Of a stretch of DNA of 64,000 bases, positions 1-64,000 are shown piece by piece. Every line of letters begins with the position of its first letter. Positions within the stretch are counted from its first letter, which is position 1. Source of the stretch: Thermoanaerobaculia bacterium (GTDB taxonomy: Bacteria; Acidobacteriota; Thermoanaerobaculia; Multivoradales; UBA5704); the NCBI GenBank assembly GCA_044226625.1, contig JBGAGQ010000012.1, forward strand, positions 32,001-96,000. Reading direction: 5' to 3'. Position numbers and translations under genes: made by a program. The notes beneath the pieces are model-generated. The model ran no database searches and had not been told where the DNA came from. It was given only the letters and a program-made list of their open reading frames with translations.

Positions 1-7
1 CCGCCGC

Positions 8-1069
8 TTGAGAGTCGCCGCCGTCGGCTCCGCGCTGCCGCCGCACTTCTACGATCAGGCGACCTTGCTCGCGGCGCTCGAGAAGCGCTGGCAAGACCGC
101 CTGTTCAACCTCGACCGGCTGAAGCGGCTGCACGAAAACGTCCTGGTCGGCGGCCGCTACCTGGCCCTACCGATCGACGAATACGACCGGCTCGAGACCT
201 GGGGCCAGGCGAACAGCGCCTGGATCCGTGTCGCCCAAGAGGTAGGGGATCGGGCGATCCGCCGGGCGCTCGACCGCGCGGGGCTCGCCGCGACCGACGT
301 TTCCGCCTTCTTCTTCACCACCGTCACGGGGGTCGCCACCCCGTCGATCGACGCGCGGTTGATCAACCGCCTGCGCATGTCGCCGCGGATCAAGCGCCTG
401 CCGATCTTCGGCCTCGGCTGCCTCGCGGGCGCCGCCGGGATCGCCCGCGCGGCGGACTACGTGCGCGCCTATCCGGACCAGGTGGCGCTGCTGCTCTCGG
501 TCGAGCTCTGCTCGCTCACGCTCCAAAGCGAGGACCTGTCGATCCCGAACCTGATCGCTTCGGGCTTGTTCGGCGACGGAGCGGCGGCCGTGCTGGTCGC
601 CGGAAGCGAGCGGACCGACTTTCCGGCCACGGCCGGCCCTGAGATCGTCGCGACCCGCTCGATCTTCTATCCCGATTCCGAGCGCGTGATGGGGTGGGAC
701 ATCTCGGAGACCGGCTTCAAGATCGTCCTCTCGGCCGACGTGCCGAAGGTGGTCGAAGAGCACATGAAGGAAGACGTTGACGCCTTCCTCGGCGACCACG
801 GCCTCAGCCGGGCCGACATCGCGAGCTGGGTCTGCCATCCGGGAGGCCCGAAAGTGCTCGGGGCGATGCAGCAGACTCTCGAGCTTCCCGACGGCGCCCT
901 CGACGTCACCTGGCGCAGCCTGCGCGAGGTGGGGAACCTCTCCTCGACCTCCGTCCTCCTGGTGCTCGAAGAGACGATGGCGAACCATCGCCCCGCCCCG
1001 GGATCCTGGGGCCTCCTCACCGCGATGGGCCCGGGGTTCTGTTCCGAGCTGGTGCTGCTGCGCTGGTGA
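8..1069 (+). CDS. Type III polyketide synthase (chalcone synthase-like, BpsA/SrsA type)
   Basis: Catalytic triad motifs GLGCLAG (Cys), HPGGPKVL (His) and GNLSSTS (Asn), plus LFGDGAAA and C-terminal MGPGF. The start is at the window edge and uncertain. Confidence 0.93.
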   Translation: MRVAAVGSALPPHFYDQATLLAALEKRWQDRLFNLDRLKRLHENVLVGGRYLALPIDEYDRLETWGQANSAWIRVAQEVGDRAIRRALDRAGLAATDVSAFFFTTVTGVATPSIDARLINRLRMSPRIKRLPIFGLGCLAGAAGIARAADYVRAYPDQVALLLSVELCSLTLQSEDLSIPNLIASGLFGDGAAAVLVAGSERTDFPATAGPEIVATRSIFYPDSERVMGWDISETGFKIVLSADVPKVVEEHMKEDVDAFLGDHGLSRADIASWVCHPGGPKVLGAMQQTLELPDGALDVTWRSLREVGNLSSTSVLLVLEETMANHRPAPGSWGLLTAMGPGFCSELVLLRW

Positions 1070-1139
1070 GTCGGTGAAAAACGGCGGGCAAGGGGCCGAA
1101 ACGCCTCGCCGGATCGATGTCCGCCCTTCGAAGTGGAGT

Positions 1140-1400
1140 GCCGAAATCGTTTTCGCGGGTGAGCGGACCCGTTTTTCGACGGCCGAATTCGCTTTTCCGG
1201 TCGCCAACGCCGATTCGCGACCGCCCAAGCGGTTTTCTCGCCGCCGCGACCCTTACGCTCCGCGGGAAAACCCGTTTTCCAAGTGCCGAAAACGGTCGCG
1301 CCAGTCCCGAAGCGTCTCGGCCGCCGCGAAAGTCGTTTTCGCGGTGAGCGAAGCGAATTCGGCCGCCACGAAATCGCTCCGCCCGATCAGAAAACCCCTC
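1140..1400. repeat. Degenerate ~21-bp periodic intergenic tract
   Basis: Recurrent GCxGAAAxCGxTTTxCG-like units, e.g. gccgaaatcgttttcgcg (1140), gccgaattcgcttttccg and gcgaaagtcgttttcgcg (1326). Confidence 0.4.
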
Positions 1401-1626
1401 GCTACACCGTAGGCCCGTGGGATCACATTGCGAGCCGGCGCCTCGGCGATCGCGCGACCCCCTGCTCCGGTCGCGATCCTCCTGTCCCCGGATAGTCCGG
1501 GGCGCGTTTCGAGGCGCCGGAGCGCTTCGCCACGAGGCTCAAGCCTCACGGCGTGCAGGGGATACTCGGACAGCTCAAGCGTGCCTCGAATTTCAAACCT
1601 GCGACCGTTATAGTGACTGACCGAGG

Positions 1627-2430
1627 ATGAGCAACCCCTATCTCGATCTGACCGACGAGTTCAATCAGGGGCGCCTGCGGGCTCTCCTTAGCTCGGGCCA
1701 AGCCGTGGTCGTGCACCGACTGGCGATCATGAGCAAGGACGGCGACTGGATCTTGCGCGAGGATGCCGAAGCGCTGCGGCACGTCCTCGAGGTGCTCTCT
1801 GCCAAGAGGGCACAATTGCGTTTCGGAGCGCCGCTCGACCTCCGCTGGTTGGCCGGCGGCTGGAGCTCACACCTGGAATTTCGGAGCGACGAGATTCGCA
1901 TGAGGACGGACTTCGTTACGCGACCTCCGCGGATCGGCGCGGCGAGTTTGGCGCGAATGTGGGCGGAGGCCGAAGCAAGAGGTGACGAGGTCGTTGGAGT
2001 GGAGCCGCTAGCCGCCCTCAAGCTGACCAATCGCGAGAAGGACTACGTGGTCATCGGAGAGCTCGCTCGTTTGATGACCGAGCCGCGAGCCCAACTCCGG
2101 TACTCCCGCAGTAGTCGTGACCTGATCGAGCTTGCCACCAAGCATCCGGAAGCGCTGGCCGAGGTCGAAGCCGAACGGCCGCTTCTCCGTCGGATCTCGG
2201 AAGGTCGAGAGGCTTTAGACGAGGCGCTCGACCAGGAAAGACGAACGCTCATTCGGGCGAACGAAGCGCGCCTCGACCGTTACCTCGCGGCCGCTCGAGC
2301 CTGGCGCGAGATCTGGCCGGACGTTCAGAGGGAGATCGAGGACCGACCTCTCGCCGAAGCCAACGCCTTCATGGCGTCGCGGGCCGAAGGGATCCTTCCC
2401 TTCGAACCTGCGTCCGGGGAAGATCTGTGA
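1627..2430 (+). CDS. Hypothetical protein, putative Pol-beta-superfamily nucleotidyltransferase-like
   Basis: N-terminal SGQAVVVH...SKDGD resembles the GGxA...TxDxD NTase motif. The later KLTNREKD resembles the K...RxKD motif. RBS GAGG is upstream. Confidence 0.55.
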   Translation: MSNPYLDLTDEFNQGRLRALLSSGQAVVVHRLAIMSKDGDWILREDAEALRHVLEVLSAKRAQLRFGAPLDLRWLAGGWSSHLEFRSDEIRMRTDFVTRPPRIGAASLARMWAEAEARGDEVVGVEPLAALKLTNREKDYVVIGELARLMTEPRAQLRYSRSSRDLIELATKHPEALAEVEAERPLLRRISEGREALDEALDQERRTLIRANEARLDRYLAAARAWREIWPDVQREIEDRPLAEANAFMASRAEGILPFEPASGEDL

Positions 2431-2642
2431 CCGGCATGCGCGACGAGTTCTTGAGCGAAGAAGACCTCGACCTTCGGAATCTCTCGGAGACCGAGCTGAT
2501 CGCCGTTTGGAACCTTTGGTTGCGACAGGCGCAGGCGACGAACGATCTCGACGCGGCGCTCTATTCGCATGGAGTCTTCGACTTCGATCCGGCGCCTCAT
2601 CCCACATCGCGGCTGGGAGGCCGGGAGCTGCGTAAAGACTGA
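2427..2642 (+). CDS. Small acidic hypothetical protein coupled to the NTase-like gene
   Basis: GTGA overlap with the upstream stop. Protein-like sequence (LDLRNLSETELIAVWNLWLRQAQATND). Confidence 0.6.
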   Translation: MTGMRDEFLSEEDLDLRNLSETELIAVWNLWLRQAQATNDLDAALYSHGVFDFDPAPHPTSRLGGRELRKD

Positions 2643-2694
2643 CTCGCCGCCGCCCGGTGCGCTCAAACGGGCGCGCGAGACCTCACGCCGCTGG

Positions 2695-5600
2695 TTAAGG
2701 CCGATCCCTGGGCGTAGCCAGGATCCTTTCGAGGATGGCGAGATCGAGCGGCTTGACCAGATGGTGGTCGATGCCGGCTTCTTCGGAGCGCCTACGATCG
2801 TCCCGCTGGCCCCAGCCGGTGAGGGCGATCACGCGGACCGCGTCGTTCGACGAGCGTTGGCGGATCCGGCGGGCGACCTCGTAGCCGTCCATGCCGGGCA
2901 GGCCGATGTCGAGCAGCACGACGCTCGGCGCGTAGGTTTCGAGCGCATCGAGCGCCTCCGCCCCGTCCCGGGCGGTGCGGACGTCGGCGCCGAGGAACCG
3001 GAGGAGCATGCCGAGGCTTTCGGCCGCGTCGTGGTTGTCGTCGACCACCAGGATGCGATGCTGGGCTACCGCGCTCGGCGGCAAGGCGGGCGGCGGATCG
3101 GACTGCAGCGATCCCGCCGGGCCCGCCGCGAGCGGCAGCCGCACCACGAACTCGCTTCCCTGCCCGAGGCCGTCGCTCTTCGCCTCGACCCGGCCGCCGT
3201 GCAAGTCGACCAGGCTGCGGACGAGGGTCAGGCCGATCCCTAGGCCTCCCTGGGATCGCCCGTAGCTGCGTTCCCCCTGGGCGAACAGGTCGAACACCGA
3301 AGGCAGCATGTCGCCGTCGATGCCCGTCCCGTCATCCCGGACCGACACCACGGCGAACGCGCCTTCGCGTTGCGCGGTGAGCCAGATCCGGCCCCCGTCC
3401 TCGGTGTATTTCGCGGCGTTGTTCAGCAGATTGGCCAGCACCTGGGCCAGCCGCACGGGGTCGGCTTCCAGGAGCATCGTCTCGGGCGCCAGGTCCAGGG
3501 TAAGCCGATGCCCGGAGGCGTCGATCAGCGGCCGGCTCGTCTCGACGGCGCTGCGGACGACGTCGGCGAGGTCGACCCGCTCCCTCTTGAGCTCGACCTT
3601 GCCGCGGGTGATCCGCGAGACTTCCATCAGGTCGTCCACCAGGCGGATCAGGTGGTCGACCTGCCGTTCCATGACGGCGTGGACCTGCTCGGCGACCTCG
3701 CCGTCGCCTCGCGCCAGGCGCAGCGTTTCGAGTCCGGTGCGGATCGGGGCGAGCGGGTTGCGCAGCTCGTGGGCCAGCGTCGCGAGGAACTCGTCCTTGC
3801 GCCGATCCGCCTCGCGCAAGCCGTCGGTGATCCGGGCTTCATGATCCCGGCGCAGCCGCGCCATCTCGAGGCGGGCGCCCACCCGTGCGAGCAGCTCGCG
3901 CGCGGAAAACGGCTTGACCAGGTAATCGTCGGCCCCCGCCTGCATCCCCTCCACATGCGCCTCCTCGCCGGCGCGGGCGGAGAGCAGGATCACCGGGAGC
4001 GTGCGCGTCCGTTCGTCGGACCGGAGCGCGCGCAGCAGTCCGAAGCCGTCCAAGCCCGGCATCATCACGTCCGCGAGGACGAGCTCGGGGAGCCGGCGCT
4101 CGACGGCGGCGAGCGCCGCCTCGCCGTCTGACACGACCTCCACGTCGTAGAGCGAGCCCAGCAGTCGACCGACATAGGCGCGCATGTCGGCGTTGTCGTC
4201 GGCCCAGACGATGCGCGGCCGCTCCGCGGATCCCGGCCGGGCGACGGTCGTCGGCGCGTCGACGATGCCCGCGGGCCACCGCTCGGGGATCTCGGTTTCG
4301 CGCGGCAGCCAGCTCAAGGTCTCTTCGAGGAAGGAGTCGGCCGCCGAGACCGAGGCCGCCGAGGCCCCGGAGACCACCGATCCGCCGCCGCTCGCGATCC
4401 GGTCCACCGGGAGGTGGGCGATCCCCTTGGGCAGCACGACCGAGAACGTGCTTCCTACGCCGACCGCGCTTCGAACCGAGACGCCACCGCCGTGCAGCCG
4501 AACCAGCTCGCGGACCATCGCCAAGCCGATCCCGGTTCCCTCGTGGGTGCGGGCCCGCACCCCCTCGATGCGATGGAAGCGGTCGAAGACGTGCGGCAGG
4601 TGGCTCTCGGCGATCCCCGTGCCCGTGTCGCGCACCGATAGCTCGACGCCGGCCCCGGCGTCCCGCAACCGGACCTCGATCTCCCCTTCGAGGGTGAACT
4701 TGAAGGCGTTGGAGACGAGGTTCAGCACGATCTTCTCGTACATGTCCCGGTCGACGTAGACCGGTTCGTCGAGAGGCGGGCAATCGACGATCAGGCGCAT
4801 CCCCGCCCTCTCCACGGCCGAGCGAAAGACGCTCGCGAGCTCCACCGTGAGCTCCGCCAGATCGGTCGGCACGTAGGTCGCCTGGATGCGGCCGGCCTCG
4901 ATGCGCGCAAAATCGAGCAGCGAGTTGACGAGCTTCTGCAGACGACGGACATTGCGGTGGAGCATCTCCACCCGTTCGCGCGGCCACACGGAATCGGCCT
5001 CGCCGAGCAGCGCGTCTTCGAGCGGGCCCAGGATCAGCGTCAACGGGGTGCGGAGCTCGTGGCTCACGTTCGAGAAAAAGACGGTCTTCGCCCGGTCGAT
5101 CTCGGCCAGCGCGTCGGCCCGCCGGCGCTCCGCCTCGTAGGCGCGAGCGTTGGCGATCGAGGTGGCGATCTGTCCCGCGAGCAGCTCATAGAAGCCGAGG
5201 TAGGGCTCGTCGAACTTCAGCCGGGCGCTCACGCCCGCGACCATGACCCCGGCCAGCCGGTGGGCGAGGTTCGACCGGATAGGCACCATCACGGCGTACT
5301 GCGGAGGGTCGGACCAGGGACCGGCGGGAACGTTGCCGCCGAAACGTCCGGCCAGGTCGCCGACGACGGACACCGCGGCCGTGCGTACCGCGTCGGCGAA
5401 CGGCCAGGGACCCTCCAAGGCGCCGAGCTCGACGCGCCCGGGGCAGCCCTCGGTCTCGGCCTCACAGCCGAAAAACCCGGCCAGCGCGGCCGCCTCGCCG
5501 TTCTCGTCGATCCGCTCGTCGATCAGATAGAGGAGGGCGAACGGGACGTCCTTGTCGTAGGCGGCCAGGGTCTCCGCGGCGATCCGGCACGCCTCCTCCG

Positions 5601-6159
5601 CGGTCCTGGCCTGTCCCGCGCGCGCGCCGAGATCGCGCAACGCCCTCACCCGGCGCTCTCCGACGACCTTCTCGGTGATCTCGTGCACCGCGGCGAGGAC
5701 GCCGCCGATGCCGTTCGGGGCGCTCTCGTCCGGCACCGCGCTGTAGGCGATGGCGAAGTGGGTCTCCTCGACGAAGCCGTAGCGGTTGATCTCGAAGAAG
5801 ATGTCCTCGTCCCAGGTCGCCGGTCCGCCGCGGAACGGAGTATCGATCAGCGGTTCGAGGAGATCCCAGATCTCGCTCCAGCACTCCCGGACCGGGCGCC
5901 CCAACGCCCACGGATGTTTCGTGCCGAGAATCGGCCGGTACGAGTCGTTGTAGAGCGACACGTACTCCGGTCCCCACCAGAGCAGCATCGGGAAGCGGTT
6001 CGCCAGGAGGATGCGGACCATCATCCGCAGGGCCGGCGACCACGATTCGGTGGGTCCGAGCGGCGTCCGCGACCAGTCGAAGGTCCGGATGCGCTCCTCC
6101 ATCTCCGGACCGGCGGCCGAGCCGCCGGTCGGGGGATCCGTAGCGTCGGTCGAGTTCAT
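2695..6159 (-). CDS. Hybrid sensor histidine kinase/response regulator (PAS/GAF-HisKA-HATPase-REC-HisKA-HATPase-REC)
   Basis: Two H-boxes (SHELRTPL, AHELRNPL), two N/G boxes (NAFKFT...GTGIGL; NAAKYT...GLGIGL) and two receiver domains (DVMMPGLDG, DIGLPGMDG). Confidence 0.95.
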   Translation of the reverse strand: MNSTDATDPPTGGSAAGPEMEERIRTFDWSRTPLGPTESWSPALRMMVRILLANRFPMLLWWGPEYVSLYNDSYRPILGTKHPWALGRPVRECWSEIWDLLEPLIDTPFRGGPATWDEDIFFEINRYGFVEETHFAIAYSAVPDESAPNGIGGVLAAVHEITEKVVGERRVRALRDLGARAGQARTAEEACRIAAETLAAYDKDVPFALLYLIDERIDENGEAAALAGFFGCEAETEGCPGRVELGALEGPWPFADAVRTAAVSVVGDLAGRFGGNVPAGPWSDPPQYAVMVPIRSNLAHRLAGVMVAGVSARLKFDEPYLGFYELLAGQIATSIANARAYEAERRRADALAEIDRAKTVFFSNVSHELRTPLTLILGPLEDALLGEADSVWPRERVEMLHRNVRRLQKLVNSLLDFARIEAGRIQATYVPTDLAELTVELASVFRSAVERAGMRLIVDCPPLDEPVYVDRDMYEKIVLNLVSNAFKFTLEGEIEVRLRDAGAGVELSVRDTGTGIAESHLPHVFDRFHRIEGVRARTHEGTGIGLAMVRELVRLHGGGVSVRSAVGVGSTFSVVLPKGIAHLPVDRIASGGGSVVSGASAASVSAADSFLEETLSWLPRETEIPERWPAGIVDAPTTVARPGSAERPRIVWADDNADMRAYVGRLLGSLYDVEVVSDGEAALAAVERRLPELVLADVMMPGLDGFGLLRALRSDERTRTLPVILLSARAGEEAHVEGMQAGADDYLVKPFSARELLARVGARLEMARLRRDHEARITDGLREADRRKDEFLATLAHELRNPLAPIRTGLETLRLARGDGEVAEQVHAVMERQVDHLIRLVDDLMEVSRITRGKVELKRERVDLADVVRSAVETSRPLIDASGHRLTLDLAPETMLLEADPVRLAQVLANLLNNAAKYTEDGGRIWLTAQREGAFAVVSVRDDGTGIDGDMLPSVFDLFAQGERSYGRSQGGLGIGLTLVRSLVDLHGGRVEAKSDGLGQGSEFVVRLPLAAGPAGSLQSDPPPALPPSAVAQHRILVVDDNHDAAESLGMLLRFLGADVRTARDGAEALDALETYAPSVVLLDIGLPGMDGYEVARRIRQRSSNDAVRVIALTGWGQRDDRRRSEEAGIDHHLVKPLDLAILERILATPRDRP

Positions 6160-6211
6160 GGGGTTCGAGGGCGATTGCGTTCAGCCGGGGCCGAGCGTCA
6201 CGCCACTCGCT

Positions 6212-7924
6212 TCACGAGATCGGCCGGATGTCCGTCGGCACATCGGAGAGACGGCCGATCGCGGCGCGCAGCTCCGGGCTCGCCTTGCCGTACTTGTCGA
6301 GGAACGCCTTCGTCCCCTCATAGTCGCCCTCTCCCTGGAGGATGAGCAGATCGTGCAGCAGGTCGCGGATCGCGCCGGGGAACTTGTCCGAAACGGCGCG
6401 GAAGCGGCCGGCGGCGTCGACCTCGAGCGCGCCTTTCTCCTCGAGGTAGTTGAACTGGGCGACGACCCCCTGACCGTGCGCGTCGTCGACGCCGAAGCGG
6501 GCGGCGCGGAACAGGCCCGCGACGTAGGTCGGTTCGAGCGCCGTGCGGAGCGCGGCGGGCATCTCTCCCTGCTCGATCAGGGCGAGGATGTCGTAGACGC
6601 CCATCACGTCCGCCTTCGCCTCTTCGACCGTGGAGAAAAGCTCCTTGAGCTCGAGGCGGACCTCCGTCTTCTGGCCGTTCTTGGTGATCGTGCCCGGGCC
6701 GAGGCCGTGCGAGAGCTCGTGGTGGAGCACCTCGTTCAGATAGGCGTCGAACGTGACGAGCGGCACCTGCGCCGGATCGAGCACGCGCTGCGCGATCGGC
6801 GTGAGGATCCGGTCGTACTTGGCGCGCATGAGGTTGCGCAGCAGCACCTTCTTCGAGCCCTTCGCCTCGCGCACCCGCTCGTCGTTGGGGAGGTTGAACG
6901 CGATCGCCGGCACGCCGGCCCGGGCGTCGCCCGCGACGCTCGCCACGTCCACCACGCGGATGGGGCTCTCCGTGCCGCGCTCGAAGTTCTTCATCGCGTC
7001 GGGGATCGGCAGATTGCGCTCGAGCCAGGGGAGCCGCTCCTTGAAGCGGGCGAGCGCCGCGGCCTCCGCCGGCAGGTTCACCGTCACGTACGACTCGAAA
7101 GAAGCCTTGTACCCGAACAGGTCGTCCTCGTAGGTCTCATAGGGACCGATCGTCACCTCGACCGGCGCATCGAGGTCCATCCAGTCGACGTCGCTCTGGA
7201 AATAGTCATCGGAGAGGAAAGCCGCCGCGCGCGAGCGGAGGAACTTCGAGAGCGTGGCGTTCTCGGTGAGGTCGGCCGCCTCGTTGAGGATCCGGGCCGC
7301 CGGCTCCAGCCACTCTCGGTACTCCTTGGAGTACGGGATCGCGACCAGGCGGTCACCCTGGCGCCGGATCACCGTGACGCCCGAGGTGAAGGCCTCTCGG
7401 TCCTCCGGATGCGCGGCGAGCCAGCGCTCGAGCTCCTCCTTCGTGAGGTCCTCGGGATAGAACCCGGCTCCCTTCGGATGGACCGAGTCGCCGAGGAACG
7501 CCTTACGCTCGTCGAGCCGGTCCCACGGTCCGAAGTTCACGGTGAAGAAGTCGCGGGCGGTCTGGGCTTTCGGGCCCTTCCAGCCGGCCATCTCGTCGCG
7601 CAGCGCCGGGCCGCCGGCCCACGCCTGGCGCAGGTAGATCTCGTCGATCAGGCGGGAGACCTCGCCGAGCTTTTCGAGCGCCTTGCGGTCGCGCTCGGAC
7701 AGGGCCGAGAGATCGGGGGTGAGCCGGACGGGGGAGTACTTCGCCAGCCGCTGGTCGATGTCGGGGATCACGCTTGCCTCCGAAAACCGTCCGGGAGCCG
7801 CCGCGCTCCGGGGCGCGGGCGCCGAAGCGCAGGCCGAGAGGAGGGCGACCGCCATGGCCCCCGAAAGAACGACGGCGGGAAAGGCCGCGAGCGGCCGGAA
7901 GTTCGAGGTCGTCGGTGCGTTCAT
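6212..7924 (-). CDS. Peptidase M49 family (dipeptidyl-peptidase III-like) lipoprotein
   Basis: HELSHGLG zinc motif, EEAKAD, NLPNDERVR and lipobox LSAC. Start placed at the ATG with a GAAGGAG RBS. Confidence 0.85.
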   Translation of the reverse strand: MNAPTTSNFRPLAAFPAVVLSGAMAVALLSACASAPAPRSAAAPGRFSEASVIPDIDQRLAKYSPVRLTPDLSALSERDRKALEKLGEVSRLIDEIYLRQAWAGGPALRDEMAGWKGPKAQTARDFFTVNFGPWDRLDERKAFLGDSVHPKGAGFYPEDLTKEELERWLAAHPEDREAFTSGVTVIRRQGDRLVAIPYSKEYREWLEPAARILNEAADLTENATLSKFLRSRAAAFLSDDYFQSDVDWMDLDAPVEVTIGPYETYEDDLFGYKASFESYVTVNLPAEAAALARFKERLPWLERNLPIPDAMKNFERGTESPIRVVDVASVAGDARAGVPAIAFNLPNDERVREAKGSKKVLLRNLMRAKYDRILTPIAQRVLDPAQVPLVTFDAYLNEVLHHELSHGLGPGTITKNGQKTEVRLELKELFSTVEEAKADVMGVYDILALIEQGEMPAALRTALEPTYVAGLFRAARFGVDDAHGQGVVAQFNYLEEKGALEVDAAGRFRAVSDKFPGAIRDLLHDLLILQGEGDYEGTKAFLDKYGKASPELRAAIGRLSDVPTDIRPIS

Positions 7925-8209
7925 CGGAATCTCCTTCCCCTGCCGGGGTTGGAGCAAAGGATCTCACACCGCGCGGGCCCGGAGGCTCCCGGCCGCAGGA
8001 GAGCCTCGAGGAGCCGGCGAAGGTAGCGAAAATCTTTGCGCGAATCGAGCTGCTCGACTACCGGATGCCCAAGGGAAGCTCTTTCGCGCTTCCTTCGCAC
8101 CTTGTCATCGCGGATTGGGGGGGCTTAAGGCTCTTGAAAGCTAGAATCCGCGCAGAAGCTTGTCCCCGGGTCACCTTCGGCCCGGACCCCCTTCAAGGAG
8201 GAGCGCATC

Positions 8210-8410
8210 GTGCAGAGGAAGAATAAGAAGCTCAATCTCGGCCGAGAGACTCTCATCGCATTGGACTTGCATCAGATCGCGGGGGGGTTCGGCTCGGGCA
8301 CGGTCAACTGCACCACCTTGATCTCGACGGTTTGCACCAACACGTGCCCGAGTGATTGCCCGACGTGTTTCTCTGATGTGCCGGACTGGACCTGTTTTCC
8401 CCGAGGCTGA
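8210..8410 (+). CDS. Putative RiPP (lanthipeptide-like) precursor 1
   Basis: Leader KKLNLGRETLIAL, GG cleavage motif (IAGG), and a core rich in Cys/Thr/Ser with 6 Cys. Strong RBS AAGGAGG, with a TAGAAT -10-like box upstream. Confidence 0.8.
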   Translation: MQRKNKKLNLGRETLIALDLHQIAGGFGSGTVNCTTLISTVCTNTCPSDCPTCFSDVPDWTCFPRG

Positions 8411-8473
8411 GCCCGTCTTCGGCCCGGCTCCGAGAACCGCTCGAGCCCCTCGAAGCCGGCTACCGGGTCGAGC

Positions 8474-9133
8474 TCAAACTCCCGGCCGAATCCAGGCGCG
8501 GGCGGCGAGCGCCAGGAACTCCCGCCCTTCGAGCAGCCGGGCTCGGTCGTCGCCGAGGTCCTCGAAGAGGAGGGCGATCGACAGCTCGTGGCCGGACTCC
8601 TCGAGCAGCGACTGCAGCGTGGGGGAAAGGTCGTCCGGGCCGTAGATCCAGGTCTCGACCGAGGCGATGTGAGGGGCGGTCACCGCCTCTCCGGCGACCC
8701 GGCGCGGCTCCAGGCGCTGGACCTCGCGTTGACTGTAGCGCAGCGCAGGGGGTGCCCCGAGGAGGACCAGCGCCTGGCCGCGCGGTGTGAGCGAGCCGCG
8801 GCGGTCTCCTCCCGCGTAGAGGTTGTCGGCCGCCGCCACCCGGTCGTTGAAGGTGATCAGGGCCGGGTTGCCGGGAACCGCGGGGTCGGGATCGCGGCGC
8901 TGCCAGAAGCGATCGATCGCCGCGAGCACCGCCCGGTCGTCGCGCAGGCGCCGGATCTCTCCGGCCTCGTCCGGGAGGAGGAGCCAGCGCGCCGGCCCCT
9001 CGGCCCAGGCGCGCGCGGCGCCGGCCGGGCTTCCGGCCGAGGCGCAGGCGAACAGGCCCACGAGCAGCAGGACCGCGTAGCCGCGTTTCGGCGCGATCGC
9101 CGCCACCGCAGAAAGGACGAGCGAGGCGTCCAT
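8474..9133 (-). CDS. GWxTD domain-containing protein
   Basis: FWQRRDPDP...N, RVAAADNLY, degenerate GSLTPRG..LVLLGAP and ETWIY. Has a signal peptide. Confidence 0.8.
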   Translation of the reverse strand: MDASLVLSAVAAIAPKRGYAVLLLVGLFACASAGSPAGAARAWAEGPARWLLLPDEAGEIRRLRDDRAVLAAIDRFWQRRDPDPAVPGNPALITFNDRVAAADNLYAGGDRRGSLTPRGQALVLLGAPPALRYSQREVQRLEPRRVAGEAVTAPHIASVETWIYGPDDLSPTLQSLLEESGHELSIALLFEDLGDDRARLLEGREFLALAARAWIRPGV

Positions 9134-9137
9134 GGCC

Positions 9138-9419
9138 TCAGTGGACGTTGTCGTCCCCCTCCGGGCCGGGTGCCTCGGGGATCGGTCCGAAGGTCTGCTC
9201 GTAGCGTTCGAGGTTGGTCGCGAGCGCCCGGACGATGCGCTTGAGATGCCCCGGGCTGGTGATCACGCGGGCGGCGACGATCCCCTGCGGCGGCACCAGA
9301 TTGACGAAATCGAGGATGAACTCCTCTTGGGTGTGGAGGATGCGCAGCAGGTTCGAGTAGCGCCCCTTGAGCTCGTCGTCCTCGATCTTGATGTTGAGCG
9401 CTTCGTCGGTGGGCGGCAC
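9138..9419 (-). CDS. DUF3467 family protein
   Basis: YSN...HTQEEFILDF...ARVITSPGHLKR...YEQTFGPI pattern. Confidence 0.85.
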   Translation of the reverse strand: MPPTDEALNIKIEDDELKGRYSNLLRILHTQEEFILDFVNLVPPQGIVAARVITSPGHLKRIVRALATNLERYEQTFGPIPEAPGPEGDDNVH

Positions 9420-9536
9420 GGTTTCCTAGCCTCCTTAGAAGAGTGGGCGCGCGGCGGGCTGCTCCGCCGCGGCGCAGGGGCGGAGCCTGCCGGCCGAAAC
9501 CGGGCATCGCCGCAACCTCCGCTCGAGCTCTTTCGA

Positions 9537-10844
9537 TCAGTCTACACCCGCTCCCGGTCCCTCGTCGGCAGCCCAGGCGATCCCCCCCTCGAAGTCGAAT
9601 CGATGCTCGGGGAAGTACACCCCTTCGCCGCGCTCGCGGGAGGTGACCGTGAACCCGAGCACCTTGCGCCGGTAGTCGTAGGGAGCGCCGTCGCGGGCGT
9701 GGACGGCGACGTCGACCAGGTATTCGCCGGGCGCGAGACGAAGCGAGGGGCAGTGGATCCGCACCCGCCCCTCCCCTTCCAGCCGCTCCGGTCGCCAGCC
9801 GGCGAGGTCGGTATTCGTTCCCCAGCAGGCGATGCCGCGCGGGGTGGCGATTGCAATGCCGAAGACGAAATCCTCGAGCGGCCGGCCGGCTCGCACGACG
9901 ATCTCGAAGGTCGCCGGAGCGCCCGATTCGAGCAGGTGGCGCTCCTCGGCTTCGGCGCCCTCCCCGACGCGCAGCCGGACGGCGACGATCTCCGCCTCGC
10001 GCGAGCCCCAGCGCAGCGGCTCGGTTTCGCCTTCTCCGGTTTCCTCGGGGGCCTTCTCGCCCTGGGCGCGATGCTCCCCCTCCTCGCGCTCGGCGACCTC
10101 TTGCCGGTAGGCGTCGATCGCCCGCCGCGGGTTGCCCACCAGGCGCTGCTTGCCCCCTTCGAGCCAGAGCGCGCGGTCGCAGAGACCCGCGACCAGGTCG
10201 AGCGAGTGGGAGACGAAGAGGACCGTCTTGCCCTGGACCAGGAGCTCTTCGATGCGCCGCAGACAGCGGTGGGAAAACTGCTCGTCGCCGACCGCGAGCA
10301 CCTCGTCGACCAAGAGGATGTCGGGATCGGTGTGGATCGCCACCGAGAAGCCGAGCCGCACGTACATGCCGGAGGAGTAGTTCTTGACCGGCTCCGCCAT
10401 GAAATCGGCGAGCCCCGAGAACTCGACGATCTCGTCGTACCGGCGGTCGATCTCCTTCCGCGAAAGCCCGAGCACGGCGCCGTTGATGTAGACGTTCTCG
10501 CGCCCCGAGATTTCCGGGTGGAAACCCGCGCCGAGCTCGATCAACGCGGCGACCCGGCCGGCGACCTCGACGCGCCCGGAGGTCGGCCGGATCATCCCGG
10601 CGATCAGCTTGAGCAGCGTCGACTTGCCCGAGCCGTTGCCGCCGACCACGCCGAACGCCTCGCCCCGCCCGACCGTGAAATCGATCCCGTCGAGCGCCAC
10701 GATCGCCTCACCGCGCGTGAGATTCCGCGTCAGGCTGCGCTCGACGAGCGCGCTCTTCAAGGTCCGGAACTGGTCGCGGGGGGCGGTCCGCCGATAGAGC
10801 TTGACCAGCCCTTCGACCCGGATCGCGGGATCGGATCCGCTCAC
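9537..10844 (-). CDS. wzt: Polysaccharide ABC exporter ATP-binding subunit with C-terminal Wzt_C domain
   Basis: GGNGSGKST, YSSGMYVRLGFS, LVDEVLAVGD and a C-terminal beta domain. The GTG start overlaps the wzm stop. Confidence 0.9.
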   Translation of the reverse strand: MSGSDPAIRVEGLVKLYRRTAPRDQFRTLKSALVERSLTRNLTRGEAIVALDGIDFTVGRGEAFGVVGGNGSGKSTLLKLIAGMIRPTSGRVEVAGRVAALIELGAGFHPEISGRENVYINGAVLGLSRKEIDRRYDEIVEFSGLADFMAEPVKNYSSGMYVRLGFSVAIHTDPDILLVDEVLAVGDEQFSHRCLRRIEELLVQGKTVLFVSHSLDLVAGLCDRALWLEGGKQRLVGNPRRAIDAYRQEVAEREEGEHRAQGEKAPEETGEGETEPLRWGSREAEIVAVRLRVGEGAEAEERHLLESGAPATFEIVVRAGRPLEDFVFGIAIATPRGIACWGTNTDLAGWRPERLEGEGRVRIHCPSLRLAPGEYLVDVAVHARDGAPYDYRRKVLGFTVTSRERGEGVYFPEHRFDFEGGIAWAADEGPGAGVD

Positions 10845-11644
10845 GCGGCCTCCACGAGCGTCTCGCGCAGACGGTCGAACAGCCATGCGCCGGCGCACCA
10901 GGCGAGCGCCGAGACGACGACCATGTGCAACCAGAGGGAGGGCTCCGGCATCCGGCCTTCGAAGATGGTCCGCTGGTAGGCGAGCGCGAACGGCGCGAAC
11001 GGATTCGCGCGGATCGCGAGCTGCACCTTGGGCAGCGCGACGAGCGCTTCGATTCGATAGAGGATCGGGGTGAGGAAGAACCCGAGCGCGAGCAGGTTCG
11101 TGAGCAGGTCGCGGACGTCCTTGAAATGGACGTTCAGCGCCGCGAGCCCGAGCGCGAGCCCGGCCACCAGCGGCACCTCGAGCAGGACCACCGCCGGAGC
11201 GAGGAGAGACGGCCACCCCCCGACCGGATGGCCGTAGGCGCGACCGACGAAGATCGCCCCGACGAGGATCGGCGTCGCGAGCAACAGATGGAACAGGTTC
11301 GAGAGGACCGCGACCGCGGGGAGCAGCTCAACGGGAAAAACCGCCTTCCTCAAGAGGCCGGAGTTGGCGGTGAGCGACACCGTTCCTTCGAGCAACGAGG
11401 TCGACAGCCAGATCCACGGAAAGAGGCCGCTCACCACGAACAGCGAATAAGGGTCGGCGCCGGAGACCCGGGGCCGGAAGATGACGGAAAAGACGAACGT
11501 GTAGACGCCGAGCAGGAGCAGCGGATTGGCCAGCGACCAGAGGTAGCCGAGCGCCGAGCCGCGATAGCGCGCCGCGAGCTCGCGGGTGGTGAGCGTCCAT
11601 AGCAGCGCGCGGAAACGGAAGATCTGGGCGGCGACCTGGAACAT
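10841..11644 (-). CDS. wzm: Polysaccharide ABC exporter permease
   Basis: RELAARYRGSALGYLWSLANPLL, FFLTPILY and NPF motifs, with about 6 TM segments. Confidence 0.9.
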   Translation of the reverse strand: MFQVAAQIFRFRALLWTLTTRELAARYRGSALGYLWSLANPLLLLGVYTFVFSVIFRPRVSGADPYSLFVVSGLFPWIWLSTSLLEGTVSLTANSGLLRKAVFPVELLPAVAVLSNLFHLLLATPILVGAIFVGRAYGHPVGGWPSLLAPAVVLLEVPLVAGLALGLAALNVHFKDVRDLLTNLLALGFFLTPILYRIEALVALPKVQLAIRANPFAPFALAYQRTIFEGRMPEPSLWLHMVVVSALAWCAGAWLFDRLRETLVEAA

Positions 11645-11740
11645 GGCGGAGGGCCGATCTTGTCACGAGAGTCCGCATGCCCTCGTTTCCCGCCGGGTTT
11701 GCCGAGCGGCCGGCGGCACCGGCCGCCGGCCGTTTCGACC

Positions 11741-11926
11741 TCAGCAAATGCAGGAGTTGAAGTCCGTGACGCGCGGCTGGCACTCCGCGAGGTACTTGGT
11801 GACGCAGCCCTGACAGACCGTGAACGAACAGCCGTTGGAGACGTTCGGCCCGGCGCCCGCGCCCGAGAGCGCTTCCGGATTCAGGTTCTGGAGGGTCTCG
11901 CGGTGGAGGGAGAGCTTCTTGCGCAT
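11741..11926 (-). CDS. Putative RiPP (lanthipeptide-like) precursor 2
   Basis: Leader MRKKLSLHRETLQNL, GA/AG junction, and a core with 6 Cys plus Ser/Thr. RBS GAAGGA. Confidence 0.8.
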   Translation of the reverse strand: MRKKLSLHRETLQNLNPEALSGAGAGPNVSNGCSFTVCQGCVTKYLAECQPRVTDFNSCIC

Positions 11927-12074
11927 GGTGGCATCCTTCGAGGGAAGTCCGCGGGCTTGAGCGACCGGGACTGGACTTGCCCTCTTAGGCGCAGCGCCCG
12001 AACCGTTTCCCTCACGCGCGGCGAAACGCGGCGAAATTCTCGAGCGAAGCGGCGGCGGTAGACTCGCGCCCTCG

Positions 12075-14345
12075 ATGGAATCGGTCCTCGTCCCCCTGCT
12101 CCCGGGCCTTTACATGGCGGCGCTCGCGGCCGTCTTACTGACCGCTTTGCGCCGATGGTGGGATCCCGTCCCTCTCGGCGTCGCGGCGGCGTTCGGCGTC
12201 GCGTTGCTCGCGCTGTTCGGCGGCGTGCTCTTCCGCGGCGAGATTCTCCTGCCGCTCGACAACCTGCGCGGAGAGGCGCCGTTTCGCGAGCTCGCCCCGA
12301 CCGTGCCACACGGCAACCTGATCCAGGGGGATCTGATCCAGCTCGTCGCGCCGAGCCAGGTGGAGGTCCGACGGGCGTTCGCGGAAGGTCGGTTGCCGTT
12401 CTGGAACGAACGGGTCGGAGCGGGCATGCCGCTGCTCGCCGATCCGCAGGCGCAGGTGCTCCAGCCGCTCGTGCTTCTCGCCCTGCCGTTCCCGCTCGGC
12501 GCCGCGGCCGGAGTGACGGCCGCGCTCCGCGTGCTGCTCGCGCTGGTCTTTACCTTCCTGTTCCTCCGGCGCGTGGGGCTCGGCTCGGGCGCGGCGCTCT
12601 GCGGCGCGTTCGGCTTCGGGCTCGGCGGCTTTGTCCTGCTCTGGCTCGGCTGGCCGATGGCGAGCTCGGCCGCCTGGCTGCCGGCGGTGCTCTACGCTTT
12701 GACCGTCCTGGCGCAACGGCAGGTCCGGCGCGACGCGTTCCTGCTCGGCTTCGCGCTGTTCGGACTGCTCCAGGCGGGTCACCCCGAAACGATCGCCTTC
12801 GCGCTCGTCTTCGCCGCGGCGTTCGCCCTGGTTCTCGCCCGTTCGCTCGCCGGCCGCTCGCGCCGCCCCTTCGGCACGCGCGCCGCCTGGGCGCTCGCGC
12901 TCGCCGTGGGGCTGGGCGCCCCGACGCTCCTGCCGGCGGCGCTCTACCTGCCGCACACGGCTCGCGCCGCGCGCGAGCAGGCCCGCCTCGCCGCGCTCGC
13001 CCCGTCCGGAGCGGCCGTCGTCGCGCGGACGATTCCGCTCTTCGCTCCGAACGCGCAGGGCAACAGCCGCTACCTCGACTATTGGGGGCCGAACAACACA
13101 AACGAGGACGCCTGCGCCTTCGCCGGCACGATCCTCCTGCTCGCCGCGCTCGTGGGGGCCGGGACCCTGCCCGGTGGACGCCGATCTGCTCGGGGCCGCG
13201 ATCTCGGAGGGGCCGCACGGGCGAGCCGCTTTCTCCTCGCCGCCGGAACGATCGCCGCCCTGGGCGCCGTGGGGCTAGGACGAACCCGGCTGCTCCTGAT
13301 CGCGGCCTTCGCCGTCGCCGCGCTCGGGGCGATCGCGATCGAGCGCTTCGCCCGCGGCGACGGCTCGCGCGCCGCGGCGCTCGGGCTCGGCCTCCTCCTC
13401 GCCGCGGGCCTCGCCTGGGCTTACCTCGCGCACCCCGACCCGGGCGATCCGGACCGCATGGCGGTCTTCCGGCTCGGCTGGCTCCGCTGGCAGCTCCGAT
13501 TCCTCGGCGCCGGCCTGGTGATCCTGATCGTCGCGCGGGGCCGACGGTTCCTGCCGTACCTGCTCGCGCCGCTCGTCGCCGCGGAGCTCTTCCTGATCCA
13601 CGCTCCGGCGAATCCGCCGATGCCCGCGCGCCTGCTCTTTCCGACTCCTCCGGCGATCCGGTTCCTCGAGGGCCACGTCCGGCCCGGGGAGCGGATCGCC
13701 GCGCTCGGCCGCGCGCTACCGCCGAACCTCGCGACGCTCTACGGGCTCTCGGACCTCCGCATCTACAACCCGGCGATGCCCGCGGCCTGGGAAAAGCTGG
13801 TCGCGCCGCTGGTCGACCGGCGCCTGGCACCGGGGCGCGGCGAGGTGCCGGCGTTTGGCCGGCCGCTCGATCCTCTCTATCCCCGTCTCGGCGTGCGCTT
13901 CCTGCTCACCGAGCCCGAGGCGACGCTGCCGCCGCCGCTCCGGCGGGTCTACTCGGACGGGGCGGCGCGGATCTGGGAGATCCCGGGCCCGTCGCCGCTC
14001 GCCTTCGCCGCCGGCCGCCCGGGACCGGAGGCGAGGCTCGGCATCGAGCGGCTCTCCCCCGCACATCTGCGTCTCCAGGTGCCTCCGGCGCTCCGCGGCA
14101 CGACCTGGCACCTCTCGACGGCCTTGTTCGACGACGGCGGTTGGCGCCTGCGGACCGACGACCGGGCCACGTCCACGGGCCACGAGCGGAACGCGCTCCT
14201 TTCAGCCGAGATCCCCGCCGGGACCGAGACGATCGAGATCGCCTACCGGCCGCCGGGGTTCGTCGCCGGCTGCCTGCTCGCGGCCCTCGCTGTCGGCGGG
14301 GCGATCCGCCGCGCCCGCGTGCCCGAACCGGTCGCTCGCGGCTAG
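12075..14345 (+). CDS. YfhO-like multi-TM GT-C glycosyltransferase
   Basis: LPFWNERVGAGMPLLADPQ, GHPET, many TM helices, and C-terminal DGGW...IAYRPPGF. Confidence 0.8.
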   Translation: MESVLVPLLPGLYMAALAAVLLTALRRWWDPVPLGVAAAFGVALLALFGGVLFRGEILLPLDNLRGEAPFRELAPTVPHGNLIQGDLIQLVAPSQVEVRRAFAEGRLPFWNERVGAGMPLLADPQAQVLQPLVLLALPFPLGAAAGVTAALRVLLALVFTFLFLRRVGLGSGAALCGAFGFGLGGFVLLWLGWPMASSAAWLPAVLYALTVLAQRQVRRDAFLLGFALFGLLQAGHPETIAFALVFAAAFALVLARSLAGRSRRPFGTRAAWALALAVGLGAPTLLPAALYLPHTARAAREQARLAALAPSGAAVVARTIPLFAPNAQGNSRYLDYWGPNNTNEDACAFAGTILLLAALVGAGTLPGGRRSARGRDLGGAARASRFLLAAGTIAALGAVGLGRTRLLLIAAFAVAALGAIAIERFARGDGSRAAALGLGLLLAAGLAWAYLAHPDPGDPDRMAVFRLGWLRWQLRFLGAGLVILIVARGRRFLPYLLAPLVAAELFLIHAPANPPMPARLLFPTPPAIRFLEGHVRPGERIAALGRALPPNLATLYGLSDLRIYNPAMPAAWEKLVAPLVDRRLAPGRGEVPAFGRPLDPLYPRLGVRFLLTEPEATLPPPLRRVYSDGAARIWEIPGPSPLAFAAGRPGPEARLGIERLSPAHLRLQVPPALRGTTWHLSTALFDDGGWRLRTDDRATSTGHERNALLSAEIPAGTETIEIAYRPPGFVAGCLLAALAVGGAIRRARVPEPVARG

Positions 14346-14355
14346 AATCGCGACC

Positions 14356-14664
14356 ATGGCCGAGACGAAAAAGCTCTCCGTCCGCTGCCCCGATTGCGGC
14401 TCCGATCTGGTGGTCGACGCCGCGACCGGCGAGGTCCTCTCGCATCGCAAGCCGAAGGCGCCCCTCGGCGGCGGCCGCGATTTCGCCTCGCTGTTCCGCG
14501 AGCTCGACGAGAGCAAAGCGAAAGCGGAGACCCTGTTCGAGCGGGAGAAAGCGGCGTTCGAAGACCGCGACCGCCTGCTCGAAGAGAAGTTCCGCGAGGC
14601 GATGAAGCGCGCCGAGGAAGACCCGGATCAGGGACCTCCGAAGCGCCCGTTCGACCTCGACTAG
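14356..14664 (+). CDS. Conserved small protein with CPxC zinc ribbon and coiled coil
   Basis: MAETKKLSVRCPDCGSDLVVDAATGEV...RPFDLD. TAGAAT lies just upstream. Confidence 0.8.
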   Translation: MAETKKLSVRCPDCGSDLVVDAATGEVLSHRKPKAPLGGGRDFASLFRELDESKAKAETLFEREKAAFEDRDRLLEEKFREAMKRAEEDPDQGPPKRPFDLD

Positions 14665-14735
14665 CGCGTCTTTTGCGGCGGCGCGCACTCCCTTTCGGGG
14701 ACCAAACCCCACACGAAAGAGAAAGCGAGGCCCTA

Positions 14736-14885
14736 GTGAAGAAGCGCACTCCGCCCAAGCTCCTCCTCAACCGCGAAACGCTCAAGACCTTGACCGGCGA
14801 GAGCGCGAAGGACGGGCTCCAGGCCGTGGCCGGAGGCTTCACCTACTCCGACGTGCGCAACTGCAGCGTCTGCTACTGCGAGTAG
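14736..14885 (+). CDS. Putative RiPP precursor 3 (49 aa; not separately called in the ORF track)
   Basis: GTG start. MKKRTPPKLLLNRETLKTL...AVAGG-FTYSDVRNCSVCYCE shares the leader motif of precursors 1 and 2. Confidence 0.75.
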   Translation: MKKRTPPKLLLNRETLKTLTGESAKDGLQAVAGGFTYSDVRNCSVCYCE

Positions 14886-15154
14886 TCGTCCCCCGGGAGG
14901 CGCGACCTCGGGCCGCCTCCCTTCTCTCCTTTCGATCCGCTTGCGAATCAAGGACTTGAGGTAAACTTCCACCCCGCGTGGCCCGCTCAAGGGCCCCCGC
15001 CGGACGCTTTTGGACCGCGCCCCCCGGTCGTCTGGGGATGCCTCGCGGCAGGGCGTCACGAGCGCGAAACGACCGCAGCATCCGAAATGCGCCTGGACGC
15101 GGTGCGACCGAGCAGAGAGCGCCCGCCAGCGAGCGCGTGAGAGAGGAGCCGAAC

Positions 15155-16831
15155 TTGACCCCATGGTGGCTGCGCCCCACGGCCGAGGGCGCATCGAAGG
15201 AAGAAACGCCGCAAGAACCCGCATATACCGACAGGCCGAGCGAAACGCCCACCGAGGCTGCCGCTTCGAGCGAACTACCGAGCGTCGAACCGGCCGTCCA
15301 GGCGGCGGAGTGGACCAGCGCGCCGGTCGAAGAGACCCCGACCGCGGAATCGAGCGTCCCCGCTACGCCCCCCGCCGCCGAGATTCCCGCCTCGCCCCGG
15401 ATGGCCGTCCCCCCCGCCGAGCCCCCGCCGCCCGCGGCCCCCGCCGCCACCGGCTGGCGCTCGTGGCGGCAGCCCTCGGAAGAGGTCGCGCCGCCGGTCT
15501 CGTCGATCCTCGATCGCGAGCCGGAGCCCGCGCCGAGCTACTACGCCACCGAGAGATCGCCTTACCTCGAGCCGCCCGCGTCGAACGTGACGGCGAAGGA
15601 ACCCGCTGCGGAGGCCTCGGCCGCTCCCGTTGAGACGCCGGAGACCCTCGACGCCCTGGGTGTCCCTCCCCCCGCTCGCGGGGGGAGGCTAGGAGGGGGG
15701 CCAGAGCAAAACAACGCGGCCGAGCCGACCGAAATCACCGAGACCGGCGAGGTGATCGAGGCAGAGGTCGTCGAGATCTCCTCCGCGGCGGAGCCGGCCG
15801 GCGAAACGGAAGAAGCACGCGAAGGTCGCCGTCGCACCCGCCGCCGTGGCGGTCGCCGCCGCAACGGCCGCGCCGCCGCCGAGACCGCCCTTTCGGCGCA
15901 GCCCGAAGAGGACGAGGCCGAGGAGGACGAGGTCGAGGCGCCGATCGCCATCGCGCCGCCGGCCCGCCGCCCGCCGATCCAAGAAGACGCGGTCTTCCGG
16001 CGCCGCGAGGCGTTCGACTACGAAGCCGCGTTGCCGCCGCGCGAGATCGTGGTCACCGTCCCCGAGCGCCGGAGCGCCGACGAGCGGAAGATCGCCCTCT
16101 TCTGCGACCTGGAGAACGTCGCGCTCGGCGTGCGCGACTCCGACATCAAGAAGTTCGACATCGAGCTGGTGCTCGAGCGTCTGCTCGAGAAGGGCAAGAT
16201 CATCGTCAAGAAGGCCTACGCCGACTGGGAGCGCTACAGCGACTACAAGCGCCCGTTCCACGAGGCGGCGATCGAGCTGATCGACATCCCGCAGAAGCAC
16301 TACTCGGGCAAGAACAGCGCCGACATCAAGATGGTCGTCGACGCGATGGACCTCTCCTACTCGAAGGAGCACCTCGACACGTTCGTGCTCCTCTCGGGCG
16401 ACAGCGACTTCTCGCCGCTGGTCTCCAAGCTCAAGGAGAACAACAAGTACGTGATCGGGATCGGCGTGAAGAACTCCTCGTCGGCGCTGCTGATCGACAA
16501 CTGCGACGAGTTCATCTTCTACGAGGACGTCTGGCGCGACCAGCAGAAAGCGCCGCACGTGGTGGGCGTCAACAAGAAGAGCACCGAGGCGTTCAGCCTG
16601 ATGGTCGAGTCGATCCAGGCGCTCCTGCGCGAGAACAAGGACGTCCTCTGGGGCTCGATGATCAAGCAGACCATGCAGCGGAAGAAGCCGGCGTTCAACG
16701 AGGGGTACTACGGCTACAGCACCTTCTCCGAGCTTCTCGAAGACGCCGAGCGCAACAACGTGATCAAGCTCAAGAAGGACCAGCGCTCGGGCACTTACAT
16801 CGTGACCGGCTTCGCCGGCTCGAAGCGGTAG
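15155..16831 (+). CDS. NYN (LabA/DUF88) domain protein with C-terminal OST-HTH/LOTUS and long disordered N-terminus
   Basis: IALFCDLEN, KNSADIKMVVDAMD, SGDSDFSPL, CDEFIFYE and YGYSTFSELLE. Probable TTG start after GAGGAG. Confidence 0.88.
   Translation: MTPWWLRPTAEGASKEETPQEPAYTDRPSETPTEAAASSELPSVEPAVQAAEWTSAPVEETPTAESSVPATPPAAEIPASPRMAVPPAEPPPPAAPAATGWRSWRQPSEEVAPPVSSILDREPEPAPSYYATERSPYLEPPASNVTAKEPAAEASAAPVETPETLDALGVPPPARGGRLGGGPEQNNAAEPTEITETGEVIEAEVVEISSAAEPAGETEEAREGRRRTRRRGGRRRNGRAAAETALSAQPEEDEAEEDEVEAPIAIAPPARRPPIQEDAVFRRREAFDYEAALPPREIVVTVPERRSADERKIALFCDLENVALGVRDSDIKKFDIELVLERLLEKGKIIVKKAYADWERYSDYKRPFHEAAIELIDIPQKHYSGKNSADIKMVVDAMDLSYSKEHLDTFVLLSGDSDFSPLVSKLKENNKYVIGIGVKNSSSALLIDNCDEFIFYEDVWRDQQKAPHVVGVNKKSTEAFSLMVESIQALLRENKDVLWGSMIKQTMQRKKPAFNEGYYGYSTFSELLEDAERNNVIKLKKDQRSGTYIVTGFAGSKR
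15664..15700. repeat. REP-like palindrome inside the NYN gene
   Basis: ccctccccccgctcgcggggggaggctaggagggggg matches the intergenic copies at 16971 and 24569. Confidence 0.8.
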
Positions 16832-16860
16832 AGCCGGACCGCAGCAGCCCCTACCTCGAT

Positions 16861-17008
16861 CCTCCCCCGCAAGCGGGGGAGGAAGCTCTTGTCCGTTCGG
16901 GCTTTTCACCGCCGGTCGGCGGAGAGTTCCTCCTCTTCTCCTGCCATCCACCGTCGGCCCGGCGAAGGGTCCCTCCCCCCGCTTGCGGGGGGAGGCCAGG
17001 AGGGGGGC
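16861..17008. repeat. Pair of REP-like palindromes (CCTCCCCC GC AA/TT GC GGGGGAGG) between convergent genes
   Basis: cctcccccgcaagcgggggagg at 16861 and ccctccccccgcttgcggggggagg at 16971. Confidence 0.85.
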
Positions 17009-17010
17009 GG

Positions 17011-17292
17011 CTACCCCGCGCTTCCGCGCCGCAAACTGCGCCCGACCCCCCAGGCGACGAGGCCGCCGAGCAGCGCCCATTCGAGCCCGCCGAAGACGAT
17101 CGAGCAGACGAACAGGGTCGCACCGCCCGTGCCCGAGTAGGCGAGCGAAGCGGGCAGCCCCATCCAGATCATCAGGTTGGACGCGCCGAAGGGATCCCAG
17201 GTCCGCCAGATCCAGAGCACGGCGAGGCCGTGGATCAGAAAGCCGGCGATCGCGGCGTGGCGGATCGCGTTCTTCATTTGGACCTGGCTCAC
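17011..17292 (-). CDS. Small membrane protein
   Basis: Hydrophobic segments. Co-oriented just downstream of the FGE gene. Confidence 0.6.
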   Translation of the reverse strand: MSQVQMKNAIRHAAIAGFLIHGLAVLWIWRTWDPFGASNLMIWMGLPASLAYSGTGGATLFVCSIVFGGLEWALLGGLVAWGVGRSLRRGSAG

Positions 17293-17313
17293 GTCCGATC
17301 GCTCCTCGCCGGC

Positions 17314-18000
17314 TCAGGCGCCGCTCGATGCGAGCCGAAAGCCGTAATCCGCGTAGCGCAGATGCGGCCGGATCGAGGAGCGCGCGGCGCAGCGGCTCCC
17401 TTTGATCTGATGCCGCCACGAGCCGCCGCGCGACGAGCGTCGCACACCGGTCGCCGGACCCTGCGGATCGGTTTCGGCCGAGACGGAATAGTAGCCCGCA
17501 TCGTATCGGTCGCCGCACCACTCGTGGACGTTCTCGCCTAGCCCGAAAAACCCGAGCGGATGCCGTGAAGGATAGGCGTCGACGACCTCCGGTCCGTTGC
17601 GCCAGCGCGCCGAATAATCCGCAAGCGACTCCGGGGGATCGTCCCCCCACGGATAGAGCACGTCGCGGCCGGCCCGTGCCGCGTACTCCCACTCGGCCTC
17701 GGTAGGCAGCCGGACCACCTCGCCGACCCGCCGGCCGAGCCAATCGCAGTAGGCGACCGCGTCGTCCCAAGACGGACCCACCGCGGGCATTCGCGGATCG
17801 CCGAACGCCGGCTCGCCCCAAAACGAAGGCGCCGCATGGCCGGTCTCGTCGAGGAAGGCCTGGTATTCGCACCGCAGCACGGGAGCCCGCGCGAGCCGAA
17901 ACGGCGAAAGCCGCACCCGATGCGCGGGATTTTCCTCGTCCCGCGGCCCGCCCCCCATCACGAACGTCCCGCCGGGGATCGCGATCCAGTCGGGGGTCAC
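17314..18000 (-). CDS. Formylglycine-generating enzyme (SUMF1/FGE-sulfatase) family protein
   Basis: IPGGTFVMG, RLPTEAEWEYAARAG, NVHEWC, RGGSW and GFR. Confidence 0.9.
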   Translation of the reverse strand: MTPDWIAIPGGTFVMGGGPRDEENPAHRVRLSPFRLARAPVLRCEYQAFLDETGHAAPSFWGEPAFGDPRMPAVGPSWDDAVAYCDWLGRRVGEVVRLPTEAEWEYAARAGRDVLYPWGDDPPESLADYSARWRNGPEVVDAYPSRHPLGFFGLGENVHEWCGDRYDAGYYSVSAETDPQGPATGVRRSSRGGSWRHQIKGSRCAARSSIRPHLRYADYGFRLASSGA

Positions 18001-18008
18001 GGCGCCGG

Positions 18009-18791
18009 CTACACCACCTCGACCCATTCGAGCTCGACCTCTCGACCGAGGATGCGGGCGGCGGTGCGGCGGAAGGAGTCGTTCAAGTCGGTGACCGCGA
18101 AGTGGTGGACCGGCGGGCTCTCGCGGTCGGTGAGGAGCCCCGCCGCTTCGAGGCCCGCGGCGACCGATTCGGCGATGGCTTGGGCGGAATCGATCAGGGC
18201 GACCGTCGGCCCCGCGACCCGTTCGAGCACCGGCACGAGCAGCGGATAGTGGGTGCAGCCGAGGACCAGCGTGTCGACCCGCGCGTCGAGCAGCGGCGCG
18301 AGATAACGCCGCGCCACGAGCTCCGTCACCTCGTCGTCGTGCCACCCTTCCTCGACCAGCGGCACGAACAGCGGGCAGGCGCGCGACAGCACGTCGAGCT
18401 CGGGGCGCAGGCGCAGCAGCGCGCGCGGATAGGCGTCGGAGCGCACGGTGGCCTCCGTCGCCAGCACGCCGATGCGCCCGTGGGTGTGGGCGGCAGCGCG
18501 CTCCGCGCCCGGCTCGATCACGCCCCAGGTCGGCAGATGCAGTTCGAGGTTCGGCAGGGCAAGGGCCGAGGCGGTGTTGCACGCGACGACGACCGCTTTG
18601 ACGCCGCGGCGTTCGAGGAAAGCGACGTTCCTCCGGGTGTAGCGGGTGACCGTATCTTCGGATTTCGAGCCGTAGGGAAGGCGCGCCGTGTCGCCCAGGT
18701 AGAGGATCGATTCGCGCGGCAGCCGCTTCTGGAGCGCCGCGACCACGGTGAGGCCGCCGACTCCGGAATCGAAGACGCCGATCGTATCCAT
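18009..18791 (-). CDS. murI: Glutamate racemase
   Basis: [23 protein letters not shown] and LGCTHYP. Confidence 0.97.
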
Positions 18792-18800
18792 GGCCGCGCG

Positions 18801-19376
18801 TTACGGGGCGAGAAGGCTGCGGTCGGCCGCGAATGGCCGGCTGGTGTCGAGATGGCCGCCGAAGCTCTCTCGCTGGACGCCGTTCCAGAGCAGGGCGACG
18901 CGCGAGACCTGCTCGACGTTCAAGGCGATCGAATCGACCAGGGAGTAGACGCGCTGCATCTCGGCGAGCGAGCCCGACGAGGGAGGATCGGCGAGCGTCT
19001 CGGAGCGGAGGTCGACGTAGGCCGTACCGTCGGCGGCGAGCAGGATCCCTCCGACCGTCACCCCCTCGGGGAACGACCGCCCGAGATCTCCCTGGCGCGG
19101 TCCTTCGAGCACCCCGAGGACGATCTTGCGCACGCGGTCCTTCGGCTCCGGCGTGACGTCGAGCACGCGCCGCTCCGGGATCAGGTACTCCCCCGGCCCC
19201 GGGAAGTAGAGCGAGACGGTGATCCGCTCGGTCCCCTCGGGAGCGGCGCCGGTCAAGCTGTCGATCACCCCGGTGAGGCTCTTCTTGCCGCCGCGGGTCG
19301 CGACGAGCCAGATCCCGCCGCCGATCACCACCAGGGCGAGCAGCGCAAGGATGACTTTCGCCGCGGTGCGATTCAT
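18801..19376 (-). CDS. GerMN domain-containing protein
   Basis: N-terminal TM, LYF, LEGP, AYVDL, VYSLVDS and GHLD. Lies in the typical amidase-GerMN-murI order. Confidence 0.85.
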   Translation of the reverse strand: MNRTAAKVILALLALVVIGGGIWLVATRGGKKSLTGVIDSLTGAAPEGTERITVSLYFPGPGEYLIPERRVLDVTPEPKDRVRKIVLGVLEGPRQGDLGRSFPEGVTVGGILLAADGTAYVDLRSETLADPPSSGSLAEMQRVYSLVDSIALNVEQVSRVALLWNGVQRESFGGHLDTSRPFAADRSLLAP

Positions 19377-20986
19377 CGCGAGGCCCTTGGGCGGGCTCCG
19401 GGCGGGGCGGCGGGAGGAGGAGTCGGCCGAGCGGGGGCCGCGTCCGTACCGTTGCTCGGCGCACCCGGTGCCACCGAGGTACCCGGCGGCGCCGACGGAT
19501 CGCCGGGCGTCGCGCTCCGCGCTTCGACCAGGTCTTTGTAATGCCCCACCGCGCGCACCAGCGCGTCGACCAGCTGCGCCCGGTAGCCGGCGTCCTGCAG
19601 CTTCTTCTCCTCGTCCGGGTTGCTGATGAAGCCGAGCTCGACCAGGACTGCCGGCATGGCGGCGCCCATCAGCACGCGGAACGGCGCCTGCTTGACGCCC
19701 CGATCCTTGAGCTCCAACGCCTGGTTGAGCTCCCCCTGGATCATGTTCGCGATGCGCTGGCTCTGCTCCAGGTAGCGGCTCTGGGCGAGGTCCCAGAGCA
19801 TCAGCTGGAGGTCGTTCTGCACCGAGAGGTCGGTGTTGCCGGCCCCTGCGTCGGCGTTTTCCGCGTTCGCCGAGCTCTCGGCGCGCGGATCGGTCGCCCG
19901 GTTCGCGAGGAAGTAGGTCTCGGCGCCGTGGGCGCCCGAGCCGAGGGAGGAGTTCAGGTGGATCGAAAGGAACAGATCCGCCTTGTTCTGGTTGGCGATC
20001 GCCGTCCGGGCGTCGAGCGAGAGGATGACGTCGCTCGTCCGGGTGAGCTCGGTGCGGACGCCGAGCCGCTCGGCGAGCTGGCCGGCGAGCGCGCGGGCCA
20101 GCAGCAGGGTGAGCTCCTTTTCTTGGACGCCGCTCGGTCCGATCGCGCCGGTCTCGACGCCGCCGTGACCCGGATCGATCACGATGGTGCGGATCCCCGG
20201 CCGGTCGATCGCCGCCGACGGAGAGCCGACCGGCGTGGAGACCTCGCCCCCGCGATGGACGTCGAACACGATCCGGAACGGATTGTCGAGCGTGTAGCTC
20301 TCGGCCGACGCCCCGCGCAGCAGGCGGATCACCAGGCGGTCGGGGCTCGAGTCGACCCCTTCGACCAGCGGATCGTCGAGCGCGGACGGGAGCGAGGGGG
20401 CGATCCGGTCGCCCAGCATGCGCACCTCGATGCGGCCGGGCTGCTGCTGTTCGATCTTGTAACGCGGCGGCGACGGGAACTGGAGCACCACGGTCGTCGT
20501 CCCCTGCAGGTGGACGACGTCCACCGCGACGGGCACCAGGCGCGCCTGGCGTTTGGCGATCGCCAGCCGAGTGGCGTCCGCCTGCCATTCGAACGACCAG
20601 CCGGAAAGATCGCCGAACGTCTTCCGCAGCAGGTCGAGCGGGACCATGATGGCACCCCCGCCCGGGGTCACCGGCTGCGAGAGCGAGAAGATGTCGGAGC
20701 CCACGGTGACGACCGGGCTCCCGACGGCGAGCACCGTCTGGGTCTCGCCGATCGTGAGGAGGTAGCTTCCTCCCTCTCCCGGGCCGAGCTTGCCGCCGAG
20801 CGCGTCGGCGACCGGTCCCAGGGCAACGAGCGGTCCCGCGGGACCGACGACCACCTGGGCCGGGATCTCGCGCCCTTCCACCGTGACCGCCGCGGCGTGC
20901 GGTGGTGCTTCGGCTTGGGCGCCCAGGAGGGCGGGAAGGAGGAGTGCGAGCAGACGAAGGGAAAGACGCGAGCGACGAAAGTCCAC
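19373..20986 (-). CDS. N-acetylmuramoyl-L-alanine amidase (Amidase_3) with N-terminal copper-amine-oxidase-like/AMIN domains
   Basis: IVIDPGHGG, EKELTL, FLSIHLN and PAVLVELGFISN. Start is approximate. Confidence 0.92.
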   Translation of the reverse strand: MDFRRSRLSLRLLALLLPALLGAQAEAPPHAAAVTVEGREIPAQVVVGPAGPLVALGPVADALGGKLGPGEGGSYLLTIGETQTVLAVGSPVVTVGSDIFSLSQPVTPGGGAIMVPLDLLRKTFGDLSGWSFEWQADATRLAIAKRQARLVPVAVDVVHLQGTTTVVLQFPSPPRYKIEQQQPGRIEVRMLGDRIAPSLPSALDDPLVEGVDSSPDRLVIRLLRGASAESYTLDNPFRIVFDVHRGGEVSTPVGSPSAAIDRPGIRTIVIDPGHGGVETGAIGPSGVQEKELTLLLARALAGQLAERLGVRTELTRTSDVILSLDARTAIANQNKADLFLSIHLNSSLGSGAHGAETYFLANRATDPRAESSANAENADAGAGNTDLSVQNDLQLMLWDLAQSRYLEQSQRIANMIQGELNQALELKDRGVKQAPFRVLMGAAMPAVLVELGFISNPDEEKKLQDAGYRAQLVDALVRAVGHYKDLVEARSATPGDPSAPPGTSVAPGAPSNGTDAAPARPTPPPAAPPGARPRASR

Positions 20987-21123
20987 GAAGCGGGAGGATA
21001 CCACCGGCCCTCGACCTGGAATCGGCGGCCTGGACGTGGTAGATCTTCCGCCTGTTCTTCTGTCTGTTGTTGGGGTTTCACTCTCCAGCTCCGGCGAACG
21101 TCGTTTCAAGGGGGATCGAAGGT

Positions 21124-21516
21124 ATGGACATCCGGCAGTTCCGAGTGGTGGTCCGGGCAAAGAGCTTCGAGCGCACGAGCCGCTTCTACGGCGAAACGCT
21201 GGCGCTCCCCCGGCTCCAGACGTGGGAGCGGGAGGACGGCCGCGGCGCCGTCTTCCAGGCGGGCTCGGGGGCGATCGAGGTGCTCGGCGCGCCGTCGGGC
21301 ATGCGGTTTCAGGACGAGCAGTACTCCTACCAAGGTCCGGAGCACAAGCTGACCCTCACCCTCGTCGTCCCGTCGGCCGAGAAGACCTTCGAGGAGATCA
21401 GCTTCCGCGACCGCAACATCCCCGGCGGTCTGCGGCGCACGGGCGACGGCTCGCTGATCTTCGAGACCCACGACCCCGACGGCGTGAAGATCGTCTTCCG
21501 ACAGGCCGACCTCTAG
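21124..21516 (+). CDS. VOC/glyoxalase family protein
   Basis: FERTSRFYGETLAL and C-terminal DPDGVKI. Confidence 0.85.
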   Translation: MDIRQFRVVVRAKSFERTSRFYGETLALPRLQTWEREDGRGAVFQAGSGAIEVLGAPSGMRFQDEQYSYQGPEHKLTLTLVVPSAEKTFEEISFRDRNIPGGLRRTGDGSLIFETHDPDGVKIVFRQADL

Positions 21517-21554
21517 GAATCTCCGAGGGAGCCCCGCGGTTTTCCGGGGCCGCC

Positions 21555-24371
21555 ATGCGCCTCGTCCACGCTTTCCTGATCTGTGCCTCCGTCGCGGCCG
21601 CTCCGCTGTGCGCCGCGGCGCCGCCCGTCGCCGGATCGAGCGCTGGAACCGGCGGTAAGGCCCCCGGCGAATCGGCCGGGGGGTCCGCCAGCGGAGGGCT
21701 CGACTGGTCGGTCGACGACCTCGTCCGCGCCGAGAGCGCCGACGAATGGGCGCTCGCTTCCGACGGGAGCGCCATCGCCTGGATCCAGTCGGGGGTGGAA
21801 GGGGAGGGCGCATCCGAGCGCCAGGCGACGCGGATCTGGCTGCTCCGGACGGGGAGCGGCAGCCGCGACGCGGCCGCGGCGATCCCGTTGACGCGCGGCC
21901 GCGAGGAGGTCGCGCACCCGCGCTTCTCCCCCGACTCGCGGCGGCTCGCCTTCCTTTCGGATCGCCCGATGGCCGAGGGAGGCGAGACCGAAGCCGAAGG
22001 GACGGCCCAGGTGTGGATCCTGCCGCTGTCCGGCGGCGAGGCCTATCCCGCGACGGCCTTCGACCGCGACGTCCAGGACTTCGCCTGGATCGACGACCGG
22101 ACACTCGCGGTGCTCGCCGCGGAATCCCCTTCGGAGCGCGAGCGGAGGCGCGACGAGAGCAGCGATACCGCGATCGTCGTCGACGACGCGGAGAGCCGGC
22201 CGGCCGTGCGCCTGTTCCGCGTCGAGGTGGACCCCTCGGAGGCCGCCGATCCGCAACCGGGCACGGTGCGCCGCCTGACCACCAACTCCGACTGGCTCGG
22301 CGAGATCGCTGTCTCACCGGACGGCAAGCGGGCCGTGGCGACGGCGGCCCGCAGCCTGTCGTACGACTTCGACCAACGGGTCCGCCCGCGCACGCTCCTG
22401 ATCGACCTCGCGACCGGCGCCGAAACGGACCTCTTCGCCGACGGCCCCTCGGTCGTTCCGGTCGGCTTCCGCTGGGCGCCCGACAGCTCGGGCTTCTATT
22501 TCACCGAGGAGCGGACGACCCACCCGACCTATCGGATCGCCACCGTCACCGACCTCTGGTACTACGACCTCGCGAGCCGCGGCGCGCAGCGCATCGACCT
22601 CGGCTGGCCGCGCGGCCTGGCCGCCCCGGTCGAGCCGCTCGCGGACGGCTTCCTCGCCCTGCTCGCCGACGGCGTCCGCTACCGTCCGGCCCGCTACGTT
22701 CGCTCCCGGAGCGGCGCGAAACGCCAGGACCTCGCCGGCACCCACGTAAAGAACCTCGATGGCTGGGCGCTCTCGGCCGACGGCCGGACGCTCGTCTACG
22801 TCCACTCGTCGGCGACCCGCCCGCCCCAGGGGTACGTCGCCCGGCTCGACGGAGCGAGGCTCGTCGCCGAGCGGCGGATCACCACGCTCAACGCCGATTG
22901 GGAGGATAAGCCCACCGGGCGTAGCGAGATCGTGCAGTGGAAAGGGGCCAAGGGCGAGACGGTCGAGGGCGTCCTCCGCTATCCGCTCGATTGGAAGAAA
23001 GGCGAGAAGCGGCCTCTCGTCCTCTCGATCCACGGTGGGCCGAACGAGACCGATCGCGACACCTGGGCGGAGGACTGGAGCGCGCCGGAGATCCTCCTGC
23101 GCGCCCGGGGCGCGTTCGTCCTAGCCGCCAATTACCACGGCAGCTCCGGCTACGGCCTGGAATGGGTCGAATCGATCGCCGGCCGCTACTACGAGCTCGA
23201 GGTGCCCGACCTCGAGAAGGGCGTCGACTCGCTGATCGCCCGCGGTCTCGTCGACCCCGAGCGCCTGGGGAGCATGGGCTGGTCGAACGGCGGCATCCTC
23301 ACCGCGGAGCTGATCACCCGCACGCGGCGCTACAAAGCCGCGTCGATCGGCGCCGCCGACGTCGAATGGATCAGCGATTGGGGCAACGTCGATTTCGGCG
23401 CGGCGTTCGACAACTACTACTTCGGCGGCCCGCCCTGGGAAAAGCTCGAGCACTACGTCCAGAAGTCGCCGTTCTTCCGCTTGAAGGACGTCACGACGCC
23501 GACCCTCGTCTACGCCGGCACGGCCGATCGCTCGGTCCCGCCGAACCAGGCGTGGTCCCTGTTTCGCGCCCTCCAGCAGATCGGCAAGGCGCCCACCCGG
23601 TTGGTGCTCTTCCCCGGCGAGCCGCACGCCCTGCTCGAGCCGGCGCACCAGCGGCGGAAGATGGAAGAGGACCTCGACTGGTTCGACCGGTACCTGTTCG
23701 ACCGGCCGGCGTCCTCCCGTCCGGCCGTGCCCGAGGGCTCCGCCCTCGCCAGCCTGATCGCGAAGAAGAGCGCGGCGCGTCAGGGAGCCGCCTGGGGCCT
23801 CCTCTTCGACGGCGCGCTGATCCCCGAGACGGTCGCTCACGAAGGCCAGGAGGTCGGACGCTTCGAGGTGACGCGTGCGCAGTTCGCGGCGTTCGACCCA
23901 ACCGTTCCCGCGCTCCCGGGCGAAGAGAACCTACCCGCGATTGTGCCGTTCGAACGGGCGAAGAGCTACGCCGCCTGGCTCGCGAAGAAGGCGGGCCAAC
24001 CCTTCCGCCTCCCCACCGAAGACGAGGCGCAGTCCTTGGCCGACGAGGCCGGCTCCGGCGGCAACACCCTCGACGCCTGGGTCGGCTACACCCCGAATCC
24101 GGAAGACGCCGCGGCGATCCGCGCGGCCCTCGCCCAAGCCTTCGGAACCGGAGCGACCGCCCCTCTGCTCGAGCCCGCGGGAAGCCACCCCGGCCTGGGC
24201 GAGGGAAATGCCGCGATCTTCGACCTGGACGGCAACGCCGCCGAATGGGCGGTTGCCGAAAACGGCAAAGCCGTCGCCATCGGCTCAAGCGCCGAGCGCC
24301 CGAACGACCCACGAAGCTCCGAGGGGGCGAGCCTGGCGTATACGGGATTTCGGGTGGTGGTGGGGCGCTAG
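21555..24371 (+). CDS. S9 family peptidase (beta-propeller + alpha/beta hydrolase) fused to C-terminal FGE-like domain
   Basis: Signal peptide, HGGP, GWSNGG (Ser), GTAD (Asp) and GEPH (His). Tail carries FEVTRAQF, FRLPTE, GNAAEW and TGFRVV. Confidence 0.9.
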   Translation: MRLVHAFLICASVAAAPLCAAAPPVAGSSAGTGGKAPGESAGGSASGGLDWSVDDLVRAESADEWALASDGSAIAWIQSGVEGEGASERQATRIWLLRTGSGSRDAAAAIPLTRGREEVAHPRFSPDSRRLAFLSDRPMAEGGETEAEGTAQVWILPLSGGEAYPATAFDRDVQDFAWIDDRTLAVLAAESPSERERRRDESSDTAIVVDDAESRPAVRLFRVEVDPSEAADPQPGTVRRLTTNSDWLGEIAVSPDGKRAVATAARSLSYDFDQRVRPRTLLIDLATGAETDLFADGPSVVPVGFRWAPDSSGFYFTEERTTHPTYRIATVTDLWYYDLASRGAQRIDLGWPRGLAAPVEPLADGFLALLADGVRYRPARYVRSRSGAKRQDLAGTHVKNLDGWALSADGRTLVYVHSSATRPPQGYVARLDGARLVAERRITTLNADWEDKPTGRSEIVQWKGAKGETVEGVLRYPLDWKKGEKRPLVLSIHGGPNETDRDTWAEDWSAPEILLRARGAFVLAANYHGSSGYGLEWVESIAGRYYELEVPDLEKGVDSLIARGLVDPERLGSMGWSNGGILTAELITRTRRYKAASIGAADVEWISDWGNVDFGAAFDNYYFGGPPWEKLEHYVQKSPFFRLKDVTTPTLVYAGTADRSVPPNQAWSLFRALQQIGKAPTRLVLFPGEPHALLEPAHQRRKMEEDLDWFDRYLFDRPASSRPAVPEGSALASLIAKKSAARQGAAWGLLFDGALIPETVAHEGQEVGRFEVTRAQFAAFDPTVPALPGEENLPAIVPFERAKSYAAWLAKKAGQPFRLPTEDEAQSLADEAGSGGNTLDAWVGYTPNPEDAAAIRAALAQAFGTGATAPLLEPAGSHPGLGEGNAAIFDLDGNAAEWAVAENGKAVAIGSSAERPNDPRSSEGASLAYTGFRVVVGR

Positions 24372-24390
24372 GCTGTTGGAGGCTCGAAGC

Positions 24391-24447
24391 ATGACCAAAC
24401 TGCTCGAACGAGCCGTCGCTCAGGCTGCCGCTCTTCCGGAGGCCGAG
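24391..24447 (+). pseudogene. Truncated small antitoxin-like gene (MTKLLERAVAQAAALPEAE...) interrupted by a repeat element
   Basis: GGAGG RBS followed by an MTKLLE...LPE.E N-terminus typical of small addiction-module proteins. The sequence switches to the repeat at about 24447. Confidence 0.5.
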
Positions 24448-24651
24448 GTGCCGCCCCCCACCTCGGTCCTCCCCCGCAAGCGGGGGAGGAGGCCCGCCCG
24501 TCCCTGTTCACGTCTCTGTATCTCCGTCTCGCCCTCGCTCCAGTCCTCACATCCTCTCAGGAAGGCGTCCCTCCCCCCGCTTGCGGGGGGAGGACAGGAG
24601 GGGGGCCTCAGCCAACCACGTCGGCCGGCCCGTTGACGCAGGGGCGGAGCT
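24447..24651 (+). mobile_element. ~205-bp composite REP/MITE-like element (left copy)
   Basis: Two CCTCCCCCGC-AA/TT-GCGGGGGAGG palindromes plus a gtcggccggcccgttgacg tail. Near-identical inverted copy at 25713-25917. Confidence 0.8.
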
Positions 24652-24770
24652 TGTCTCCGCCCGCGATCATCGCCACTTCTGGGCGGAGGCTAGATTCGCC
24701 TCTACACCCCCTCGATTCGGGACACGTGCCTCCCTTCGCGAGGCGGCTTCTCTCTAACTAAGCGCGAGCC

Positions 24771-25658
24771 TCACCGTAACACCAACAAATCCACCGCCGT
24801 CGCCGCAAACAGCCCGACCGATAAAAACCCGTTCGTGGTGAAGAACGCCGCGTTCAGGCGCGAGAAGTCGTTCGGCCGGACGATCCAGTGCTGGTAGGCG
24901 AGGAGCAGGAGGCAGCCGGCCCAGCCGACCCAGTAGCCAGCTCCCAGACCGGGCGGGTAGAGGCTCGGAAGGAGCGCGAGCAGCGCGACGACGACGACGT
25001 GGAGGAGCCCGGAGATCCAGAGCGCGGGTACGACTCCGAAGCGGGCGGGAATCGAGAAGAGGCCATTCGCTCGATCGAACTCGAGATCTTGGAGGGCGTA
25101 GAGCACGTCGAAGCCGGCGGTCCAGAGGAGCACGGCGAGCGCGAGGACGAGCGGAGCGGGCTGGATGTCTCCGCGGACGGCGATCCAGGCTCCGAGCGGG
25201 GCACCGGAGAGCGCGAGGCCAAGGATCAGATGGCAGAGGAAGGTGAAGCGCTTGGTGTACGAGTAGAGGAAGAGCACGCCGAGCGCCACGGGGGAGAGCG
25301 CGAGGGCGAGGGGGTTCAAGCGCCAGGCGGCGAGCACCAGCAGGGCGACGCTCGCGGCGATGAACAGCGAGACGAAGAGCGGCGTCACCAGCCCGGCCGG
25401 CAGGGCGCGCATCGAGGTCCGCGGGTTGTCGGCGTCGATCTTCCGGTCGATCAGACGGTTCCACCCCATCGCGGCGCTCCGCGCGCCGACCATCGCCACG
25501 GCGATCCAGCCGACCGTCCGCCACGACGGCCACCCCTCGGCCGCGAGCATCATTCCCATCAGGGCAAACGGTAGGGCGAAGAGCGTGTGCTCGATCTTGA
25601 TCATCTCGAGCACGATGCGGAGCTGGCGGAGGGGGGAGGTCGGGCGATTCGTCGGCAT
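24771..25658 (-). CDS. UbiA-family polyprenyltransferase (MqnP/4-hydroxybenzoate polyprenyltransferase-like)
   Basis: KIEHTLFALPF, NRLIDRKIDADNPRT, YSYTKR and GFDVLYALQD. Confidence 0.92.
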   Translation of the reverse strand: MPTNRPTSPLRQLRIVLEMIKIEHTLFALPFALMGMMLAAEGWPSWRTVGWIAVAMVGARSAAMGWNRLIDRKIDADNPRTSMRALPAGLVTPLFVSLFIAASVALLVLAAWRLNPLALALSPVALGVLFLYSYTKRFTFLCHLILGLALSGAPLGAWIAVRGDIQPAPLVLALAVLLWTAGFDVLYALQDLEFDRANGLFSIPARFGVVPALWISGLLHVVVVALLALLPSLYPPGLGAGYWVGWAGCLLLLAYQHWIVRPNDFSRLNAAFFTTNGFLSVGLFAATAVDLLVLR

Positions 25659-25712
25659 TCGGGGCGGATCTTATCGAGGCGTCGGGGAAGGGCGAAAAAT
25701 TCGGAACGCAGA

Positions 25713-25917
25713 GGCTCCGCCCCTACGTCAACGGGCCGGCCGACGTGGCTGGCTGAAGGCCCCCCTCCTGTCCTCCCCCCGCAAGCGGGGGGAGAGACGC
25801 TTCGCTGAGAGGGGGTGAGGACTGGAGTGAGGGTGAGGCGGAGACGCAAGGGCGTGAAGGGGACGGGCGGGCCTCCTCCCCCGCTTGCGGGGGAGGACCG
25901 AGGTGGGGGTCGGCACG
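25713..25917 (-). mobile_element. ~205-bp composite REP/MITE-like element (right, inverted copy)
   Basis: Reverse complement aligns along the whole length of 24447-24651 with scattered substitutions. Confidence 0.8.
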
Positions 25918-26125
25918 GTTCGCCGAAAGAGTCCCCTCCTAAAAATCGGGCGCGAGGCACCCATGGAGTTCCGACCTCGATGCCGACTTCCAGAACACTC
26001 TAAACATGGCCACCGTCTCATCCTGCGGACCCGGTGCCCCGACGGTGCGGACCTATTCAGGAAACGAACCGCCCATCCCAAACCTCTGGGCAAGCTCAGG
26101 ACCGCCTCGCTACACTCTCCGCATC

Positions 26126-28201
26126 ATGGCTCCGCTCACCCGCCGCGCCTTCCTTGCCGCCGCCGCCTCGATGGGGGCCACTCTGGCCTGGGCCGGTCCT
26201 CGGTCTCTCCGCTCGCGCTCGATTTGGGTCGAGGACCGCGGGCGGTTCGCCGAAGGGGTCGCCTCCGGAGACCCCGCGCCCGATAGCGTCCTCCTCTGGA
26301 CCCGCTACTCGGCCGGGGGGACGGAGACCAGCGTACCGCTCACCGTCGAAGTCGCCGAGGACGCAGCCTTCGCGCACGTCGTCGCGCGGGCCGAGACGCG
26401 CGCGCTGCTCGCCGCGGACCATACCTGCCGGGTCCTCGTCGGCGGACTGCGGCCGTATCGGGTCTATTGGTACCGGTTTCTGGACGCCAAGGGCCACGGA
26501 AGCCGAATCGGGCGCACCCGGACCGCGCCGGCGGACGACGACGCCAAGCCGATGCGGTTCGTGTTCGTCAGCTGCCAGAACGTCTGCGAGGGAGCCCAGA
26601 ACGCTTACCGGCGGATGATCTTCGAAGACGAGCGCGCGGCGCCGGACGACCAGCTCGCCTTCATCCTCCATCTCGGCGATTTCGTCTACGAGGTCGTGCA
26701 ATATCCGGAGGACGTCCCGGGCGGCCACCGTTACGACCGCCGGGTGCGCGACGTCGTTCGCTATCCCACGGGCGAGAAGGTCGCGGGCTTCCGGGTGCCG
26801 GTCGACCTCGCCGACTATCGGGCGCTCTACCGCGCCTACCTCCAAGATCCGGACATCCAGGACGCGAGAGCGCGCTGGCCGTTCGTTCCCATGTGGGACA
26901 ACCACGAGTTCTCGTGGCTCGGCTGGCAGTCGTTCCAGCTCTTCGAGGGCAAGGTCCGCCCGGCCCAGACCCGAAAGGTCGCGGCCAACCAGGCGTGGTT
27001 CGAGTACCAGCCGGCGCGCGTCGCCCAGGCGGCCGGCGCGTCGCTCGAACGCTTCGAGGCGCCCGCGGTCAAGGACGTGCCGATCGAGACGCTCGACGAG
27101 CAGGGCCTCGGCCAGGAGCCGAACAACCTCGCGGCGATCGGCAGCCTCACCGGGTACCGGACGCAGCGCTGGGGCCGTTATCTCGACCTGTTGATCACCG
27201 ACCAGCACTCCTACCGCTCGGAGGTGCCCGACAGCCGGGAGGAGACGAACCCCCTGCAGAACGACGATTTCCCGAACCTCGTTCCCCAGGAGGTGATGGA
27301 GATCCTCGACGCCGGCAGGGCCTACGCGAACGGCCACCCGCCGGACACGATCCGCTTCGGCGAGGCCGAGATCCCGAACTTCCGCAAGACGGGCGCGCCG
27401 CAGACGGTGCTCGGGGCGCGGCAGAAGGAGTGGTTCCTCGACCGCCTGTGCACCTCGCGCGCGACCTGGAAGGTGTGGGGCAATTCGCTCGGGTCGCTCG
27501 AGTGGCGCGCGGACCCGCAAAACCTCCCCGAGGGGATGGTCAAACGTTGGCCGGGCGCCGGGTTCGCGAGCTTCGGCGGCGGCGGCGATTGGGGCTCGGC
27601 CTATACCGAGCGCGGCCAGATCTACGACGCTGTGCGCGAGGCGGGCCTCACCGGATTCCTCACCGTCTCGGGCGACCGGCACAGCTTCTGGGCGGGCCTG
27701 TCGGCGAAGGCGCTACCTCCCGCATCCTTCGAGCCGGTCGGCGCCGCGTTCATCACCGGATCGATCTCGGCGGCCGGTCTGGCCGAGTCCTTCGAGCATC
27801 GCTTCCCGCAGGACCACCCGCTGCACGCCCTCTACATGGCCGAGGTTGGCGGCAAGAAACAGCCGATGGTGAACCTCCTGATGCACCACGGGGTGAAGAC
27901 CTGCCTCGAGTACCAGAAGACCGGCGATCTCGAGAAGGCCCGCCGCGTCTCGAACCCGGACGTCGCGCCGCACCTCTCCTTCCTCGACATGAGCGGTCAC
28001 GGCTACGCCGTCCTGCGCCTCACGGCCGACGCGGCCGAATGCGAGTTCGTCTGCATCCCCCGGCCGCTCGAGCGCAGCGAAGGCGCCGACGGCGGACCGC
28101 TCCGCTATCGCGTCGTCCACCGCGTACCGATGTGGGCAAAAGGCGAGCGGCCGCGGCTGGAACAGCGGGTCATCGAAGGGGATCCGGGGCTCGCGCTGTA
28201 A
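26126..28201 (+). CDS. phoD: Alkaline phosphatase D family protein, Tat-exported
   Basis: TRRAFL Tat motif, GVASGDP, HLGDFVYE, WDNHE and SGDRHS. Confidence 0.9.
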   Translation: MAPLTRRAFLAAAASMGATLAWAGPRSLRSRSIWVEDRGRFAEGVASGDPAPDSVLLWTRYSAGGTETSVPLTVEVAEDAAFAHVVARAETRALLAADHTCRVLVGGLRPYRVYWYRFLDAKGHGSRIGRTRTAPADDDAKPMRFVFVSCQNVCEGAQNAYRRMIFEDERAAPDDQLAFILHLGDFVYEVVQYPEDVPGGHRYDRRVRDVVRYPTGEKVAGFRVPVDLADYRALYRAYLQDPDIQDARARWPFVPMWDNHEFSWLGWQSFQLFEGKVRPAQTRKVAANQAWFEYQPARVAQAAGASLERFEAPAVKDVPIETLDEQGLGQEPNNLAAIGSLTGYRTQRWGRYLDLLITDQHSYRSEVPDSREETNPLQNDDFPNLVPQEVMEILDAGRAYANGHPPDTIRFGEAEIPNFRKTGAPQTVLGARQKEWFLDRLCTSRATWKVWGNSLGSLEWRADPQNLPEGMVKRWPGAGFASFGGGGDWGSAYTERGQIYDAVREAGLTGFLTVSGDRHSFWAGLSAKALPPASFEPVGAAFITGSISAAGLAESFEHRFPQDHPLHALYMAEVGGKKQPMVNLLMHHGVKTCLEYQKTGDLEKARRVSNPDVAPHLSFLDMSGHGYAVLRLTADAAECEFVCIPRPLERSEGADGGPLRYRVVHRVPMWAKGERPRLEQRVIEGDPGLAL

Positions 28202-28426
28202 GGCCGCCCGGCTATTGATGCGCCGACCTCGCCCCCGCCGACGGTGGAGTGGGTTCAAGAGCGCTTCGAGGGGAGCGGGTCGGATGATCGAGCGATACTC
28301 GCGCCTCCATGACCATCGGAGCTCGCCGTTCCTAAGGCCTCGCCTCGCGCAGGAAATCACCACCCCGGCGGGCGCGCGGAAATGGCGGGCGTTGCGGTAG
28401 GCGGTTCGGGACTCACGGGGGGAGAG

Positions 28427-29962
28427 ATGGAGCACGCTCAGACGGCTTCACGTTACGGAACGCTACTCTTCTTCCTCGCGGCCGTCTTCTTGCTCGCCGC
28501 CGCGGGTTTGAACAGCGCCATGGATTCGGCGGTCGACAAGCTGGATCGTCTCACTACTCGATACTCCGAAGCCGAGACCATGCTGGGTAAAGCCCGTTCA
28601 GCCAGGTTAAAAGGGGAAAACTTTTACTCGGCTGTGAGTCTCCAGATTCTCATTCAAGAGTGGTGGAGAAAGACGGACGAAAAGCTTCCTACGGATTACG
28701 GCGATAGTTTTGCAGATCGGCCGGTGAGCCTGCCAGGCTTCTCGCAGATGAAACTCACCGTAAATCCAGTGAGTGGTGACTATTGGACAAGGTTCTACCG
28801 ACAGAACGATCTTTACCGGGTCCCCCTGTTTCGGCAACTCGAAAAGGGGGCAGAAAGTTTCGGAAAGGAAGCAAAGAGGATCGATAGTCTTCCAGAGGCT
28901 CCGGAACAAAAGGCGCGGTTGCTGGATATCGCCCTGGTCCAGTCATTCCCGAGCAAGACGGCGCGCGAGATCTTGGCCGATGACTTCATGGACATTCTCG
29001 TCGAGAAGAAGAATGTCGATCGGAATATCAGATGCTGGATTGCACTGGACGATTGGCCCTGTCGGAGCGGCGGTACTGCTACGGGGGTTGGAGTCTCCTA
29101 TCTCCGGCGAGATGAACGATTTCTATGGGTTCAAGATTCTCGGGATCACATCTTCAACTCGCTGGGCATCGCAAAGAATCAGGACGAAGCCGAGGCGCTG
29201 CTGAAAGAAGAGTGGATCAGGGCCCATGACGCACTGCTCGAGTTCAAGATACCCATGACGCAGGTGAGCCTTCCGGGTAGCGGCTTGACTCTTTCGGTAG
29301 GCGACGTGCTCTTGCTCGCAGGCCCGCTCCTCATCTATTTCCAGATTCTTTTCCTGGTATCCAAGGAACGGATGGCGGTGTCCGGATCGGAAAAAGAGGC
29401 CTTCGTCTTTCCACAGTTCTCAGCACCGGACGATCCGCTGGTTTCGCTCAAGGGCACGAGGCTGGCAGGATTCAGCGAGAGAATCATCTGGTTACTCTTC
29501 TTGGTCGCGCCGATCGCGGTTCTAACGATCGCCGTGGTGACGCGGTACGATTTCATGAGTCTTTCAGCGTACAGCGGCCTTCCCTGGATCAAGAAGATCG
29601 AATACAGCAGGTCTTCCGACGGGTTTTCAGCTCTTCTCGACCTCATCAACCTCGGCTTTCTCGGCATCGCGTTGGTCGTCGCGATTCGGCTCACGACCCT
29701 TCACCGGTCAGCCAGTCGGTACATTTCGGATCGCAATTACCGATCCCTGACGGTTCTGTTGTTGAACCTCTTCACCGTCACTTTCCTCGCCGCTGGTTGG
29801 AGTCTTCTCGGTAGAGAAATTCCGGTGTGGGGGACCTATTTCCTCGCCTTCGCTGTTCTCTGGTTGGCGGGATTCCTCGTGGCTTTGGTTCGAGGTGCTT
29901 GGACGATGGCACTTCTTTCGGCTGGCGGATTCGCACTGGGGTTATCCATTCTCATTGGCTAG
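28427..29962 (+). CDS. Hypothetical multi-TM membrane protein (lower GC, likely acquired)
   Basis: Long ORF with an N-terminal TM, a soluble domain and several C-terminal TMs. GGAGAG RBS. Confidence 0.65.
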   Translation: MEHAQTASRYGTLLFFLAAVFLLAAAGLNSAMDSAVDKLDRLTTRYSEAETMLGKARSARLKGENFYSAVSLQILIQEWWRKTDEKLPTDYGDSFADRPVSLPGFSQMKLTVNPVSGDYWTRFYRQNDLYRVPLFRQLEKGAESFGKEAKRIDSLPEAPEQKARLLDIALVQSFPSKTAREILADDFMDILVEKKNVDRNIRCWIALDDWPCRSGGTATGVGVSYLRRDERFLWVQDSRDHIFNSLGIAKNQDEAEALLKEEWIRAHDALLEFKIPMTQVSLPGSGLTLSVGDVLLLAGPLLIYFQILFLVSKERMAVSGSEKEAFVFPQFSAPDDPLVSLKGTRLAGFSERIIWLLFLVAPIAVLTIAVVTRYDFMSLSAYSGLPWIKKIEYSRSSDGFSALLDLINLGFLGIALVVAIRLTTLHRSASRYISDRNYRSLTVLLLNLFTVTFLAAGWSLLGREIPVWGTYFLAFAVLWLAGFLVALVRGAWTMALLSAGGFALGLSILIG

Positions 29963-30161
29963 CCTGGAGCTGCGCGAGGAAGAGCGCGGCGGGCCCCCTC
30001 CGCCGGAGATCGAATCCGGCGTTCTCGCGCCGGAGTGTCTGGAAATGCTCCAGCGCCCGCGGAAGCGGAGCCTCTGACGCCCACCTTCCCCACGAACACC
30101 ATCGTGTTTATGCTCCGGAAAGGAGAAGACACGAGGGTGTTTCTCCAGGAGGGCGCTCAAC

Positions 30162-31455
30162 TTCTACTTTCCGCGACAGTTCGACGAGGTGTTGGCCGCT
30201 TGGGCTCGGGGGGCGGGCCGCAAGCCTCTGTTTCCTCGAGCTCAACCTGGAGCGATACGCGGACCTCTCCCTCGTGCGCTCCTGCCGTTCTGCGGACGAT
30301 CTTCTGAAAGCTCTCGCCGCGCGCCACAACGTGACGGCCTTCCCGGAGCGGACGCTCCTGTTCCTCGATGAGGTGCAGGAGAGCTCCGAGGCGATCCAGT
30401 GGCTGCGTTTCTTCCATGAGGACCATCCGGAAATCGCTGTGGTGGCGGCCGGCTCGCTCCTGGAAGTCCGATTGGAAGAGCGGGGATTCTCCTTCCCCGT
30501 GGGCAGGGTGACCTTCCGGACGCTGCGCCCTTTGAGCTTCCAGGAGTTTCTCAAGGCGTCCGGTAAGGACGTGCTCGCCGAGGGGATCCGCGTGGGGGAG
30601 GTCCCCGGCTCCGAGACCGCGGTGCCGCTCCATACCCAAGCGCTCTCCCTGCTCCGGGACTACCTGCTGGCCGGGGGCATGCCCGAGGCGGTCCGGACGT
30701 GGGTCGAATCGGGCAGCCCGGCCGCCGTCCGGCAGGTCCAGTCGGATCTGATTCAGGCGTTCGCGGAGGACATCCAGAAATACCGGAGCGGCGTCTCGGC
30801 ATCCGACCTCGAGGCCGCGTTCGACAATCTGCCGCACCATTACGGTCTGCGATTCCGCTACGAGAACTTCGCCCCGGGCTTCAAATCGCAGCGGATGAAG
30901 GACGCCCTCGGCAAGCTCGAAGCGGCGCTGCTGATCGCGCGCGTATGGCCCACGCACTCGGTCCAACTGCCGCTCGCCGTCCGGGCCAGATCCGCGCCGA
31001 AACTCCTGCCGCTCGACGTCGGTCTCGCGCTCCATACCCTCGGCACGGGATACCAGGCGCTCGCGTCCGAGCCCCTGGAGCGCCTGTTGGACGGCCGGCT
31101 CGCCGAGATCTTCGTCGGCCAACAGCTTCTCGCCTCTCGATCGGCCGCCGCCGAGCCGCTGTTCTTCTGGGTGAGCGAATCCGCGCGAGCCAACGCCGAG
31201 ACCGACTATCTGTTACCCGGCGCGGGCTATCCCGTACCCGTCGAGGTCAAGGCGGGGGCTGCCGGATCGCTCAAGTCGCTCCACCAGTTCCTCTTCCGGG
31301 CGGGCTGCGAGCTCGGGATCCGCCTGCACGCGGGGACCTACGGCGATGAGCGCCTCAAGGTAAAGATGCCGGAGGGGGAACTGGCGTACCGCCTGATCTC
31401 GCTCCCGATCTATCTGGCGGAAGAGGTGGCGGCTTGGTTGAGTCGGAGAGAATAG
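30162..31455 (+). pseudogene. AAA_14 + DUF4143 ATP-binding protein with Walker A deleted/frameshifted
   Basis: N-terminal LAAWARGAGRKPL in one frame joins directly to FLELNLER in another frame, and the GxRQxGK[ST] segment is absent. The rest is intact (LFLDEVQ, AAGSLL, GGMPEAV, PVEVKAG). Confidence 0.75.
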
Positions 31456-31492
31456 CTAGCGTTCCGCGAGGAACAGTCGCCAGGAGTCCTTC

Positions 31493-31975
31493 GTGACCGA
31501 CCCATTCCAGAACGTAGCCGACGAAGAACGGCGACTGGTTGAGAAGCTGGCCAAGATCGAAGCGCTGTTCGCCCGCGGCGCGACGGCGGGCGAGCGCGCC
31601 GCGGCGGAAAGCGCCAGAGAACGGATTCGCGCGCGCCTTCTGACTTTGGAGAAGATCGAGCGGCCGGTCGAGTACCGGTTCACCCTGGCCGACGGCTGGT
31701 CCCGACGGTTGTTCACCGCCCTTCTTCGTCGCTACGGGCTACGTCCTTTCCGCTATCGACGGCAACGCCACACGACCGTGATGGTCCGGGTGACGGCGAA
31801 ATTTGTCGACGAGGTTCTGTGGCCCGAGTTCCAGCAGCTCGACGCCACCCTCCGAGCTCACCTGCAGGCTGTGACGGATCGCATCGTGACCGTGGCGATC
31901 CACGGCGAGACGGCTGAGGCGGAGGAGCGTGCGGGGGAACCCTCACCGTCCGACGGGCAGCGGTCGCTCGGATAG
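31493..31975 (+). CDS. Conserved hypothetical protein
   Basis: KLAKIEALFARGATAGERAAA helical N-terminus and RRYGLRPFRYRRQR. AGGAG RBS. Confidence 0.7.
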   Translation: MTDPFQNVADEERRLVEKLAKIEALFARGATAGERAAAESARERIRARLLTLEKIERPVEYRFTLADGWSRRLFTALLRRYGLRPFRYRRQRHTTVMVRVTAKFVDEVLWPEFQQLDATLRAHLQAVTDRIVTVAIHGETAEAEERAGEPSPSDGQRSLG

Positions 31976-32075
31976 CCAACCTTCCGGGGGCGGAACCGGC
32001 GCGGCTTCCGGTGTGTGCTCTCTCGGCCACCCGGTGTCGCAACTCTCCTATCCGCGCCATGGTATGGTCTCTGCC

Positions 32076-32342
32076 ATGAAAAGCGCCATTCAGGCGACCA
32101 TGGACTCTGCCGGCCGACTCGTACTGCCGAAGGCGATCCGTGAAGAAGCCGGAGTCCTGCCGGGAGTCGTTCTTCACCTTCGAGTCCACGAGGGCAAGAT
32201 CGAGATCGAACCTGCGCCCCGAGAAGTGAAGATCGTCCAAAAAGGACCCCTGCGGATCGCCGAATCGGTCGGCGATGGGCCAAAGCTCGGACAGGAGACA
32301 GTCGACCAGGTTCTCGGAGAAATCCGTGGAAGCGGGCGGTAG
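32076..32342 (+). CDS. vapB: AbrB/MazE-type antitoxin
   Basis: MDSAGRLVLPKAIREEAG swapped-hairpin signature. Overlaps the PIN gene. Confidence 0.85.
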   Translation: MKSAIQATMDSAGRLVLPKAIREEAGVLPGVVLHLRVHEGKIEIEPAPREVKIVQKGPLRIAESVGDGPKLGQETVDQVLGEIRGSGR

Positions 32343-32802
32343 CGAGGGGCTTGAGGCGACCGCTCTCGATGCGAGCGTAATCGTCGCCGGACTGCTCTCC
32401 TGGCACCAGCGTCACGAAGCTGCCGTCGCGGCACTCATGGAGCTGCTTGAACGCGATGCACGTCTCGTGCTCCCCGTCTACTCTCTGGTCGAAGCCTACG
32501 CCGTGATGACTCGCCTTCCGCCGCCTCATCGGTTGAGCCCGAAGAACGCTTTCGAAATCCTCTCGGGCTCGCTGCGGGGCCGGTGCACCCTCGTGAGCGT
32601 GGAGAGCGCCGAGGCCTGGGCGCTGATCGGCGACTTGAGCGAGCGATCCGTCGCGGGAGGAATGACCTACGATGCTCTGATCACAGCCGCCGCCCGCAGA
32701 GGCGGCGCGAGTCGAATTTTGACCTTGAACCGTAACCACTTCGAAAGGGTCAAGGCTAAGGGTCTCAGGATTTCCGTCCCGGGCGAGGACGAGACGTCCT
32801 AA
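32326..32802 (+). CDS. vapC: PIN-domain toxin
   Basis: LDASVIV, EAYAVMTR, YDALI and LTLNRNHF. Confidence 0.87.
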   Translation: MEAGGSEGLEATALDASVIVAGLLSWHQRHEAAVAALMELLERDARLVLPVYSLVEAYAVMTRLPPPHRLSPKNAFEILSGSLRGRCTLVSVESAEAWALIGDLSERSVAGGMTYDALITAAARRGGASRILTLNRNHFERVKAKGLRISVPGEDETS

Positions 32803-32848
32803 CCCTCAGGCGCTCCGAGTGCGGAGCGGTGATCTCCGGTGCCTTTGT

Positions 32849-33538
32849 CTACTGCGATTTAACCGTCGACGGCTCGGGGAGAGCGCGGTCTCCCTCGGGC
32901 CGGTCCTCCGCCGGCCGGGCGGGCGGCCGGGGGGGCAGTTGCAGCGGCTCACCCAGAGCGCTCTCCATCAGGGTGAGCACGCGCTGGTCGATCATCGCGG
33001 TGATGCGGCCGAGGCGGTTCCAGATCGCGCGGGATTGCTCGTCGCGCTCCGCTTCGGTTTCTTCCGGCACCTCGGGGACGTCGAGGTCGCTCAGAAGGTC
33101 GAGCATTCCTTCGCCGAGAGGCTTCTTGATCCGTGGCTTGTCGAGCTTCGGAAACAGCACGGCGAAGAAGTCCTCATACGGGACGTCGATCGCGTCGAGG
33201 ATCGCGAGCACCTCGTTGAGCGGAAGCCCCTCGCGCTTGAAGAGAAGGTGCGCGGTGAATCCCCGGTTCTTGTGGATCATCCGGTCCACTTCGCGCCATC
33301 CATAGCCGGCGGTTCGGATCAGACGCTCCAGCAGCTTGCGCGTCCGAGCGATCACCGCCTCGGCTTCCGGTCCCGGGGTGGCGGCCGGTTCGGGGGTCGT
33401 CCGACTCTCCGTACCTTTCCGGGGGCGGCCTTTGGCGCGAGGTTTCTTCGCGTTCGCTTCGGTCGCATCGGCGACGGTCGAGGCGGGCGCGGGTGCGGAC
33501 TCAGTCGGCCCTGGGCGGTCGCTCATGGGCTTGAGCAT
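32849..33538 (-). CDS. Putative XRE-like HTH DNA-binding protein
   Basis: LIRTAGYGWREVDRMIHKNRGFTAHLLFK...LNEVLAILDAIDVPYEDFF resembles an HTH_3 helical pattern, with low-complexity termini. Confidence 0.55.
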   Translation of the reverse strand: MLKPMSDRPGPTESAPAPASTVADATEANAKKPRAKGRPRKGTESRTTPEPAATPGPEAEAVIARTRKLLERLIRTAGYGWREVDRMIHKNRGFTAHLLFKREGLPLNEVLAILDAIDVPYEDFFAVLFPKLDKPRIKKPLGEGMLDLLSDLDVPEVPEETEAERDEQSRAIWNRLGRITAMIDQRVLTLMESALGEPLQLPPRPPARPAEDRPEGDRALPEPSTVKSQ

Positions 33539-33575
33539 ACTGCATTCTCGGGAAGGCGCAGAATGGTTCGGCAGG

Positions 33576-33613
33576 AAAAAGGGGCGGCCCGCGCCGTGCG
33601 GACCGCCCCAAAA
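33576..33613 (-). terminator. Rho-independent terminator downstream of the 145-aa gene
   Basis: GGGGCGG...CCGCCCC stem with an adjacent A5 run, read as U5 on the minus strand. Confidence 0.7.
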
Positions 33614-33653
33614 CGAAAGCCAGCCATTCGCCTGCGCAGGTGCCGATTCCTGC

Positions 33654-34091
33654 TCAGGCGTTACCCTGCTCCGCCGCCATTTCCTGCAAGATGGCCGCGC
33701 GGATCGCGTCCTTCTCCTTCTGCTTCTGTTCCTGCTCCTTGAGCTTCTGCTCCTCGGGCTTCCGTTTGCCTCGGCGGCTGTTCACCTCCGGGTTCATGCC
33801 GTACGTCACCAGGACGGGATTGTTGAATCCGACGTGGGCGCCGACCAGCGCCGAGAGCCGGCGATGGACCGCCCCTCCCCGCACCGCGAGATCGCGGCGC
33901 GTCTTGACCGCCACTCGCAGGTTGCCCCGCTGCGCCTCCACCGTGGCATGCGCCGGCCGGAGCTCGAGAAGGATCGTCTTCAAATCCAGGAACAGCTCGC
34001 TGGTTCCCGGGTACTTCGCAAGGTCGGGCTCGAGGTTGTCGAGCGTCGTCTGGTAGGTGTCGATGCGGTCGGAGTACGAACTGGATTTCAT
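33654..34091 (-). CDS. Hypothetical helical protein (145 aa)
   Basis: Clean ORF with an AAGGAAG RBS and its own terminator. Helical pattern ending ...HVGFNNPVLVTYGMNP plus a basic tail. Confidence 0.75.
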   Translation of the reverse strand: MKSSSYSDRIDTYQTTLDNLEPDLAKYPGTSELFLDLKTILLELRPAHATVEAQRGNLRVAVKTRRDLAVRGGAVHRRLSALVGAHVGFNNPVLVTYGMNPEVNSRRGKRKPEEQKLKEQEQKQKEKDAIRAAILQEMAAEQGNA

Positions 34092-34270
34092 GGTCTAATC
34101 TTCCTTGTCGTGTTAGGTAAAGTCCGGGCTCGGTGCCAGCCGGCCCGGACGAGTTTTCAGCGTTTCAGGCCCGCAAAGGCCTTCCCGCCGATTCCTACGA
34201 GCAGCGTTCCCAGAAAGCGAGTTTCGGGGTCCGAGAGCGACTCTCGGCGCCCGCCGCCCCGTTTTCGGGA

Positions 34271-34510
34271 CGGGAAGTGATTTCCTGGCTTGGGAAGTGA
34301 CTTCCTGGTCTGGCGAATGACTTCCTGGTCTGGGAAGTGACTCTCTGGCTTGGGAAGTGATTTCCTGGCTTGGGAAGTGACTTCCTGGTCTGGCGAATGA
34401 CTTCCTGGTCTGGGAAGTGACTCTCTGGCTTGGGAAATGACTTCCCGGCTTGGGAAGCGACCTCCTGTCCTGGAAAGTGACTTCCTGACCTGGGAAGTGA
34501 CTTCCTGGAC
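34271..34510. repeat. Tandem array of 12 x 20-bp units with palindromic core GGAAGT-G-ACTTCC
   Basis: Units start every 20 bp from 34271 with consensus TGGGAAGTGACTTCCTGGYY. Units 1-4 recur as units 5-8 (80-bp higher-order repeat). Confidence 0.95.
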
Positions 34511-34570
34511 CAGAGAGCGCCGTTCGGGAAGAGAACGCCGCTTGCGGAGCCGGCCGAACCGTAGCGCTCG

Positions 34571-34927
34571 TCATACCGGCGTACCGGCGGCCGCTTTCGT
34601 CCAGCGCGAGGCGCTGAGCGCTTTGGCGACCGAAAGATCGGCTTCCGTCACGCCCCGGGCGCCGCCCAGCTGGACGACGACCAGGTTGTCCCGAACGGCG
34701 ATCATCACGGGCGTCTTCTCGTCGCGGCAGGTCTCCACCACGAACGGCACGAAACGATCCGCCTCTTTGGCCGAGCTCAGGCGGAAGCTGCACTCGACCC
34801 GCTGCCGCGGCGGCCCCAGGGACCATCCGGGCAGCGAGAGCAACGCGATTTGGATTCGCTCGGACTTGAGCCGGGACGGCGGCTGCGATTTCGTTCCGAA
34901 GGGAGGGGTAGCGGACTTCTGAGTCAT
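34571..34927 (-). CDS. Degenerate pterin-4-alpha-carbinolamine dehydratase (PCD/DCoH)-like protein
   Basis: L...I...L..LPGW...F.L......F...GVTEADLSVAKAL fold pattern, but the catalytic HHP motif is absent. AAAGGAG RBS. Confidence 0.6.
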   Translation of the reverse strand: MTQKSATPPFGTKSQPPSRLKSERIQIALLSLPGWSLGPPRQRVECSFRLSSAKEADRFVPFVVETCRDEKTPVMIAVRDNLVVVQLGGARGVTEADLSVAKALSASRWTKAAAGTPV

Positions 34928-35620
34928 GGGTGCTGCTCCTTTTCCACATTGGCGCGTCGGCGGAATGCCGGCGAACCTCACACGCGCACGGAGCGGCTCG
35001 GGGGTTCCGTTTCCAGCTCTGTTGCGCGCGCTTCCGGTGGGCATTCTGCGCATTCAATCTGTTCTGTCAAGAGCAGATTCGTCGGCGTCGACAGAATTTC
35101 CGCTCTCCGTGCAAGTTAAATCCGGAGGGAAGAGTCTCTGCGGATTGAGTTTGCTCGCGGTCCGCTTCGGCCCTCAGGAAGGCCTCTCGGTTCGCTGAAT
35201 CCAACCCAAATTCGCGGAATCGAGCATTCCGGGGCGGAGCGGCGCCTCGCCGGAGGGTGCCTCCCGCCGTTTCAAAACGCTCTCAAGCCGCCGCCGGCGG
35301 ACTCACTTACCCGGGTAGATCCTTGATTCCGCCGAGAGGTCCGTGCGGGGGTGCGTTCAGCGGATGCGCTGCCGACCAAGAGAAGCGAACGCAAAACGAG
35401 TCGGTATTCACCAGATCGAGAATAAGATGTCGAAATCAGTAATTCGAGCGGCGACCTGGGGAACCCCGAATTCTCTGCGAGGGGACACCTCAACGACCCC
35501 CACTCGCCGCACGGAACTCGCGATAATCGCGAACCAACTCGTGACGCATCCGCGTTGCCACCGCGGGCTCCGGGGCCAATTCCGACTCCGCGACGGCCCG
35601 CGGGCCAGGGAGATTCCTCC

Positions 35621-35953
35621 ATGTCGGCATCACTGCGAAACACCCCGAATCCCGCGCCGCACTCCCCCTCGAAAAAGTTGAGCAAAGCGACAACAGGCGG
35701 CCGCCGCCGTGCGGCCGCCGCCGCCGTGACCCTGCTTCTCGCCACGGTACCCGCTGCCGCCGCACCAGGCCGGTCGGAGAGCTCCTCGGAAACTTTGCAC
35801 GCGGCGGTTGCCCGACTCTGGGAGCGGATCGCCGCTGCGCCGAGCGTGTTCGCGGGGCTTTGGGAGGAAGTTGGGGCGGCGATCGACCCCCACGGAACAC
35901 CGAGTTCCGATCCTCCGCCGACTTTTGGAGCGGCTATCGATCCTCACGGATAG
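35621..35953 (+). CDS. Small secreted protein with duplicated C-terminal GAAIDPHG motif
   Basis: GGGAG RBS. RRR followed by a hydrophobic stretch ending PAAAA. GAAIDPHG occurs twice, the second copy at the extreme C-terminus. Confidence 0.7.
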   Translation: MSASLRNTPNPAPHSPSKKLSKATTGGRRRAAAAAVTLLLATVPAAAAPGRSESSSETLHAAVARLWERIAAAPSVFAGLWEEVGAAIDPHGTPSSDPPPTFGAAIDPHG

Positions 35954-36128
35954 ACGACTACCCCGTGGCCCTGCTTTGCAGGCGGCGATGTTCGTCGCCG
36001 CCTGCTTGAGGCGAGGAGTCCGAAATTGCGAAGCTCGCGCTGATCGTATTCCCCAGCTCGTGCCTTGTGCGAAAATACGCCCAGCCCCGAAAATCTCGGA
36101 AGCAATCCTTCCAGCGGTGCGAGGAAGC

Positions 36129-37469
36129 ATGGCCGAACACCCCGACTTGACGGAATCTGAGCTGGCCGCCTTGCGCAGGGGGGAGCTCCCTCCAGGCCCG
36201 CGCGGTCTCTTGATCGCCATCCACCTTCGCGGCGAGTGTTCGGTCTGCCTCAAGCGATGGGGCCACCGGCTCGCTCCGGTCTTGAGTCCCTGGTGGGAAG
36301 GAGATGAGTCACCAGAGAGCAGCGACTACATGGACGTCCGTTTCGACTTCGCGGTCCGGAGCGCACTCAAGAAGGTCCAAAAGCGAGAGCCGGAGATCGC
36401 AGCCGCGCTTGCCCAAGCGTCGCAGGAGGTGGACGGAACGGCCGTCCTGTCGCATGGCCGACTTCCTCGCGGCACGGCCGAGCTTCAGTGGGCCCGCGCA
36501 CAGAAATGGCTCGCCGAGGCACGGTCGAATCGGCGCCAGGCGCCGGAGGAGTACCAGGTCATCGCAGGCCTAGCCGCCGCCTACGCGCATCGCTTGAACG
36601 AGGAAGATCACGCGCCAGGGGACGTAGCCGATCTTCAAGCGCTCACGCTGGCCGAAGCAGCGAACGGCCATCGCCGCGCCCGCCGATTCCCTCAGGCCGA
36701 GGCGCTCTTTGCCCAGGCGATGGAGAAGATCCGGGAGGGAACCCAGCTCCGGTCGTTCGCCTTGGCGATCGCTAGTCAATCGGCAAGCTTGTTGATGGAC
36801 CAGCGAAATTTGAACAGCGCGGTGCTCCTGCTGCGCCGTACTTTCAAGGGGTACGAATCGCTCGGTCTTCGGCAGGAAGCTGGCGAAGAGGCTTTGGTGT
36901 TGGGGTGCGCCTACCACTACATGGGCCGTAGTGAGCTCGCGCTCGAAGCGTTCCTCCAGGCGCTCGAGCGGCTGGACGGTGCCCGCGATCCGCAGTTGGC
37001 GGTCGCGGTGATCACCAACATCCTCCTCGCCTACCTCGACCTGGAGCAGTGCTCGGCCGCTCAGCGACTTTTCCCCAAGGCCGCCGAAATGCACCGGCGG
37101 TTCGGAACCGCGCTAGATCGCCTCAAGCTCGACTGGCTGGGCGCGAAACTTCTGGCTGGCGAAGGGCGCCTGGTGGAAGCCGGCCGCGCCTACGAAGACC
37201 TCATCGCCGACTTCGAGCGCCAGGGCCAATACGCCGAATCCGCGGTCGTCCGCCTCGAGCTAGCCGGGCTCTACCTCCAGCGCCAACGCTTCGACCGCGC
37301 CCAGATCGTGCTCGAAGACGTACGCGAAGTGTTCCAGTCGATCGGCATCCACCGCGAAGCCTTCGCCGCCCTCCTGCTGCTCAAACAGGCCGTCGTCGGA
37401 GAATGCGCCACGATGGAGATGGTGCGGAAGGTGGTCGCGGCGATGGAGGTGGGGGGGAAGGGGCGGTAG
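36129..37469 (+). CDS. TPR-repeat protein with N-terminal zf-HC2-like motif
   Basis: HLRGECSVC in the N-terminus, followed by TPR-like helices (LGCAYHYMGRSELALEAF; LAGLYLQRQRFDRA). GAGGA RBS. Confidence 0.75.
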   Translation: MAEHPDLTESELAALRRGELPPGPRGLLIAIHLRGECSVCLKRWGHRLAPVLSPWWEGDESPESSDYMDVRFDFAVRSALKKVQKREPEIAAALAQASQEVDGTAVLSHGRLPRGTAELQWARAQKWLAEARSNRRQAPEEYQVIAGLAAAYAHRLNEEDHAPGDVADLQALTLAEAANGHRRARRFPQAEALFAQAMEKIREGTQLRSFALAIASQSASLLMDQRNLNSAVLLLRRTFKGYESLGLRQEAGEEALVLGCAYHYMGRSELALEAFLQALERLDGARDPQLAVAVITNILLAYLDLEQCSAAQRLFPKAAEMHRRFGTALDRLKLDWLGAKLLAGEGRLVEAGRAYEDLIADFERQGQYAESAVVRLELAGLYLQRQRFDRAQIVLEDVREVFQSIGIHREAFAALLLLKQAVVGECATMEMVRKVVAAMEVGGKGR

Positions 37470-37636
37470 ACCCTGAACGCCGCAGAGAGATCGCGGCAAC
37501 GCTAACGAGAGGTTGAAATCGTGCCTAATCTGCTGCGCGAGATTCGCGCGGCTTCTGTCTGATAGAGCACGGGCGGAGGATTTTGGCGTACAATTATTCA
37601 TCTCCCATCTAAAAGCCCGCCCGGGGGCAAGCTCTA

Positions 37637-40489
37637 GTGACGACGATTTTCCACAGCGCCTTTTGGGCGCACAGCCTCACGCTCGAAGCTCCGCCCGGAA
37701 CGATCGAAAGCCTTTCACGTTCCCTCACAAGCGCTCGTGTGGACCTCAATCCTCATCAGGTCGACGCAGCTCTCTTCGCCATCCAGTCTCCCCTGTCTCG
37801 CGGTGTAATTTTAGCCGACGAAGTGGGCCTCGGGAAAACAATAGAGGCAGGCCTGGTAATTGCTCAGCGCTGGGCTGAACGTCGGCGCCGCATATTGCTG
37901 ATTGTGCCTGCAACCTTACGAAACCAGTGGCAGCAGGAACTCTCAGACAAATTTCAGCTACCAGTCCGCATTCTTGATGCTGCCACATATCGGGCGTTTA
38001 GTGCACCAGGAGAGGCAAATCCCTTCGACAGCCAGGATTCAATTCTGCTGTGCTCGTACCAGTTCGCAGCAATAAAAGCCACGGATATGAATGCTGTCGA
38101 GTGGGATCTCGTTGTCTTAGATGAGGCCCACCGGCTACGCAATGTGTACAAGGGAAACTCTAAGATTGCCCAATCCATAAAGGATTCTCTCGCCCTAAGG
38201 CGAAAACTGCTACTAACCGCCACGCCACTCCAAAACTCGCTTCTCGAACTGTACGGTCTTGTGAGCCTTATCGACGACTATGTCTTCGGCGACATCGCCA
38301 ACTTCCGCGAACAGTTCATGCGCGGTACCAATGAGAGCCGACGGAACGAGAATTTACGATTGCGAATTCAGCCGTTGTGCCGTCGGACACTGCGGAAGCA
38401 GGTTCAAGAGTACGTGCGGTTCACTAAGAGAGTTCCCATCACCCAGAGATTTGTTCCGAGCGATGCAGAACAGAGTCTTTATGACAGCGTTTCGGCGTAC
38501 CTCCAGCGCGAGGAGTCATACGCCCTACCTAGTGGACAGCGCACGCTCTTGACGATGGTTCTTCGGAAGCTACTCTCCTCCTCCACCTACGCCATCGCGG
38601 GTACGCTTCACCGAATGATCAATCGGCTTGAGGCAGTTGAGCAGCAAGCTTCGGAGCAACTCCTCGATGAGGTGGATTTCGAGGCGATACGCGAAGTCAT
38701 TGACGAATGGAACGACCTCCCACCGCCCAACGCGAGTGAGGCGAATTCCTCGATTGACTTAAAGTCCCTTCGCACCGAACTCGACGAGCTACGGCAATAT
38801 GCGGCTGCGGCCGATCGTATTCCGACCAACTCCAAAGGCGACGCGCTTCTGCTCGCGCTCCCGTTAGCCCTTGAAAAGGCGGAGTCTCTAGGCGCGCCTC
38901 GCAAAGCTGTACTATTCACCGAATCCAGGCGCACACAAACCTACCTTGCTCTGTTGCTGGCAGGCAACGGCTATGCCGGGCAGATGGTTCTGATCAACGG
39001 CGACAATAGTGATCCAGATTCACGCGCAATCTTCGAGAACTGGCTCGAGCGCCATCGCGGTTCCGAAAGAGTCTCAGGCTCGCGAGCCGTCGATACCAAG
39101 GCAGCGCTTGTCGAGGAGTTCCAAGATCGCCGGACACTCCTGATCGCGACGGAGTCCGCCGCCGAAGGAGTAAATCTCCAGTTTTGTTCACTCGTCGTCA
39201 ACTACGATCTCCCTTGGAATCCCCAGCGCGTCGAACAGCGGATCGGCCGTTGTCATCGCTATGGCCAATTGCATGACGTTGTCGTGGTGAATTTTCTGAA
39301 CGATCGCAATGCCGCAGACCAACGGGTCTTTCGCTTGTTGTCAGAAAAATTCAAACTCTTTGAAGGGGTGTTCGGCGCAAGCGACGAAATCCTAGGGGCA
39401 GTGGAGTCTGGCGTCGACATTGAGCGTCGGATTATGGACGTGTATCAGACTTGCCGAACACCCGAAGCCATCGCACAGGCGTTTGATCGACTACAGGAAG
39501 ATCTCGAACCTCAGATTGGCGAGACGATCAAGGCAACGCGACGCGCGATTCTCGAGAACTTCGACGATGAGGTGCAAAGGCGCCTTAGAGGAGTAAAAGA
39601 CGAAGCCGATAGAATGTTGGTAGGCCACCAGCAGTCGCTCTGGTGCCTTGCGAAACACGAACTGGCCGGCAGGGCATCCTTTGATGAGTTGGACAAGTTC
39701 ATGACTCTACTAGATGGTACGTCGCGATCCTACTACCTCTCGTGGCCCGTAGCTGATAAGAAGGACGCAATATTCTTCCACCCCAGCCACGAAATTGCGT
39801 CGCAACTCATAAGTGCCGCGAAATCGAGAACCCTCAAGCCAAGGCATCTACGTTTCGAGTATAGGTCTCCACCGCGGTATGTCGCGCTAGAGCCCTACCT
39901 CGGCTGTAGCGGATGGCTAGAACTAACCCGCTTATCCATCGAACAACGCGGTACGGAAGAGCACCTCATTGCCGCTGCGATTCTCGACGGCGGAGCGCCC
40001 CTCCCTCCAGACCTAGCAATCAGGCTTTTTGACCTTGAGGCTAAAGTGGAAGACCCTGCACGCGGCGTTGCGCCAGTCTTCGACGAGATTCGAACTCGTG
40101 AGGCCGATCGCGTTGCAGCCACTGCCCGCCGACGCCACGAGCAGGCGCTCGCGGTGGAGGAATCTAAGCTCGAGCAATGGGCGGAGGATGCAAAGGGTGG
40201 ACTTGAACGCGATCTAAAGACCCTCGATAGCGAAATTCGGGAGGTGAGAAGGGCAGCCCGCAATGCACCAGCATTGGCCGACAAATTGGACGGCCAGCGT
40301 CGTATCCGCGACTTAGAGGGGCGCCGAAACCGCAAGCGCAGGGAGTTGTTCGAGCAGCAAGACAGAATTGATGCGAAGAGAGACGAGCTGATACTTGCAA
40401 TCGAAAGACAGCTCGATCTCCAGATCAAGGCCGTTCAAGTTTTTTCCATCTCTTTCACAATACACGATTCGCGCAGAGAGGAAAGGTGA
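37637..40489 (+). CDS. SNF2-family helicase (RM/defence-island type)
   Basis: LNPHQ, LADEVGLGKT, LDEAHRLRN, LTATPLQN, EGVNLQ and YDLPWNPQRVEQRIGRCHRYGQ, with a C-terminal coiled coil. Confidence 0.93.
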   Translation: MTTIFHSAFWAHSLTLEAPPGTIESLSRSLTSARVDLNPHQVDAALFAIQSPLSRGVILADEVGLGKTIEAGLVIAQRWAERRRRILLIVPATLRNQWQQELSDKFQLPVRILDAATYRAFSAPGEANPFDSQDSILLCSYQFAAIKATDMNAVEWDLVVLDEAHRLRNVYKGNSKIAQSIKDSLALRRKLLLTATPLQNSLLELYGLVSLIDDYVFGDIANFREQFMRGTNESRRNENLRLRIQPLCRRTLRKQVQEYVRFTKRVPITQRFVPSDAEQSLYDSVSAYLQREESYALPSGQRTLLTMVLRKLLSSSTYAIAGTLHRMINRLEAVEQQASEQLLDEVDFEAIREVIDEWNDLPPPNASEANSSIDLKSLRTELDELRQYAAAADRIPTNSKGDALLLALPLALEKAESLGAPRKAVLFTESRRTQTYLALLLAGNGYAGQMVLINGDNSDPDSRAIFENWLERHRGSERVSGSRAVDTKAALVEEFQDRRTLLIATESAAEGVNLQFCSLVVNYDLPWNPQRVEQRIGRCHRYGQLHDVVVVNFLNDRNAADQRVFRLLSEKFKLFEGVFGASDEILGAVESGVDIERRIMDVYQTCRTPEAIAQAFDRLQEDLEPQIGETIKATRRAILENFDDEVQRRLRGVKDEADRMLVGHQQSLWCLAKHELAGRASFDELDKFMTLLDGTSRSYYLSWPVADKKDAIFFHPSHEIASQLISAAKSRTLKPRHLRFEYRSPPRYVALEPYLGCSGWLELTRLSIEQRGTEEHLIAAAILDGGAPLPPDLAIRLFDLEAKVEDPARGVAPVFDEIRTREADRVAATARRRHEQALAVEESKLEQWAEDAKGGLERDLKTLDSEIREVRRAARNAPALADKLDGQRRIRDLEGRRNRKRRELFEQQDRIDAKRDELILAIERQLDLQIKAVQVFSISFTIHDSRREER

Positions 40490-40698
40490 TGACGATAGAT
40501 GAGCCAGCGGGACTTTTTGACCTCACTCCGAGCCAACGTTTAGCGAAAGAGATCGCGCAGGCGCTAGTAGAGGAAGGTCTTGTCGAGAAGGCGAAGAGCC
40601 AAAAACTGGAGTTGGGCCTTGCTGAGGGTTCTCTTGGTCCTGGCGATTGGAGAGTCTTTGTCGAGGTGGCCGCCGACCGTGAGCGGAAATGCCAATGA
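40486..40698 (+). CDS. Small hypothetical protein coupled between helicase and ATPase
   Basis: Overlaps both neighbours. TPSQRLAKEI...GDWRVFVE. Confidence 0.7.
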   Translation: MMTIDEPAGLFDLTPSQRLAKEIAQALVEEGLVEKAKSQKLELGLAEGSLGPGDWRVFVEVAADRERKCQ

Positions 40699-43010
40699 AA
40701 ACTTTCCCGGGCATTAACCGTCTTGTTGTAGCAGGGTTTCGAGGAGCTACGTCGCGGCTTGAGATGGAACTCTCATCTGAACAGCCGTTCGTGGTGCTGT
40801 TTGGTGAGAACGGCAGCGGAAAGTCAACCTTGGTTGACGCGATCGAGTTCGCGCTGACGGGGACAAAAGGTTCCCTTAGCGACTTCAAGTCGACCTCGAT
40901 CAAACACCTGGCTACCACCGGCACAGATTCTTCACCGCTAAGCGTGCTCCTCGAAGCGGGCGGAAAGACATGGTCCGGCAGGCTTGAGGGAAGCAAGCCT
41001 GAGCTTATGGGGCCGAAAGCGCGGCCTCGCATCGACATTCTCAGGCGGTCCCGTCTGACGAAGATTGTCGCTGCTGGCCCCACCGAACGCTTTGAGCAAC
41101 TCGATAAGTTTGTGAACTGCGACCGAATCGTAAAGAGTGAAGAGGGACTCTCGGTGGCAGACAGGGAAGCAAAGAATCGCCTGGAGGAAGCGAGCAAGAC
41201 AATCGAGGAATCGAGGAACTCCCTCCGTGAACTCTGGGATGAACAAGGGAGGCCGGACGGCGACGCGCTGACCTGGGCGAGAAAGGAATCCTCATTGCCG
41301 TTTGACGGTGCCTCCGGAGGAGACTCGGTCCACCGATGGTTAACAACCTGTCAGCGGCTACTTGGCGATTTAGTTAGAGCTTGGGACAACAGAAAGGATG
41401 CCGAATCGAACCTGGCTGCAAGCACCTCCTCTCTGAGATCGACAGACTTTCAGGCGGGCGGCGACTCGGCACCAGACGAATCAGATCTAATCCGAATATT
41501 GTCAGCGGCACGTGATTATTTTAAGAGTCAGGTCTTGGTTGACGCTTGCCCGCTCTGTCAGCAGGCTGTCAGAGTGGGTGAACTTCGCGCGCAAACCGAT
41601 AACCGCCTTAGAGCGTTGCAGGAACAAATCGACCGGCTTGAGAGACGATCGGGGCTTCAAACGAAGATAGAACGGCACCAGGTAGAGCTGAATCTCGCTG
41701 AATCCGCAGTGTCCGAAGCCGGAAAGGAGATTTCCCGCCAGACGGCAGAGCCGCCACTTTCCGTCGATGGTGAAATCGTGGGCGATCTTGTGAGGGTTTC
41801 CACCGCCGGAAAAGGAACTGACTTCGCCCCGGGTTCTTCGATTCGCCTAACCGCCGAGAGCTTAGGCAGGAGGATTGAGGAAGCCGCTCGTGCGATTTCG
41901 AGGGGCATCGAGCGTCGCAACCAAGTCGCAAGAGTGTGGAGACAACACGAGAAGGCTCTTCAGGAAGGCAAGCGGCTGGAAGACGAGGGCAAGAGGCTTG
42001 CGCGCTGCCTGCAACTCGTGCGTCGTAAACGACTGGAATTTGTGGACACTCTTCTCAGAGATGTCGCAGGCGAGGTCAACCGACTATATGGTGAGATTCA
42101 TCCAGGTGAAACAGAATTGGGTGGTGCGCGGTTCTACCTCGATCCAAAACAGCGAGCCTCGCTGCATCAAGTGGTGAAGTTCGGCAACCAGGATGAGTTA
42201 CCTCCCCAGGCGTGCTTTAGCGAGTCCCACCTATTAACCCTGGGTTTCTGTTTGTGGCTAGCGCTCGCAAAGCGTGAAAGACCTCAGGAAACGGTCATCG
42301 TGCTCGACGATGTGGTATTTGCCATTGACGGACCGCATATGAAGAGGCTGGCAGCGTTGATTTCTGTTGAGCGCAAGCATTTCGCTCAAGTGATTCTTAC
42401 GACTCATTCTAGACGCTTTCTTCGCTACTTGCGCGACGGGATAGCGCCCAGCGGCAATATGGATCTCCGCACTCTTAGATGGAGCCTCAGCGGTGGAATC
42501 GTTGAAGGCTCAACCCCACATCTCGCAGCAGATCTAGAGTCTGCGTTATCGAATCCATTGATTGACAGGCAGGCAATCGCCTCGAAAGCAGGCAATCTCC
42601 TTGAGATAATACTTCGACACTTTGCCTTGCTCTATCGGCGGCGAGTTCCATTTGCGGAACCGAATGAGCCCAATCTCGCTGAACTTTTTGATTCTTGGAC
42701 TGTCAAAGAGGCCAACCGCGTTGAAATACAGAGGAGGTCCGAAGACCAGAGCTATTCCCCGATTGGAAACCTCGGAGCGATCCTGACGAGGTTGCGAGAC
42801 CTAAGAGACGTTCGTAATCTTGTCGGTGCGCATGCAAATGCGGAGGCGGACGAGGTTTCAGACGCCGAGGTTCAGGAGTTTGGCAGAACAGTCCTAGAGC
42901 TTTGGCGACTAGTTGTTTGCTCTTGCGGACAGATTCCGCAGAAGTCGAAAAATGGAGCCTTCTTCTGTCATTGCCGATGCCTCAGCTTACGGCCAGATCG
43001 TGTTGACTGA
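40689..43010 (+). CDS. SMC/Rad50-like ABC ATPase with zinc hook and putative C-terminal HEPN
   Basis: GFRG, Walker A GENGSGKS, CPLC hook within coiled coil, signature FSESH, Walker B VLDDV, H-loop TTHS, and C-terminal RNLVGAH with a Cys cluster. Confidence 0.85.
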   Translation: MPMKTFPGINRLVVAGFRGATSRLEMELSSEQPFVVLFGENGSGKSTLVDAIEFALTGTKGSLSDFKSTSIKHLATTGTDSSPLSVLLEAGGKTWSGRLEGSKPELMGPKARPRIDILRRSRLTKIVAAGPTERFEQLDKFVNCDRIVKSEEGLSVADREAKNRLEEASKTIEESRNSLRELWDEQGRPDGDALTWARKESSLPFDGASGGDSVHRWLTTCQRLLGDLVRAWDNRKDAESNLAASTSSLRSTDFQAGGDSAPDESDLIRILSAARDYFKSQVLVDACPLCQQAVRVGELRAQTDNRLRALQEQIDRLERRSGLQTKIERHQVELNLAESAVSEAGKEISRQTAEPPLSVDGEIVGDLVRVSTAGKGTDFAPGSSIRLTAESLGRRIEEAARAISRGIERRNQVARVWRQHEKALQEGKRLEDEGKRLARCLQLVRRKRLEFVDTLLRDVAGEVNRLYGEIHPGETELGGARFYLDPKQRASLHQVVKFGNQDELPPQACFSESHLLTLGFCLWLALAKRERPQETVIVLDDVVFAIDGPHMKRLAALISVERKHFAQVILTTHSRRFLRYLRDGIAPSGNMDLRTLRWSLSGGIVEGSTPHLAADLESALSNPLIDRQAIASKAGNLLEIILRHFALLYRRRVPFAEPNEPNLAELFDSWTVKEANRVEIQRRSEDQSYSPIGNLGAILTRLRDLRDVRNLVGAHANAEADEVSDAEVQEFGRTVLELWRLVVCSCGQIPQKSKNGAFFCHCRCLSLRPDRVD

Positions 43011-43079
43011 GTCGTCGGCGACCTTTCGTAGAACTCACGAGGAGGTTCCACTTTCAGGGGGAGTTTCATTGGGCGCGAT

Positions 43080-43478
43080 GTGTCAGGAGCGGACTTCCTT
43101 AGGGTCACCTTCAGTGAAATTAACTCGACCGTGACCCACATGGCGTTAAGCGGTCACCTTGAAGCGGTCCGCTGGGCCTGCGGATCGGTCTTCGCGATTG
43201 CGGCGTTGGCCTTCCTCGCCTTTTTCGTCGCCCTCTACCGGGGCGAAGACGCGCTTCTGCCGATCGGCCTAATGACGATCGCGTCTTTCGTCTTCTCGCA
43301 GCTCACCTCGTGGGTCTCTTTGCGTCTACTGCTCCGATGGCGAGCCCCGACTCGGGAGGATCGCAAGAGAATTCGATACTGGACGTTGTGGGGCGGTGCA
43401 TTCGGGTGGATCTTGGTGATCTGGACCTTGACGGACGTAGAAGCCACGCCCCCATTCTTCAAGGATTGGAATCGGTGA
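43080..43478 (+). CDS. Small membrane protein
   Basis: Three hydrophobic segments. Start uncertain. Confidence 0.45.
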   Translation: MSGADFLRVTFSEINSTVTHMALSGHLEAVRWACGSVFAIAALAFLAFFVALYRGEDALLPIGLMTIASFVFSQLTSWVSLRLLLRWRAPTREDRKRIRYWTLWGGAFGWILVIWTLTDVEATPPFFKDWNR

Positions 43479-43539
43479 GCTAGATCCAGCTCCGATCCAT
43501 CGACAGCGTGGAGGCTATCCCCCTTCGCCGCGACCTCCT

Positions 43540-44715
43540 TCAGCGCCCTTCGCCCCCGCCCACCCCCCGCCGAGCCAACATCTCCCGCTCCTCCGCCAAC
43601 CATGCGCGTAGCTGCTGCTCCGTAGGCAGCTTTGTGAGGTACCGGGACACGAAGATCTGCCGCTCCAGGTTCCCGGTCGCGTAGTGGACCTCCTCGGCGT
43701 CCTTGTCGGCGCAGAGGATGATTCCGATCGGCGGGCTTTCGCCTTCGAGGCAGACGTTCTCCCGGAGATAGCCGAGGTAGAAGTTCATCTGCCCCGCGTC
43801 CTCGTGGCCGAAGGAGCCGATTTTGAGGTCGATCGCGACGAGGCAGCGCAGGCGGCGGTGGAAGAAGAGCAGGTCGATGAAGTGGTGGCGGCCGCCGACG
43901 GTGACTCGATATTGGCGGGCGAGGAAGGCAAAGTCTCCGCCCAGCTCCAGCAGGAACTGCTGGAGGTGCTCGACCAGGGCCGACTCGAGGTCGGCTTCGG
44001 AATAGACGGGCTTTTCGGGCAGGCCGAGGAACTCGAGCACGTACGGGTCGCGGATGTTGACGCGCGGCGTGTCGGGGAGGCGCCCTTCGTTCGCGAGCGC
44101 GAGGACCGCCTCGCGGTCGCGCGACAGGCCCGCGCGCTCGAAGAGCATCGAGTCACGCTGCCTTTTGAGCTCGCGCAGGCTCCACCGGTGCGCCAGCGCC
44201 TGCGTCTCGTAGAAGGCTCGGGCGAGAGGATCCCCCACGCGCGACAGCTCGAGCAGGTGTGAGAACGACAGCTCGCCGCGCAGGCGGGCCATCCAGTCCT
44301 CGTCCTGCCAGGTCATCGCCCCGGCCTCCGTGGGTAAGGCCGGGAGGGCGGTTCCGGGCGGGACCGCGCCCAGGTCGAGCGGCAGGCGAGATTCACCAGA
44401 CGGTGTCTGGCGAATGCCCAGACGCGGCCAGGTGAGAGCGATCTGCCGATAGTTGCGGAGGTTCGAAGAGCCGAGCCCGGCGATGCCGCGGCTTTCGAAC
44501 GCCTGCGCGAGCGAGGGGATCAGCCTCTCGCCGTAGCGCGCCCGATCCGCCCCCTGCTGCTCGTAGGTCACGATCCAGAAGCCGATCAGCCAGTTCCGGA
44601 GCGTCAGGATCTCGTCGATCGATCGCGCCGCCGCCTCCCGCGACCGGGATTGCAGCGCGGACAGGGCGTCGACCAGAAGGCCGAAATTCGACCAGGGCTC
44701 GAGCGCGGGCGTCAC
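43540..44715 (-). CDS. YhcG/DUF1016 family PD-(D/E)xK nuclease-domain protein
   Basis: NWLIG...RARYG, LSFSH, WSLRELKRQ, RDPYVLEFL, IDLLFFHRRLRCLVAIDLK and GQMNFY. Start approximate. Confidence 0.93.
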   Translation of the reverse strand: MTPALEPWSNFGLLVDALSALQSRSREAAARSIDEILTLRNWLIGFWIVTYEQQGADRARYGERLIPSLAQAFESRGIAGLGSSNLRNYRQIALTWPRLGIRQTPSGESRLPLDLGAVPPGTALPALPTEAGAMTWQDEDWMARLRGELSFSHLLELSRVGDPLARAFYETQALAHRWSLRELKRQRDSMLFERAGLSRDREAVLALANEGRLPDTPRVNIRDPYVLEFLGLPEKPVYSEADLESALVEHLQQFLLELGGDFAFLARQYRVTVGGRHHFIDLLFFHRRLRCLVAIDLKIGSFGHEDAGQMNFYLGYLRENVCLEGESPPIGIILCADKDAEEVHYATGNLERQIFVSRYLTKLPTEQQLRAWLAEEREMLARRGVGGGEGR

Positions 44716-44834
44716 GAACGAACGATATCCGATGGGCTCTTGAAGAGGCCTGGACCTTCGGTCCGTCGGCGAGGGACGGGCGGCGTGGGGCGGGCAAGGG
44801 GAGTACAATTGCTGCGGAGATCGGAGGATTCGCA

Positions 44835-45077
44835 ATGCCGAACGGCAGCGTTCAACTTGACCCGCAGACCGCGATCGCTGTCGAACGCTTGGCTCTGCGC
44901 AGGGATCAGAGCGCTTCCGAGGTCGTACGCGAAGCGATCGCGATGCTGTCTTCTCAGGAAGAGGGCTCCGCGTACGAACGCGTTGGGGACCTGATCGGCT
45001 GCGTCAGCGGGGGTCCTTCTGATCTATCCGAAGAGACCGGGAAAAAGTTCCGCGCGATTCTCGCCAAGACAGCATGA
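44835..45077 (+). CDS. vapB: RHH/CopG-type antitoxin
   Basis: SVQLD...LA...SASEVVREAI and G..DLSE. ATGA overlap with the PIN gene. Confidence 0.8.
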   Translation: MPNGSVQLDPQTAIAVERLALRRDQSASEVVREAIAMLSSQEEGSAYERVGDLIGCVSGGPSDLSEETGKKFRAILAKTA

Positions 45078-45478
45078 TCCTGGTGGACGCAGGCCCTCTG
45101 GTCGCTCTGATACACGCAGACGACCGCCATCACCAGGTGTGCAGAGATGTCTTCAGACAACTCTCTGAGCCGCTCGTCTCTGTCTGGCCGGCGGTCGTAG
45201 AGGCCATGTACCTTCTCGACTTTTCGTGGCGAGCGCAGGACGCCTTGTGGGAGTTCCTACACCGGCGCGCGCTTACCCTGCTTCCGCTGGGGCAAGACGA
45301 CGTAACCAGGATGCGGGCATTGATGGAGAAATATCGAGACCTGCCTATGGACTTGGCCGATGCCGCCCTCGTGCGAGTTGCGGAGCGCGAGCGGATACGT
45401 CGGATCTTCACCCTGGACCGCCGCGACTTCGCAATCTACCGGCCGGATCGCTTGGAGGCGTTCGAGATACTGCCCTGA
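45074..45478 (+). CDS. vapC: PIN-domain toxin
   Basis: ILVDAGPLVAL, DRHH, MDLADAALV and FTLDRRDF. Confidence 0.92.
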   Translation: MILVDAGPLVALIHADDRHHQVCRDVFRQLSEPLVSVWPAVVEAMYLLDFSWRAQDALWEFLHRRALTLLPLGQDDVTRMRALMEKYRDLPMDLADAALVRVAERERIRRIFTLDRRDFAIYRPDRLEAFEILP

Positions 45479-45518
45479 GGATAGGGTCCATTCTCGGAGC
45501 CTCCGGGAAGGACGATCT

Positions 45519-46130
45519 TCAGGGACCCTCTCCCCAGCGAAGCCCGGGGCCTTCGGTCTCGAGGCCGAGCCGATCGAGGATCCGCAGGGCGTAATGGTCG
45601 AGGAACCGCGGCAGGTCCTCGCCGCCGATGTAGAACGCCGGGACCGGCGGCAGGATCGTCGCTCCGGCGATCAGCAGGCGCCGCATGTTCTCGATGTGGA
45701 CGAGGCTGTAGGGGGTCTCGCGAAAGCCGAGGACGAGCGGCCAACGCTCTTTGAGCGCCACCGCCCCCACGCGGTGGATCAACGTGCGGGCCGAGCCGGT
45801 CGCGAGCGCCCCGAGGGTTCCCGCGCTGCACGGCAAGACGACCGCCCCGGCGATTCGATAGGAACCGGAGGCGATCGGCGCGTCGAGCTCGTTGTCGCGG
45901 TGGAGAAGGATCTTCTCCCGCTCGGAAGACGTCAGGCCCGCCGCTTCGACCAGGTCGGCGGCTCCCGCCCGATCCGGACCGAGCTCGTGGCGGAGCACCT
46001 GGCTCGCGCCGGCGGAGACCGCGAGATGGATGCGCTCGATCTCGGGCCGCGCGGCGAGGGTTCCGAGGACGTGTCGGGGAAGGAGCATCCCCGACGCGCC
46101 GGACACGAGGAGGGCGACGCGGCGGCTCAT
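45519..46130 (-). CDS. ubiX: UbiX family flavin prenyltransferase
   Basis: VSGASG, IASGS, PCSAGTL, LKE, RETP and PPVPAFY. Confidence 0.92.
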   Translation of the reverse strand: MSRRVALLVSGASGMLLPRHVLGTLAARPEIERIHLAVSAGASQVLRHELGPDRAGAADLVEAAGLTSSEREKILLHRDNELDAPIASGSYRIAGAVVLPCSAGTLGALATGSARTLIHRVGAVALKERWPLVLGFRETPYSLVHIENMRRLLIAGATILPPVPAFYIGGEDLPRFLDHYALRILDRLGLETEGPGLRWGEGP

Positions 46131-47191
46131 TTGGGCGAAGAAGGTGGAGCGACGGCGACGGCCGCCAGCGCCGAGTCGGTCAGCGGCGGAGAGCCGCCCT
46201 CCGAGAAACCCGGGGAGCTGCCGTCCGCGGATCCCGGGGATCCACTGGATCCCAAGACGCGCACCTCGTGCTGCGGGAAGGGGATCTCGACGCCGGAGTC
46301 CCGGAAGCGCCGGTAGATCGCGAAGTAGAGCTCGCTCTTGAGCGTCGCCGGCGTGCGCAAGTGCTCGCTGGTCCAGACCCGGAGCTGGAACAGGAGCGCG
46401 CTGTCGCCGAAGCCGAGGAAGACCACGTCGGGCGGCGGATCCTTGAGCACTCCCGCGTGACTCAGGGCGACCTCGATCAGCATGTCGCGCACGGTCTCCG
46501 GCTCGCTCGCGTAGGCGACGCCCAGATCGAGCGAAAAGCGGGCGAGCCGGCCGTGGGCGGTCCAGTTCGTGACCCGCGCGGTGAGCTCCGAGTTCGGCAC
46601 CAGGATCACCACGTTGTCGTTGGTCTGCACCCAGGTCGTGCGGGCGCCGATCTTCTTGACGTCGCCGAGCAGGTTCGAGACCTCGATCCGGTCGCCCACC
46701 TTCACCCCCCGCTCGACCAGCAGGATCAGCCCGGAGACGAAATCTTTCGCGATCGATTGGAGACCGAAACCGATGCCGAAGCCGATCGCTCCGCCGACGA
46801 TCGCGAAGCTGCTCAGGTCGATACCCGCGGCTTCGAGCCCGACCAGGATCCCGACCAGGAACACCGCGTAGCCCGAGCCGCGGGCGATCGCGTACTTCTG
46901 GCCTTCGTCGATCGAGGTCCGCGCGAGGATCCGCTTCTCGAGGAATCGGGCCCACGAACGGGCGATCAGGTTCAGGAGGATGAGGAAAACGGCGGCCTTG
47001 AGCAGGAACGCGGGCGAGATCGGAAGGCTGCCGAGCTCGAAGAGCGGCTGCGACCAGAGGTTGCGCGCGTCGGCCTGCAGGCGGTCGACGCCTCCCAAGA
47101 GGTGCTTTTCGCGCAGCAGGCCGAAGCCCAGACCGGCCAGCAGCAGTAGAGCGCCGACGCCAAGCGAAACGCGGCTCAATCCCTTGGTCAT
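46127..47191 (-). CDS. Mechanosensitive ion channel (MscS family)
   Basis: GIGFGLQ...FVSGLILL, VGDRIEV, VPNS and GVEIPFPQ. Confidence 0.92.
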   Translation of the reverse strand: MTKGLSRVSLGVGALLLLAGLGFGLLREKHLLGGVDRLQADARNLWSQPLFELGSLPISPAFLLKAAVFLILLNLIARSWARFLEKRILARTSIDEGQKYAIARGSGYAVFLVGILVGLEAAGIDLSSFAIVGGAIGFGIGFGLQSIAKDFVSGLILLVERGVKVGDRIEVSNLLGDVKKIGARTTWVQTNDNVVILVPNSELTARVTNWTAHGRLARFSLDLGVAYASEPETVRDMLIEVALSHAGVLKDPPPDVVFLGFGDSALLFQLRVWTSEHLRTPATLKSELYFAIYRRFRDSGVEIPFPQHEVRVLGSSGSPGSADGSSPGFSEGGSPPLTDSALAAVAVAPPSSPK

Positions 47192-47207
47192 CGGCCCCCC
47201 TCTCCGG

Positions 47208-48593
47208 TCAGAACGGGAACTCCAGGTTGTACGAATAGCGCCCGCGCTGGACCACCAACGGCAAGCCGCCGCGGTCGAAGCCGCGAAGCACCTCTTCGCC
47301 CAGACCGTCCAGGTCTTTGAGCTCGCGCCCGTTCGCGCCCAGGATCCCGTCTCCGGGGCGGAGGCCCGCGCGCTCGGCGGCGCTGTTGCGGGCGACCCGC
47401 TGGACGACCATCGCGTCGCCGTCGAACCCGACCGAAAGGCCGATCTGGTCTTCGAGGATGCGCAGGCCCAGTCCCTTGGGCGGAGCGGCGGGCGACAGGG
47501 TCACCTTGAGCGGCTTGCCCGAACGCCGAACTTCGAGAGGGAGGCCGCGGCCGGCGGGGAGCGAATAGAGCTCGGTCGTGACGTCCTCACGGGCGGCCAC
47601 CATGCGACCCCCCGCGGAGGTCACGAGATCGCCTTCGGCGAGGCCGGCCTGCGCGGCCGGCGAGCCCGGGTAGACCTTAAAGACCAGCGCGCCGCGCGAG
47701 GCGTCGAGGTCGTAACGGCGGGCGAGCTCGGCGTCGAGCGTGAGCAGCCGGAGGCCGGTCCAGAGCGGCCGGAGCTCGCCGAAACGGAGGAGGTCGTCGA
47801 CGATCCGCCGCGCGCGGTCGGCGGGGATCGCGAAACCGACGCTGTTGGCCCCCGAGACGATCGCCGTGTTGATGCCGATCACCTCGCCGAGGATGTTGAC
47901 CAGCGGCCCGCCCGAGTTGCCCGGGTTGATCGAGGCGTCGGTCTGGAGGAAATCGGTGAACGTCCGCTCGCCGCTTTCGGAGGGGACCGAGCGACCGCGC
48001 GCCGAGAGCACGCCGGCGGTCACCGAGTTCGAGAGGCCGAAGGGATTGCCGATCGCCACCACGCTCTCGCCGATCATCAGGTCGCCGCTCGTGCCGAGAG
48101 GCACCGAGGGGAGCCCTTTGACGTCGCGGACGTTCAGTACCGCGAGGTCCGCGTCGTGATCGAAACCGAGCACGTCGGCGTCCAGCTCCCGCCCGTCGAG
48201 CAGCGTGACGACGATCTTCGAGGCGCCCTCGACGACGTGGGCGTTCGTCACCACGATCCCCGACGGATCGATCACGAAACCCGATCCGAGAGATTGGGAG
48301 CGGCGGCTGCGCGAGCCGAAAAATTGGCCGAAGAAGGGATCGACCTCGCGGACGATCGACTCCGCCGAGATGTTGACCACCGCCGGCGCGACCTTTTCGA
48401 CCACCGCGACGACGGGGGTGCGGCGGGCGGCGAGGCTCTCCGAGCGAGACCCCGCGGCGGCGGCCGGGGGGGCTAGGGCGGCCATGGGGGAGTCTTGCGG
48501 CCGGGGGTTCGAGCGAAGCGCCACCAAGGCGCAGAGAGCGGCGAAGAGCAGGAGGAGAGCGAGCGGAGCGGCGACCGGAACAGTCCTCTTCAT
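47208..48593 (-). CDS. HtrA/DegP-family serine protease with two PDZ domains
   Basis: GSGF, TNAHV, DLAVL and TDASINPGNSGGPL. Confidence 0.95.
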   Translation of the reverse strand: MKRTVPVAAPLALLLLFAALCALVALRSNPRPQDSPMAALAPPAAAAGSRSESLAARRTPVVAVVEKVAPAVVNISAESIVREVDPFFGQFFGSRSRRSQSLGSGFVIDPSGIVVTNAHVVEGASKIVVTLLDGRELDADVLGFDHDADLAVLNVRDVKGLPSVPLGTSGDLMIGESVVAIGNPFGLSNSVTAGVLSARGRSVPSESGERTFTDFLQTDASINPGNSGGPLVNILGEVIGINTAIVSGANSVGFAIPADRARRIVDDLLRFGELRPLWTGLRLLTLDAELARRYDLDASRGALVFKVYPGSPAAQAGLAEGDLVTSAGGRMVAAREDVTTELYSLPAGRGLPLEVRRSGKPLKVTLSPAAPPKGLGLRILEDQIGLSVGFDGDAMVVQRVARNSAAERAGLRPGDGILGANGRELKDLDGLGEEVLRGFDRGGLPLVVQRGRYSYNLEFPF

Positions 48594-48668
48594 TCGCCGT
48601 AGATTAGAATACGACGCGCTCCGGGTGGAAGCGGAGCGGGCAAGACCCAGCTGCGAGGAGGCCCCATC

Positions 48669-50072
<1,404 letters not shown>

Positions 50073-50073
50073 C

Positions 50074-51639
50074 ATGAAGGCCTTCCACGTTTCCTGCGGC
50101 CTGCTCGCGCTCCTCGCTGCGTTCGGACCCGCGGCCTCCTCGGCGAAGAGCGCCGTCAAGAAGAAGCCGCCCCAGAAACCCGTCCCCAAGGTGGTGCAGG
50201 CCGCGCCGGTCGACCCGCGGATCGAGACGATCGCGGTGCCGAGCCCGAATTCGCCGATGGTCGCGGTGCGCCTGCTGTTCCGGGTCGGCTCGATGGACGA
50301 TCCCGCCGGCAAGGAAGGGCTCGCGGCGCTCACCGGTCTGATGCTCGGCCAAGGGGGAACGACCGAGCGCAGCTACGCCCAGCTGATCGAGGCGCTCTAT
50401 CCGCTCGCCGCGTCCATCGGCGTCTCGACCGACCGCGAGGTCACGACGATCGCGGGCGAGGTCCATCGCGACAAGTTGGCGGATTTCACCTCGCTCCTGG
50501 TCGAGGCCGTCACCCACCCCGCGTTCTCGCAGGCCGATTTCGAGCGCAACCGGGAGCAGCTCGAGGTCTTCCTCTCGACCACCCTCCGCTCGTCGAACGA
50601 CGAGCTCCTGGGCATCGAGGCGCTCCAGCAGCGGCTCTTCGCCGGCCATCCGTACGGCCACGAGCCGGCGGGCACGATCCAGGGGCTCAAGAGCCTCACG
50701 CTCGACGACGTGAAGCGCTTCTATCAGGAGAGCTTCACCCGCAGCCGGCTGGTGCTCGGCGTGGGAGGCGGGTATCCCGACGGCTGGATCGCCCAGCTCA
50801 AGGGGGGCCTCGCGAAGCTGCCGCTCGGCACCGCCGTGGCGCGCGACCTGCCGGCGCCGCCGAGCGTTTCCGGCCGCCGGATCGCGCTGGTCGAGAAGGC
50901 GACCGCCTCGGTCGGAATCCACTTCGGCTTCCCGCTCGCCCTTACCCGCAAAGACCCGGACTACTACCCGCTGATGGTCGCCGCGAGCTTCCTCGGCGAG
51001 CATCGGACGTCGCACGGCGTCCTCTACGAAGAGCTGCGGGAAAAGCGCGGCTTGAACTACGGCGACTACGCGTATCTCGAGTTCTATCCGCGTCCGCCTT
51101 TCTCCAACTCCCCGGCGCCGGGTTTTCCCCGCCGGCAACAGTATTTCTCGATCTGGATCCGCCCGGTCCAGCCCGCGGATGCGCAGTTCGCCCTGCGCGC
51201 GGCGCTCTACGAGCTCGAAAAGCTGATTCGGGACGGCATGACCCCGGCGGATTTCGAGCTCACGCGCTCCTTCCTCACCAACTACACGAAGCTCTGGACC
51301 CAGACGCTCTCCGACCGCCTGGGCTTCGCGCTCGACAGCCGCTACTACGACATGTCGCCGTTCGTCGACGAGGTGGAGCAACGTCTCGCCAAGCTGACCG
51401 TCGACGACGTCAATCGGGCGATCCGAAAATATCTGCAGACGAACAACCTGCAGATCGTGTTCGTCACCTCGGGAGCCGAGGAGCTGAAAGCGGGGATCGA
51501 GCGCGACGTGCCCGTGCCCAAGAAGTATGGAACCGAGGTCTCGGCGGAGCTGCTGGCCGAAGACGAGCTGATCCAGCGGACCAAGATCAAGCCCGCCTCG
51601 GTCGAGGTCGTTCCGGTCGACCGGATGTTCGAGAAGTAG
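50074..51639 (+). CDS. M16B peptidase, non-catalytic partner subunit
   Basis: Lacks HxxEH but has HPYG and LREKRGLNY. Adjacent to the catalytic subunit. Confidence 0.9.
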   Translation: MKAFHVSCGLLALLAAFGPAASSAKSAVKKKPPQKPVPKVVQAAPVDPRIETIAVPSPNSPMVAVRLLFRVGSMDDPAGKEGLAALTGLMLGQGGTTERSYAQLIEALYPLAASIGVSTDREVTTIAGEVHRDKLADFTSLLVEAVTHPAFSQADFERNREQLEVFLSTTLRSSNDELLGIEALQQRLFAGHPYGHEPAGTIQGLKSLTLDDVKRFYQESFTRSRLVLGVGGGYPDGWIAQLKGGLAKLPLGTAVARDLPAPPSVSGRRIALVEKATASVGIHFGFPLALTRKDPDYYPLMVAASFLGEHRTSHGVLYEELREKRGLNYGDYAYLEFYPRPPFSNSPAPGFPRRQQYFSIWIRPVQPADAQFALRAALYELEKLIRDGMTPADFELTRSFLTNYTKLWTQTLSDRLGFALDSRYYDMSPFVDEVEQRLAKLTVDDVNRAIRKYLQTNNLQIVFVTSGAEELKAGIERDVPVPKKYGTEVSAELLAEDELIQRTKIKPASVEVVPVDRMFEK

Positions 51640-51673
51640 GCGGGGGACTCCTCGCCGACGAAGCGCTTCAAGA

Positions 51674-51702
51674 GAGGGAGGGGTTCTTCCCCTCCCCCTC
51701 CT
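51674..51702. terminator. Hairpin between convergent genes
   Basis: gggagggg...cccctccc inverted repeat. Confidence 0.45.
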
Positions 51703-51733
51703 CGGAGGCGCTAGAGATCACCTCTCGCCCGGA

Positions 51734-53506
51734 TCACCACCAACCGAACTGGGTACCCGCCTCGCGGATGCTCGAAAAGACCATTCCGCTCACCGAACCG
51801 ACGAGCGCTCCGCCGATTCCTCCCGTGAACAACCCCTCGATCCCTCCCCAGACCATTCCCGAGAAATCCGCGCGGGCGAGCTTGTCTTCGTCGTATCGCG
51901 GCGCCTGCTGAGCTTCATTACCGAGTTTCCAAGGGCTCGCCGGATCAGCTGTTTGACGGTTCCAGTACGCGATGCTGAAGCGTGCGACGGAGCTTGCCAT
52001 CAGGATCGTTCGATCGTTCCAAGCGGTCCCGGTGGGACTCTCCTGGCGTCCGACCGGCGGCAGGGGGACACAGTCGCCGAGTCGCGAGGGGCACCAGAAA
52101 TCGCAGGGCGGCGGCCAGCCGAAGGGGCACGCCGGAAGAGGGTGGCCGGGATCGCCATAGATGATTCCCGGAGCGGATTCCCCTCCGCCCGGTCCGATGC
52201 CCGTGCGGCGCAGGACTCCCTCTTCGATCTCCTTGATACGCGAGATCGCGGCCTCCGGCGGCAGCGAAATGGCCGCGCTGATTTCTTCCACCTCCCGGCT
52301 CTGCTCAAGGGAGTATCCGGCGCGCACCGAGAGATGGTCGAGCGGCGAGTCGGCCGCCAAACCGATCGAAAAGATTCGGCGCGATATGTCCCCCTGGCAG
52401 CCTTCCGTGGGGCCGCCGGCCCGTTGGATGTCCGACCACGCTTCTCTCGTCAGCAGGTCCACGACGTCTCCCGGCAGGACGACGCCCCGAGTCTCGAGGG
52501 TCGACCTCTGCCGGGCGACGAAGTCGAGCATCTCGTTGTGAAGCTTGCCGTAGGAATCGAAAGGGTTTTTCGGGTTGTCGGGGATGAGAACCCCGGTGGA
52601 CTCGGGTGGAGCGGGGAACGGCACCGAAGAGCGCCTCGGCACGGCGAAGGTCAAATTCACCCCGGCGCGCCACCCCGTGCTGAAACCGTGATCCCCCGAA
52701 ATCGCGAGCCCGAAGCGGTCGGCCAGCCGCACCTCGACCCCGGCCCCGGCCGTGAAGTCGGCGGTCGAAGACGATTCGAAACGGCGCCCTTCGACGTCGA
52801 GCTTCGGCGTCCCGTCGCCGAAGGTATAGACACCCCCCGTGGGCAGAACGGAAAGGCCGCGAACGCCCGCCGAAAGGTAGGGCTTCACCCGGTCGGTGCG
52901 AAAAGGGTAAACCCTCGCGTTCGCATGCCCTGACAGCAGGCGAAACTCGATCTCCTCACGATCGGTCGATCGAGGACCCGAAGGTGCGCGCCGGGAGGCC
53001 GTGCCGGTACCGTATGAAAACCCGAGGTCGAGCGCCAGCCAATCTCGGATGCCCAACACGGTACCGATCCCCACCAGAGGGTCGCTGTCCACGGAGGTGG
53101 CGCCAAAGGCGGGGGCGGACAGATCTCCATCCGGAGAAAACACGCGTCTCGGCGTGAAGCCGGAAGAGAGGGCTGGAGCGGCTAGATCGCCGTAACCACC
53201 CATCTGATCGGTCGAGAAGAAAACCTCCCTTCGGTTACGCGCGGAGAACTCCTGAAGCTCCGCCTCGGAGAGGAAGGCGTCCTTTGGATCGATGTCGCGG
53301 GTGATCAGACCGGAGATCACACAGACGTGATAGACGATTCCGTTGATCGTTTCGTCCTTACCCCAGGTCCCGCTCTTGCCGTTGATCTTGCAGGATGTTT
53401 CGCCCGGAGGTTTGGGGCAGGAGAAGCACTTGATGGTCTGTCCGGCATGTAGTGTGGCGGTCATCGATAGGCCAAGCAGAAGTGAACGAGCGAGCGTACG
53501 TCTCAT
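51734..53506 (-). CDS. Secreted multidomain protein: Cys-rich N-domain, OmpA/OmpW-like beta-barrel, helical domain, C-terminal Gly-zipper
   Basis: Signal peptide ending LHA. Barrel-like strands (LALDLGFSY, KPYLSAGV, AGAGVEVRL, WRAGVNLTF), NPFDSYGKLHN, and GMVWGGIEGLFTGGIGGALVG. AAAGGAG RBS. Confidence 0.65.
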   Translation of the reverse strand: MRRTLARSLLLGLSMTATLHAGQTIKCFSCPKPPGETSCKINGKSGTWGKDETINGIVYHVCVISGLITRDIDPKDAFLSEAELQEFSARNRREVFFSTDQMGGYGDLAAPALSSGFTPRRVFSPDGDLSAPAFGATSVDSDPLVGIGTVLGIRDWLALDLGFSYGTGTASRRAPSGPRSTDREEIEFRLLSGHANARVYPFRTDRVKPYLSAGVRGLSVLPTGGVYTFGDGTPKLDVEGRRFESSSTADFTAGAGVEVRLADRFGLAISGDHGFSTGWRAGVNLTFAVPRRSSVPFPAPPESTGVLIPDNPKNPFDSYGKLHNEMLDFVARQRSTLETRGVVLPGDVVDLLTREAWSDIQRAGGPTEGCQGDISRRIFSIGLAADSPLDHLSVRAGYSLEQSREVEEISAAISLPPEAAISRIKEIEEGVLRRTGIGPGGGESAPGIIYGDPGHPLPACPFGWPPPCDFWCPSRLGDCVPLPPVGRQESPTGTAWNDRTILMASSVARFSIAYWNRQTADPASPWKLGNEAQQAPRYDEDKLARADFSGMVWGGIEGLFTGGIGGALVGSVSGMVFSSIREAGTQFGWW

Positions 53507-53774
53507 CGACGATCTCCTTTGCTCCCCAGCGCCCAAAATCGGACTCTCGGGTCCGCTTCCTGGCTTGGCAACAATGGGACCGACGTCTATTTCGAGGGAA
53601 TGCGAGGCGTAAACCCTTGCAAACTCGGCAAGAGGGGACAAGGCGGCGCCCGCCCGAGCTCCTTGAATTTCAGGGTGCCTTAACCATGATCATGGCAGCG
53701 GCGCCCTGGCGTGATCTCAATCCGGAGCGGCGCGGGGAACTCTGTGACGCGGAAGCTTGCGACGCGAAACCCCG

Positions 53775-55181
53775 CTATTCCTCGTCCGCTTCTCCCTCCG
53801 CCCCGCCCTTCAAGCCGGCCTTCTTGGCGTAGTAGCGGAAGGATCGGAAGCTCATGCCGAGCAGCTCGGCGGCCTGGGTCTGGACACCGTGGGTGCGCTC
53901 GAGCGCCTGGACCATCAGCTGCGCGCGGATGTCTTCGAGATAGGCCTCCAGGTCGAGCCCCTCCTCGGGGAGAGAGATGATCTCCGCGTGGCTCTTCCGG
54001 TGCGTGAGCAGCTGCACCGGCAGATCCCGGGTGGTGATCGTCTCGGAGTGCGCCAGGGCGAGCGTCCGCTCGATCATGTTCTCGAGCTCGCGGACGTTGC
54101 CGGGCCAATCGTAGGCTTCGAGCATCCGCATCGCGTCGATCGAGATCTGGCGCGGCGAGAGGTGCATTTCGCCGCAGTACTTCTGGAGGAAGAAATCGAC
54201 CAGCAACGGGATGTCTTCCCGCCGGTGGCGAAGCGCGGGAAGCTCGATCGGGATGACGTTGATGCGGTAGAACAGGTCCTCTCGGAACTCCCCTTTAGCG
54301 ATCCGCTCTTCGAGGTTCTGGTTGGTCGCCGCGATCACCCGGACGTCGATGGATTCCTCGACGTTGCCTCCCACCTTGCGGATCTTCCGCTCCTGGAGCG
54401 CGCGCAGGAGCTTCACCTGCATGGTGAGGGACATCTCGCCGATCTCGTCGAGGAAGATGGTCCCCCGGTTCGCTTCCTGGAACAGGCCCTTCTTCTCGCG
54501 CACCGCGCCGGTGAACGCGCCACGCTCGTGGCCGAAGAGCTCGCTTTCGAGCAGGGTCTCGGGGAGCGCGCCGCAGTTGATCGAAAGGATGCGGTTCGCC
54601 GCGCGCGGGCTCGCGTAGTGGATGGCGCGGGCGATCAACTCCTTGCCGGTGCCGCTCTCGCCCTGGATCAGGACGGTCGAGGCGGTGCGGGCGATCCGCT
54701 CGATCAGCGAGAAGATCGCCTGCATGCGGGCGCTCTTGCCGATGATGTTGTTGAAGGTGTATTTCTTCTCGAGCGCCTTCCTCAGGTAGACGTTTTCGTC
54801 CACCAGCTCGGCGCGCTCGAGCGCCTTCTGGATCACGATCTTGAGCTCGTCGACGTCGAACGGCTTCGAGATGTAGTCGAAGGCGCCGAGCTTCATCGCG
54901 TCGATCGCCGACTTCGTCGAGGTGTAGGCGGTCATCATGACGACCGGGGCTTCCGGATTCGAGGCCTTGATCTCGCGCAGCAGGTCGAGGCCGTTGCCGT
55001 CCGGCATCATGATGTCGCACAGGACGAGGTCGAGGCCCCCTTGGGCGAGCACCCGGCGCGCCTCCTCGGCCGAGCGCGCGGTCTCGACCGCGTACCCCTC
55101 GTCGGCGAACAGCAGGGTGAGCATGTCGAGCATGCTCGGCTCGTCGTCCACTACCAGTAGACGCGCGTGGGTCGGGCTCAC
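53775..55181 (-). CDS. pilR: Sigma-54-dependent response regulator (PilR-like)
   Basis: REC domain, GESGTGKE, GAFTGA, WPGNVRELEN and a Fis HTH. Context is downstream of pilC/pilS. Confidence 0.88.
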   Translation of the reverse strand: MSPTHARLLVVDDEPSMLDMLTLLFADEGYAVETARSAEEARRVLAQGGLDLVLCDIMMPDGNGLDLLREIKASNPEAPVVMMTAYTSTKSAIDAMKLGAFDYISKPFDVDELKIVIQKALERAELVDENVYLRKALEKKYTFNNIIGKSARMQAIFSLIERIARTASTVLIQGESGTGKELIARAIHYASPRAANRILSINCGALPETLLESELFGHERGAFTGAVREKKGLFQEANRGTIFLDEIGEMSLTMQVKLLRALQERKIRKVGGNVEESIDVRVIAATNQNLEERIAKGEFREDLFYRINVIPIELPALRHRREDIPLLVDFFLQKYCGEMHLSPRQISIDAMRMLEAYDWPGNVRELENMIERTLALAHSETITTRDLPVQLLTHRKSHAEIISLPEEGLDLEAYLEDIRAQLMVQALERTHGVQTQAAELLGMSFRSFRYYAKKAGLKGGAEGEADEE

Positions 55182-56956
55182 GGGTTGGCCTCCACGATGG
55201 CGATCTCCGCGGTGCTCGGTCGTTCCGAGGGGAGCGGAGGAGAGAGCGGGAGCTCGACCGTGATGGTCGCCCCCTCGTTGGGACGGCTTTCGACCGAGAC
55301 CTCGCCGCCGTGCTCCTGGACGATGCGATAGACGATCGCCATGCCGATGCCGGTCCCGCCGTCGAAGAACGAACGGAACGGGTGAAAGAGGTTCGCGCGC
55401 TGCTCGGCCGTCATGCCGCGGCCGGTGTCGGCGAACCGGAGCCGATACCGGTCGCCGTTCGAGCGTCCGGAGATGCGCAGCTCGCCCCCTTCGGGCATCG
55501 CGCGCAAGGCGTTTCGCGCCAGATTCCAAAAGATCTGGCTCAACTGGTCGGCGTCGGCGACCAGCGTCGTGCTGTGCGATTCGAGGTCGAGGCTCAAGCG
55601 GTGCCCCTCCGAGACTTCGCCGCTGTTCCGGAGCAGCTCGAAGTTTTCCGCGAGCAGGCGCCCGATGTCGATCGCCGAGGTGGAGAGCTCCCGCGGGCGG
55701 GCAAAGCGGAGGAATCCCTTGATCGTCCGATCGAGACGTTGGCTCTCCTTGAGCAGGATGTCGAGCAGCCGGCGCTGCGACGACTCGGTCGGAACGTTCG
55801 CCGAGAGCATCTGCACCGAGCCGGAGATCGCCGCCAGAGGATTGCCGATCTCATGCGCGAGGCCCGCGGCGAGCTCGCCGACGGCCGCCATGCGGTCTTT
55901 GACCTGCATCTCCTCCTGGAGCCTGCGCCAGCGGGTCAGATCCTGGAAGATCAGGATGTAGCCGCGCTGGACGCCATAGGCGTCGGCGAGATGGGAGATC
56001 GAAAACCCCACGTATCCGGCGGTGCCGCCATAGGTGAGCTCGACCTCCGAGCGCACCCTGCCGCTCTGGCCGCTCGCGTCGGCGAGCTCGGCCCAGCGCG
56101 GAGCCGAGAACAGGCCCGAGCTCCAGATCGGCGCTCCGACCAGCTCGGCTTCCCCTTTCCTCAAGATCTCGGACCCGGCGCGGTTGACGCTCTTGATCAC
56201 CCCGTCGAGGTCCGCGGTCACGAGCCCGCTGCTGATCGACTCGATCACGTCGCGGTGGACGACCTGGAGATCCGCGAGGTCCCCTTTTTTCGCCTCGAGC
56301 TCGAGCTCGGCGCGGGCGATGTTGTGGGCCAAATAGGAGGTGAGGAGTGCCACGGCGTAGAAGCCGAACAGATGGACCGCGAGGTTGTAAGTCAGGCGCC
56401 AGATCGAGACGTCGTCGCCGGAAATCTTGGGCGGCGGGAGGGTGTGGAAGTGGATTCCGAGCAGCAGCCCCGCGTAGAGGACGTAGGCGACCGTCGCCAC
56501 CGCCATCCCGGCGCTCCGCCGCAGGAGGGTCGCGGCGACCGCGATGACGATCAGGTAGAGCATCGAGAACGGGCTCGAGATGCCCCCCAGCTGATAGACC
56601 AAGGCGGTGATCAGGATCAGATCGCCGAAGAACTGGATGTAGGCCTGGAGCTTGTAATACCCCGGCAGGAGCTTGAGCAGCGCGAGGTAGACCAGCGTCG
56701 CCGCGAAGGTGAGCGCGGCGATCGCGTAGAGAAACCCGAACGGCAGCCCGGTCTCGCCGGGAGCGATCAAGGGGGTCTGCGACGTCGCGTCGGGCTGCGC
56801 ATGGACCGCCGCGGCCGCCGCGGGCGAGCCGAGGTCGGAAATCTCGGTCGATCTCGTGTCCGCGAGCTGCAACAGAAAGTAGAGGAGCAGCACGCTGCCG
56901 ACGGCCACCAGCCGGATCGCGATGTACCAACGAAGCTGGCGGGCAAGGGCGGGCAT
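55178..56956 (-). CDS. pilS: Sensor histidine kinase (PilS-like)
   Basis: Multi-TM N-terminus, PAS, AHEIGNPL, NLARNA and GTGIG. Pil gene context. Confidence 0.85.
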   Translation of the reverse strand: MPALARQLRWYIAIRLVAVGSVLLLYFLLQLADTRSTEISDLGSPAAAAAVHAQPDATSQTPLIAPGETGLPFGFLYAIAALTFAATLVYLALLKLLPGYYKLQAYIQFFGDLILITALVYQLGGISSPFSMLYLIVIAVAATLLRRSAGMAVATVAYVLYAGLLLGIHFHTLPPPKISGDDVSIWRLTYNLAVHLFGFYAVALLTSYLAHNIARAELELEAKKGDLADLQVVHRDVIESISSGLVTADLDGVIKSVNRAGSEILRKGEAELVGAPIWSSGLFSAPRWAELADASGQSGRVRSEVELTYGGTAGYVGFSISHLADAYGVQRGYILIFQDLTRWRRLQEEMQVKDRMAAVGELAAGLAHEIGNPLAAISGSVQMLSANVPTESSQRRLLDILLKESQRLDRTIKGFLRFARPRELSTSAIDIGRLLAENFELLRNSGEVSEGHRLSLDLESHSTTLVADADQLSQIFWNLARNALRAMPEGGELRISGRSNGDRYRLRFADTGRGMTAEQRANLFHPFRSFFDGGTGIGMAIVYRIVQEHGGEVSVESRPNEGATITVELPLSPPLPSERPSTAEIAIVEANP

Positions 56957-57001
56957 CGGCGAAAGGATAGGACTTCGCGCGCGGGATGAGAAGCCGACGG
57001 G

Positions 57002-57024
57002 CCCGGGCGGCGGTGCCGCCCGGG
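57002..57024. terminator. GC hairpin downstream of pilC
   Basis: Perfect 10-bp stem cccgggcggc-ggt-gccgcccggg. Confidence 0.5.
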
Positions 57025-57045
57025 GGAGGGATCGACCTTCCGGCC

Positions 57046-58251
57046 TCAGCCGATCTTCGACAGGATCGAGTAGAGCGGCAGGTACATGGCCGCGACGATC
57101 GTGCCGATGACCACGCCGAGGACCGTGATCATCAACGGCTCGAGCAGCTTCATCAGGCCGCTGACCGCGGTGTCGACCTCTTCTTCATAGAAGTCGGCGA
57201 TCTTGGACAGCATCTGATCGAGCGCGCCGGTCTGCTCGCCGACGTTGATCATCTGGACGACCATCGGCGGGAAGACCTTCGTGTCGCCGAGCGGCTCGGA
57301 GATCGTCCGCCCTTCCTCGACGCTCTTGCGCACCGACATGACGGCGTCCTCGATGATCGCGTTCCCCGCGGTTTTCGCGGTGATCTCGAGGCCGTCGAGG
57401 ATCGGAACGCCCGACGAGGTGAGGGTGCCGAGCGTGCGGCAGAACCGGGCGACGGCGATCTTGCGCAGGAGCATGCCGATCACCGGGATCTTGAGCAGGA
57501 TGCCGTCGATCACGCGTCGGCCGCGGTAGGTCTTGTGGTACTGCCGCAGGAAGAAGATCAGCGCGCCGATGAGGATCAGGATGAACGGGAAGAAGCGTCC
57601 GACGAAGTTGCTCGCCCCGATCACCGCTCGGGTGAGGAAAGGCATCTCGCTGCCCAAACCGGCGAACAGCTGGGCGAACACGGGAATGACTTTCCAAAGG
57701 ATGATGGTGACGACGCCCGCGGCGATCACGATGACCGTGATCGGGTAGACCAGCGCGGATTTCACCTGGCTCTTGAGCTTGACGATCTTCTCGATATACG
57801 ACGACAAGCGCTGCAGGATGATGTCGAGGATACCGCCCGCCTCGCCGGCCGCGACCATGTTGACGAAGAGGTTGTCGAACGCCTTCGGGTGCTTGCGCAT
57901 CGCGTCGGCGAGCGAAGCGCCGGACTCCACGTCGGTTCGCACGGCATGGATGATCGCCTGGAATCCCTGGTGCTCTTCCTGCTCGCCGAGGATCTCGAGG
58001 CACTGGACCAGCGGCAGGCCGGCGTCGAGCATGACCGAGAACTGACGGGTGAAGATCGCGATCCGCTTCGCGCTGATCCCGCGCGGCAGTCGGGGCAGGA
58101 CTTTGATCTCCTTGCCCTTCTCCCGCATGGTGGTCACCTGGATCTGCTGGCGGCGAAGCACCGCGATGGCCGCCTCGCGGTTCTCCGCGAGCAGCTGACC
58201 TTCCTGCGGCTGCCCCGTCCGCGTTCGGCCTTTCCAGACGAAATTGGGCAT
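57046..58251 (-). CDS. pilC: Type IV pilus inner-membrane platform protein
   Basis: FTRQFSVMLDAGLPL, AGEAGGILD, GEQTGALD and EPL...AMYLP. Confidence 0.96.
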   Translation of the reverse strand: MPNFVWKGRTRTGQPQEGQLLAENREAAIAVLRRQQIQVTTMREKGKEIKVLPRLPRGISAKRIAIFTRQFSVMLDAGLPLVQCLEILGEQEEHQGFQAIIHAVRTDVESGASLADAMRKHPKAFDNLFVNMVAAGEAGGILDIILQRLSSYIEKIVKLKSQVKSALVYPITVIVIAAGVVTIILWKVIPVFAQLFAGLGSEMPFLTRAVIGASNFVGRFFPFILILIGALIFFLRQYHKTYRGRRVIDGILLKIPVIGMLLRKIAVARFCRTLGTLTSSGVPILDGLEITAKTAGNAIIEDAVMSVRKSVEEGRTISEPLGDTKVFPPMVVQMINVGEQTGALDQMLSKIADFYEEEVDTAVSGLMKLLEPLMITVLGVVIGTIVAAMYLPLYSILSKIG

Positions 58252-58278
58252 CGACGTAGCTCCCTGGGTGCCGCGCGG

Positions 58279-59403
58279 TTAGGCGCGAGCCCCTTCGCCC
58301 CGGCCCGGCGGCGTAGAGGCCCCCGGTACCGCAGCCGGTCCGCGGTTGATGATCTCCTGCAGCTCGTCGGCGTGGGACGAGCGGGCGAGGGCGGTCTGCA
58401 AACTGATCAGCCGCTTGAAGTAGAGCGTGGCGAGCGACTGGTTGAAGGTCTGCATGCCGTGCTTGGCCTGCCCCGCCTGCATCATGCCGTAGATCTGGTG
58501 CACCTTGTCCTCGCGGATCAGGTTGCGGATCGCCGAGGTCGGCACCAGGATCTCCATCGCGAGCGCCCGCCCTTTGCCCGTGGCGCGCGGCAGGAGCGAC
58601 TGACAGAGGATTCCCTCGAGGACGAACGAAAGCTGCACCCGGATCTGCCCTTGTTGATGGGCGGGGAACATGTCGATGATCCGGTTGATCGTCTGAGCCG
58701 CGGAGTTGGTGTGCAGGGTAGCGAACGTCAAGTGGCCGGTTTCGGCGATGCGGAGCGCCGCCTCGACCGTCTCCAGGTCGCGCATCTCGCCGATCAGGAC
58801 GACGTCCGGATCCTGGCGCAACGCCGAGCGCAGGGCGTTCGAGAAGCTGTGCGTGTCGGCGTGCAGCTCGCGCTGGTTGACGATGCACTTCTTGTGGCTA
58901 TGGAGGTACTCGACCGGGTCCTCGATCGTGACGATGTGCTCGTGGCGCTCGCGGTTGACTTTGTCGAGCATCGACGCGAGCGTGGTCGTCTTGCCCGAGC
59001 CGGTCGGGCCGGTGACGAGGATCAAGCCGCGCGGCTTCTCGCACAGCGCCTCGACCACGGGCGGCAGGCCCAGGTCGCGGAAGGTCTTGATCTCGAACGG
59101 AATCTGCCGGAAGGCGGCGGCGATCGCGCCGCGCTGGTGGAACACGTTGGCCCGAAACCGCGCGAGACCTTTGATCCCGAACGAGAAGTCGATCTCCAGG
59201 TTCTCTTCCAGCCGGTGCTTCTGGGTATCCGTGAGGATCGAGTAGGCGAGCTGCTTCGTCTCCGTCGGCGTCATCGGCGGCAGGTTGAGCGGTTTGAGGA
59301 CGCCGTCCACCCGAACCTGCGGGGGCGAGTTCGTCGTGACGTGGAGGTCGGAGCCTCCCTGCTCGACCATCGATTTGAGCAGTTGAGTCAAACCCGGCGG
59401 CAT
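58279..59403 (-). CDS. pilT: Type IV pilus retraction ATPase
   Basis: GPTGSGKTTT, TIEDPVE, LRQDPD, AETGH, TLHTN and AIRNLIRE. Confidence 0.97.
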   Translation of the reverse strand: MPPGLTQLLKSMVEQGGSDLHVTTNSPPQVRVDGVLKPLNLPPMTPTETKQLAYSILTDTQKHRLEENLEIDFSFGIKGLARFRANVFHQRGAIAAAFRQIPFEIKTFRDLGLPPVVEALCEKPRGLILVTGPTGSGKTTTLASMLDKVNRERHEHIVTIEDPVEYLHSHKKCIVNQRELHADTHSFSNALRSALRQDPDVVLIGEMRDLETVEAALRIAETGHLTFATLHTNSAAQTINRIIDMFPAHQQGQIRVQLSFVLEGILCQSLLPRATGKGRALAMEILVPTSAIRNLIREDKVHQIYGMMQAGQAKHGMQTFNQSLATLYFKRLISLQTALARSSHADELQEIINRGPAAVPGASTPPGRGEGARA

Positions 59404-59529
59404 ATCAGCGCAACTCCTTCGATCCTAAGACTTACGCGTTCCAAGCGAGGAGATCAGGTGGGGGGATTCTACACCATTCAGAAGATCGACCAAAGAGAAT
59501 AAGTTCGCCGTTCCCGTTCGCCCTCGGGC

Positions 59530-59657
59530 AGGCTGCTCGAAAACTCTCCTCCCGTCGCGGAGTTCCCGAAGACGACACCGAGTCCTGTTCGAGCGAAGCG
59601 AGTTACGAGGGGCGCCCGCAGGGAATCTCCTGCGACGAAGGGGTTTTAGAGCAGCCT
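59530..59657. mobile_element. ~128-bp MITE-like element with terminal inverted repeats
   Basis: AGGCTGCTCGAAAAC ... GTTTTAGAGCAGCCT, with 14 of 15 bases complementary. Confidence 0.7.
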
Positions 59658-59677
59658 TCTAGTATCGTTGCCGTTCC

Positions 59678-61573
59678 GTGGCCGACGATCCCAACGCCGA
59701 AGAGGCGATCGAAAAATCGTACGACTCGCGGCTGATGCGGCGGCTGCTGGCCTACGTCCGCCCCTACCGCGGCATGACGGCCGCCGCGGTGGCGCTGATT
59801 CTCGGCGGCTCGCTCCTGCAGTTGATCGGCCCGCTCGCGACCGCGGTGGCGATCGACCTTTTCATACGCCCTCCGGGCACCGCGGGCGGAATCTCGCCGG
59901 TCGCGACGGCCGTCGGCGATCAGCTCCAGAAGGTCGGCGTCGACCCGTCCACGGTACGCGTGGAAGGGGTGGCCGCCTGCGCCGCGATCTTCCTGGCCTC
60001 GATCGTCCTCGCGTTCGCCTCTACCTATTGGCAGGGGCGGGTGATGCAGGTGATGGGGCAGTACATCATGCGCGACCTCCGGGAGCAGATCTTCCGCCAG
60101 CTCCAGCGGCTCCCGATCGCGTATTTCGACCGCAACCCCGTGGGCCGGCTGGTGACGCGCGTGACCACCGACGTCGACGCCTTGAACGAGCTCTTCGCCT
60201 CCGGGCTCGTGGCGGCGTTCGGGGATCTGGTGGTGCTCGCGGGCATCGTGTGCGTCCTGTTCTGGCTCGATTGGCGCCTGGCGCTGATCGCCTTCGCGAT
60301 CGTCCCCCTGCTGTTCCTCCTCACCTTCTGGTTCCGCTCCCGCGTGCAGCGGAGCTTCCGCGAGGTCCGGGTGAAGATCGCGAAGATCAACGCCTTCCTG
60401 CAGGAGCACATCACCGGCATGTCCGTGGTCCAGCTGTTCGGCCAGGAGGAGGAAGCCTACCGGCGGTTTGCGGTGATCAACGACGAGCATCGCGAGGCGA
60501 ACGTCCGGTCGATCTTCTATTACGCGGTGTTCTTCCCCGGCGTCGAGCTGGTGAGCACGCTCGGCCTCGGCCTGCTGCTCTGGTACGGCGGGGGCAGGGT
60601 CACCGCCGGGCTCGCCTCGGTGGGTGCCCTGGTCGCCTTCTTCCAGTACGCCCAGCGGTTCTATCAGCCGCTTTCCGATCTCGCCGAGAAATACAACATC
60701 CTGCAGGGGGCGATGGCGGCCTCGGAACGGATCTTCGAGCTGATCGACACGCCCGTGGCGATCGTCACGCCGGAAGCCGCCTACCGGCCCGACGCGGGGG
60801 CGACGACCCGGACGCGCGGGGCGATCGAGCTCGATCGGGTGACCTTCTCCTACAAACCCGGCGAACCCGTGCTCCGCGACGTGTCGTTCCGCGTCGCGCC
60901 CGGCCAGACCGTCGCGGTGGTGGGGCACACGGGGGCGGGCAAGAGCACGCTCGCCAATCTGCTGCTCCGCTTTTACGACGTCCAGGAGGGGGCGGTCAAA
61001 GTCGACGGGGTCGACGTCCGCGCCTGGGATCTTCGCGAGCTCCGGCGGAGCATCGCCCTGGTGCTTCAGGACGTCTTCCTGTTTTCCGGAGCGATCGGTT
61101 CGAACATCCGGCTCGGCGAGCCGTCGATCGACGAGGAGCGCCTCCGATGGGCGGCGCGAGAGGTGCACGCCCTCGATTTCATCGAGCGCCTGCCGCAGGG
61201 GTTCGACACTCCGGTCCAGGAGCGGGGGGCGGGTCTGTCGGTCGGCCAGAAACAGCTGGTGGCGTTCGCTCGGGCGCTCGCTTTCGATCCGCGCATCCTG
61301 ATCCTCGACGAGGCGACCTCGTCGATCGACACCGAGACCGAGCAGCGCATTCAAGCGGCGCTCGACCGGTTGCTGGTCGGCCGCACCAGCCTGGTGATCG
61401 CCCACCGGCTGTCGACGATCCAGCGGGCGGACAAGATCCTCGTCCTGCACAAAGGGGAGTTGCGCGAGCAGGGAACGCACCAGGAGCTTCTGGCCGCCCG
61501 GGGCATCTACCACCGTCTGTACAGGCTGCAATACCAGGCCCAAGAGGAAGCGCCGTCGCGCGCGGCGAGTTAA
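59678..61573 (+). CDS. ABC exporter, fused permease/ATPase (MsbA/MdlB-like)
   Basis: TM domain, GHTGAGKST, LSVGQKQ, LDEATS and IAHRLST. Confidence 0.95.
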   Translation: MADDPNAEEAIEKSYDSRLMRRLLAYVRPYRGMTAAAVALILGGSLLQLIGPLATAVAIDLFIRPPGTAGGISPVATAVGDQLQKVGVDPSTVRVEGVAACAAIFLASIVLAFASTYWQGRVMQVMGQYIMRDLREQIFRQLQRLPIAYFDRNPVGRLVTRVTTDVDALNELFASGLVAAFGDLVVLAGIVCVLFWLDWRLALIAFAIVPLLFLLTFWFRSRVQRSFREVRVKIAKINAFLQEHITGMSVVQLFGQEEEAYRRFAVINDEHREANVRSIFYYAVFFPGVELVSTLGLGLLLWYGGGRVTAGLASVGALVAFFQYAQRFYQPLSDLAEKYNILQGAMAASERIFELIDTPVAIVTPEAAYRPDAGATTRTRGAIELDRVTFSYKPGEPVLRDVSFRVAPGQTVAVVGHTGAGKSTLANLLLRFYDVQEGAVKVDGVDVRAWDLRELRRSIALVLQDVFLFSGAIGSNIRLGEPSIDEERLRWAAREVHALDFIERLPQGFDTPVQERGAGLSVGQKQLVAFARALAFDPRILILDEATSSIDTETEQRIQAALDRLLVGRTSLVIAHRLSTIQRADKILVLHKGELREQGTHQELLAARGIYHRLYRLQYQAQEEAPSRAAS

Positions 61574-61577
61574 CCGA

Positions 61578-61638
61578 CTGCTCGAAAACTCCATCGTCGC
61601 AGGGATTCCCCGCGGACTCCCCTCGTAACTCGCTTCGC
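61578..61638 (-). repeat. Partial inverted copy of the 59530 MITE
   Basis: ctgctcgaaaac...cctcgtaactcgcttcgc is the approximate reverse complement of 59593-59654. Confidence 0.7.
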
Positions 61639-61748
61639 CCCGGGCCCCTGCTCCTTGGCCCGCCCCGTCGGCTTTGCTACGATATCGGCCGGCTCCACCA
61701 ACCGCAGTCACGACCCGCTGTCACGGCGAACGGCGCCCAAACGACGAG

Positions 61749-63791
61749 ATGAGCTATCCCGGCAATCCAGCGCTTGGCAGCGACGTTCAGCAGCGAATCG
61801 TCGCAACCTTCGAACAGACGCTCGATCTCGCGATCGCCGGCAACCGGCAGGAGGCTCTCCTCGGTTGCGACTTCGTGCTCCGGATGGATTCCCACTTCGA
61901 GCCGGCACGACGGCTTCAGGAGCGGATCAAAGCCAACCCGGGACCGCTGTCCCATGAGACGTTGGCGGATTTGATGCCCGCTCCGCAGGGCCCAGGGGAC
62001 GACGATCTGGGATTCCTCCCCCATCTGGATGACCTCGGGGACGATTTGAGCGGCGACTTGGGCGGGCTGCACGGCGCGGCTGCCGCTCCGGGCGGTTTGC
62101 GCCGAGAGCTTGAGCAGCTGTTCTCGGAGAGGCGGTTCGCCGAGCTGGTCCAGCGCGCCCATCAAGAGCACGCCGCGCTCGCCGCGGATCCGACCCTCGC
62201 CCAGCTCGCGATGAGCGCGCAGGAAAAGCTCGAATCGGCGCCCTACGTCACCAAGTTCCTCGCCGCGGCCCGCGCGGCCCTGGCGGCGGGCCAGGTCGAC
62301 GAGGTCGAGCGCCATCTGGCTAAGGCTCGATCGCTCGACCCCGACAATCTGGAGCTGGACGAGATCTCCCGGGCGTTGCGGCCGGGGCCGTCGGCCGGAT
62401 CGGCGCTCGGCGACGAGGCGTCGTTCTTCACCCTGGAGCCCTCGGCGCCGTCGGTCGCTCCCGCGGCCCCACCGGCGCCGGCCCCCGCCCCGGTCTACGC
62501 CTCCGAAAGCGACCGGCGCATCGCCCAGCTGCTCGGCGAAGGGGACGCCGCGTTCGAAAGGGGCGATCCGCAGGCGGCGATCGACTCCTGGTCGCGCATC
62601 TTCCTGATCGACATCGACCACGAGGAGGCCGCCCGCCGCATCGAGCGGGCGCGGCGTCAGAAGGCGGAGAGCGAACGCCAGGTGGAAGAGATCTTCCACG
62701 ACGGGCTCTCGGCCGGCGAGGCGGGCGATCTCGCCGCGGCGCGCAAGGCGTTCGAGCGGGTGCTCGAGCTCCAGCCGACCCACCTCGCGGCGCGCGAGCA
62801 ACTCCAACTGCTCGACTCCGGCGCCCCCCCTTCGCCGCGCCCGATCTCTCTCGGCGACGACGTGCTCGAGCCGCTCCCCTCCGGCTTCGACGGTCCGCCG
62901 ACCGCGGACCTCAAAGAGGAGATCTTGGTACCGCCCGAAGGGGCGGCCGCCCAACCGAGGAGAGAGCGGAAAGAGAAGGTCGTCGCCACGGAGGCGCCGG
63001 CCGCGGCGCCGCCCAACAAGCGGAAGTTCATGATGATCGGCGCGGGCGTCCTCGTCCTGGTCCTCGCCGCCGGCTGGCTGCTCTTCCAGAACTGGGAGCG
63101 TTGGTTCCCGAACTCGGAGAGCGAGGCGCCGGTTCAGGCGTCGTCGGCCGACTCGATCGCCCGCGCGAAGAAGCTGCAGGAACAGGGGAACACGGCGATC
63201 GCGGTCGCCCAGCTCAAGCGGATCCCTCCGAGCGATCCTCTCTACGCCAAGGCGCGCGAGCTGATCAAGCAATGGGAAGCTCCGGCCGCGCCTCTCGAGG
63301 CCGCGGGCCCCACCCCGGAGCAAGCCGCCCTTCTCGAGCAGACCCTGGCCGCCGCCCGAGAGGCCTATACCTCGCGGGCGTACCTTCTCGCGGCGGAGAA
63401 ATTCAAGCAGGGAGCGGAGATCGCTCCTCTCGAGGCGACGGACGCCGAGCTGTTCGAGGATGCCAAGCGCCAGCTGGTGCCCATCGCGAGCCAGCTCCAG
63501 CTGTTCCGCGACCATCAGTGGGACGTGCTCCTGCCCGACCTTTGGCGGATGCACGAGGCGACCCCGGGTCCGGACGTCGACCGCCTGCTGATCGACAGCT
63601 ACTACAACCTCGGGATTCGCGAGCTGCAGCGGTCGAATCCGAAGGGAGCGGTCGAGAGCTTCCTCGAGGCGAAAAAGCTGGTCAAGGACGACCCGGAGCT
63701 CGAGCGCAACCTGGCGTTCGGCGAGACCTACCAGGCTCGGGACATCGACCTTCTGTATCGAATCTACGTCAAATATCTGCGGCTCAGGTGA
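61749..63791 (+). CDS. TPR-containing membrane-anchored protein
   Basis: TPR-like helices, a single TM (MMIGAGVLVLVLAAGWLLF) and C-terminal TPRs. Confidence 0.75.
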   Translation: MSYPGNPALGSDVQQRIVATFEQTLDLAIAGNRQEALLGCDFVLRMDSHFEPARRLQERIKANPGPLSHETLADLMPAPQGPGDDDLGFLPHLDDLGDDLSGDLGGLHGAAAAPGGLRRELEQLFSERRFAELVQRAHQEHAALAADPTLAQLAMSAQEKLESAPYVTKFLAAARAALAAGQVDEVERHLAKARSLDPDNLELDEISRALRPGPSAGSALGDEASFFTLEPSAPSVAPAAPPAPAPAPVYASESDRRIAQLLGEGDAAFERGDPQAAIDSWSRIFLIDIDHEEAARRIERARRQKAESERQVEEIFHDGLSAGEAGDLAAARKAFERVLELQPTHLAAREQLQLLDSGAPPSPRPISLGDDVLEPLPSGFDGPPTADLKEEILVPPEGAAAQPRRERKEKVVATEAPAAAPPNKRKFMMIGAGVLVLVLAAGWLLFQNWERWFPNSESEAPVQASSADSIARAKKLQEQGNTAIAVAQLKRIPPSDPLYAKARELIKQWEAPAAPLEAAGPTPEQAALLEQTLAAAREAYTSRAYLLAAEKFKQGAEIAPLEATDAELFEDAKRQLVPIASQLQLFRDHQWDVLLPDLWRMHEATPGPDVDRLLIDSYYNLGIRELQRSNPKGAVESFLEAKKLVKDDPELERNLAFGETYQARDIDLLYRIYVKYLRLR

Positions 63792-64000
63792 TGGCTCGCT
63801 CCGGTCGAGGATCCAAGCTCCCTCCGGACGAGCCGGTTCTTTTCGACCTTCCCCTCGGCCTGCCCGAAGGGGACGACGGGTCTGACGCGTCCGACGATTT
63901 CGTCGAAAGGGAGCCACCCCGGGCCGTCGCGAAATCGCGCGAGCGATCCGGGTCGAAAGGGGCATCCGCTTCGGTCAGGGCGAACGAGGCTCCCTCTCCC
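63791..64000 (+). CDS. 5' fragment of a gene running off the window
   Basis: TGATG coupling with the previous stop. Begins MARSGRGSKLPPDEPVLFDLPL. Confidence 0.5.
   Translation, partial: MARSGRGSKLPPDEPVLFDLPLGLPEGDDGSDASDDFVEREPPRAVAKSRERSGSKGASASVRANEAPSP

Follow-up and report, generated by a model that had tools for sequence, protein, structure and literature searches.

A dispersed family of class I lanthipeptide-like precursor peptides in a Thermoanaerobaculia genome, probably served in trans by remotely encoded LanB and LanC enzymes

Conserved leaders combined with hypervariable cores are best known from the prochlorosins. In the ProcM and SyncM systems of marine picocyanobacteria, as described in the accessible text of the sources (PMC7268733, PMC10783134, PMC9872173), one promiscuous class II synthetase acts in trans on dozens of remotely encoded precursors. 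Promiscuous lanthipeptide synthetases are prized for the construction of cyclic-peptide libraries. The example from nature that the available sections cite is of class II (ProcM/SyncM). A second point of comparison is the class I lanthipeptide leader motif LxLxKx5L…GG, which the accessible part of Walker et al. 2020 (PMC7268733) describes for Bacteroidetes. According to the same part of that paper, its survey searched seven genes on either side of LanC. Consequently, it would be blind to a dispersed arrangement of precursors.

The window considered here is a 64-kb stretch of contig C125, belonging to a 6.6 Mb MAG of Thermoanaerobaculia (Acidobacteriota). The first-pass annotation had singled out three small ORFs with a shared leader, and the ORF listing confirms them. 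Precursor 1 (8210..8410, plus strand) encodes 66 aa from a GTG start and precursor 2 (11741..11926, minus strand) 61 aa from an ATG start. Precursor 3 (14736..14885, plus strand) comprises 49 aa with a likely GTG start at 14736; this ORF is nested within a longer TTG-initiated frame, which closes at 14885. The sequence K-L-x-L-x-R-E-T-L-x-x-L is common to all three peptides. Each also contains the motif LxLx[KR]x5L, and its leader ends in Gly-Gly or Gly-Ala 23-34 residues after the start (AGG/F, SGA/GAG and AGG/F in precursors 1, 2 and 3, the slash marking the site). The leader of precursor 1 spans approximately residues 1-26, ends in AGG and is followed by a 40-aa core with 6 Cys, while that of precursor 2 spans approximately residues 1-23/25, ends in GAGAG and precedes a core that also has 6 Cys. 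In precursor 3, a 34-aa leader ending in AGG is followed by a very short 15-aa core with 3 Cys. The core sequences are unrelated and rich in Cys, Ser and Thr, so that the annotation's description of the junction and of the cores holds for all three ORFs.

These frames carry coding signals. GC3 amounts to 0.76, 0.90 and 0.94 in precursors 1, 2 and 3, compared with approximately 0.85-0.9 in real genes of this genome (GC1/2/3 of precursor 1 is 0.43/0.54/0.76). The Shine-Dalgarno site of precursor 1, AAGGAGGAG, is found at 8195-8203, 7 nt before the start. Precursor 1 matches the family leader profile with E 7e-10 and has no match in NCBIfam or Pfam scans, NF038153 included. Precursor 2 reaches 18.3 bits (E 0.0019) and precursor 3 reaches 11.8 bits against NF038153 (lant_leader_L1a), both under the 22-bit cut-off of that model; precursor 3 is also the weakest member of the family (leader profile E 8e-5).

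The gene neighbours in the window are ordinary: an M49-like peptidase, a GWxTD protein, a Wzt/Wzm-type glycan exporter, a YfhO-like membrane protein and an NYN-domain protein. No maturase lies near any of the three precursors, and the claim that the 64 kb contain no modifying enzyme is borne out for the five domains searched, LanB (PF04738), LanC (PF05147), LanM (PF13575), SPASM (PF13186) and YcaO (PF02624), none of which has a match in the window. Comparison with sister genomes reveals that the window precursors are presence/absence indels inside conserved synteny. Precursor 1 is held by an intergenic stretch (7958..8473) unalignable to the sister genomes, and the genes flanking this stretch are alignable, with 74-82% DNA identity; at this slot the gap without alignment measures 640-720 nt here versus 29-220 nt in G001-G004. 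Precursor 2 has a positional orthologue in G006 that keeps the Cys pattern, and its slot is occupied by a different core in G004 and by none in G001-G003. Precursor 3 is carried by a single-gene insertion of approximately 270 bp (14667..14938, plus strand), in which the ORF is preceded by about 70 nt that include an SD-like site and followed by a GC-rich tail resembling a hairpin. This block is absent in G001, G002, G003, G004 and G006 (alignment A2). Without it, the upstream stop codon is followed by the conserved downstream sequence within 3-16 nt in G001, G002, G003 and G006 and after 71 nt in G004. Flanking repeats around the insertion were not seen on inspection by eye.

The genome-wide count of the leader proposed in the first-pass annotation shows that the three peptides are part of a large family. 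Among 93,636 six-frame segments of the genome, the leader profile, built from these same 54 sequences, matches 54 stop-to-stop frames on 32 contigs at E<=1e-3, while the same segments reversed or residue-shuffled give 0 matches each. An earlier profile, derived from 43 regex seeds, had recovered 11 copies missed by the regex. In the leader alignment (A1), L10 is invariant and L8, E13, T14 and L18 are at least 90% conserved. The family ORFs look translated, judging from a pooled GC3 of 0.848 (above 0.7 in 53/54) and from SD-like sites in 48/54 precursors versus 897/5000 random start triplets. Of the precursors, 35/54 have no second copy within 5 kb and 19/54 have one. The host genome is a MAG with an estimated contamination of 5.5%, and its features are shared by seven congeners, all of which (7/7) contain the leader, in 16-56 copies per genome.

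The resemblance to KLxLxKET-type lanthipeptide leaders was also correctly noted, this being a recognised type (NF038153; Walker et al. 2020, PMC7268733, in its accessible part). For 41/54 peptides, the best NCBIfam match is the NF038153 'class I lanthipeptide' leader, and the genome encodes LanB and LanC as systems with this leader do, but only 6/54 precursors exceed the cut-off, none of them in the window. As far as the available text of Walker et al. 2020 describes those systems, they share with the present family the motif and its spacing, the terminal GG and an associated C39 protease/exporter. In contrast to them, LanB, LanC and exporter are unlinked here, and the approximately 54 precursors are mostly singles among housekeeping genes.

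The lanthipeptide enzymes and the C39 transporter that were to be located are all found outside the window. One full-length LanB of 1123 aa is encoded on contig C93 (PF04738 and PF14028, E 1.7e-171 and 1.1e-67) and has matches to the known structures of MibB and NisB. The only LanC-like matches in the genome (PF05147) are two stand-alone genes of 432-438 aa on contigs C4 and C114; both keep the GxAHGxxG, WCYG and CHG motifs, aligned to the corresponding zinc/catalytic motifs of NisC. The single C39-peptidase ABC exporter (787 aa) is closest to the NHLP-type model TIGR03796, with 623 bits against a cut-off of 853 bits. These intact-looking genes are mutually unlinked, and precursor, LanB and LanC are nowhere combined in one cluster in this genome. 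A search for LanM (PF13575) gave no match in the genome, and the same search matched none of its control genomes either. The view that the precursors are orphans, each alone, is valid for the window's three, which stand among ordinary genes, but not for three others located directly upstream of the LanC on C4. This is the one LanC among the 90 called genes scanned directly next to the 51 precursors outside the window.

The best reading of this arrangement is a prochlorosin-like library operated by disaggregated class I machinery, and the window ORFs quite probably encode LanA, the precursor peptides of a class I lanthipeptide pathway with components dispersed in the genome. The leader (M-K/R-rich, L-x-L-x-[KR]-E-T-[LV]-x-x-L, about 10 variable residues, G-G/A) would be the handle recognised by the single LanB dehydratase, which would glutamylate core Ser/Thr and then eliminate glutamate to give dehydro-residues. 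Either stand-alone LanC could subsequently add a Cys thiol to a dehydro-residue a few positions N-terminal, forming a thioether ring, and the single C39-peptidase ABC transporter would cleave after GG/GA and export the product. It is proposed that approximately 54 scattered genes with unrelated cores could be served in trans because recognition needs the leader only. It may be inferred from the sequences that the dispersed precursors are modified by LanB and LanC; cyclase-core pairing, ring patterns and any biological activity are likewise predicted. The analogy with prochlorosins drawn in the first-pass annotation applies to the strategy, with its many copies, conserved leader and hypervariable cores, all present here (described for the known systems in the accessible text of PMC7268733, PMC10783134 and PMC9872173). 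It does not extend to the enzyme family, the machinery being a separate LanB (Glu-tRNA dependent) and LanC rather than a bifunctional, ProcM-like LanM. The systems also differ in the number of cyclases (two to four per genome here), in phylum and habitat, and in leader family: at E<=1 (<=10 for the three window peptides), Nif11 and NHLP leader models are absent from the NCBIfam matches of all 54 precursors. The notion of a genome-wide combinatorial peptide library is supported, all of its testable genomic predictions having come true: the 54-copy family, the LanB, LanC and C39 exporter encoded elsewhere, and the recognised leader type.

The composition of the cores bears on whether the peptides are modified at all. 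A hydrophobic helix-like leader, a GG/GA site and one C39-peptidase ABC transporter are also features of PCAT/AMS-exported double-glycine bacteriocins. Such a leader and exporter suffice for a class II bacteriocin-like pathway, the cores are Cys-rich, and 51/54 copies have no adjacent maturase. The peptides might thus be unmodified, or only disulfide-bonded or metal-binding, and exported by the C39 transporter while LanB and LanC are idle on the dispersed copies. This is considered improbable. Cys, Thr and Ser make up 17.0%, 14.4% and 8.7% of core residues, and Ser+Thr equal or exceed Cys in 53/53 cores; only 24/53 have an even number of Cys. A Ser or Thr is found 1-6 residues upstream of 300/305 Cys, compared with 232.6±8.0 and a maximum of 261 in 1000 shuffles; downstream of Cys, the corresponding number (228) is at chance level. 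This one-sided excess, together with the core composition, distinguishes the family from PCAT/AMS bacteriocins and points to modification before export; chemically, the cores suit thioether rings better than disulfides. Selection acts on the same residues: in 13 orthologue pairs with the sister species G001, core Cys is kept at 74/75 positions and Ser/Thr at 96/100, while other core residues are identical at 165/258.

These orthologues are also relevant to the idea that only the three precursors adjacent to LanC on C4 are true substrates, and that the dispersed copies, the window's three included, are decaying, silent or repurposed. Canonical class I clusters hold precursors beside their enzymes, and 62% of class I precursors are the sole predicted one in their cluster, as given in the accessible text of Walker et al. 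2020 (PMC7268733). The dispersed copies show a high turnover. Just 13/54 precursors are orthologous in G001, the remainder being alike in the leader only, and best-match identity to sister species is bimodal. Individual precursors are quickly gained and lost, and approximately three quarters of the peptides are, by sequence comparison, species-specific. Precursor 3, with its weak profile match and 15-aa core, could likewise be read as a relic. Decay of the dispersed copies nevertheless seems as improbable as absence of modification. Their frames are intact, with SD-like sites and gene-like GC3 in the proportions given above, and 12/13 orthologue pairs are dispersed copies outside the C4 cluster. 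The pooled dN/dS over the 13 pairs (leader 0.20, core 0.28) shows purifying selection at the sequence level, although it is biased toward conservation because the pairs were chosen by identity. The Ser/Thr-before-Cys rule is valid over all cores, on C4 and beyond, and the retained Cys pattern in the G006 orthologue of precursor 2 argues in the same direction.

Other bacteria provide the linkage that this genome lacks. In a set of 80 LanB loci drawn from Acidobacteriota, Myxococcota, Bacillota and Actinomycetota, leader profile matches lie <=6 kb from LanB in 31. In some relatives, among them G024, G027 and G030, all three components (precursor, LanB and LanC) occur together, and the gene order in G024 and G027 is exporter, precursor, LanC, LanB. 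Across 41 related genomes, the leader is present in 20/20 genomes with a >550-bit LanB, such a LanB occurs in 0/17 leader-negative genomes, and a >=55%-identical exporter is found in 22/24 leader-positive versus 1/17 leader-negative genomes, counts that overstate the support because kin genomes are not independent. Both the embedding of the same leader and exporter types in LanB/LanC clusters of relatives and the restriction of the leader family to genomes with a matching LanB speak against unmodified peptides and favour the class I reading.

Cross-linking of the cores by a radical-SAM/SPASM enzyme (sactipeptide/ranthipeptide type) or by another non-lanthipeptide maturase appears very remote. 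It would draw on sub-threshold matches to TIGR04149 (GG-leader rSAM target) in 4/51 peptides, on weak sub-threshold Cxxx-repeat rSAM target matches in 2 peptides, and on the presence of an StsB-like maturase on contig C31 and of four SPASM proteins in the genome, one of them directly upstream of a precursor on C17. However, the enzyme on C17 most closely resembles the heme synthases AhbD/NirJ2 and adjoins cytochrome oxidase subunit II and an Fe-S carrier. No other precursor adjoins a SPASM gene, and the sole YcaO gene is on C5, a contig without precursors. With no above-cut-off TIGR04149 match and no adjacent maturase except the AhbD/NirJ2-like one, the family does not fall into the rSAM-modified GG-leader class, and such chemistry would leave the Ser/Thr-before-Cys asymmetry and the LanB co-occurrence unexplained.

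If the class I reading is correct, it would provide the first example of a natural LanB/LanC pair with high promiscuity as far as literature searches showed; these searches gave no report of a class I enzyme accepting approximately 54 unrelated cores. A scattered peptide library is probably a type not yet described for class I enzymes within the literature searched. It is somewhat favoured, on balance, that this soil/sludge Acidobacteriota lineage converged on the prochlorosin strategy using class I chemistry, with precursors as self-contained single-gene units. One LanB, two to four LanC and one C39 exporter, all scattered, would then mature 16-56 hypervariable cores per genome. Precursor units of about 270 bp would come and go cleanly at intergenic sites of syntenic housekeeping regions, and approximately three quarters of the repertoire would therefore differ between congeneric species. 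A class I set naturally serving about 50 unrelated cores would constitute a second, mechanistically different platform for library construction. Mining based on gene clusters would overlook almost all of the products: with antiSMASH, or with RODEO windows placed around LanC, <=3/54 precursors would be reported here, and the RiPP repertoire of uncultured Acidobacteriota would be underestimated. The presence or absence of single precursors in conserved synteny also offers a tractable system for studying library birth and loss. Five relatives of precursor 2, with 72-84% identity, are found among public metagenome proteins.

The first-pass annotation had placed three small open reading frames of the window in a genome-wide peptide library modified in trans. 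The genomic evidence strongly supports this reading, in which dispersed precursors would be served by maturation enzymes encoded elsewhere. The three frames are present as claimed: precursor 1 (8210-8410, + strand, 66 aa, GTG start), precursor 2 (11741-11926, - strand, 61 aa, ATG start), and precursor 3 (14736-14885, + strand, 49 aa). For precursor 3, the GTG at 14736 is the sensible start; a longer TTG-initiated version of the frame overlaps the gene upstream. All three share a leader consisting of a Lys/Arg-rich N-terminus followed by K-L-x-L-x-R-E-T-L-x-x-L, and a GG or GA site is reached after 23-34 residues, beyond which the three sequences are mutually unrelated, with many Cys, Ser, and Thr residues. 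The element AAGGAGGAG sits 7 nt 5' of the precursor 1 start, and the GC3 values of precursors 1, 2, and 3 (0.76, 0.90, and 0.94) are comparable to those of real genes in this 67.7% GC genome. A Pfam scan of the three peptides gave no match, and NF038153 (lant_leader_L1a), the NCBIfam leader domain of class I lanthipeptides, matched two of the three at 18.3 and 11.8 bits, both below its 22-bit cut-off. Consensus scans around the three frames returned no promoter-like sites and one terminator-like site (4.0 ± 2.2 in shuffles), and an Rfam scan of the window found no RNA family match.

The first-pass annotation had suggested counting the leader genome-wide. The assembly used for this purpose comprises 6.60 Mb in 133 contigs (97.9% complete, 5.5% contamination), of which contig C125 includes the window. 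In six-frame translation, a regular expression for the leader motif matched at 47 positions, of which about 40 are small frames rich in Cys, and a profile built from these seeds recovered 11 additional copies. The cleaned family consists of 54 frames of 48-83 aa with the consensus MxKxxxKLxLxRETLxxL-x9-GG, in which L10 is invariant and L8, E13, T14, and L18 are at least 90% conserved. When 93,636 six-frame segments were searched with the profile of their alignment, 54 matched at E ≤ 1e-3; reversed and shuffled controls gave none. Two weaker probable members lie on contigs C76 and C9, while two frames from the seed set on contig C46 proved not to be family members and were left out of the alignment. 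The 54 genes are spread over 32 contigs; 35 have no second copy within 5 kb, and six neighboring pairs are less than 1 kb apart. Their pooled GC1/2/3 is 0.517/0.551/0.848, GC3 exceeds 0.7 in 53 of 54, and a GGAG, GAGG, or AGGA site lies 4-20 nt upstream of 48 of 54, versus 897 of 5000 random start triplets. Within the 110 nt upstream, Shine-Dalgarno 7-mers are the only enriched 7-mers, and upstream folding energy is not below random (-25.6 vs. -29.7 ± 6.7); downstream 70-mers fold somewhat more stably (-33.3 vs. -25.0 ± 6.0). For 41 of the 54 peptides the top-ranking NCBIfam family is NF038153, and six of the 54 pass its cut-off.

The composition of the cores bears on the chemistry of the products. 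Statistics were derived from the 53 cores with a callable GG/GA site, whose mean length is 33.8 aa. These cores contain 17.0% Cys, 14.4% Thr, 8.7% Ser, and 0.7% Lys, with 5.75 Cys and 7.8 Ser+Thr per core and Ser+Thr at least equal to Cys in 53/53; the Cys content of the leaders is 0.1%. Lanthipeptide rings join an N-terminal dehydro-residue to a C-terminal Cys, and because of this direction an excess of Ser/Thr upstream of Cys is expected. Ser/Thr occurs 1-6 residues upstream of Cys in 300 of 305 cases (1000 within-core shuffles: 232.6 ± 8.0, maximum 261), and the corresponding downstream count of 228 equals chance. Such a one-sided rule is a prediction of lanthionine-type ring formation, and there is no reason for it in disulfide peptides. 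An even number of Cys residues is found in only 24 of 53 cores. The most frequent Cys-Cys spacing is 4 (52 cases vs. 26.7 expected), and adjacent Cys residues are rarer than expected (9 vs. 44.9).

The precursor family is of a known kind, namely class I lanthipeptide precursors with an LxLxKx5L...GG leader. A LanB protein query against contigs of one genome per species collected 80 LanB loci, 31 of which have a leader-profile match within ±6 kb. Because its matches flank LanB in this way, the leader type is a genuine class I leader, which bears out the resemblance to lanthipeptide leaders noted in the first-pass annotation. The matches often form tandem arrays adjoining LanB and LanC, with four matches in Kofleriaceae and six in Acidobacteriaceae, and they also occur in LanB flanks of Paenibacillus solanacearum and of Bacillota and Actinomycetota MAGs. 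The closest LanBs (75-85% identity) come from uncultured Thermoanaerobaculia, Holophagales, or Acidobacteriota MAGs, and relatives about 50% identical are found in Archangium, Cystobacter, Kofleriaceae, Holophagaceae, and others. The survey of Walker et al. 2020 (PMC7268733) describes class I precursors of Bacteroidetes with LxLxKx5L, often ending in GG, which is exactly the leader motif seen here, and a C39 protease in the cluster with them; the mining described there reached only seven genes either side of a LanC-domain protein.

No LanB, LanC, LanM, C39 exporter, SPASM, or YcaO gene was found in the window. The first-pass annotation, which reported no modifying enzyme in the 64 kb, agrees with the genome-wide searches: the lanthipeptide enzymes lie on other contigs only, with LanB and the exporter on C93 and LanC on C4 and C114. 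A PF04738 search identified one LanB gene, encoding a protein of 1123 aa that has glutamylation and elimination domains and resembles the solved MibB and NisB. It is flanked by a solute-binding-protein gene and a glycine-cleavage operon, without a precursor or LanC beside it. Class I LanB enzymes take glutamyl-tRNA(Glu) as co-substrate, as described in PMC9993889. A PF05147 search of the genome found two stand-alone LanC genes, 41% identical to each other, of which the C4 copy is directly downstream of three tandem precursors and the C114 copy is isolated, with genes for PTPS and a TonB-dependent receptor on either side. Both retain GVAHGVPG, WCYG, and CHG, aligned to the corresponding NisC motifs in a HMMER alignment; these motifs contain the catalytic His as well as the zinc ligands Cys-Cys-His. 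The single C39-peptidase ABC transporter has 787 aa, is most similar to the NHLP-type exporter model, and is encoded ~42 kb from LanB. A LanM-specific domain was not found in the genome. The Pfam neighborhood scan, which covered the immediate neighbors of the 51 non-window precursors, identified one LanC among 90 called flanking genes, the rest being heterogeneous ordinary genes.

The genome also holds four SPASM proteins and one YcaO. The only SPASM gene near a precursor, on C17, was rejected as a maturase; it is AhbD/NirJ2-like and lies in a heme/cytochrome-oxidase context. On C31, a radical-SAM/SPASM protein (L139:1887-3368, +) is nearest to StsB-type sactipeptide maturases (184 bits, far below cut-off), and just upstream lies a 57-codon Cys-containing open frame (leader-profile E 3.5); this locus is possibly a separate RiPP system. 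On C96, an 853-aa protein (L040:404-2965, -) has a tryptophan-halogenase domain (PF04820, E 2e-105) and an N-terminus weakly like the RiPP leader-binding domain TIGR03882 (28.7 bits; cut-off 36.9). Its gene and a precursor with three Trp in the core (L040:3-194, -) are 210 nt apart, and the protein could be a leader-guided tailoring halogenase of the family. Directly after the precursor-linked LanC on C4 is a gene for a metallo-beta-lactamase-fold protein nearest to YtnP-type quorum-quenching lactonases (L008:7322-8191, +; 194 bits, below cut-off), with a branched-chain 2-oxoacid dehydrogenase operon next.

The association of leader, LanB, and exporter was followed in 40 related genomes together with the window's own. 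The leader is present in 24 of these 41, with 16-56 matches in each of the 7/7 congeners and counts within the host's taxonomic family between 0 or 1 and 56. The leader occurs in all 20 genomes whose LanB scores above 550 bits, and the best LanB among the 17 leader-negative genomes scores 477 bits (G029). Four leader-positive genomes have no LanB above 550 bits. One of them, G025, has a lower-scoring match; in the other three (G011, G018, and G022; 27-55 leader matches), LanB is in pieces, split between contigs or in adjacent frames, which may be due to breaks in the assembly, to frameshifts, or to dehydratases that are truly split or decayed. An exporter orthologue (≥55% identity) is found in 22 of 24 leader-positive versus 1 of 17 leader-negative genomes, with exactly one in each of the 7 congeners (84-91% identity).

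Gene linkage differs among these genomes. A compact precursor/LanC/LanB/exporter cluster occurs in G024, G027, and G030, which have only 1-7 precursors; the first two have the order exporter, precursor, LanC, LanB, and the exporter is downstream of LanB in G030. G017 departs from this pattern: its LanB and LanC are clustered, yet it has 44 leader matches. Separate contigs carry LanB and LanC in 8 of 8 genomes of the window's genus, and G005 still has the exporter immediately upstream of LanB. A quick maximum-likelihood tree was computed for 32 LanB proteins, with SH-aLRT support and a midpoint root used only for display. In it, the six LanBs of the genus, none with LanC in its flank, form one clade (support 100). 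This clade lies within a set of Thermoanaerobaculia LanBs, 8 of 9 of which have a LanC gene in the flank. This nesting suggests that LanB-LanC linkage was lost on the branch to the window's genus, some flanks being short.

The precursors turn over rapidly between close relatives. When the 54 precursors were compared with all 38 of the sister species G001, best-match identity was bimodal: 15 peptides reach ≥0.59, and all others are at ≤0.54. For 13 of 54 there is a unique partner with full-length identity of ≥55%, and the others are alike in the leader only. In these 13 pairs dN/dS is 0.20 for leaders and 0.28 for cores, values biased downward by the identity-based choice of pairs, which favors conservation. 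Core Cys is conserved at 74 of 75 and Ser/Thr at 96 of 100 positions; other core residues are identical at 165 of 258. Five sister genomes are syntenic around the window (72-88% DNA identity), with the three precursor stretches unaligned. Precursor 3 is a clean ~270 bp block, the same flanks being 3-16 nt apart in G001, G002, G003, and G006 and 71 nt apart in G004; visual inspection of this indel showed neither repeats nor duplications, and no shared flanking motifs of precursor genes were found. The precursor 1 slot measures 640-720 nt here versus 29-220 nt in G001-G004. Precursor 2 has an orthologue with an identical Cys pattern in G006, and its slot in G004 encodes a related leader with a different core; in G001-G003 the slot is empty.

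Two low-GC regions of the window were also observed. The first, at 37637-44835 (GC 0.55-0.57 vs. 0.68 for the genome), encodes a 950-aa SNF2-family helicase, a 773-aa SMC/AAA-type ATPase, and a YhcG-type PDDEXK nuclease, and appears to be an acquired region of the defence or mobile type. The second (28-30 kb, GC 0.59) adjoins an AAA_14/DUF4143 ATPase gene (29827-31455, +). Such genes recur at L020:3700-4944 (+) and L034:3683-4840 (-), where they directly flank dispersed precursors on other contigs; this recurrence may be fortuitous or may mark variable regions.

The apparent novelty lies in the architecture, with the LanB, LanC, and exporter genes disaggregated, and in the repertoire, which is dispersed, fast-turning, and similar in size to that of the prochlorosins, all in a genus of uncultured Acidobacteriota. 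Full-text literature searches, subscription papers and supplementary precursor tables aside, returned no account of dispersed class I precursors forming such a library in Acidobacteriota. The one paper found to mention both Thermoanaerobaculia and lanthipeptides, PMC13083261, concerns class II/III clusters with a GMC oxidoreductase. In a phylum-wide sample (completeness ≥90%, up to 26 candidates scored per genome), at least 10 of 300 further genomes have a leader match at E ≤ 1e-6, among them G182 (unpublished). Multi-copy cases in this sample are G001, G025, and family f47. Three genomes of the latter (G150, G252, and G311; genus g120, 3.3-3.8 Mb) have at least 4-16 leader-profile matches, which suggests an independent precursor expansion in this acidobacterial lineage.

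Follow-up and report, generated by a model that had tools for sequence, protein, structure and literature searches.

A lineage-specific, duplicated and putatively regulatory cassette of Thermoanaerobaculia containing a peptide/TPR gene pair and a palindromic repeat array

Introduction

In the RRNPP systems of Firmicutes and mobile elements (Rap/Phr, NprR, PlcR/PapR, PrgX and AimR/AimP) the gene of a propeptide with a signal peptide adjoins the gene of a cytoplasmic TPR protein. A conserved motif is located near the C-terminus of the propeptide and many paralogous pairs are found per genome (PMC10075063). In Streptomyces ten bldB paralogs lie beside whiJ and abaA paralogs (PMC10294661). A further class of regulators are the zinc anti-sigma factors ChrR, RsrA, RslA and DdvA with their H-x3-C-x2-C motif, each of which has an ECF sigma factor as partner. 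DCoH/PCD is the dimerisation cofactor of HNF1, and RAF2 is a non-catalytic PCD-like Rubisco assembly factor. On plasmids, repeat arrays are bound by proteins, as in iterons/Rep, parC/ParR and the omega heptads.

Here we analyzed a stretch of 64,000 nucleotides from a Thermoanaerobaculia bacterium (the window). It contains a copy of a putatively regulatory cassette that is specific to one family of Thermoanaerobaculia, where it has been duplicated many times, and for which a literature search yielded no published description.

Results and Discussion

Composition and conservation of the cassette

ORF calling as well as repeat and Pfam searches of the window located all six features of the cassette at or near their previously annotated positions. 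They are listed here together with the associated signals.

32849-33538, minus strand: HTH229, XRE/Cro-type helix-turn-helix protein, candidate array binder (ORF, 229 aa)
33581-33609, minus strand: intrinsic terminator between p145 and HTH229 (12-pair stem with 11 GC pairs, then TTTTT)
33654-34091, minus strand: p145, small helical-hairpin protein with basic tail, core gene of the array module (ORF, 145 aa)
34092-34161, minus strand: 5' leader of p145 with the hairpin CCGGGC...GCCCGG (34124-34148) and a Shine-Dalgarno site
34272-34508, no strand: array with 12 tandem 20-bp units, palindromic core GGAAGTgACTTCC plus variable 7-bp spacer
34571-34927, minus strand: PCD118, non-catalytic PCD/DCoH-fold protein (Pfam Pterin_4a, 33.1 bits, cut-off 26)
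35043-35070, minus strand: sigma-70-like promoter match upstream of PCD118 (TTGACA-16-CAGAAT, 10/12 positions, consensus match only)
35621-35953, plus strand: pep110, predicted exported small protein with two terminal GAAIDPHG motifs (ORF, ends ...GAAIDPHGTPSSDPPPTFGAAIDPHG)
36129-37469, plus strand: TPR446, predicted cytoplasmic protein with N-terminal zinc anti-sigma-type domain and C-terminal TPR (Pfam TPR families)
37532-37552, plus strand: terminator-like hairpin after TPR446 (9-pair stem, then T-rich tail)

The initial annotation had proposed these genes as a conserved set, and the comparison with other genomes revealed that the whole cassette indeed recurs. One other genome of the genus contains it completely, including the array with the same core, and its proteins are 60-75% identical (68% for the HTH229 ortholog). 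A second genome of the genus harbors most of it, namely TPR, peptide, array and p145; there the arms of the array core are kept and the centre is changed (GGAAG-CCG-CTTCC). The cassette is real and conserved, and its recurrence in other genomes speaks against a chance arrangement. It is assembled from two recurrent sub-modules, a putative peptide/TPR sensor and a putative array/p145 output. The parts, their family assignments, their recurrent pairings and the conservation of the array core and the p145 leader above that of other non-coding DNA are direct observations. The cassette resembles WhiJ-BldB-AbaA of Streptomyces in combining a lineage-specific XRE regulator with small partners and in its duplication about ten or more times per genome, but the protein families are unrelated and the accessible part of PMC10294661 describes neither repeat arrays nor exported peptide genes.

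The conservation in both genomes supports the reading that we tentatively prefer, although we hold it to be slightly short of probable: a peptide-responsive partner switch that controls the docking of an XRE-type regulator on the array. Pep110 would be exported and TPR446 would remain in the cytoplasm, where its TPR domain may sense the pep110 peptide either after re-import or as the not-yet-exported precursor. The separate location of peptide and TPR protein means that such an import step or pre-export contact must be assumed, which counts against this reading. The N-terminal zinc anti-sigma-type domain of TPR446 would hold a transcription factor, here most likely HTH229 and in two paralogs an ECF sigma factor; we know of no precedent for an anti-sigma domain that binds an XRE protein. 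The freed XRE-type HTH229 dimer would dock on the 12 phased GGAAG-N3-CTTCC sites. Since the sites separate the PCD-like gene from p145, docking would set the amount of p145, and probably that of HTH229 too. p145 in turn would act jointly with the DCoH-like protein, which is catalytically dead. We infer the binding steps (peptide-TPR, TPR-HTH229, HTH229-array, PCD-like protein-p145) as well as the direction of control. The locus had been interpreted as a peptide-sensing switch before, and this is partly supported by the recurrent pairings of its parts.

The peptide/TPR module

The N-terminus of TPR446 contains the motif IH-LRGE-C-SV-C (H-x4-C-x2-C), and across 15 members of the family the residues H4, H32, C37 and C40 do not vary. 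A profile of this N-terminal domain matched ChrR (E 2.2e-5), the H, H, C and C residues being in register, and also DdvA (E 0.086). The Pfam domain zf-HC2 was found in 5 of the 15 family members, and ECF sigma genes overlap the start of two TPR paralogs. The earlier assignment of an anti-sigma-type zinc motif is thereby supported. The N-terminus of TPR446 itself gave no Pfam match, a point against the preferred reading. TPR446 differs from the homologous zinc anti-sigma factors in the H-x4-C-x2-C spacing, in its C-terminal TPR domain and in its predicted solubility, no hydrophobic segment being seen in the sequence. Moreover, no sigma gene is present within 4 kb of TPR446, and the recurrent neighbour is an XRE-type gene. 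The accessible part of the ECF reclassification describes TPR domains that extend ECF42 sigma factors at their C-terminus and one in a FecR-like anti-sigma factor, neither being the form of TPR446 (PMC7826278).

Pep110 has a basic n-region followed by a hydrophobic segment rich in Ala and Leu and by an AAA|P site. In the family alignment (A3) the Ala of the AxA site and D-P are invariant, and the Gly is nearly so. The GC content of the codon positions is flat (0.68/0.67/0.69); therefore, the status of pep110 as a gene rests on the conservation of its reading frame. A signal-peptide protein ending in two GAAIDPHG motifs had been reported for this locus. Both copies exist in the window, but the second is absent from the ortholog, which weakens the preferred reading. 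The proposed neighbourhood of TPR and small exported-peptide genes holds beyond this locus: a small protein that is predicted to be exported and ends in x[ILV]DPxG, in some cases with two copies of the motif, is encoded directly upstream of the TPR gene in 10/18 paralogs of this genome and in 11/14 of G014, a genome of another genus (g8), where the peptide gene stops 43-140 nt before the TPR start. For the remaining 8/18 TPR paralogs of this genome a recognised peptide gene is missing, again to the disadvantage of the preferred reading.

The module shares with the RRNPP systems the adjacent genes, the motif near the propeptide C-terminus and the many pairs per genome. Pfam and PDB searches revealed no sequence homology of TPR446 to RRNPP receptors. 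Furthermore, the host belongs to a diderm Acidobacteriota lineage, and the putative receptor has a zinc domain of the anti-sigma type where RRNPP receptors have an HTH or a phosphatase domain; an XRE HTH is present in 4/22 TPR paralogs.

Instead of being the signal for the TPR protein, pep110 could be the regulated product, for instance an exported effector of the disulfide-loop or bacteriocin-like kind, or it could be a secretion substrate that releases the TPR protein on being exported. The latter variant resembles the class II chaperones of type III secretion, which act as transcriptional co-activators after departure of their cargo. We regard this explanation as rather unlikely. It would account for the different compartments of peptide and TPR protein, for the Cys-flanked loop C-IDPNG-xxx-C of several pep110-family members and for the paralog C76b, where a peptide-like ORF of doubtful status is followed by an ECF sigma gene and then a TPR gene, as in sigma-controlled operons. 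However, the conserved portion of the peptides is a short C-terminal motif, and the order of the two genes, peptide first and TPR downstream, is that of the RRNPP propeptide-receptor pairs (PMC10075063).

The array, p145 and the PCD-like protein

The annotated array of about 12 palindromic 20-bp units was recovered by tandem repeat analysis (period 20, 11.9 copies, 77% matches) with a higher-order period of 80 bp (2.9 copies, 92%). With at most one mismatch, the 13-mer core occurs 105 + 132 times in the genome compared to 2 + 2 times for a reversed control. The array of the ortholog occupies the corresponding site of its cassette and has the same core; core positions (129/156 identical, 83%) are better conserved than spacers (42/77, 55%; p 8.5e-6), in favor of the preferred reading. 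The two-helical-turn spacing of palindromic half-sites suits dimeric HTH proteins such as XRE repressors.

The array is not private to this locus. The genome contains about 100 arrays of 20/21-bp period with several unit families; 11 arrays have the unit of this locus, and 3 a related 21-bp unit. Arrays with this 20-bp unit adjoin unrelated housekeeping genes, and 5/22 arrays lack the palindrome; both observations argue against the preferred reading. The tightest partner of the array is the 145-aa gene and not the HTH gene. Among the 19 p145 paralogs of this genome, 14 have an array within 600 bp upstream, compared to 71 of 3930 crudely called genes (odds ratio 152, p 1.6e-20). Altogether an array was found upstream of p145 in 14-16/19 paralogs here and in 16/16 in G014, with a repeat unit that differs from paralog to paralog in both genomes, and beside 6/11 HTH229-like genes.

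The arrays might alternatively be self-spreading or neutral lineage minisatellites with a tendency to settle and grow in certain intergenic gaps, the cassette array being without a role. The number of arrays and unit families, the location of many arrays between convergent genes, the breakage of the assembly by some of them at contig ends and the copies of the cassette's unit beside unrelated genes agree with this idea, and the 80-bp repeat points to recent slippage or duplication. We nevertheless judge it very unlikely, given the same site and core in genomes with about 30% protein divergence, the better conservation of the core and the association with p145, strongly enriched upstream of this gene and complete in another genus with a different unit each time.

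As claimed before, p145 is a helical protein whose gene has its own terminator. Its AF2 model (pLDDT 92) comprises helices 6-26, 31-87 and 112-144. Relatives were absent from Pfam, NCBIfam, PADLOC and PDB, and the best fold matches were generic helical hairpins (Foldseek E>=1.8, VIA Z<=6.8); worldwide, p145 is represented by 1312 clusters at E<=1e-3. The p145 leader is identical to that of the ortholog at 62/70 nt (89%), compared to 54-62% for other non-coding DNA. Similar GC-rich hairpins, as judged by eye, precede many of the 19 paralogs.

The description of a degenerate PCD/DCoH-like gene was correct: besides its Pterin_4a match, PCD118 has T-P-V aligned with HHP of PDB 2ebb, and the catalytic His-His pair is absent from 8/8 family members. 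A PCD-like gene adjoins p145 in 6/6 copies of this genome and in 20/21 matches elsewhere, so that PCD118 is likely the partner of p145, judging by gene order. The PCD fold without catalytic histidines is thus almost always encoded beside one particular helical protein, which, by analogy with the DCoH/PCD-HNF1 pair and RAF2, suggests a role as protein-binding cofactor; the candidate partner p145, however, is unrelated to HNF1 or Rubisco.

These associations also bear on the possibility that p145, alone or with the DCoH-like protein, binds the array. Each paralog would coat its own private repeat as a phased nucleoprotein filament, with autoregulation at its own locus and action in trans on those dispersed arrays that share its unit, serving chromosome organisation, silencing or roadblocking. 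In this it would be similar to centromere-binding proteins like ParR or the omega protein, and HTH229 and TPR446 would be accessory. The closer association of the array with p145 than with HTH229-like genes, the different unit for each paralog, the dispersed arrays with identical unit, the long helical hairpin of the p145 model, the basic tail of the protein and the array behind the p145 gene in 2/4 examined loci of G009 all fit this explanation. On the other hand, p145 shows generic hairpins rather than a recognisable DNA-binding fold, and neither a Rep nor a partition ATPase gene is found nearby; we consider it unlikely. As in the plasmid systems, phased direct repeats lie beside, often upstream of, a small-protein gene with its own repeat per system, but arrays of the cassette type are located on the chromosome, each genome having dozens of systems, they lack the Rep or partition ATPase gene, and copies of the unit are dispersed beside unrelated genes.

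Finally, the array could act as RNA. Transcribed as a chain of mini-hairpins from the gap that separates p145 from the PCD-like gene, it would, jointly with the leader hairpin, determine how the p145 message is processed, how stable it is or how it is translated. Transcription of the array is conceivable because a promoter match lies upstream of PCD118, the only sigma-70-like one in 5 kb (shuffled sequence mean 0.4), and a search for terminators from PCD118 to p145 found none. Most units are palindromic, and the leader hairpin is well conserved. However, G:T and A:C mismatches in the unit stems amount to 38 and 26 (p 0.17), thus no strand-specific wobble signal exists. Stems of 4-7 bp with 0-2 nt loops are weak as RNA and are missing in the arrays without palindrome, and several G014 arrays are flanked by p145 on one side and by an HTH-like or PCD-like gene of the opposite strand on the other. 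An RNA function therefore appears highly improbable.

HTH229 and the genomic surroundings

For the preferred switch, HTH229 is the candidate array binder. Two observations count against it: HTH229 of the window gave no Pfam match, and an HTH229 gene is present at only 3/19 p145 loci of this genome. A third is that 6/16 p145 loci of G014 have no HTH-like or TPR gene nearby. Since arrays are present at nearly all of these loci, the array tracks p145 more closely than the HTH gene. Nine HTH229 paralogs were searched, and three matched HTH_31 (best E 1.7e-5) and two HTH_3; the best PDB profile match of HTH229 was HipB in the register of the HTH (E 0.86). The genome encodes 11 paralogs. In favor of the preferred switch, HTH229-like genes lie at most about 2.7 kb from TPR paralogs of the zinc anti-sigma type on contigs C125, C76, C51 and C124, and about 4.7 kb on C109. 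At each of the 6 PCD-p145 loci of this genome a TPR-family gene lies no more than about 4.5 kb away; three of these loci encode a fusion of an XRE HTH with the TPR, and at the other three a separate HTH229 lies beside it. In G014 an HTH-like and/or TPR gene is located within about 4 kb at 10/16 p145 loci, both at 7, frequently in the layout TPR-> <-HTH [array] ->(PCD)->p145.

Defence-island genes neighbour the cassette. The proposed setting in an accessory island is supported in this respect, but the cassette is a member of a large paralogous family and not a single island-borne novelty. The host genome is of the soil type of Acidobacteria.

Components of the Cassette

All six features that the initial annotation had described were found in the sequence. 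They form a minus-strand block around the array and a plus-strand block.

Features of the cassette
32849-33538, minus strand: HTH gene (HTH229), ORF
33654-34091, minus strand: gene for a 145-aa protein (p145), ORF
34272-34508: tandem array (Tandem Repeats Finder: period 20, 11.9 copies, 77% matches)
34571-34927, minus strand: PCD-like gene (PCD118), Pfam Pterin_4a
35621-35953, plus strand: signal-peptide ORF (pep110), ORF
36129-37469, plus strand: TPR gene (TPR446), TPR families from Pfam

The HTH protein, p145 and pep110 had no Pfam match, and PADLOC gave no match for p145, HTH229 or TPR446. A strong terminator follows p145. Within 5 kb a sigma-70-like promoter match was obtained at one place only, upstream of the PCD-like gene. 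The idea of a sigma-54 promoter in the leader of p145, where TGGCAC was noticed by eye, was dropped since the -12 element is unsuitable. A 314-aa ORF without family match (34113-35057, minus strand) crosses the array and, out of frame, the PCD-like gene; most likely it arises artefactually from the repeat and the high GC content.

Our preferred reading of the cassette is a peptide-responsive partner switch, in which the peptide would act on TPR446, TPR446 on HTH229, HTH229 on the array and the array on p145 expression. We give this chain as a whole slightly less than an even chance. The data show the components with their family assignments, the pairings that recur among them, and selection on the array core and the p145 leader; all contacts in the chain, and the role of p145, are inferred.

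Copies of the Cassette in This Genome and in Its Relatives

Paralogs were counted by iterated HMM searches of six-frame ORFs from the whole source genome (6.6 Mb, 133 contigs). This search revealed 19 p145-like, 11 HTH229-like and 6 PCD-like proteins, and about 22 TPR proteins of the TPR446 size class. The window cassette thus has paralogous copies elsewhere in the genome. Its layout, with the TPR gene divergent from the PCD, p145 and HTH genes, is repeated on contigs C76 and C109, and partial forms occur on C13, C46, C57, C51 and C124. At all six loci with a PCD-p145 pair, a TPR-family gene lies no more than about 4.5 kb away. At three of them (C125, C76, C109) an anti-sigma-type TPR gene is accompanied by a separate HTH229 gene, and at the other three (C13, C46, C57) an XRE HTH is fused to the TPR. 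HTH229-like and anti-sigma-type TPR genes also adjoin each other on C51, in tail-to-tail orientation with 17 bp between them, and on C124, where an array of 36 units separates the two.

The cassette genes also occur together in other genomes. A second genome of the genus (loci L049 and L107, which appear to be one assembly) has the whole set in collinear order, with protein identities of 60-75%. This ortholog has an array of 12 units at the same site with the same core, GGAAGTC[A/G]CTTCC. A third genome (G007) carries the TPR gene, the peptide gene, a 13.6-unit array and p145 at a contig end; compared with the window, its core GGAAG-CCG-CTTCC retains the arms and has an altered centre. A search for related loci with a single p145 protein returned three loci. 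The paralog on C13 has an ortholog of its own (L050), which retains that paralog's unit CCAGATAGCCGCTATC. In G014, a complete genome of another genus, 10 of 16 p145 loci have an HTH-like and/or a TPR gene within about 4 kb, seven of them both. There the commonest layout is a TPR gene converging on an HTH gene, followed by the array, an optional PCD gene and p145 (TPR-> <-HTH [array] ->(PCD)->p145).

Of 18 other genomes searched from the taxonomic family of the source genome, 17 contain p145 relatives (between 4 and 48 matches per genome); 12 genomes from other families of the order contain none. World-wide it comprises 1312 clusters at 50% identity (E<=1e-3; 513 at E<=1e-10), nearly all stand-alone proteins of 110-165 aa.

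The TPR Protein and the Candidate Peptide

The TPR paralogs are of two kinds. Eighteen of the 22 start with the pattern hP..L..f..g.L....r.v.rHL..GC..C; the remaining four (C5, C13, C46, C57) start with an XRE helix-turn-helix domain (HTH_31/HTH_3). Residues H4, H32, C37 and C40 were invariant in all 15 aligned members of the first kind. A zinc anti-sigma motif had been claimed for the N-terminus, and profile comparison agreed with this claim. The profile of the first 110 residues matched ChrR (PDB 2q1z_B, 2z2s_B) with an E-value of 2.2e-5 over residues 2-91, and the four invariant residues align, with a one-residue gap, to ChrR H6, H31, C35 and C38, which we take to be its zinc ligands. Two further anti-sigma factors, DdvA (E 0.086) and 3hug_B (E 0.44), matched more weakly. 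Pfam zf-HC2 matched 5 of the 15 members (best E 1.5e-4) and not the window's own sequence. By its sequence, the TPR N-terminus is classed as a member of the zinc anti-sigma domains. A structural model of this region (pLDDT 76.5) gave only Foldseek E>=8.5 and VIA Z<=3.4, a comparison dominated by a long helix. No hydrophobic segment was seen in the sequence of TPR446.

Two TPR paralogs on C76 (C76a, C76b) directly follow ECF sigma genes (Sigma70_r2 and r4) with overlapping stop and start codons. Such a co-encoded ECF sigma occurs in 2 of the 18 anti-sigma-type paralogs, and no sigma-like ORF was found within 4 kb of the window's TPR gene. In our preferred reading the anti-sigma-type domain would hold a transcription factor, which may be the ECF sigma in the sigma-linked paralogs and most plausibly is HTH229 in the window copy. 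In a cluster on C76 (152000-159500, locus L091) a sigma-54 activator gene, three ECF sigma genes and two anti-sigma-TPR genes lie together, with a possible peptide ORF (GIQIDADG) before one sigma gene.

The proposal that a small exported peptide is encoded beside the TPR gene proved to hold well beyond the window. For 10 of the 18 TPR genes of the anti-sigma type, a small ORF in the same orientation ends 110-250 bp upstream of the TPR start. Each encoded product combines a basic n-region with a hydrophobic core and an AxA site, and carries the motif G-x-x-[ILFT]-D-P-x-G at its C-terminus. The alignment of 11 family sequences showed an invariant Ala at the AxA site and an invariant D-P, and three members have a Cys-flanked motif, C-IDPNG-xxx-C. 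In G014, the peptide profile matched an ORF in 11 of 14 regions upstream of TPR genes (E<=5e-5 within this small set), with the stop codon 43-140 nt before the TPR start. pep110 itself contains the stretch WEEVGAAIDPHG. Its codon-position GC is flat, which is unusual in this setting, and its reading frame is kept in three homologs. The doubled motif at its end was correctly described for the window and is likewise present in the C76 copy; the window's ortholog has one motif only.

The exported peptide or its precursor would be read by the TPR domain of TPR446. Complex prediction for TPR446 with mature pep110 (residues 48-110), run from alignments and without controls, gave a median score of 0.29 against a mark of 0.32. 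An alternative that concerns the sensor half only regards the peptide as a regulated product or a secretion substrate instead of a signal. We consider it unlikely.

The Repeat Array and Its Genome-Wide Relatives

Read in register, the array unit consists of the palindrome GGAAGTgACTTCC and, after it, a linker of 7 bp that varies. A higher-order period of 80 bp was also detected (Tandem Repeats Finder: 2.9 copies, 92%). In the partner switch that we favour, a putative XRE-type dimer of HTH229, once freed, would occupy the phased GGAAG-N3-CTTCC sites, and their occupancy would set p145 expression.

With a loose threshold (period 20 or 21, or about 42, 63 or 84), 16 of the 19 p145 paralogs of the genome have an upstream array within 900 bp, and the unit is different in each. 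In a stricter set an array lies within 600 bp of 14 of 19 p145 genes against 71 of 3930 crude whole-genome gene calls (odds ratio 152, Fisher p 1.6e-20, a value that overstates the evidence because the paralogs are related). All 16 p145 homologs of G014 have an array 20-440 bp upstream; these units are all different as well, with a palindromic core in most. Upstream arrays were found at 7 of 14 loci from other relatives and at none of four loci examined in the genome G009, two of which have an array about 170 bp downstream. The main weakness of the partner switch is that the array tracks p145 more faithfully than it tracks the HTH gene. This pattern is what one would expect if p145, with or without the DCoH-like protein, itself bound the array and acted on dispersed arrays of the same unit. 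We regard this alternative as rather unlikely.

The cassette array is not confined to its own locus: the genome contains roughly 100 arrays that span 75 bp or more and have a period of 20 or 21 bp, or a multiple (22.7 kb in total). They fall into several unit families, examples being GTCCCGTATTCTGGATATAC, GATAGCSGCTATC, GGAATCGTTTTTTAAC and CACCAGTGATCTGG. Representative arrays are located on C40 (30180-30545), C124 (7860-8606) and C81 (13305-13721). Many sit between convergent genes, and contig ends are also frequent sites. The period of two helical turns is constant across the unrelated sequences. The 20-bp unit GGAAGT[G/C]ACTTCC occurs in 11 arrays and a related 21-bp unit in three. Genes next to these arrays encode S41, S9 and M20 peptidases, HsdM, a cation efflux protein, isoamylase, YebC, DAHP synthase and CheX, with no common theme.

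Such scattered positions would suit minisatellites that spread or are neutral and play no part in the cassette. Comparison with the ortholog speaks against this explanation. Core positions are 83% identical (129/156) and spacers 55% (42/77; p 8.5e-6). Because the choice of register within such an array is to some extent arbitrary, the core figure describes conservation of the unit and not of individual sites. Identity is 54-62% in other non-coding stretches and 89% in the last 70 nt 5' of the p145 start codon, a segment that contains a GC-rich hairpin. Judged from this alignment, selection is visible at the cassette array, and the minisatellite explanation appears improbable. It is still less probable that the array functions as a transcribed RNA: mismatches in the unit stems, read on the sense strand, were G:T in 38 cases and A:C in 26 (p 0.17 in this test of RNA-level pairing), and 5 of 22 arrays have no stem of at least four pairs.

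Several further candidates were rejected. A CRISPR array was ruled out, as the units stand head to tail with a variable 7-bp linker and not with unique spacers of similar length. For an iteron or centromere array of a replicon, no Rep initiator or Par ATPase/adaptor gene was found among the neighbours between 24.7 and 46.3 kb. CCAG/CTGG as an anchor common to all arrays was dropped, since 0.7 per unit was reached in 27 of 100 only. We do not claim that each unit family has its own cognate protein gene, since 42 arrays were chained together into a single group by single-linkage clustering. On C121 (99455-102281) repeats with a 60-63-bp period containing GTCGCCCTCCGCGCGAGGGCGTGGATTGAAAC are CRISPR-like (repeat plus spacer), unlike the 20/21-bp arrays.

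HTH229, p145 and the PCD-Like Protein

The window's HTH229 matched neither HTH_31 nor HTH_3, which were matched by three (1.7e-5) and two of nine paralogs, respectively. A PDB profile match to HipB was weak (E 0.86). HTH229 aligned in the same register with the HTH of a fused HTH-TPR paralog, at a probability (0.6) too low to count as evidence. A relationship to sigma region 4 was rejected (hhalign probability 0.3).

The AF2 model of p145 (pLDDT 92) consists of a helical hairpin and a basic tail, with a further helix in the window copy. Fold searches returned generic helical hairpins only (Foldseek PDB E>=1.8, wide VIA search Z<=6.8), and a protein Atlas search returned only Acidobacteriota clusters without names. 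In the searches made, p145 had no structural or sequence relative of known function. Under the partner switch it would work with the DCoH-like partner, and the gene order is consistent with this. A PCD-like gene lies directly upstream of p145 in all six copies of the genome, and in four other genera 20 of 21 PCD-like matches adjoin a p145 match.

The PCD-like protein scored 33.1 bits against Pfam Pterin_4a (cut-off 26) and far below the cut-off of the NCBIfam equivalog models (25 against 80). The suggestion that it is a non-enzymatic PCD/DCoH protein was supported at the residue level. In the alignment to PDB 2ebb_A the catalytic His-His-Pro is replaced by T-P-V, and the His-His pair is present in none of eight family members, which share the invariant motif LK[SA]ERIQ. 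Because the catalytic histidines are replaced or absent, the protein retains the PCD fold and is not a dehydratase. DCoH-HNF1 and the Rubisco assembly factor RAF2 are precedents for such a protein.

Comparison with Known Systems

Iteron, ParR and omega arrays offer analogies for the cassette array. For the sensor half, RRNPP systems had been cited in comparison. The likeness holds for the gene layout, a TPR gene beside a propeptide gene with an export signal, and not for homology to Rap, NprR, PlcR, PrgX or AimR, since Pfam detected generic TPR families only. RRNPP receptors have an HTH or phosphatase output domain, whereas here the N-terminus is of the anti-sigma type and an XRE HTH occurs in only 4 of 22 paralogs. 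In RRNPP systems the mature peptide is taken up again and binds in the groove of the TPR protein. Unlike those systems, which PMC10075063 describes in Firmicutes and their mobile elements, the sensor half occurs in a diderm phylum. Compared with zinc anti-sigma factors, the window's TPR protein has no co-encoded sigma and a motif spacing one residue longer (H-x4-C-x2-C instead of the ZAS H-x3-C-x2-C). PMC7826278 describes TPR domains as C-terminal extensions in ECF42 sigma factors and, in one case, in an anti-sigma factor of the FecR-like type; its authors regard soluble anti-sigma variants that escaped detection as likely. For a regulator set duplicated some ten times within a genome, the closest parallel is whiJ-bldB-abaA of Streptomyces (PMC10294661).

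Literature searches found no report on tandem repeats in Thermoanaerobaculia (supplementary files lay outside the search), only REP elements among palindromic intergenic repeats of Acidobacteria, no cytoplasmic anti-sigma/TPR/secreted-peptide system in Acidobacteria (titles and abstract openings), and nothing relevant on DCoH or PCD in bacterial transcription.

If the partner switch is correct, genetically encoded peptide signalling would extend beyond Firmicutes, and an anti-sigma domain would have been re-used to hold a non-sigma regulator. Phased private repeat arrays would represent a novel means by which many paralogous regulators obtain DNA addresses that do not overlap. The p145 family, with 1312 clusters lacking annotation, and its DCoH-like partner would gain a first functional context. 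A bolder and quite doubtful extension is that Thermoanaerobaculia run dozens of parallel, mutually insulated channels, each comprising an exported peptide of its own, the anti-sigma-TPR receptor cognate to it, and a private array that serves as the DNA "address" for a matching HTH/p145/DCoH-like set. This would be the first RRNPP-like peptide communication in a diderm phylum, coupled to a novel class of programmable repeat-array operators whose scattered copies would also be targets in trans. Even without the mechanism, the rule "array, then p145" provides an annotation marker for such loci and a small part set testable in a heterologous host.

Genomic Neighbourhood

Defence-type genes flank the cassette on both sides.

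Defence-type genes around the cassette
29827-31455: PDC-S01 (AAA_14/DUF4143 ATPase), PADLOC E 3e-110
31929-32802: MazE/AbrB-type antitoxin ORF overlapping a PIN-domain toxin ORF (VapBC-like pair), directly adjoining the HTH229 gene
37637-40489: DrmD-like SNF2 helicase, PADLOC DrmD, E 1.7e-198
40689-43010: SMC-like (SMC/LmuB/mad3-like) ATPase
43540-44835: PDC-S02/YhcG PD-(D/E)xK nuclease, PADLOC E 8e-120

GC drops to 0.53-0.57 at 38-43 kb. The low-GC block from 37637 to 43010, with the SNF2 helicase, a 70-aa ORF and the SMC-like ATPase, looks like a defence system. Locus L049 of the ortholog, which extends about 2.6 kb past the TPR gene, gave no match to the SNF2 protein and does contain the gene at 31493-31975. 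The defence block was therefore probably added beside the cassette later and does not belong to it. The product of the gene at 31493-31975, a 160-aa protein without family match, is 87% identical in the ortholog's locus and is the best-conserved protein of the neighbourhood.
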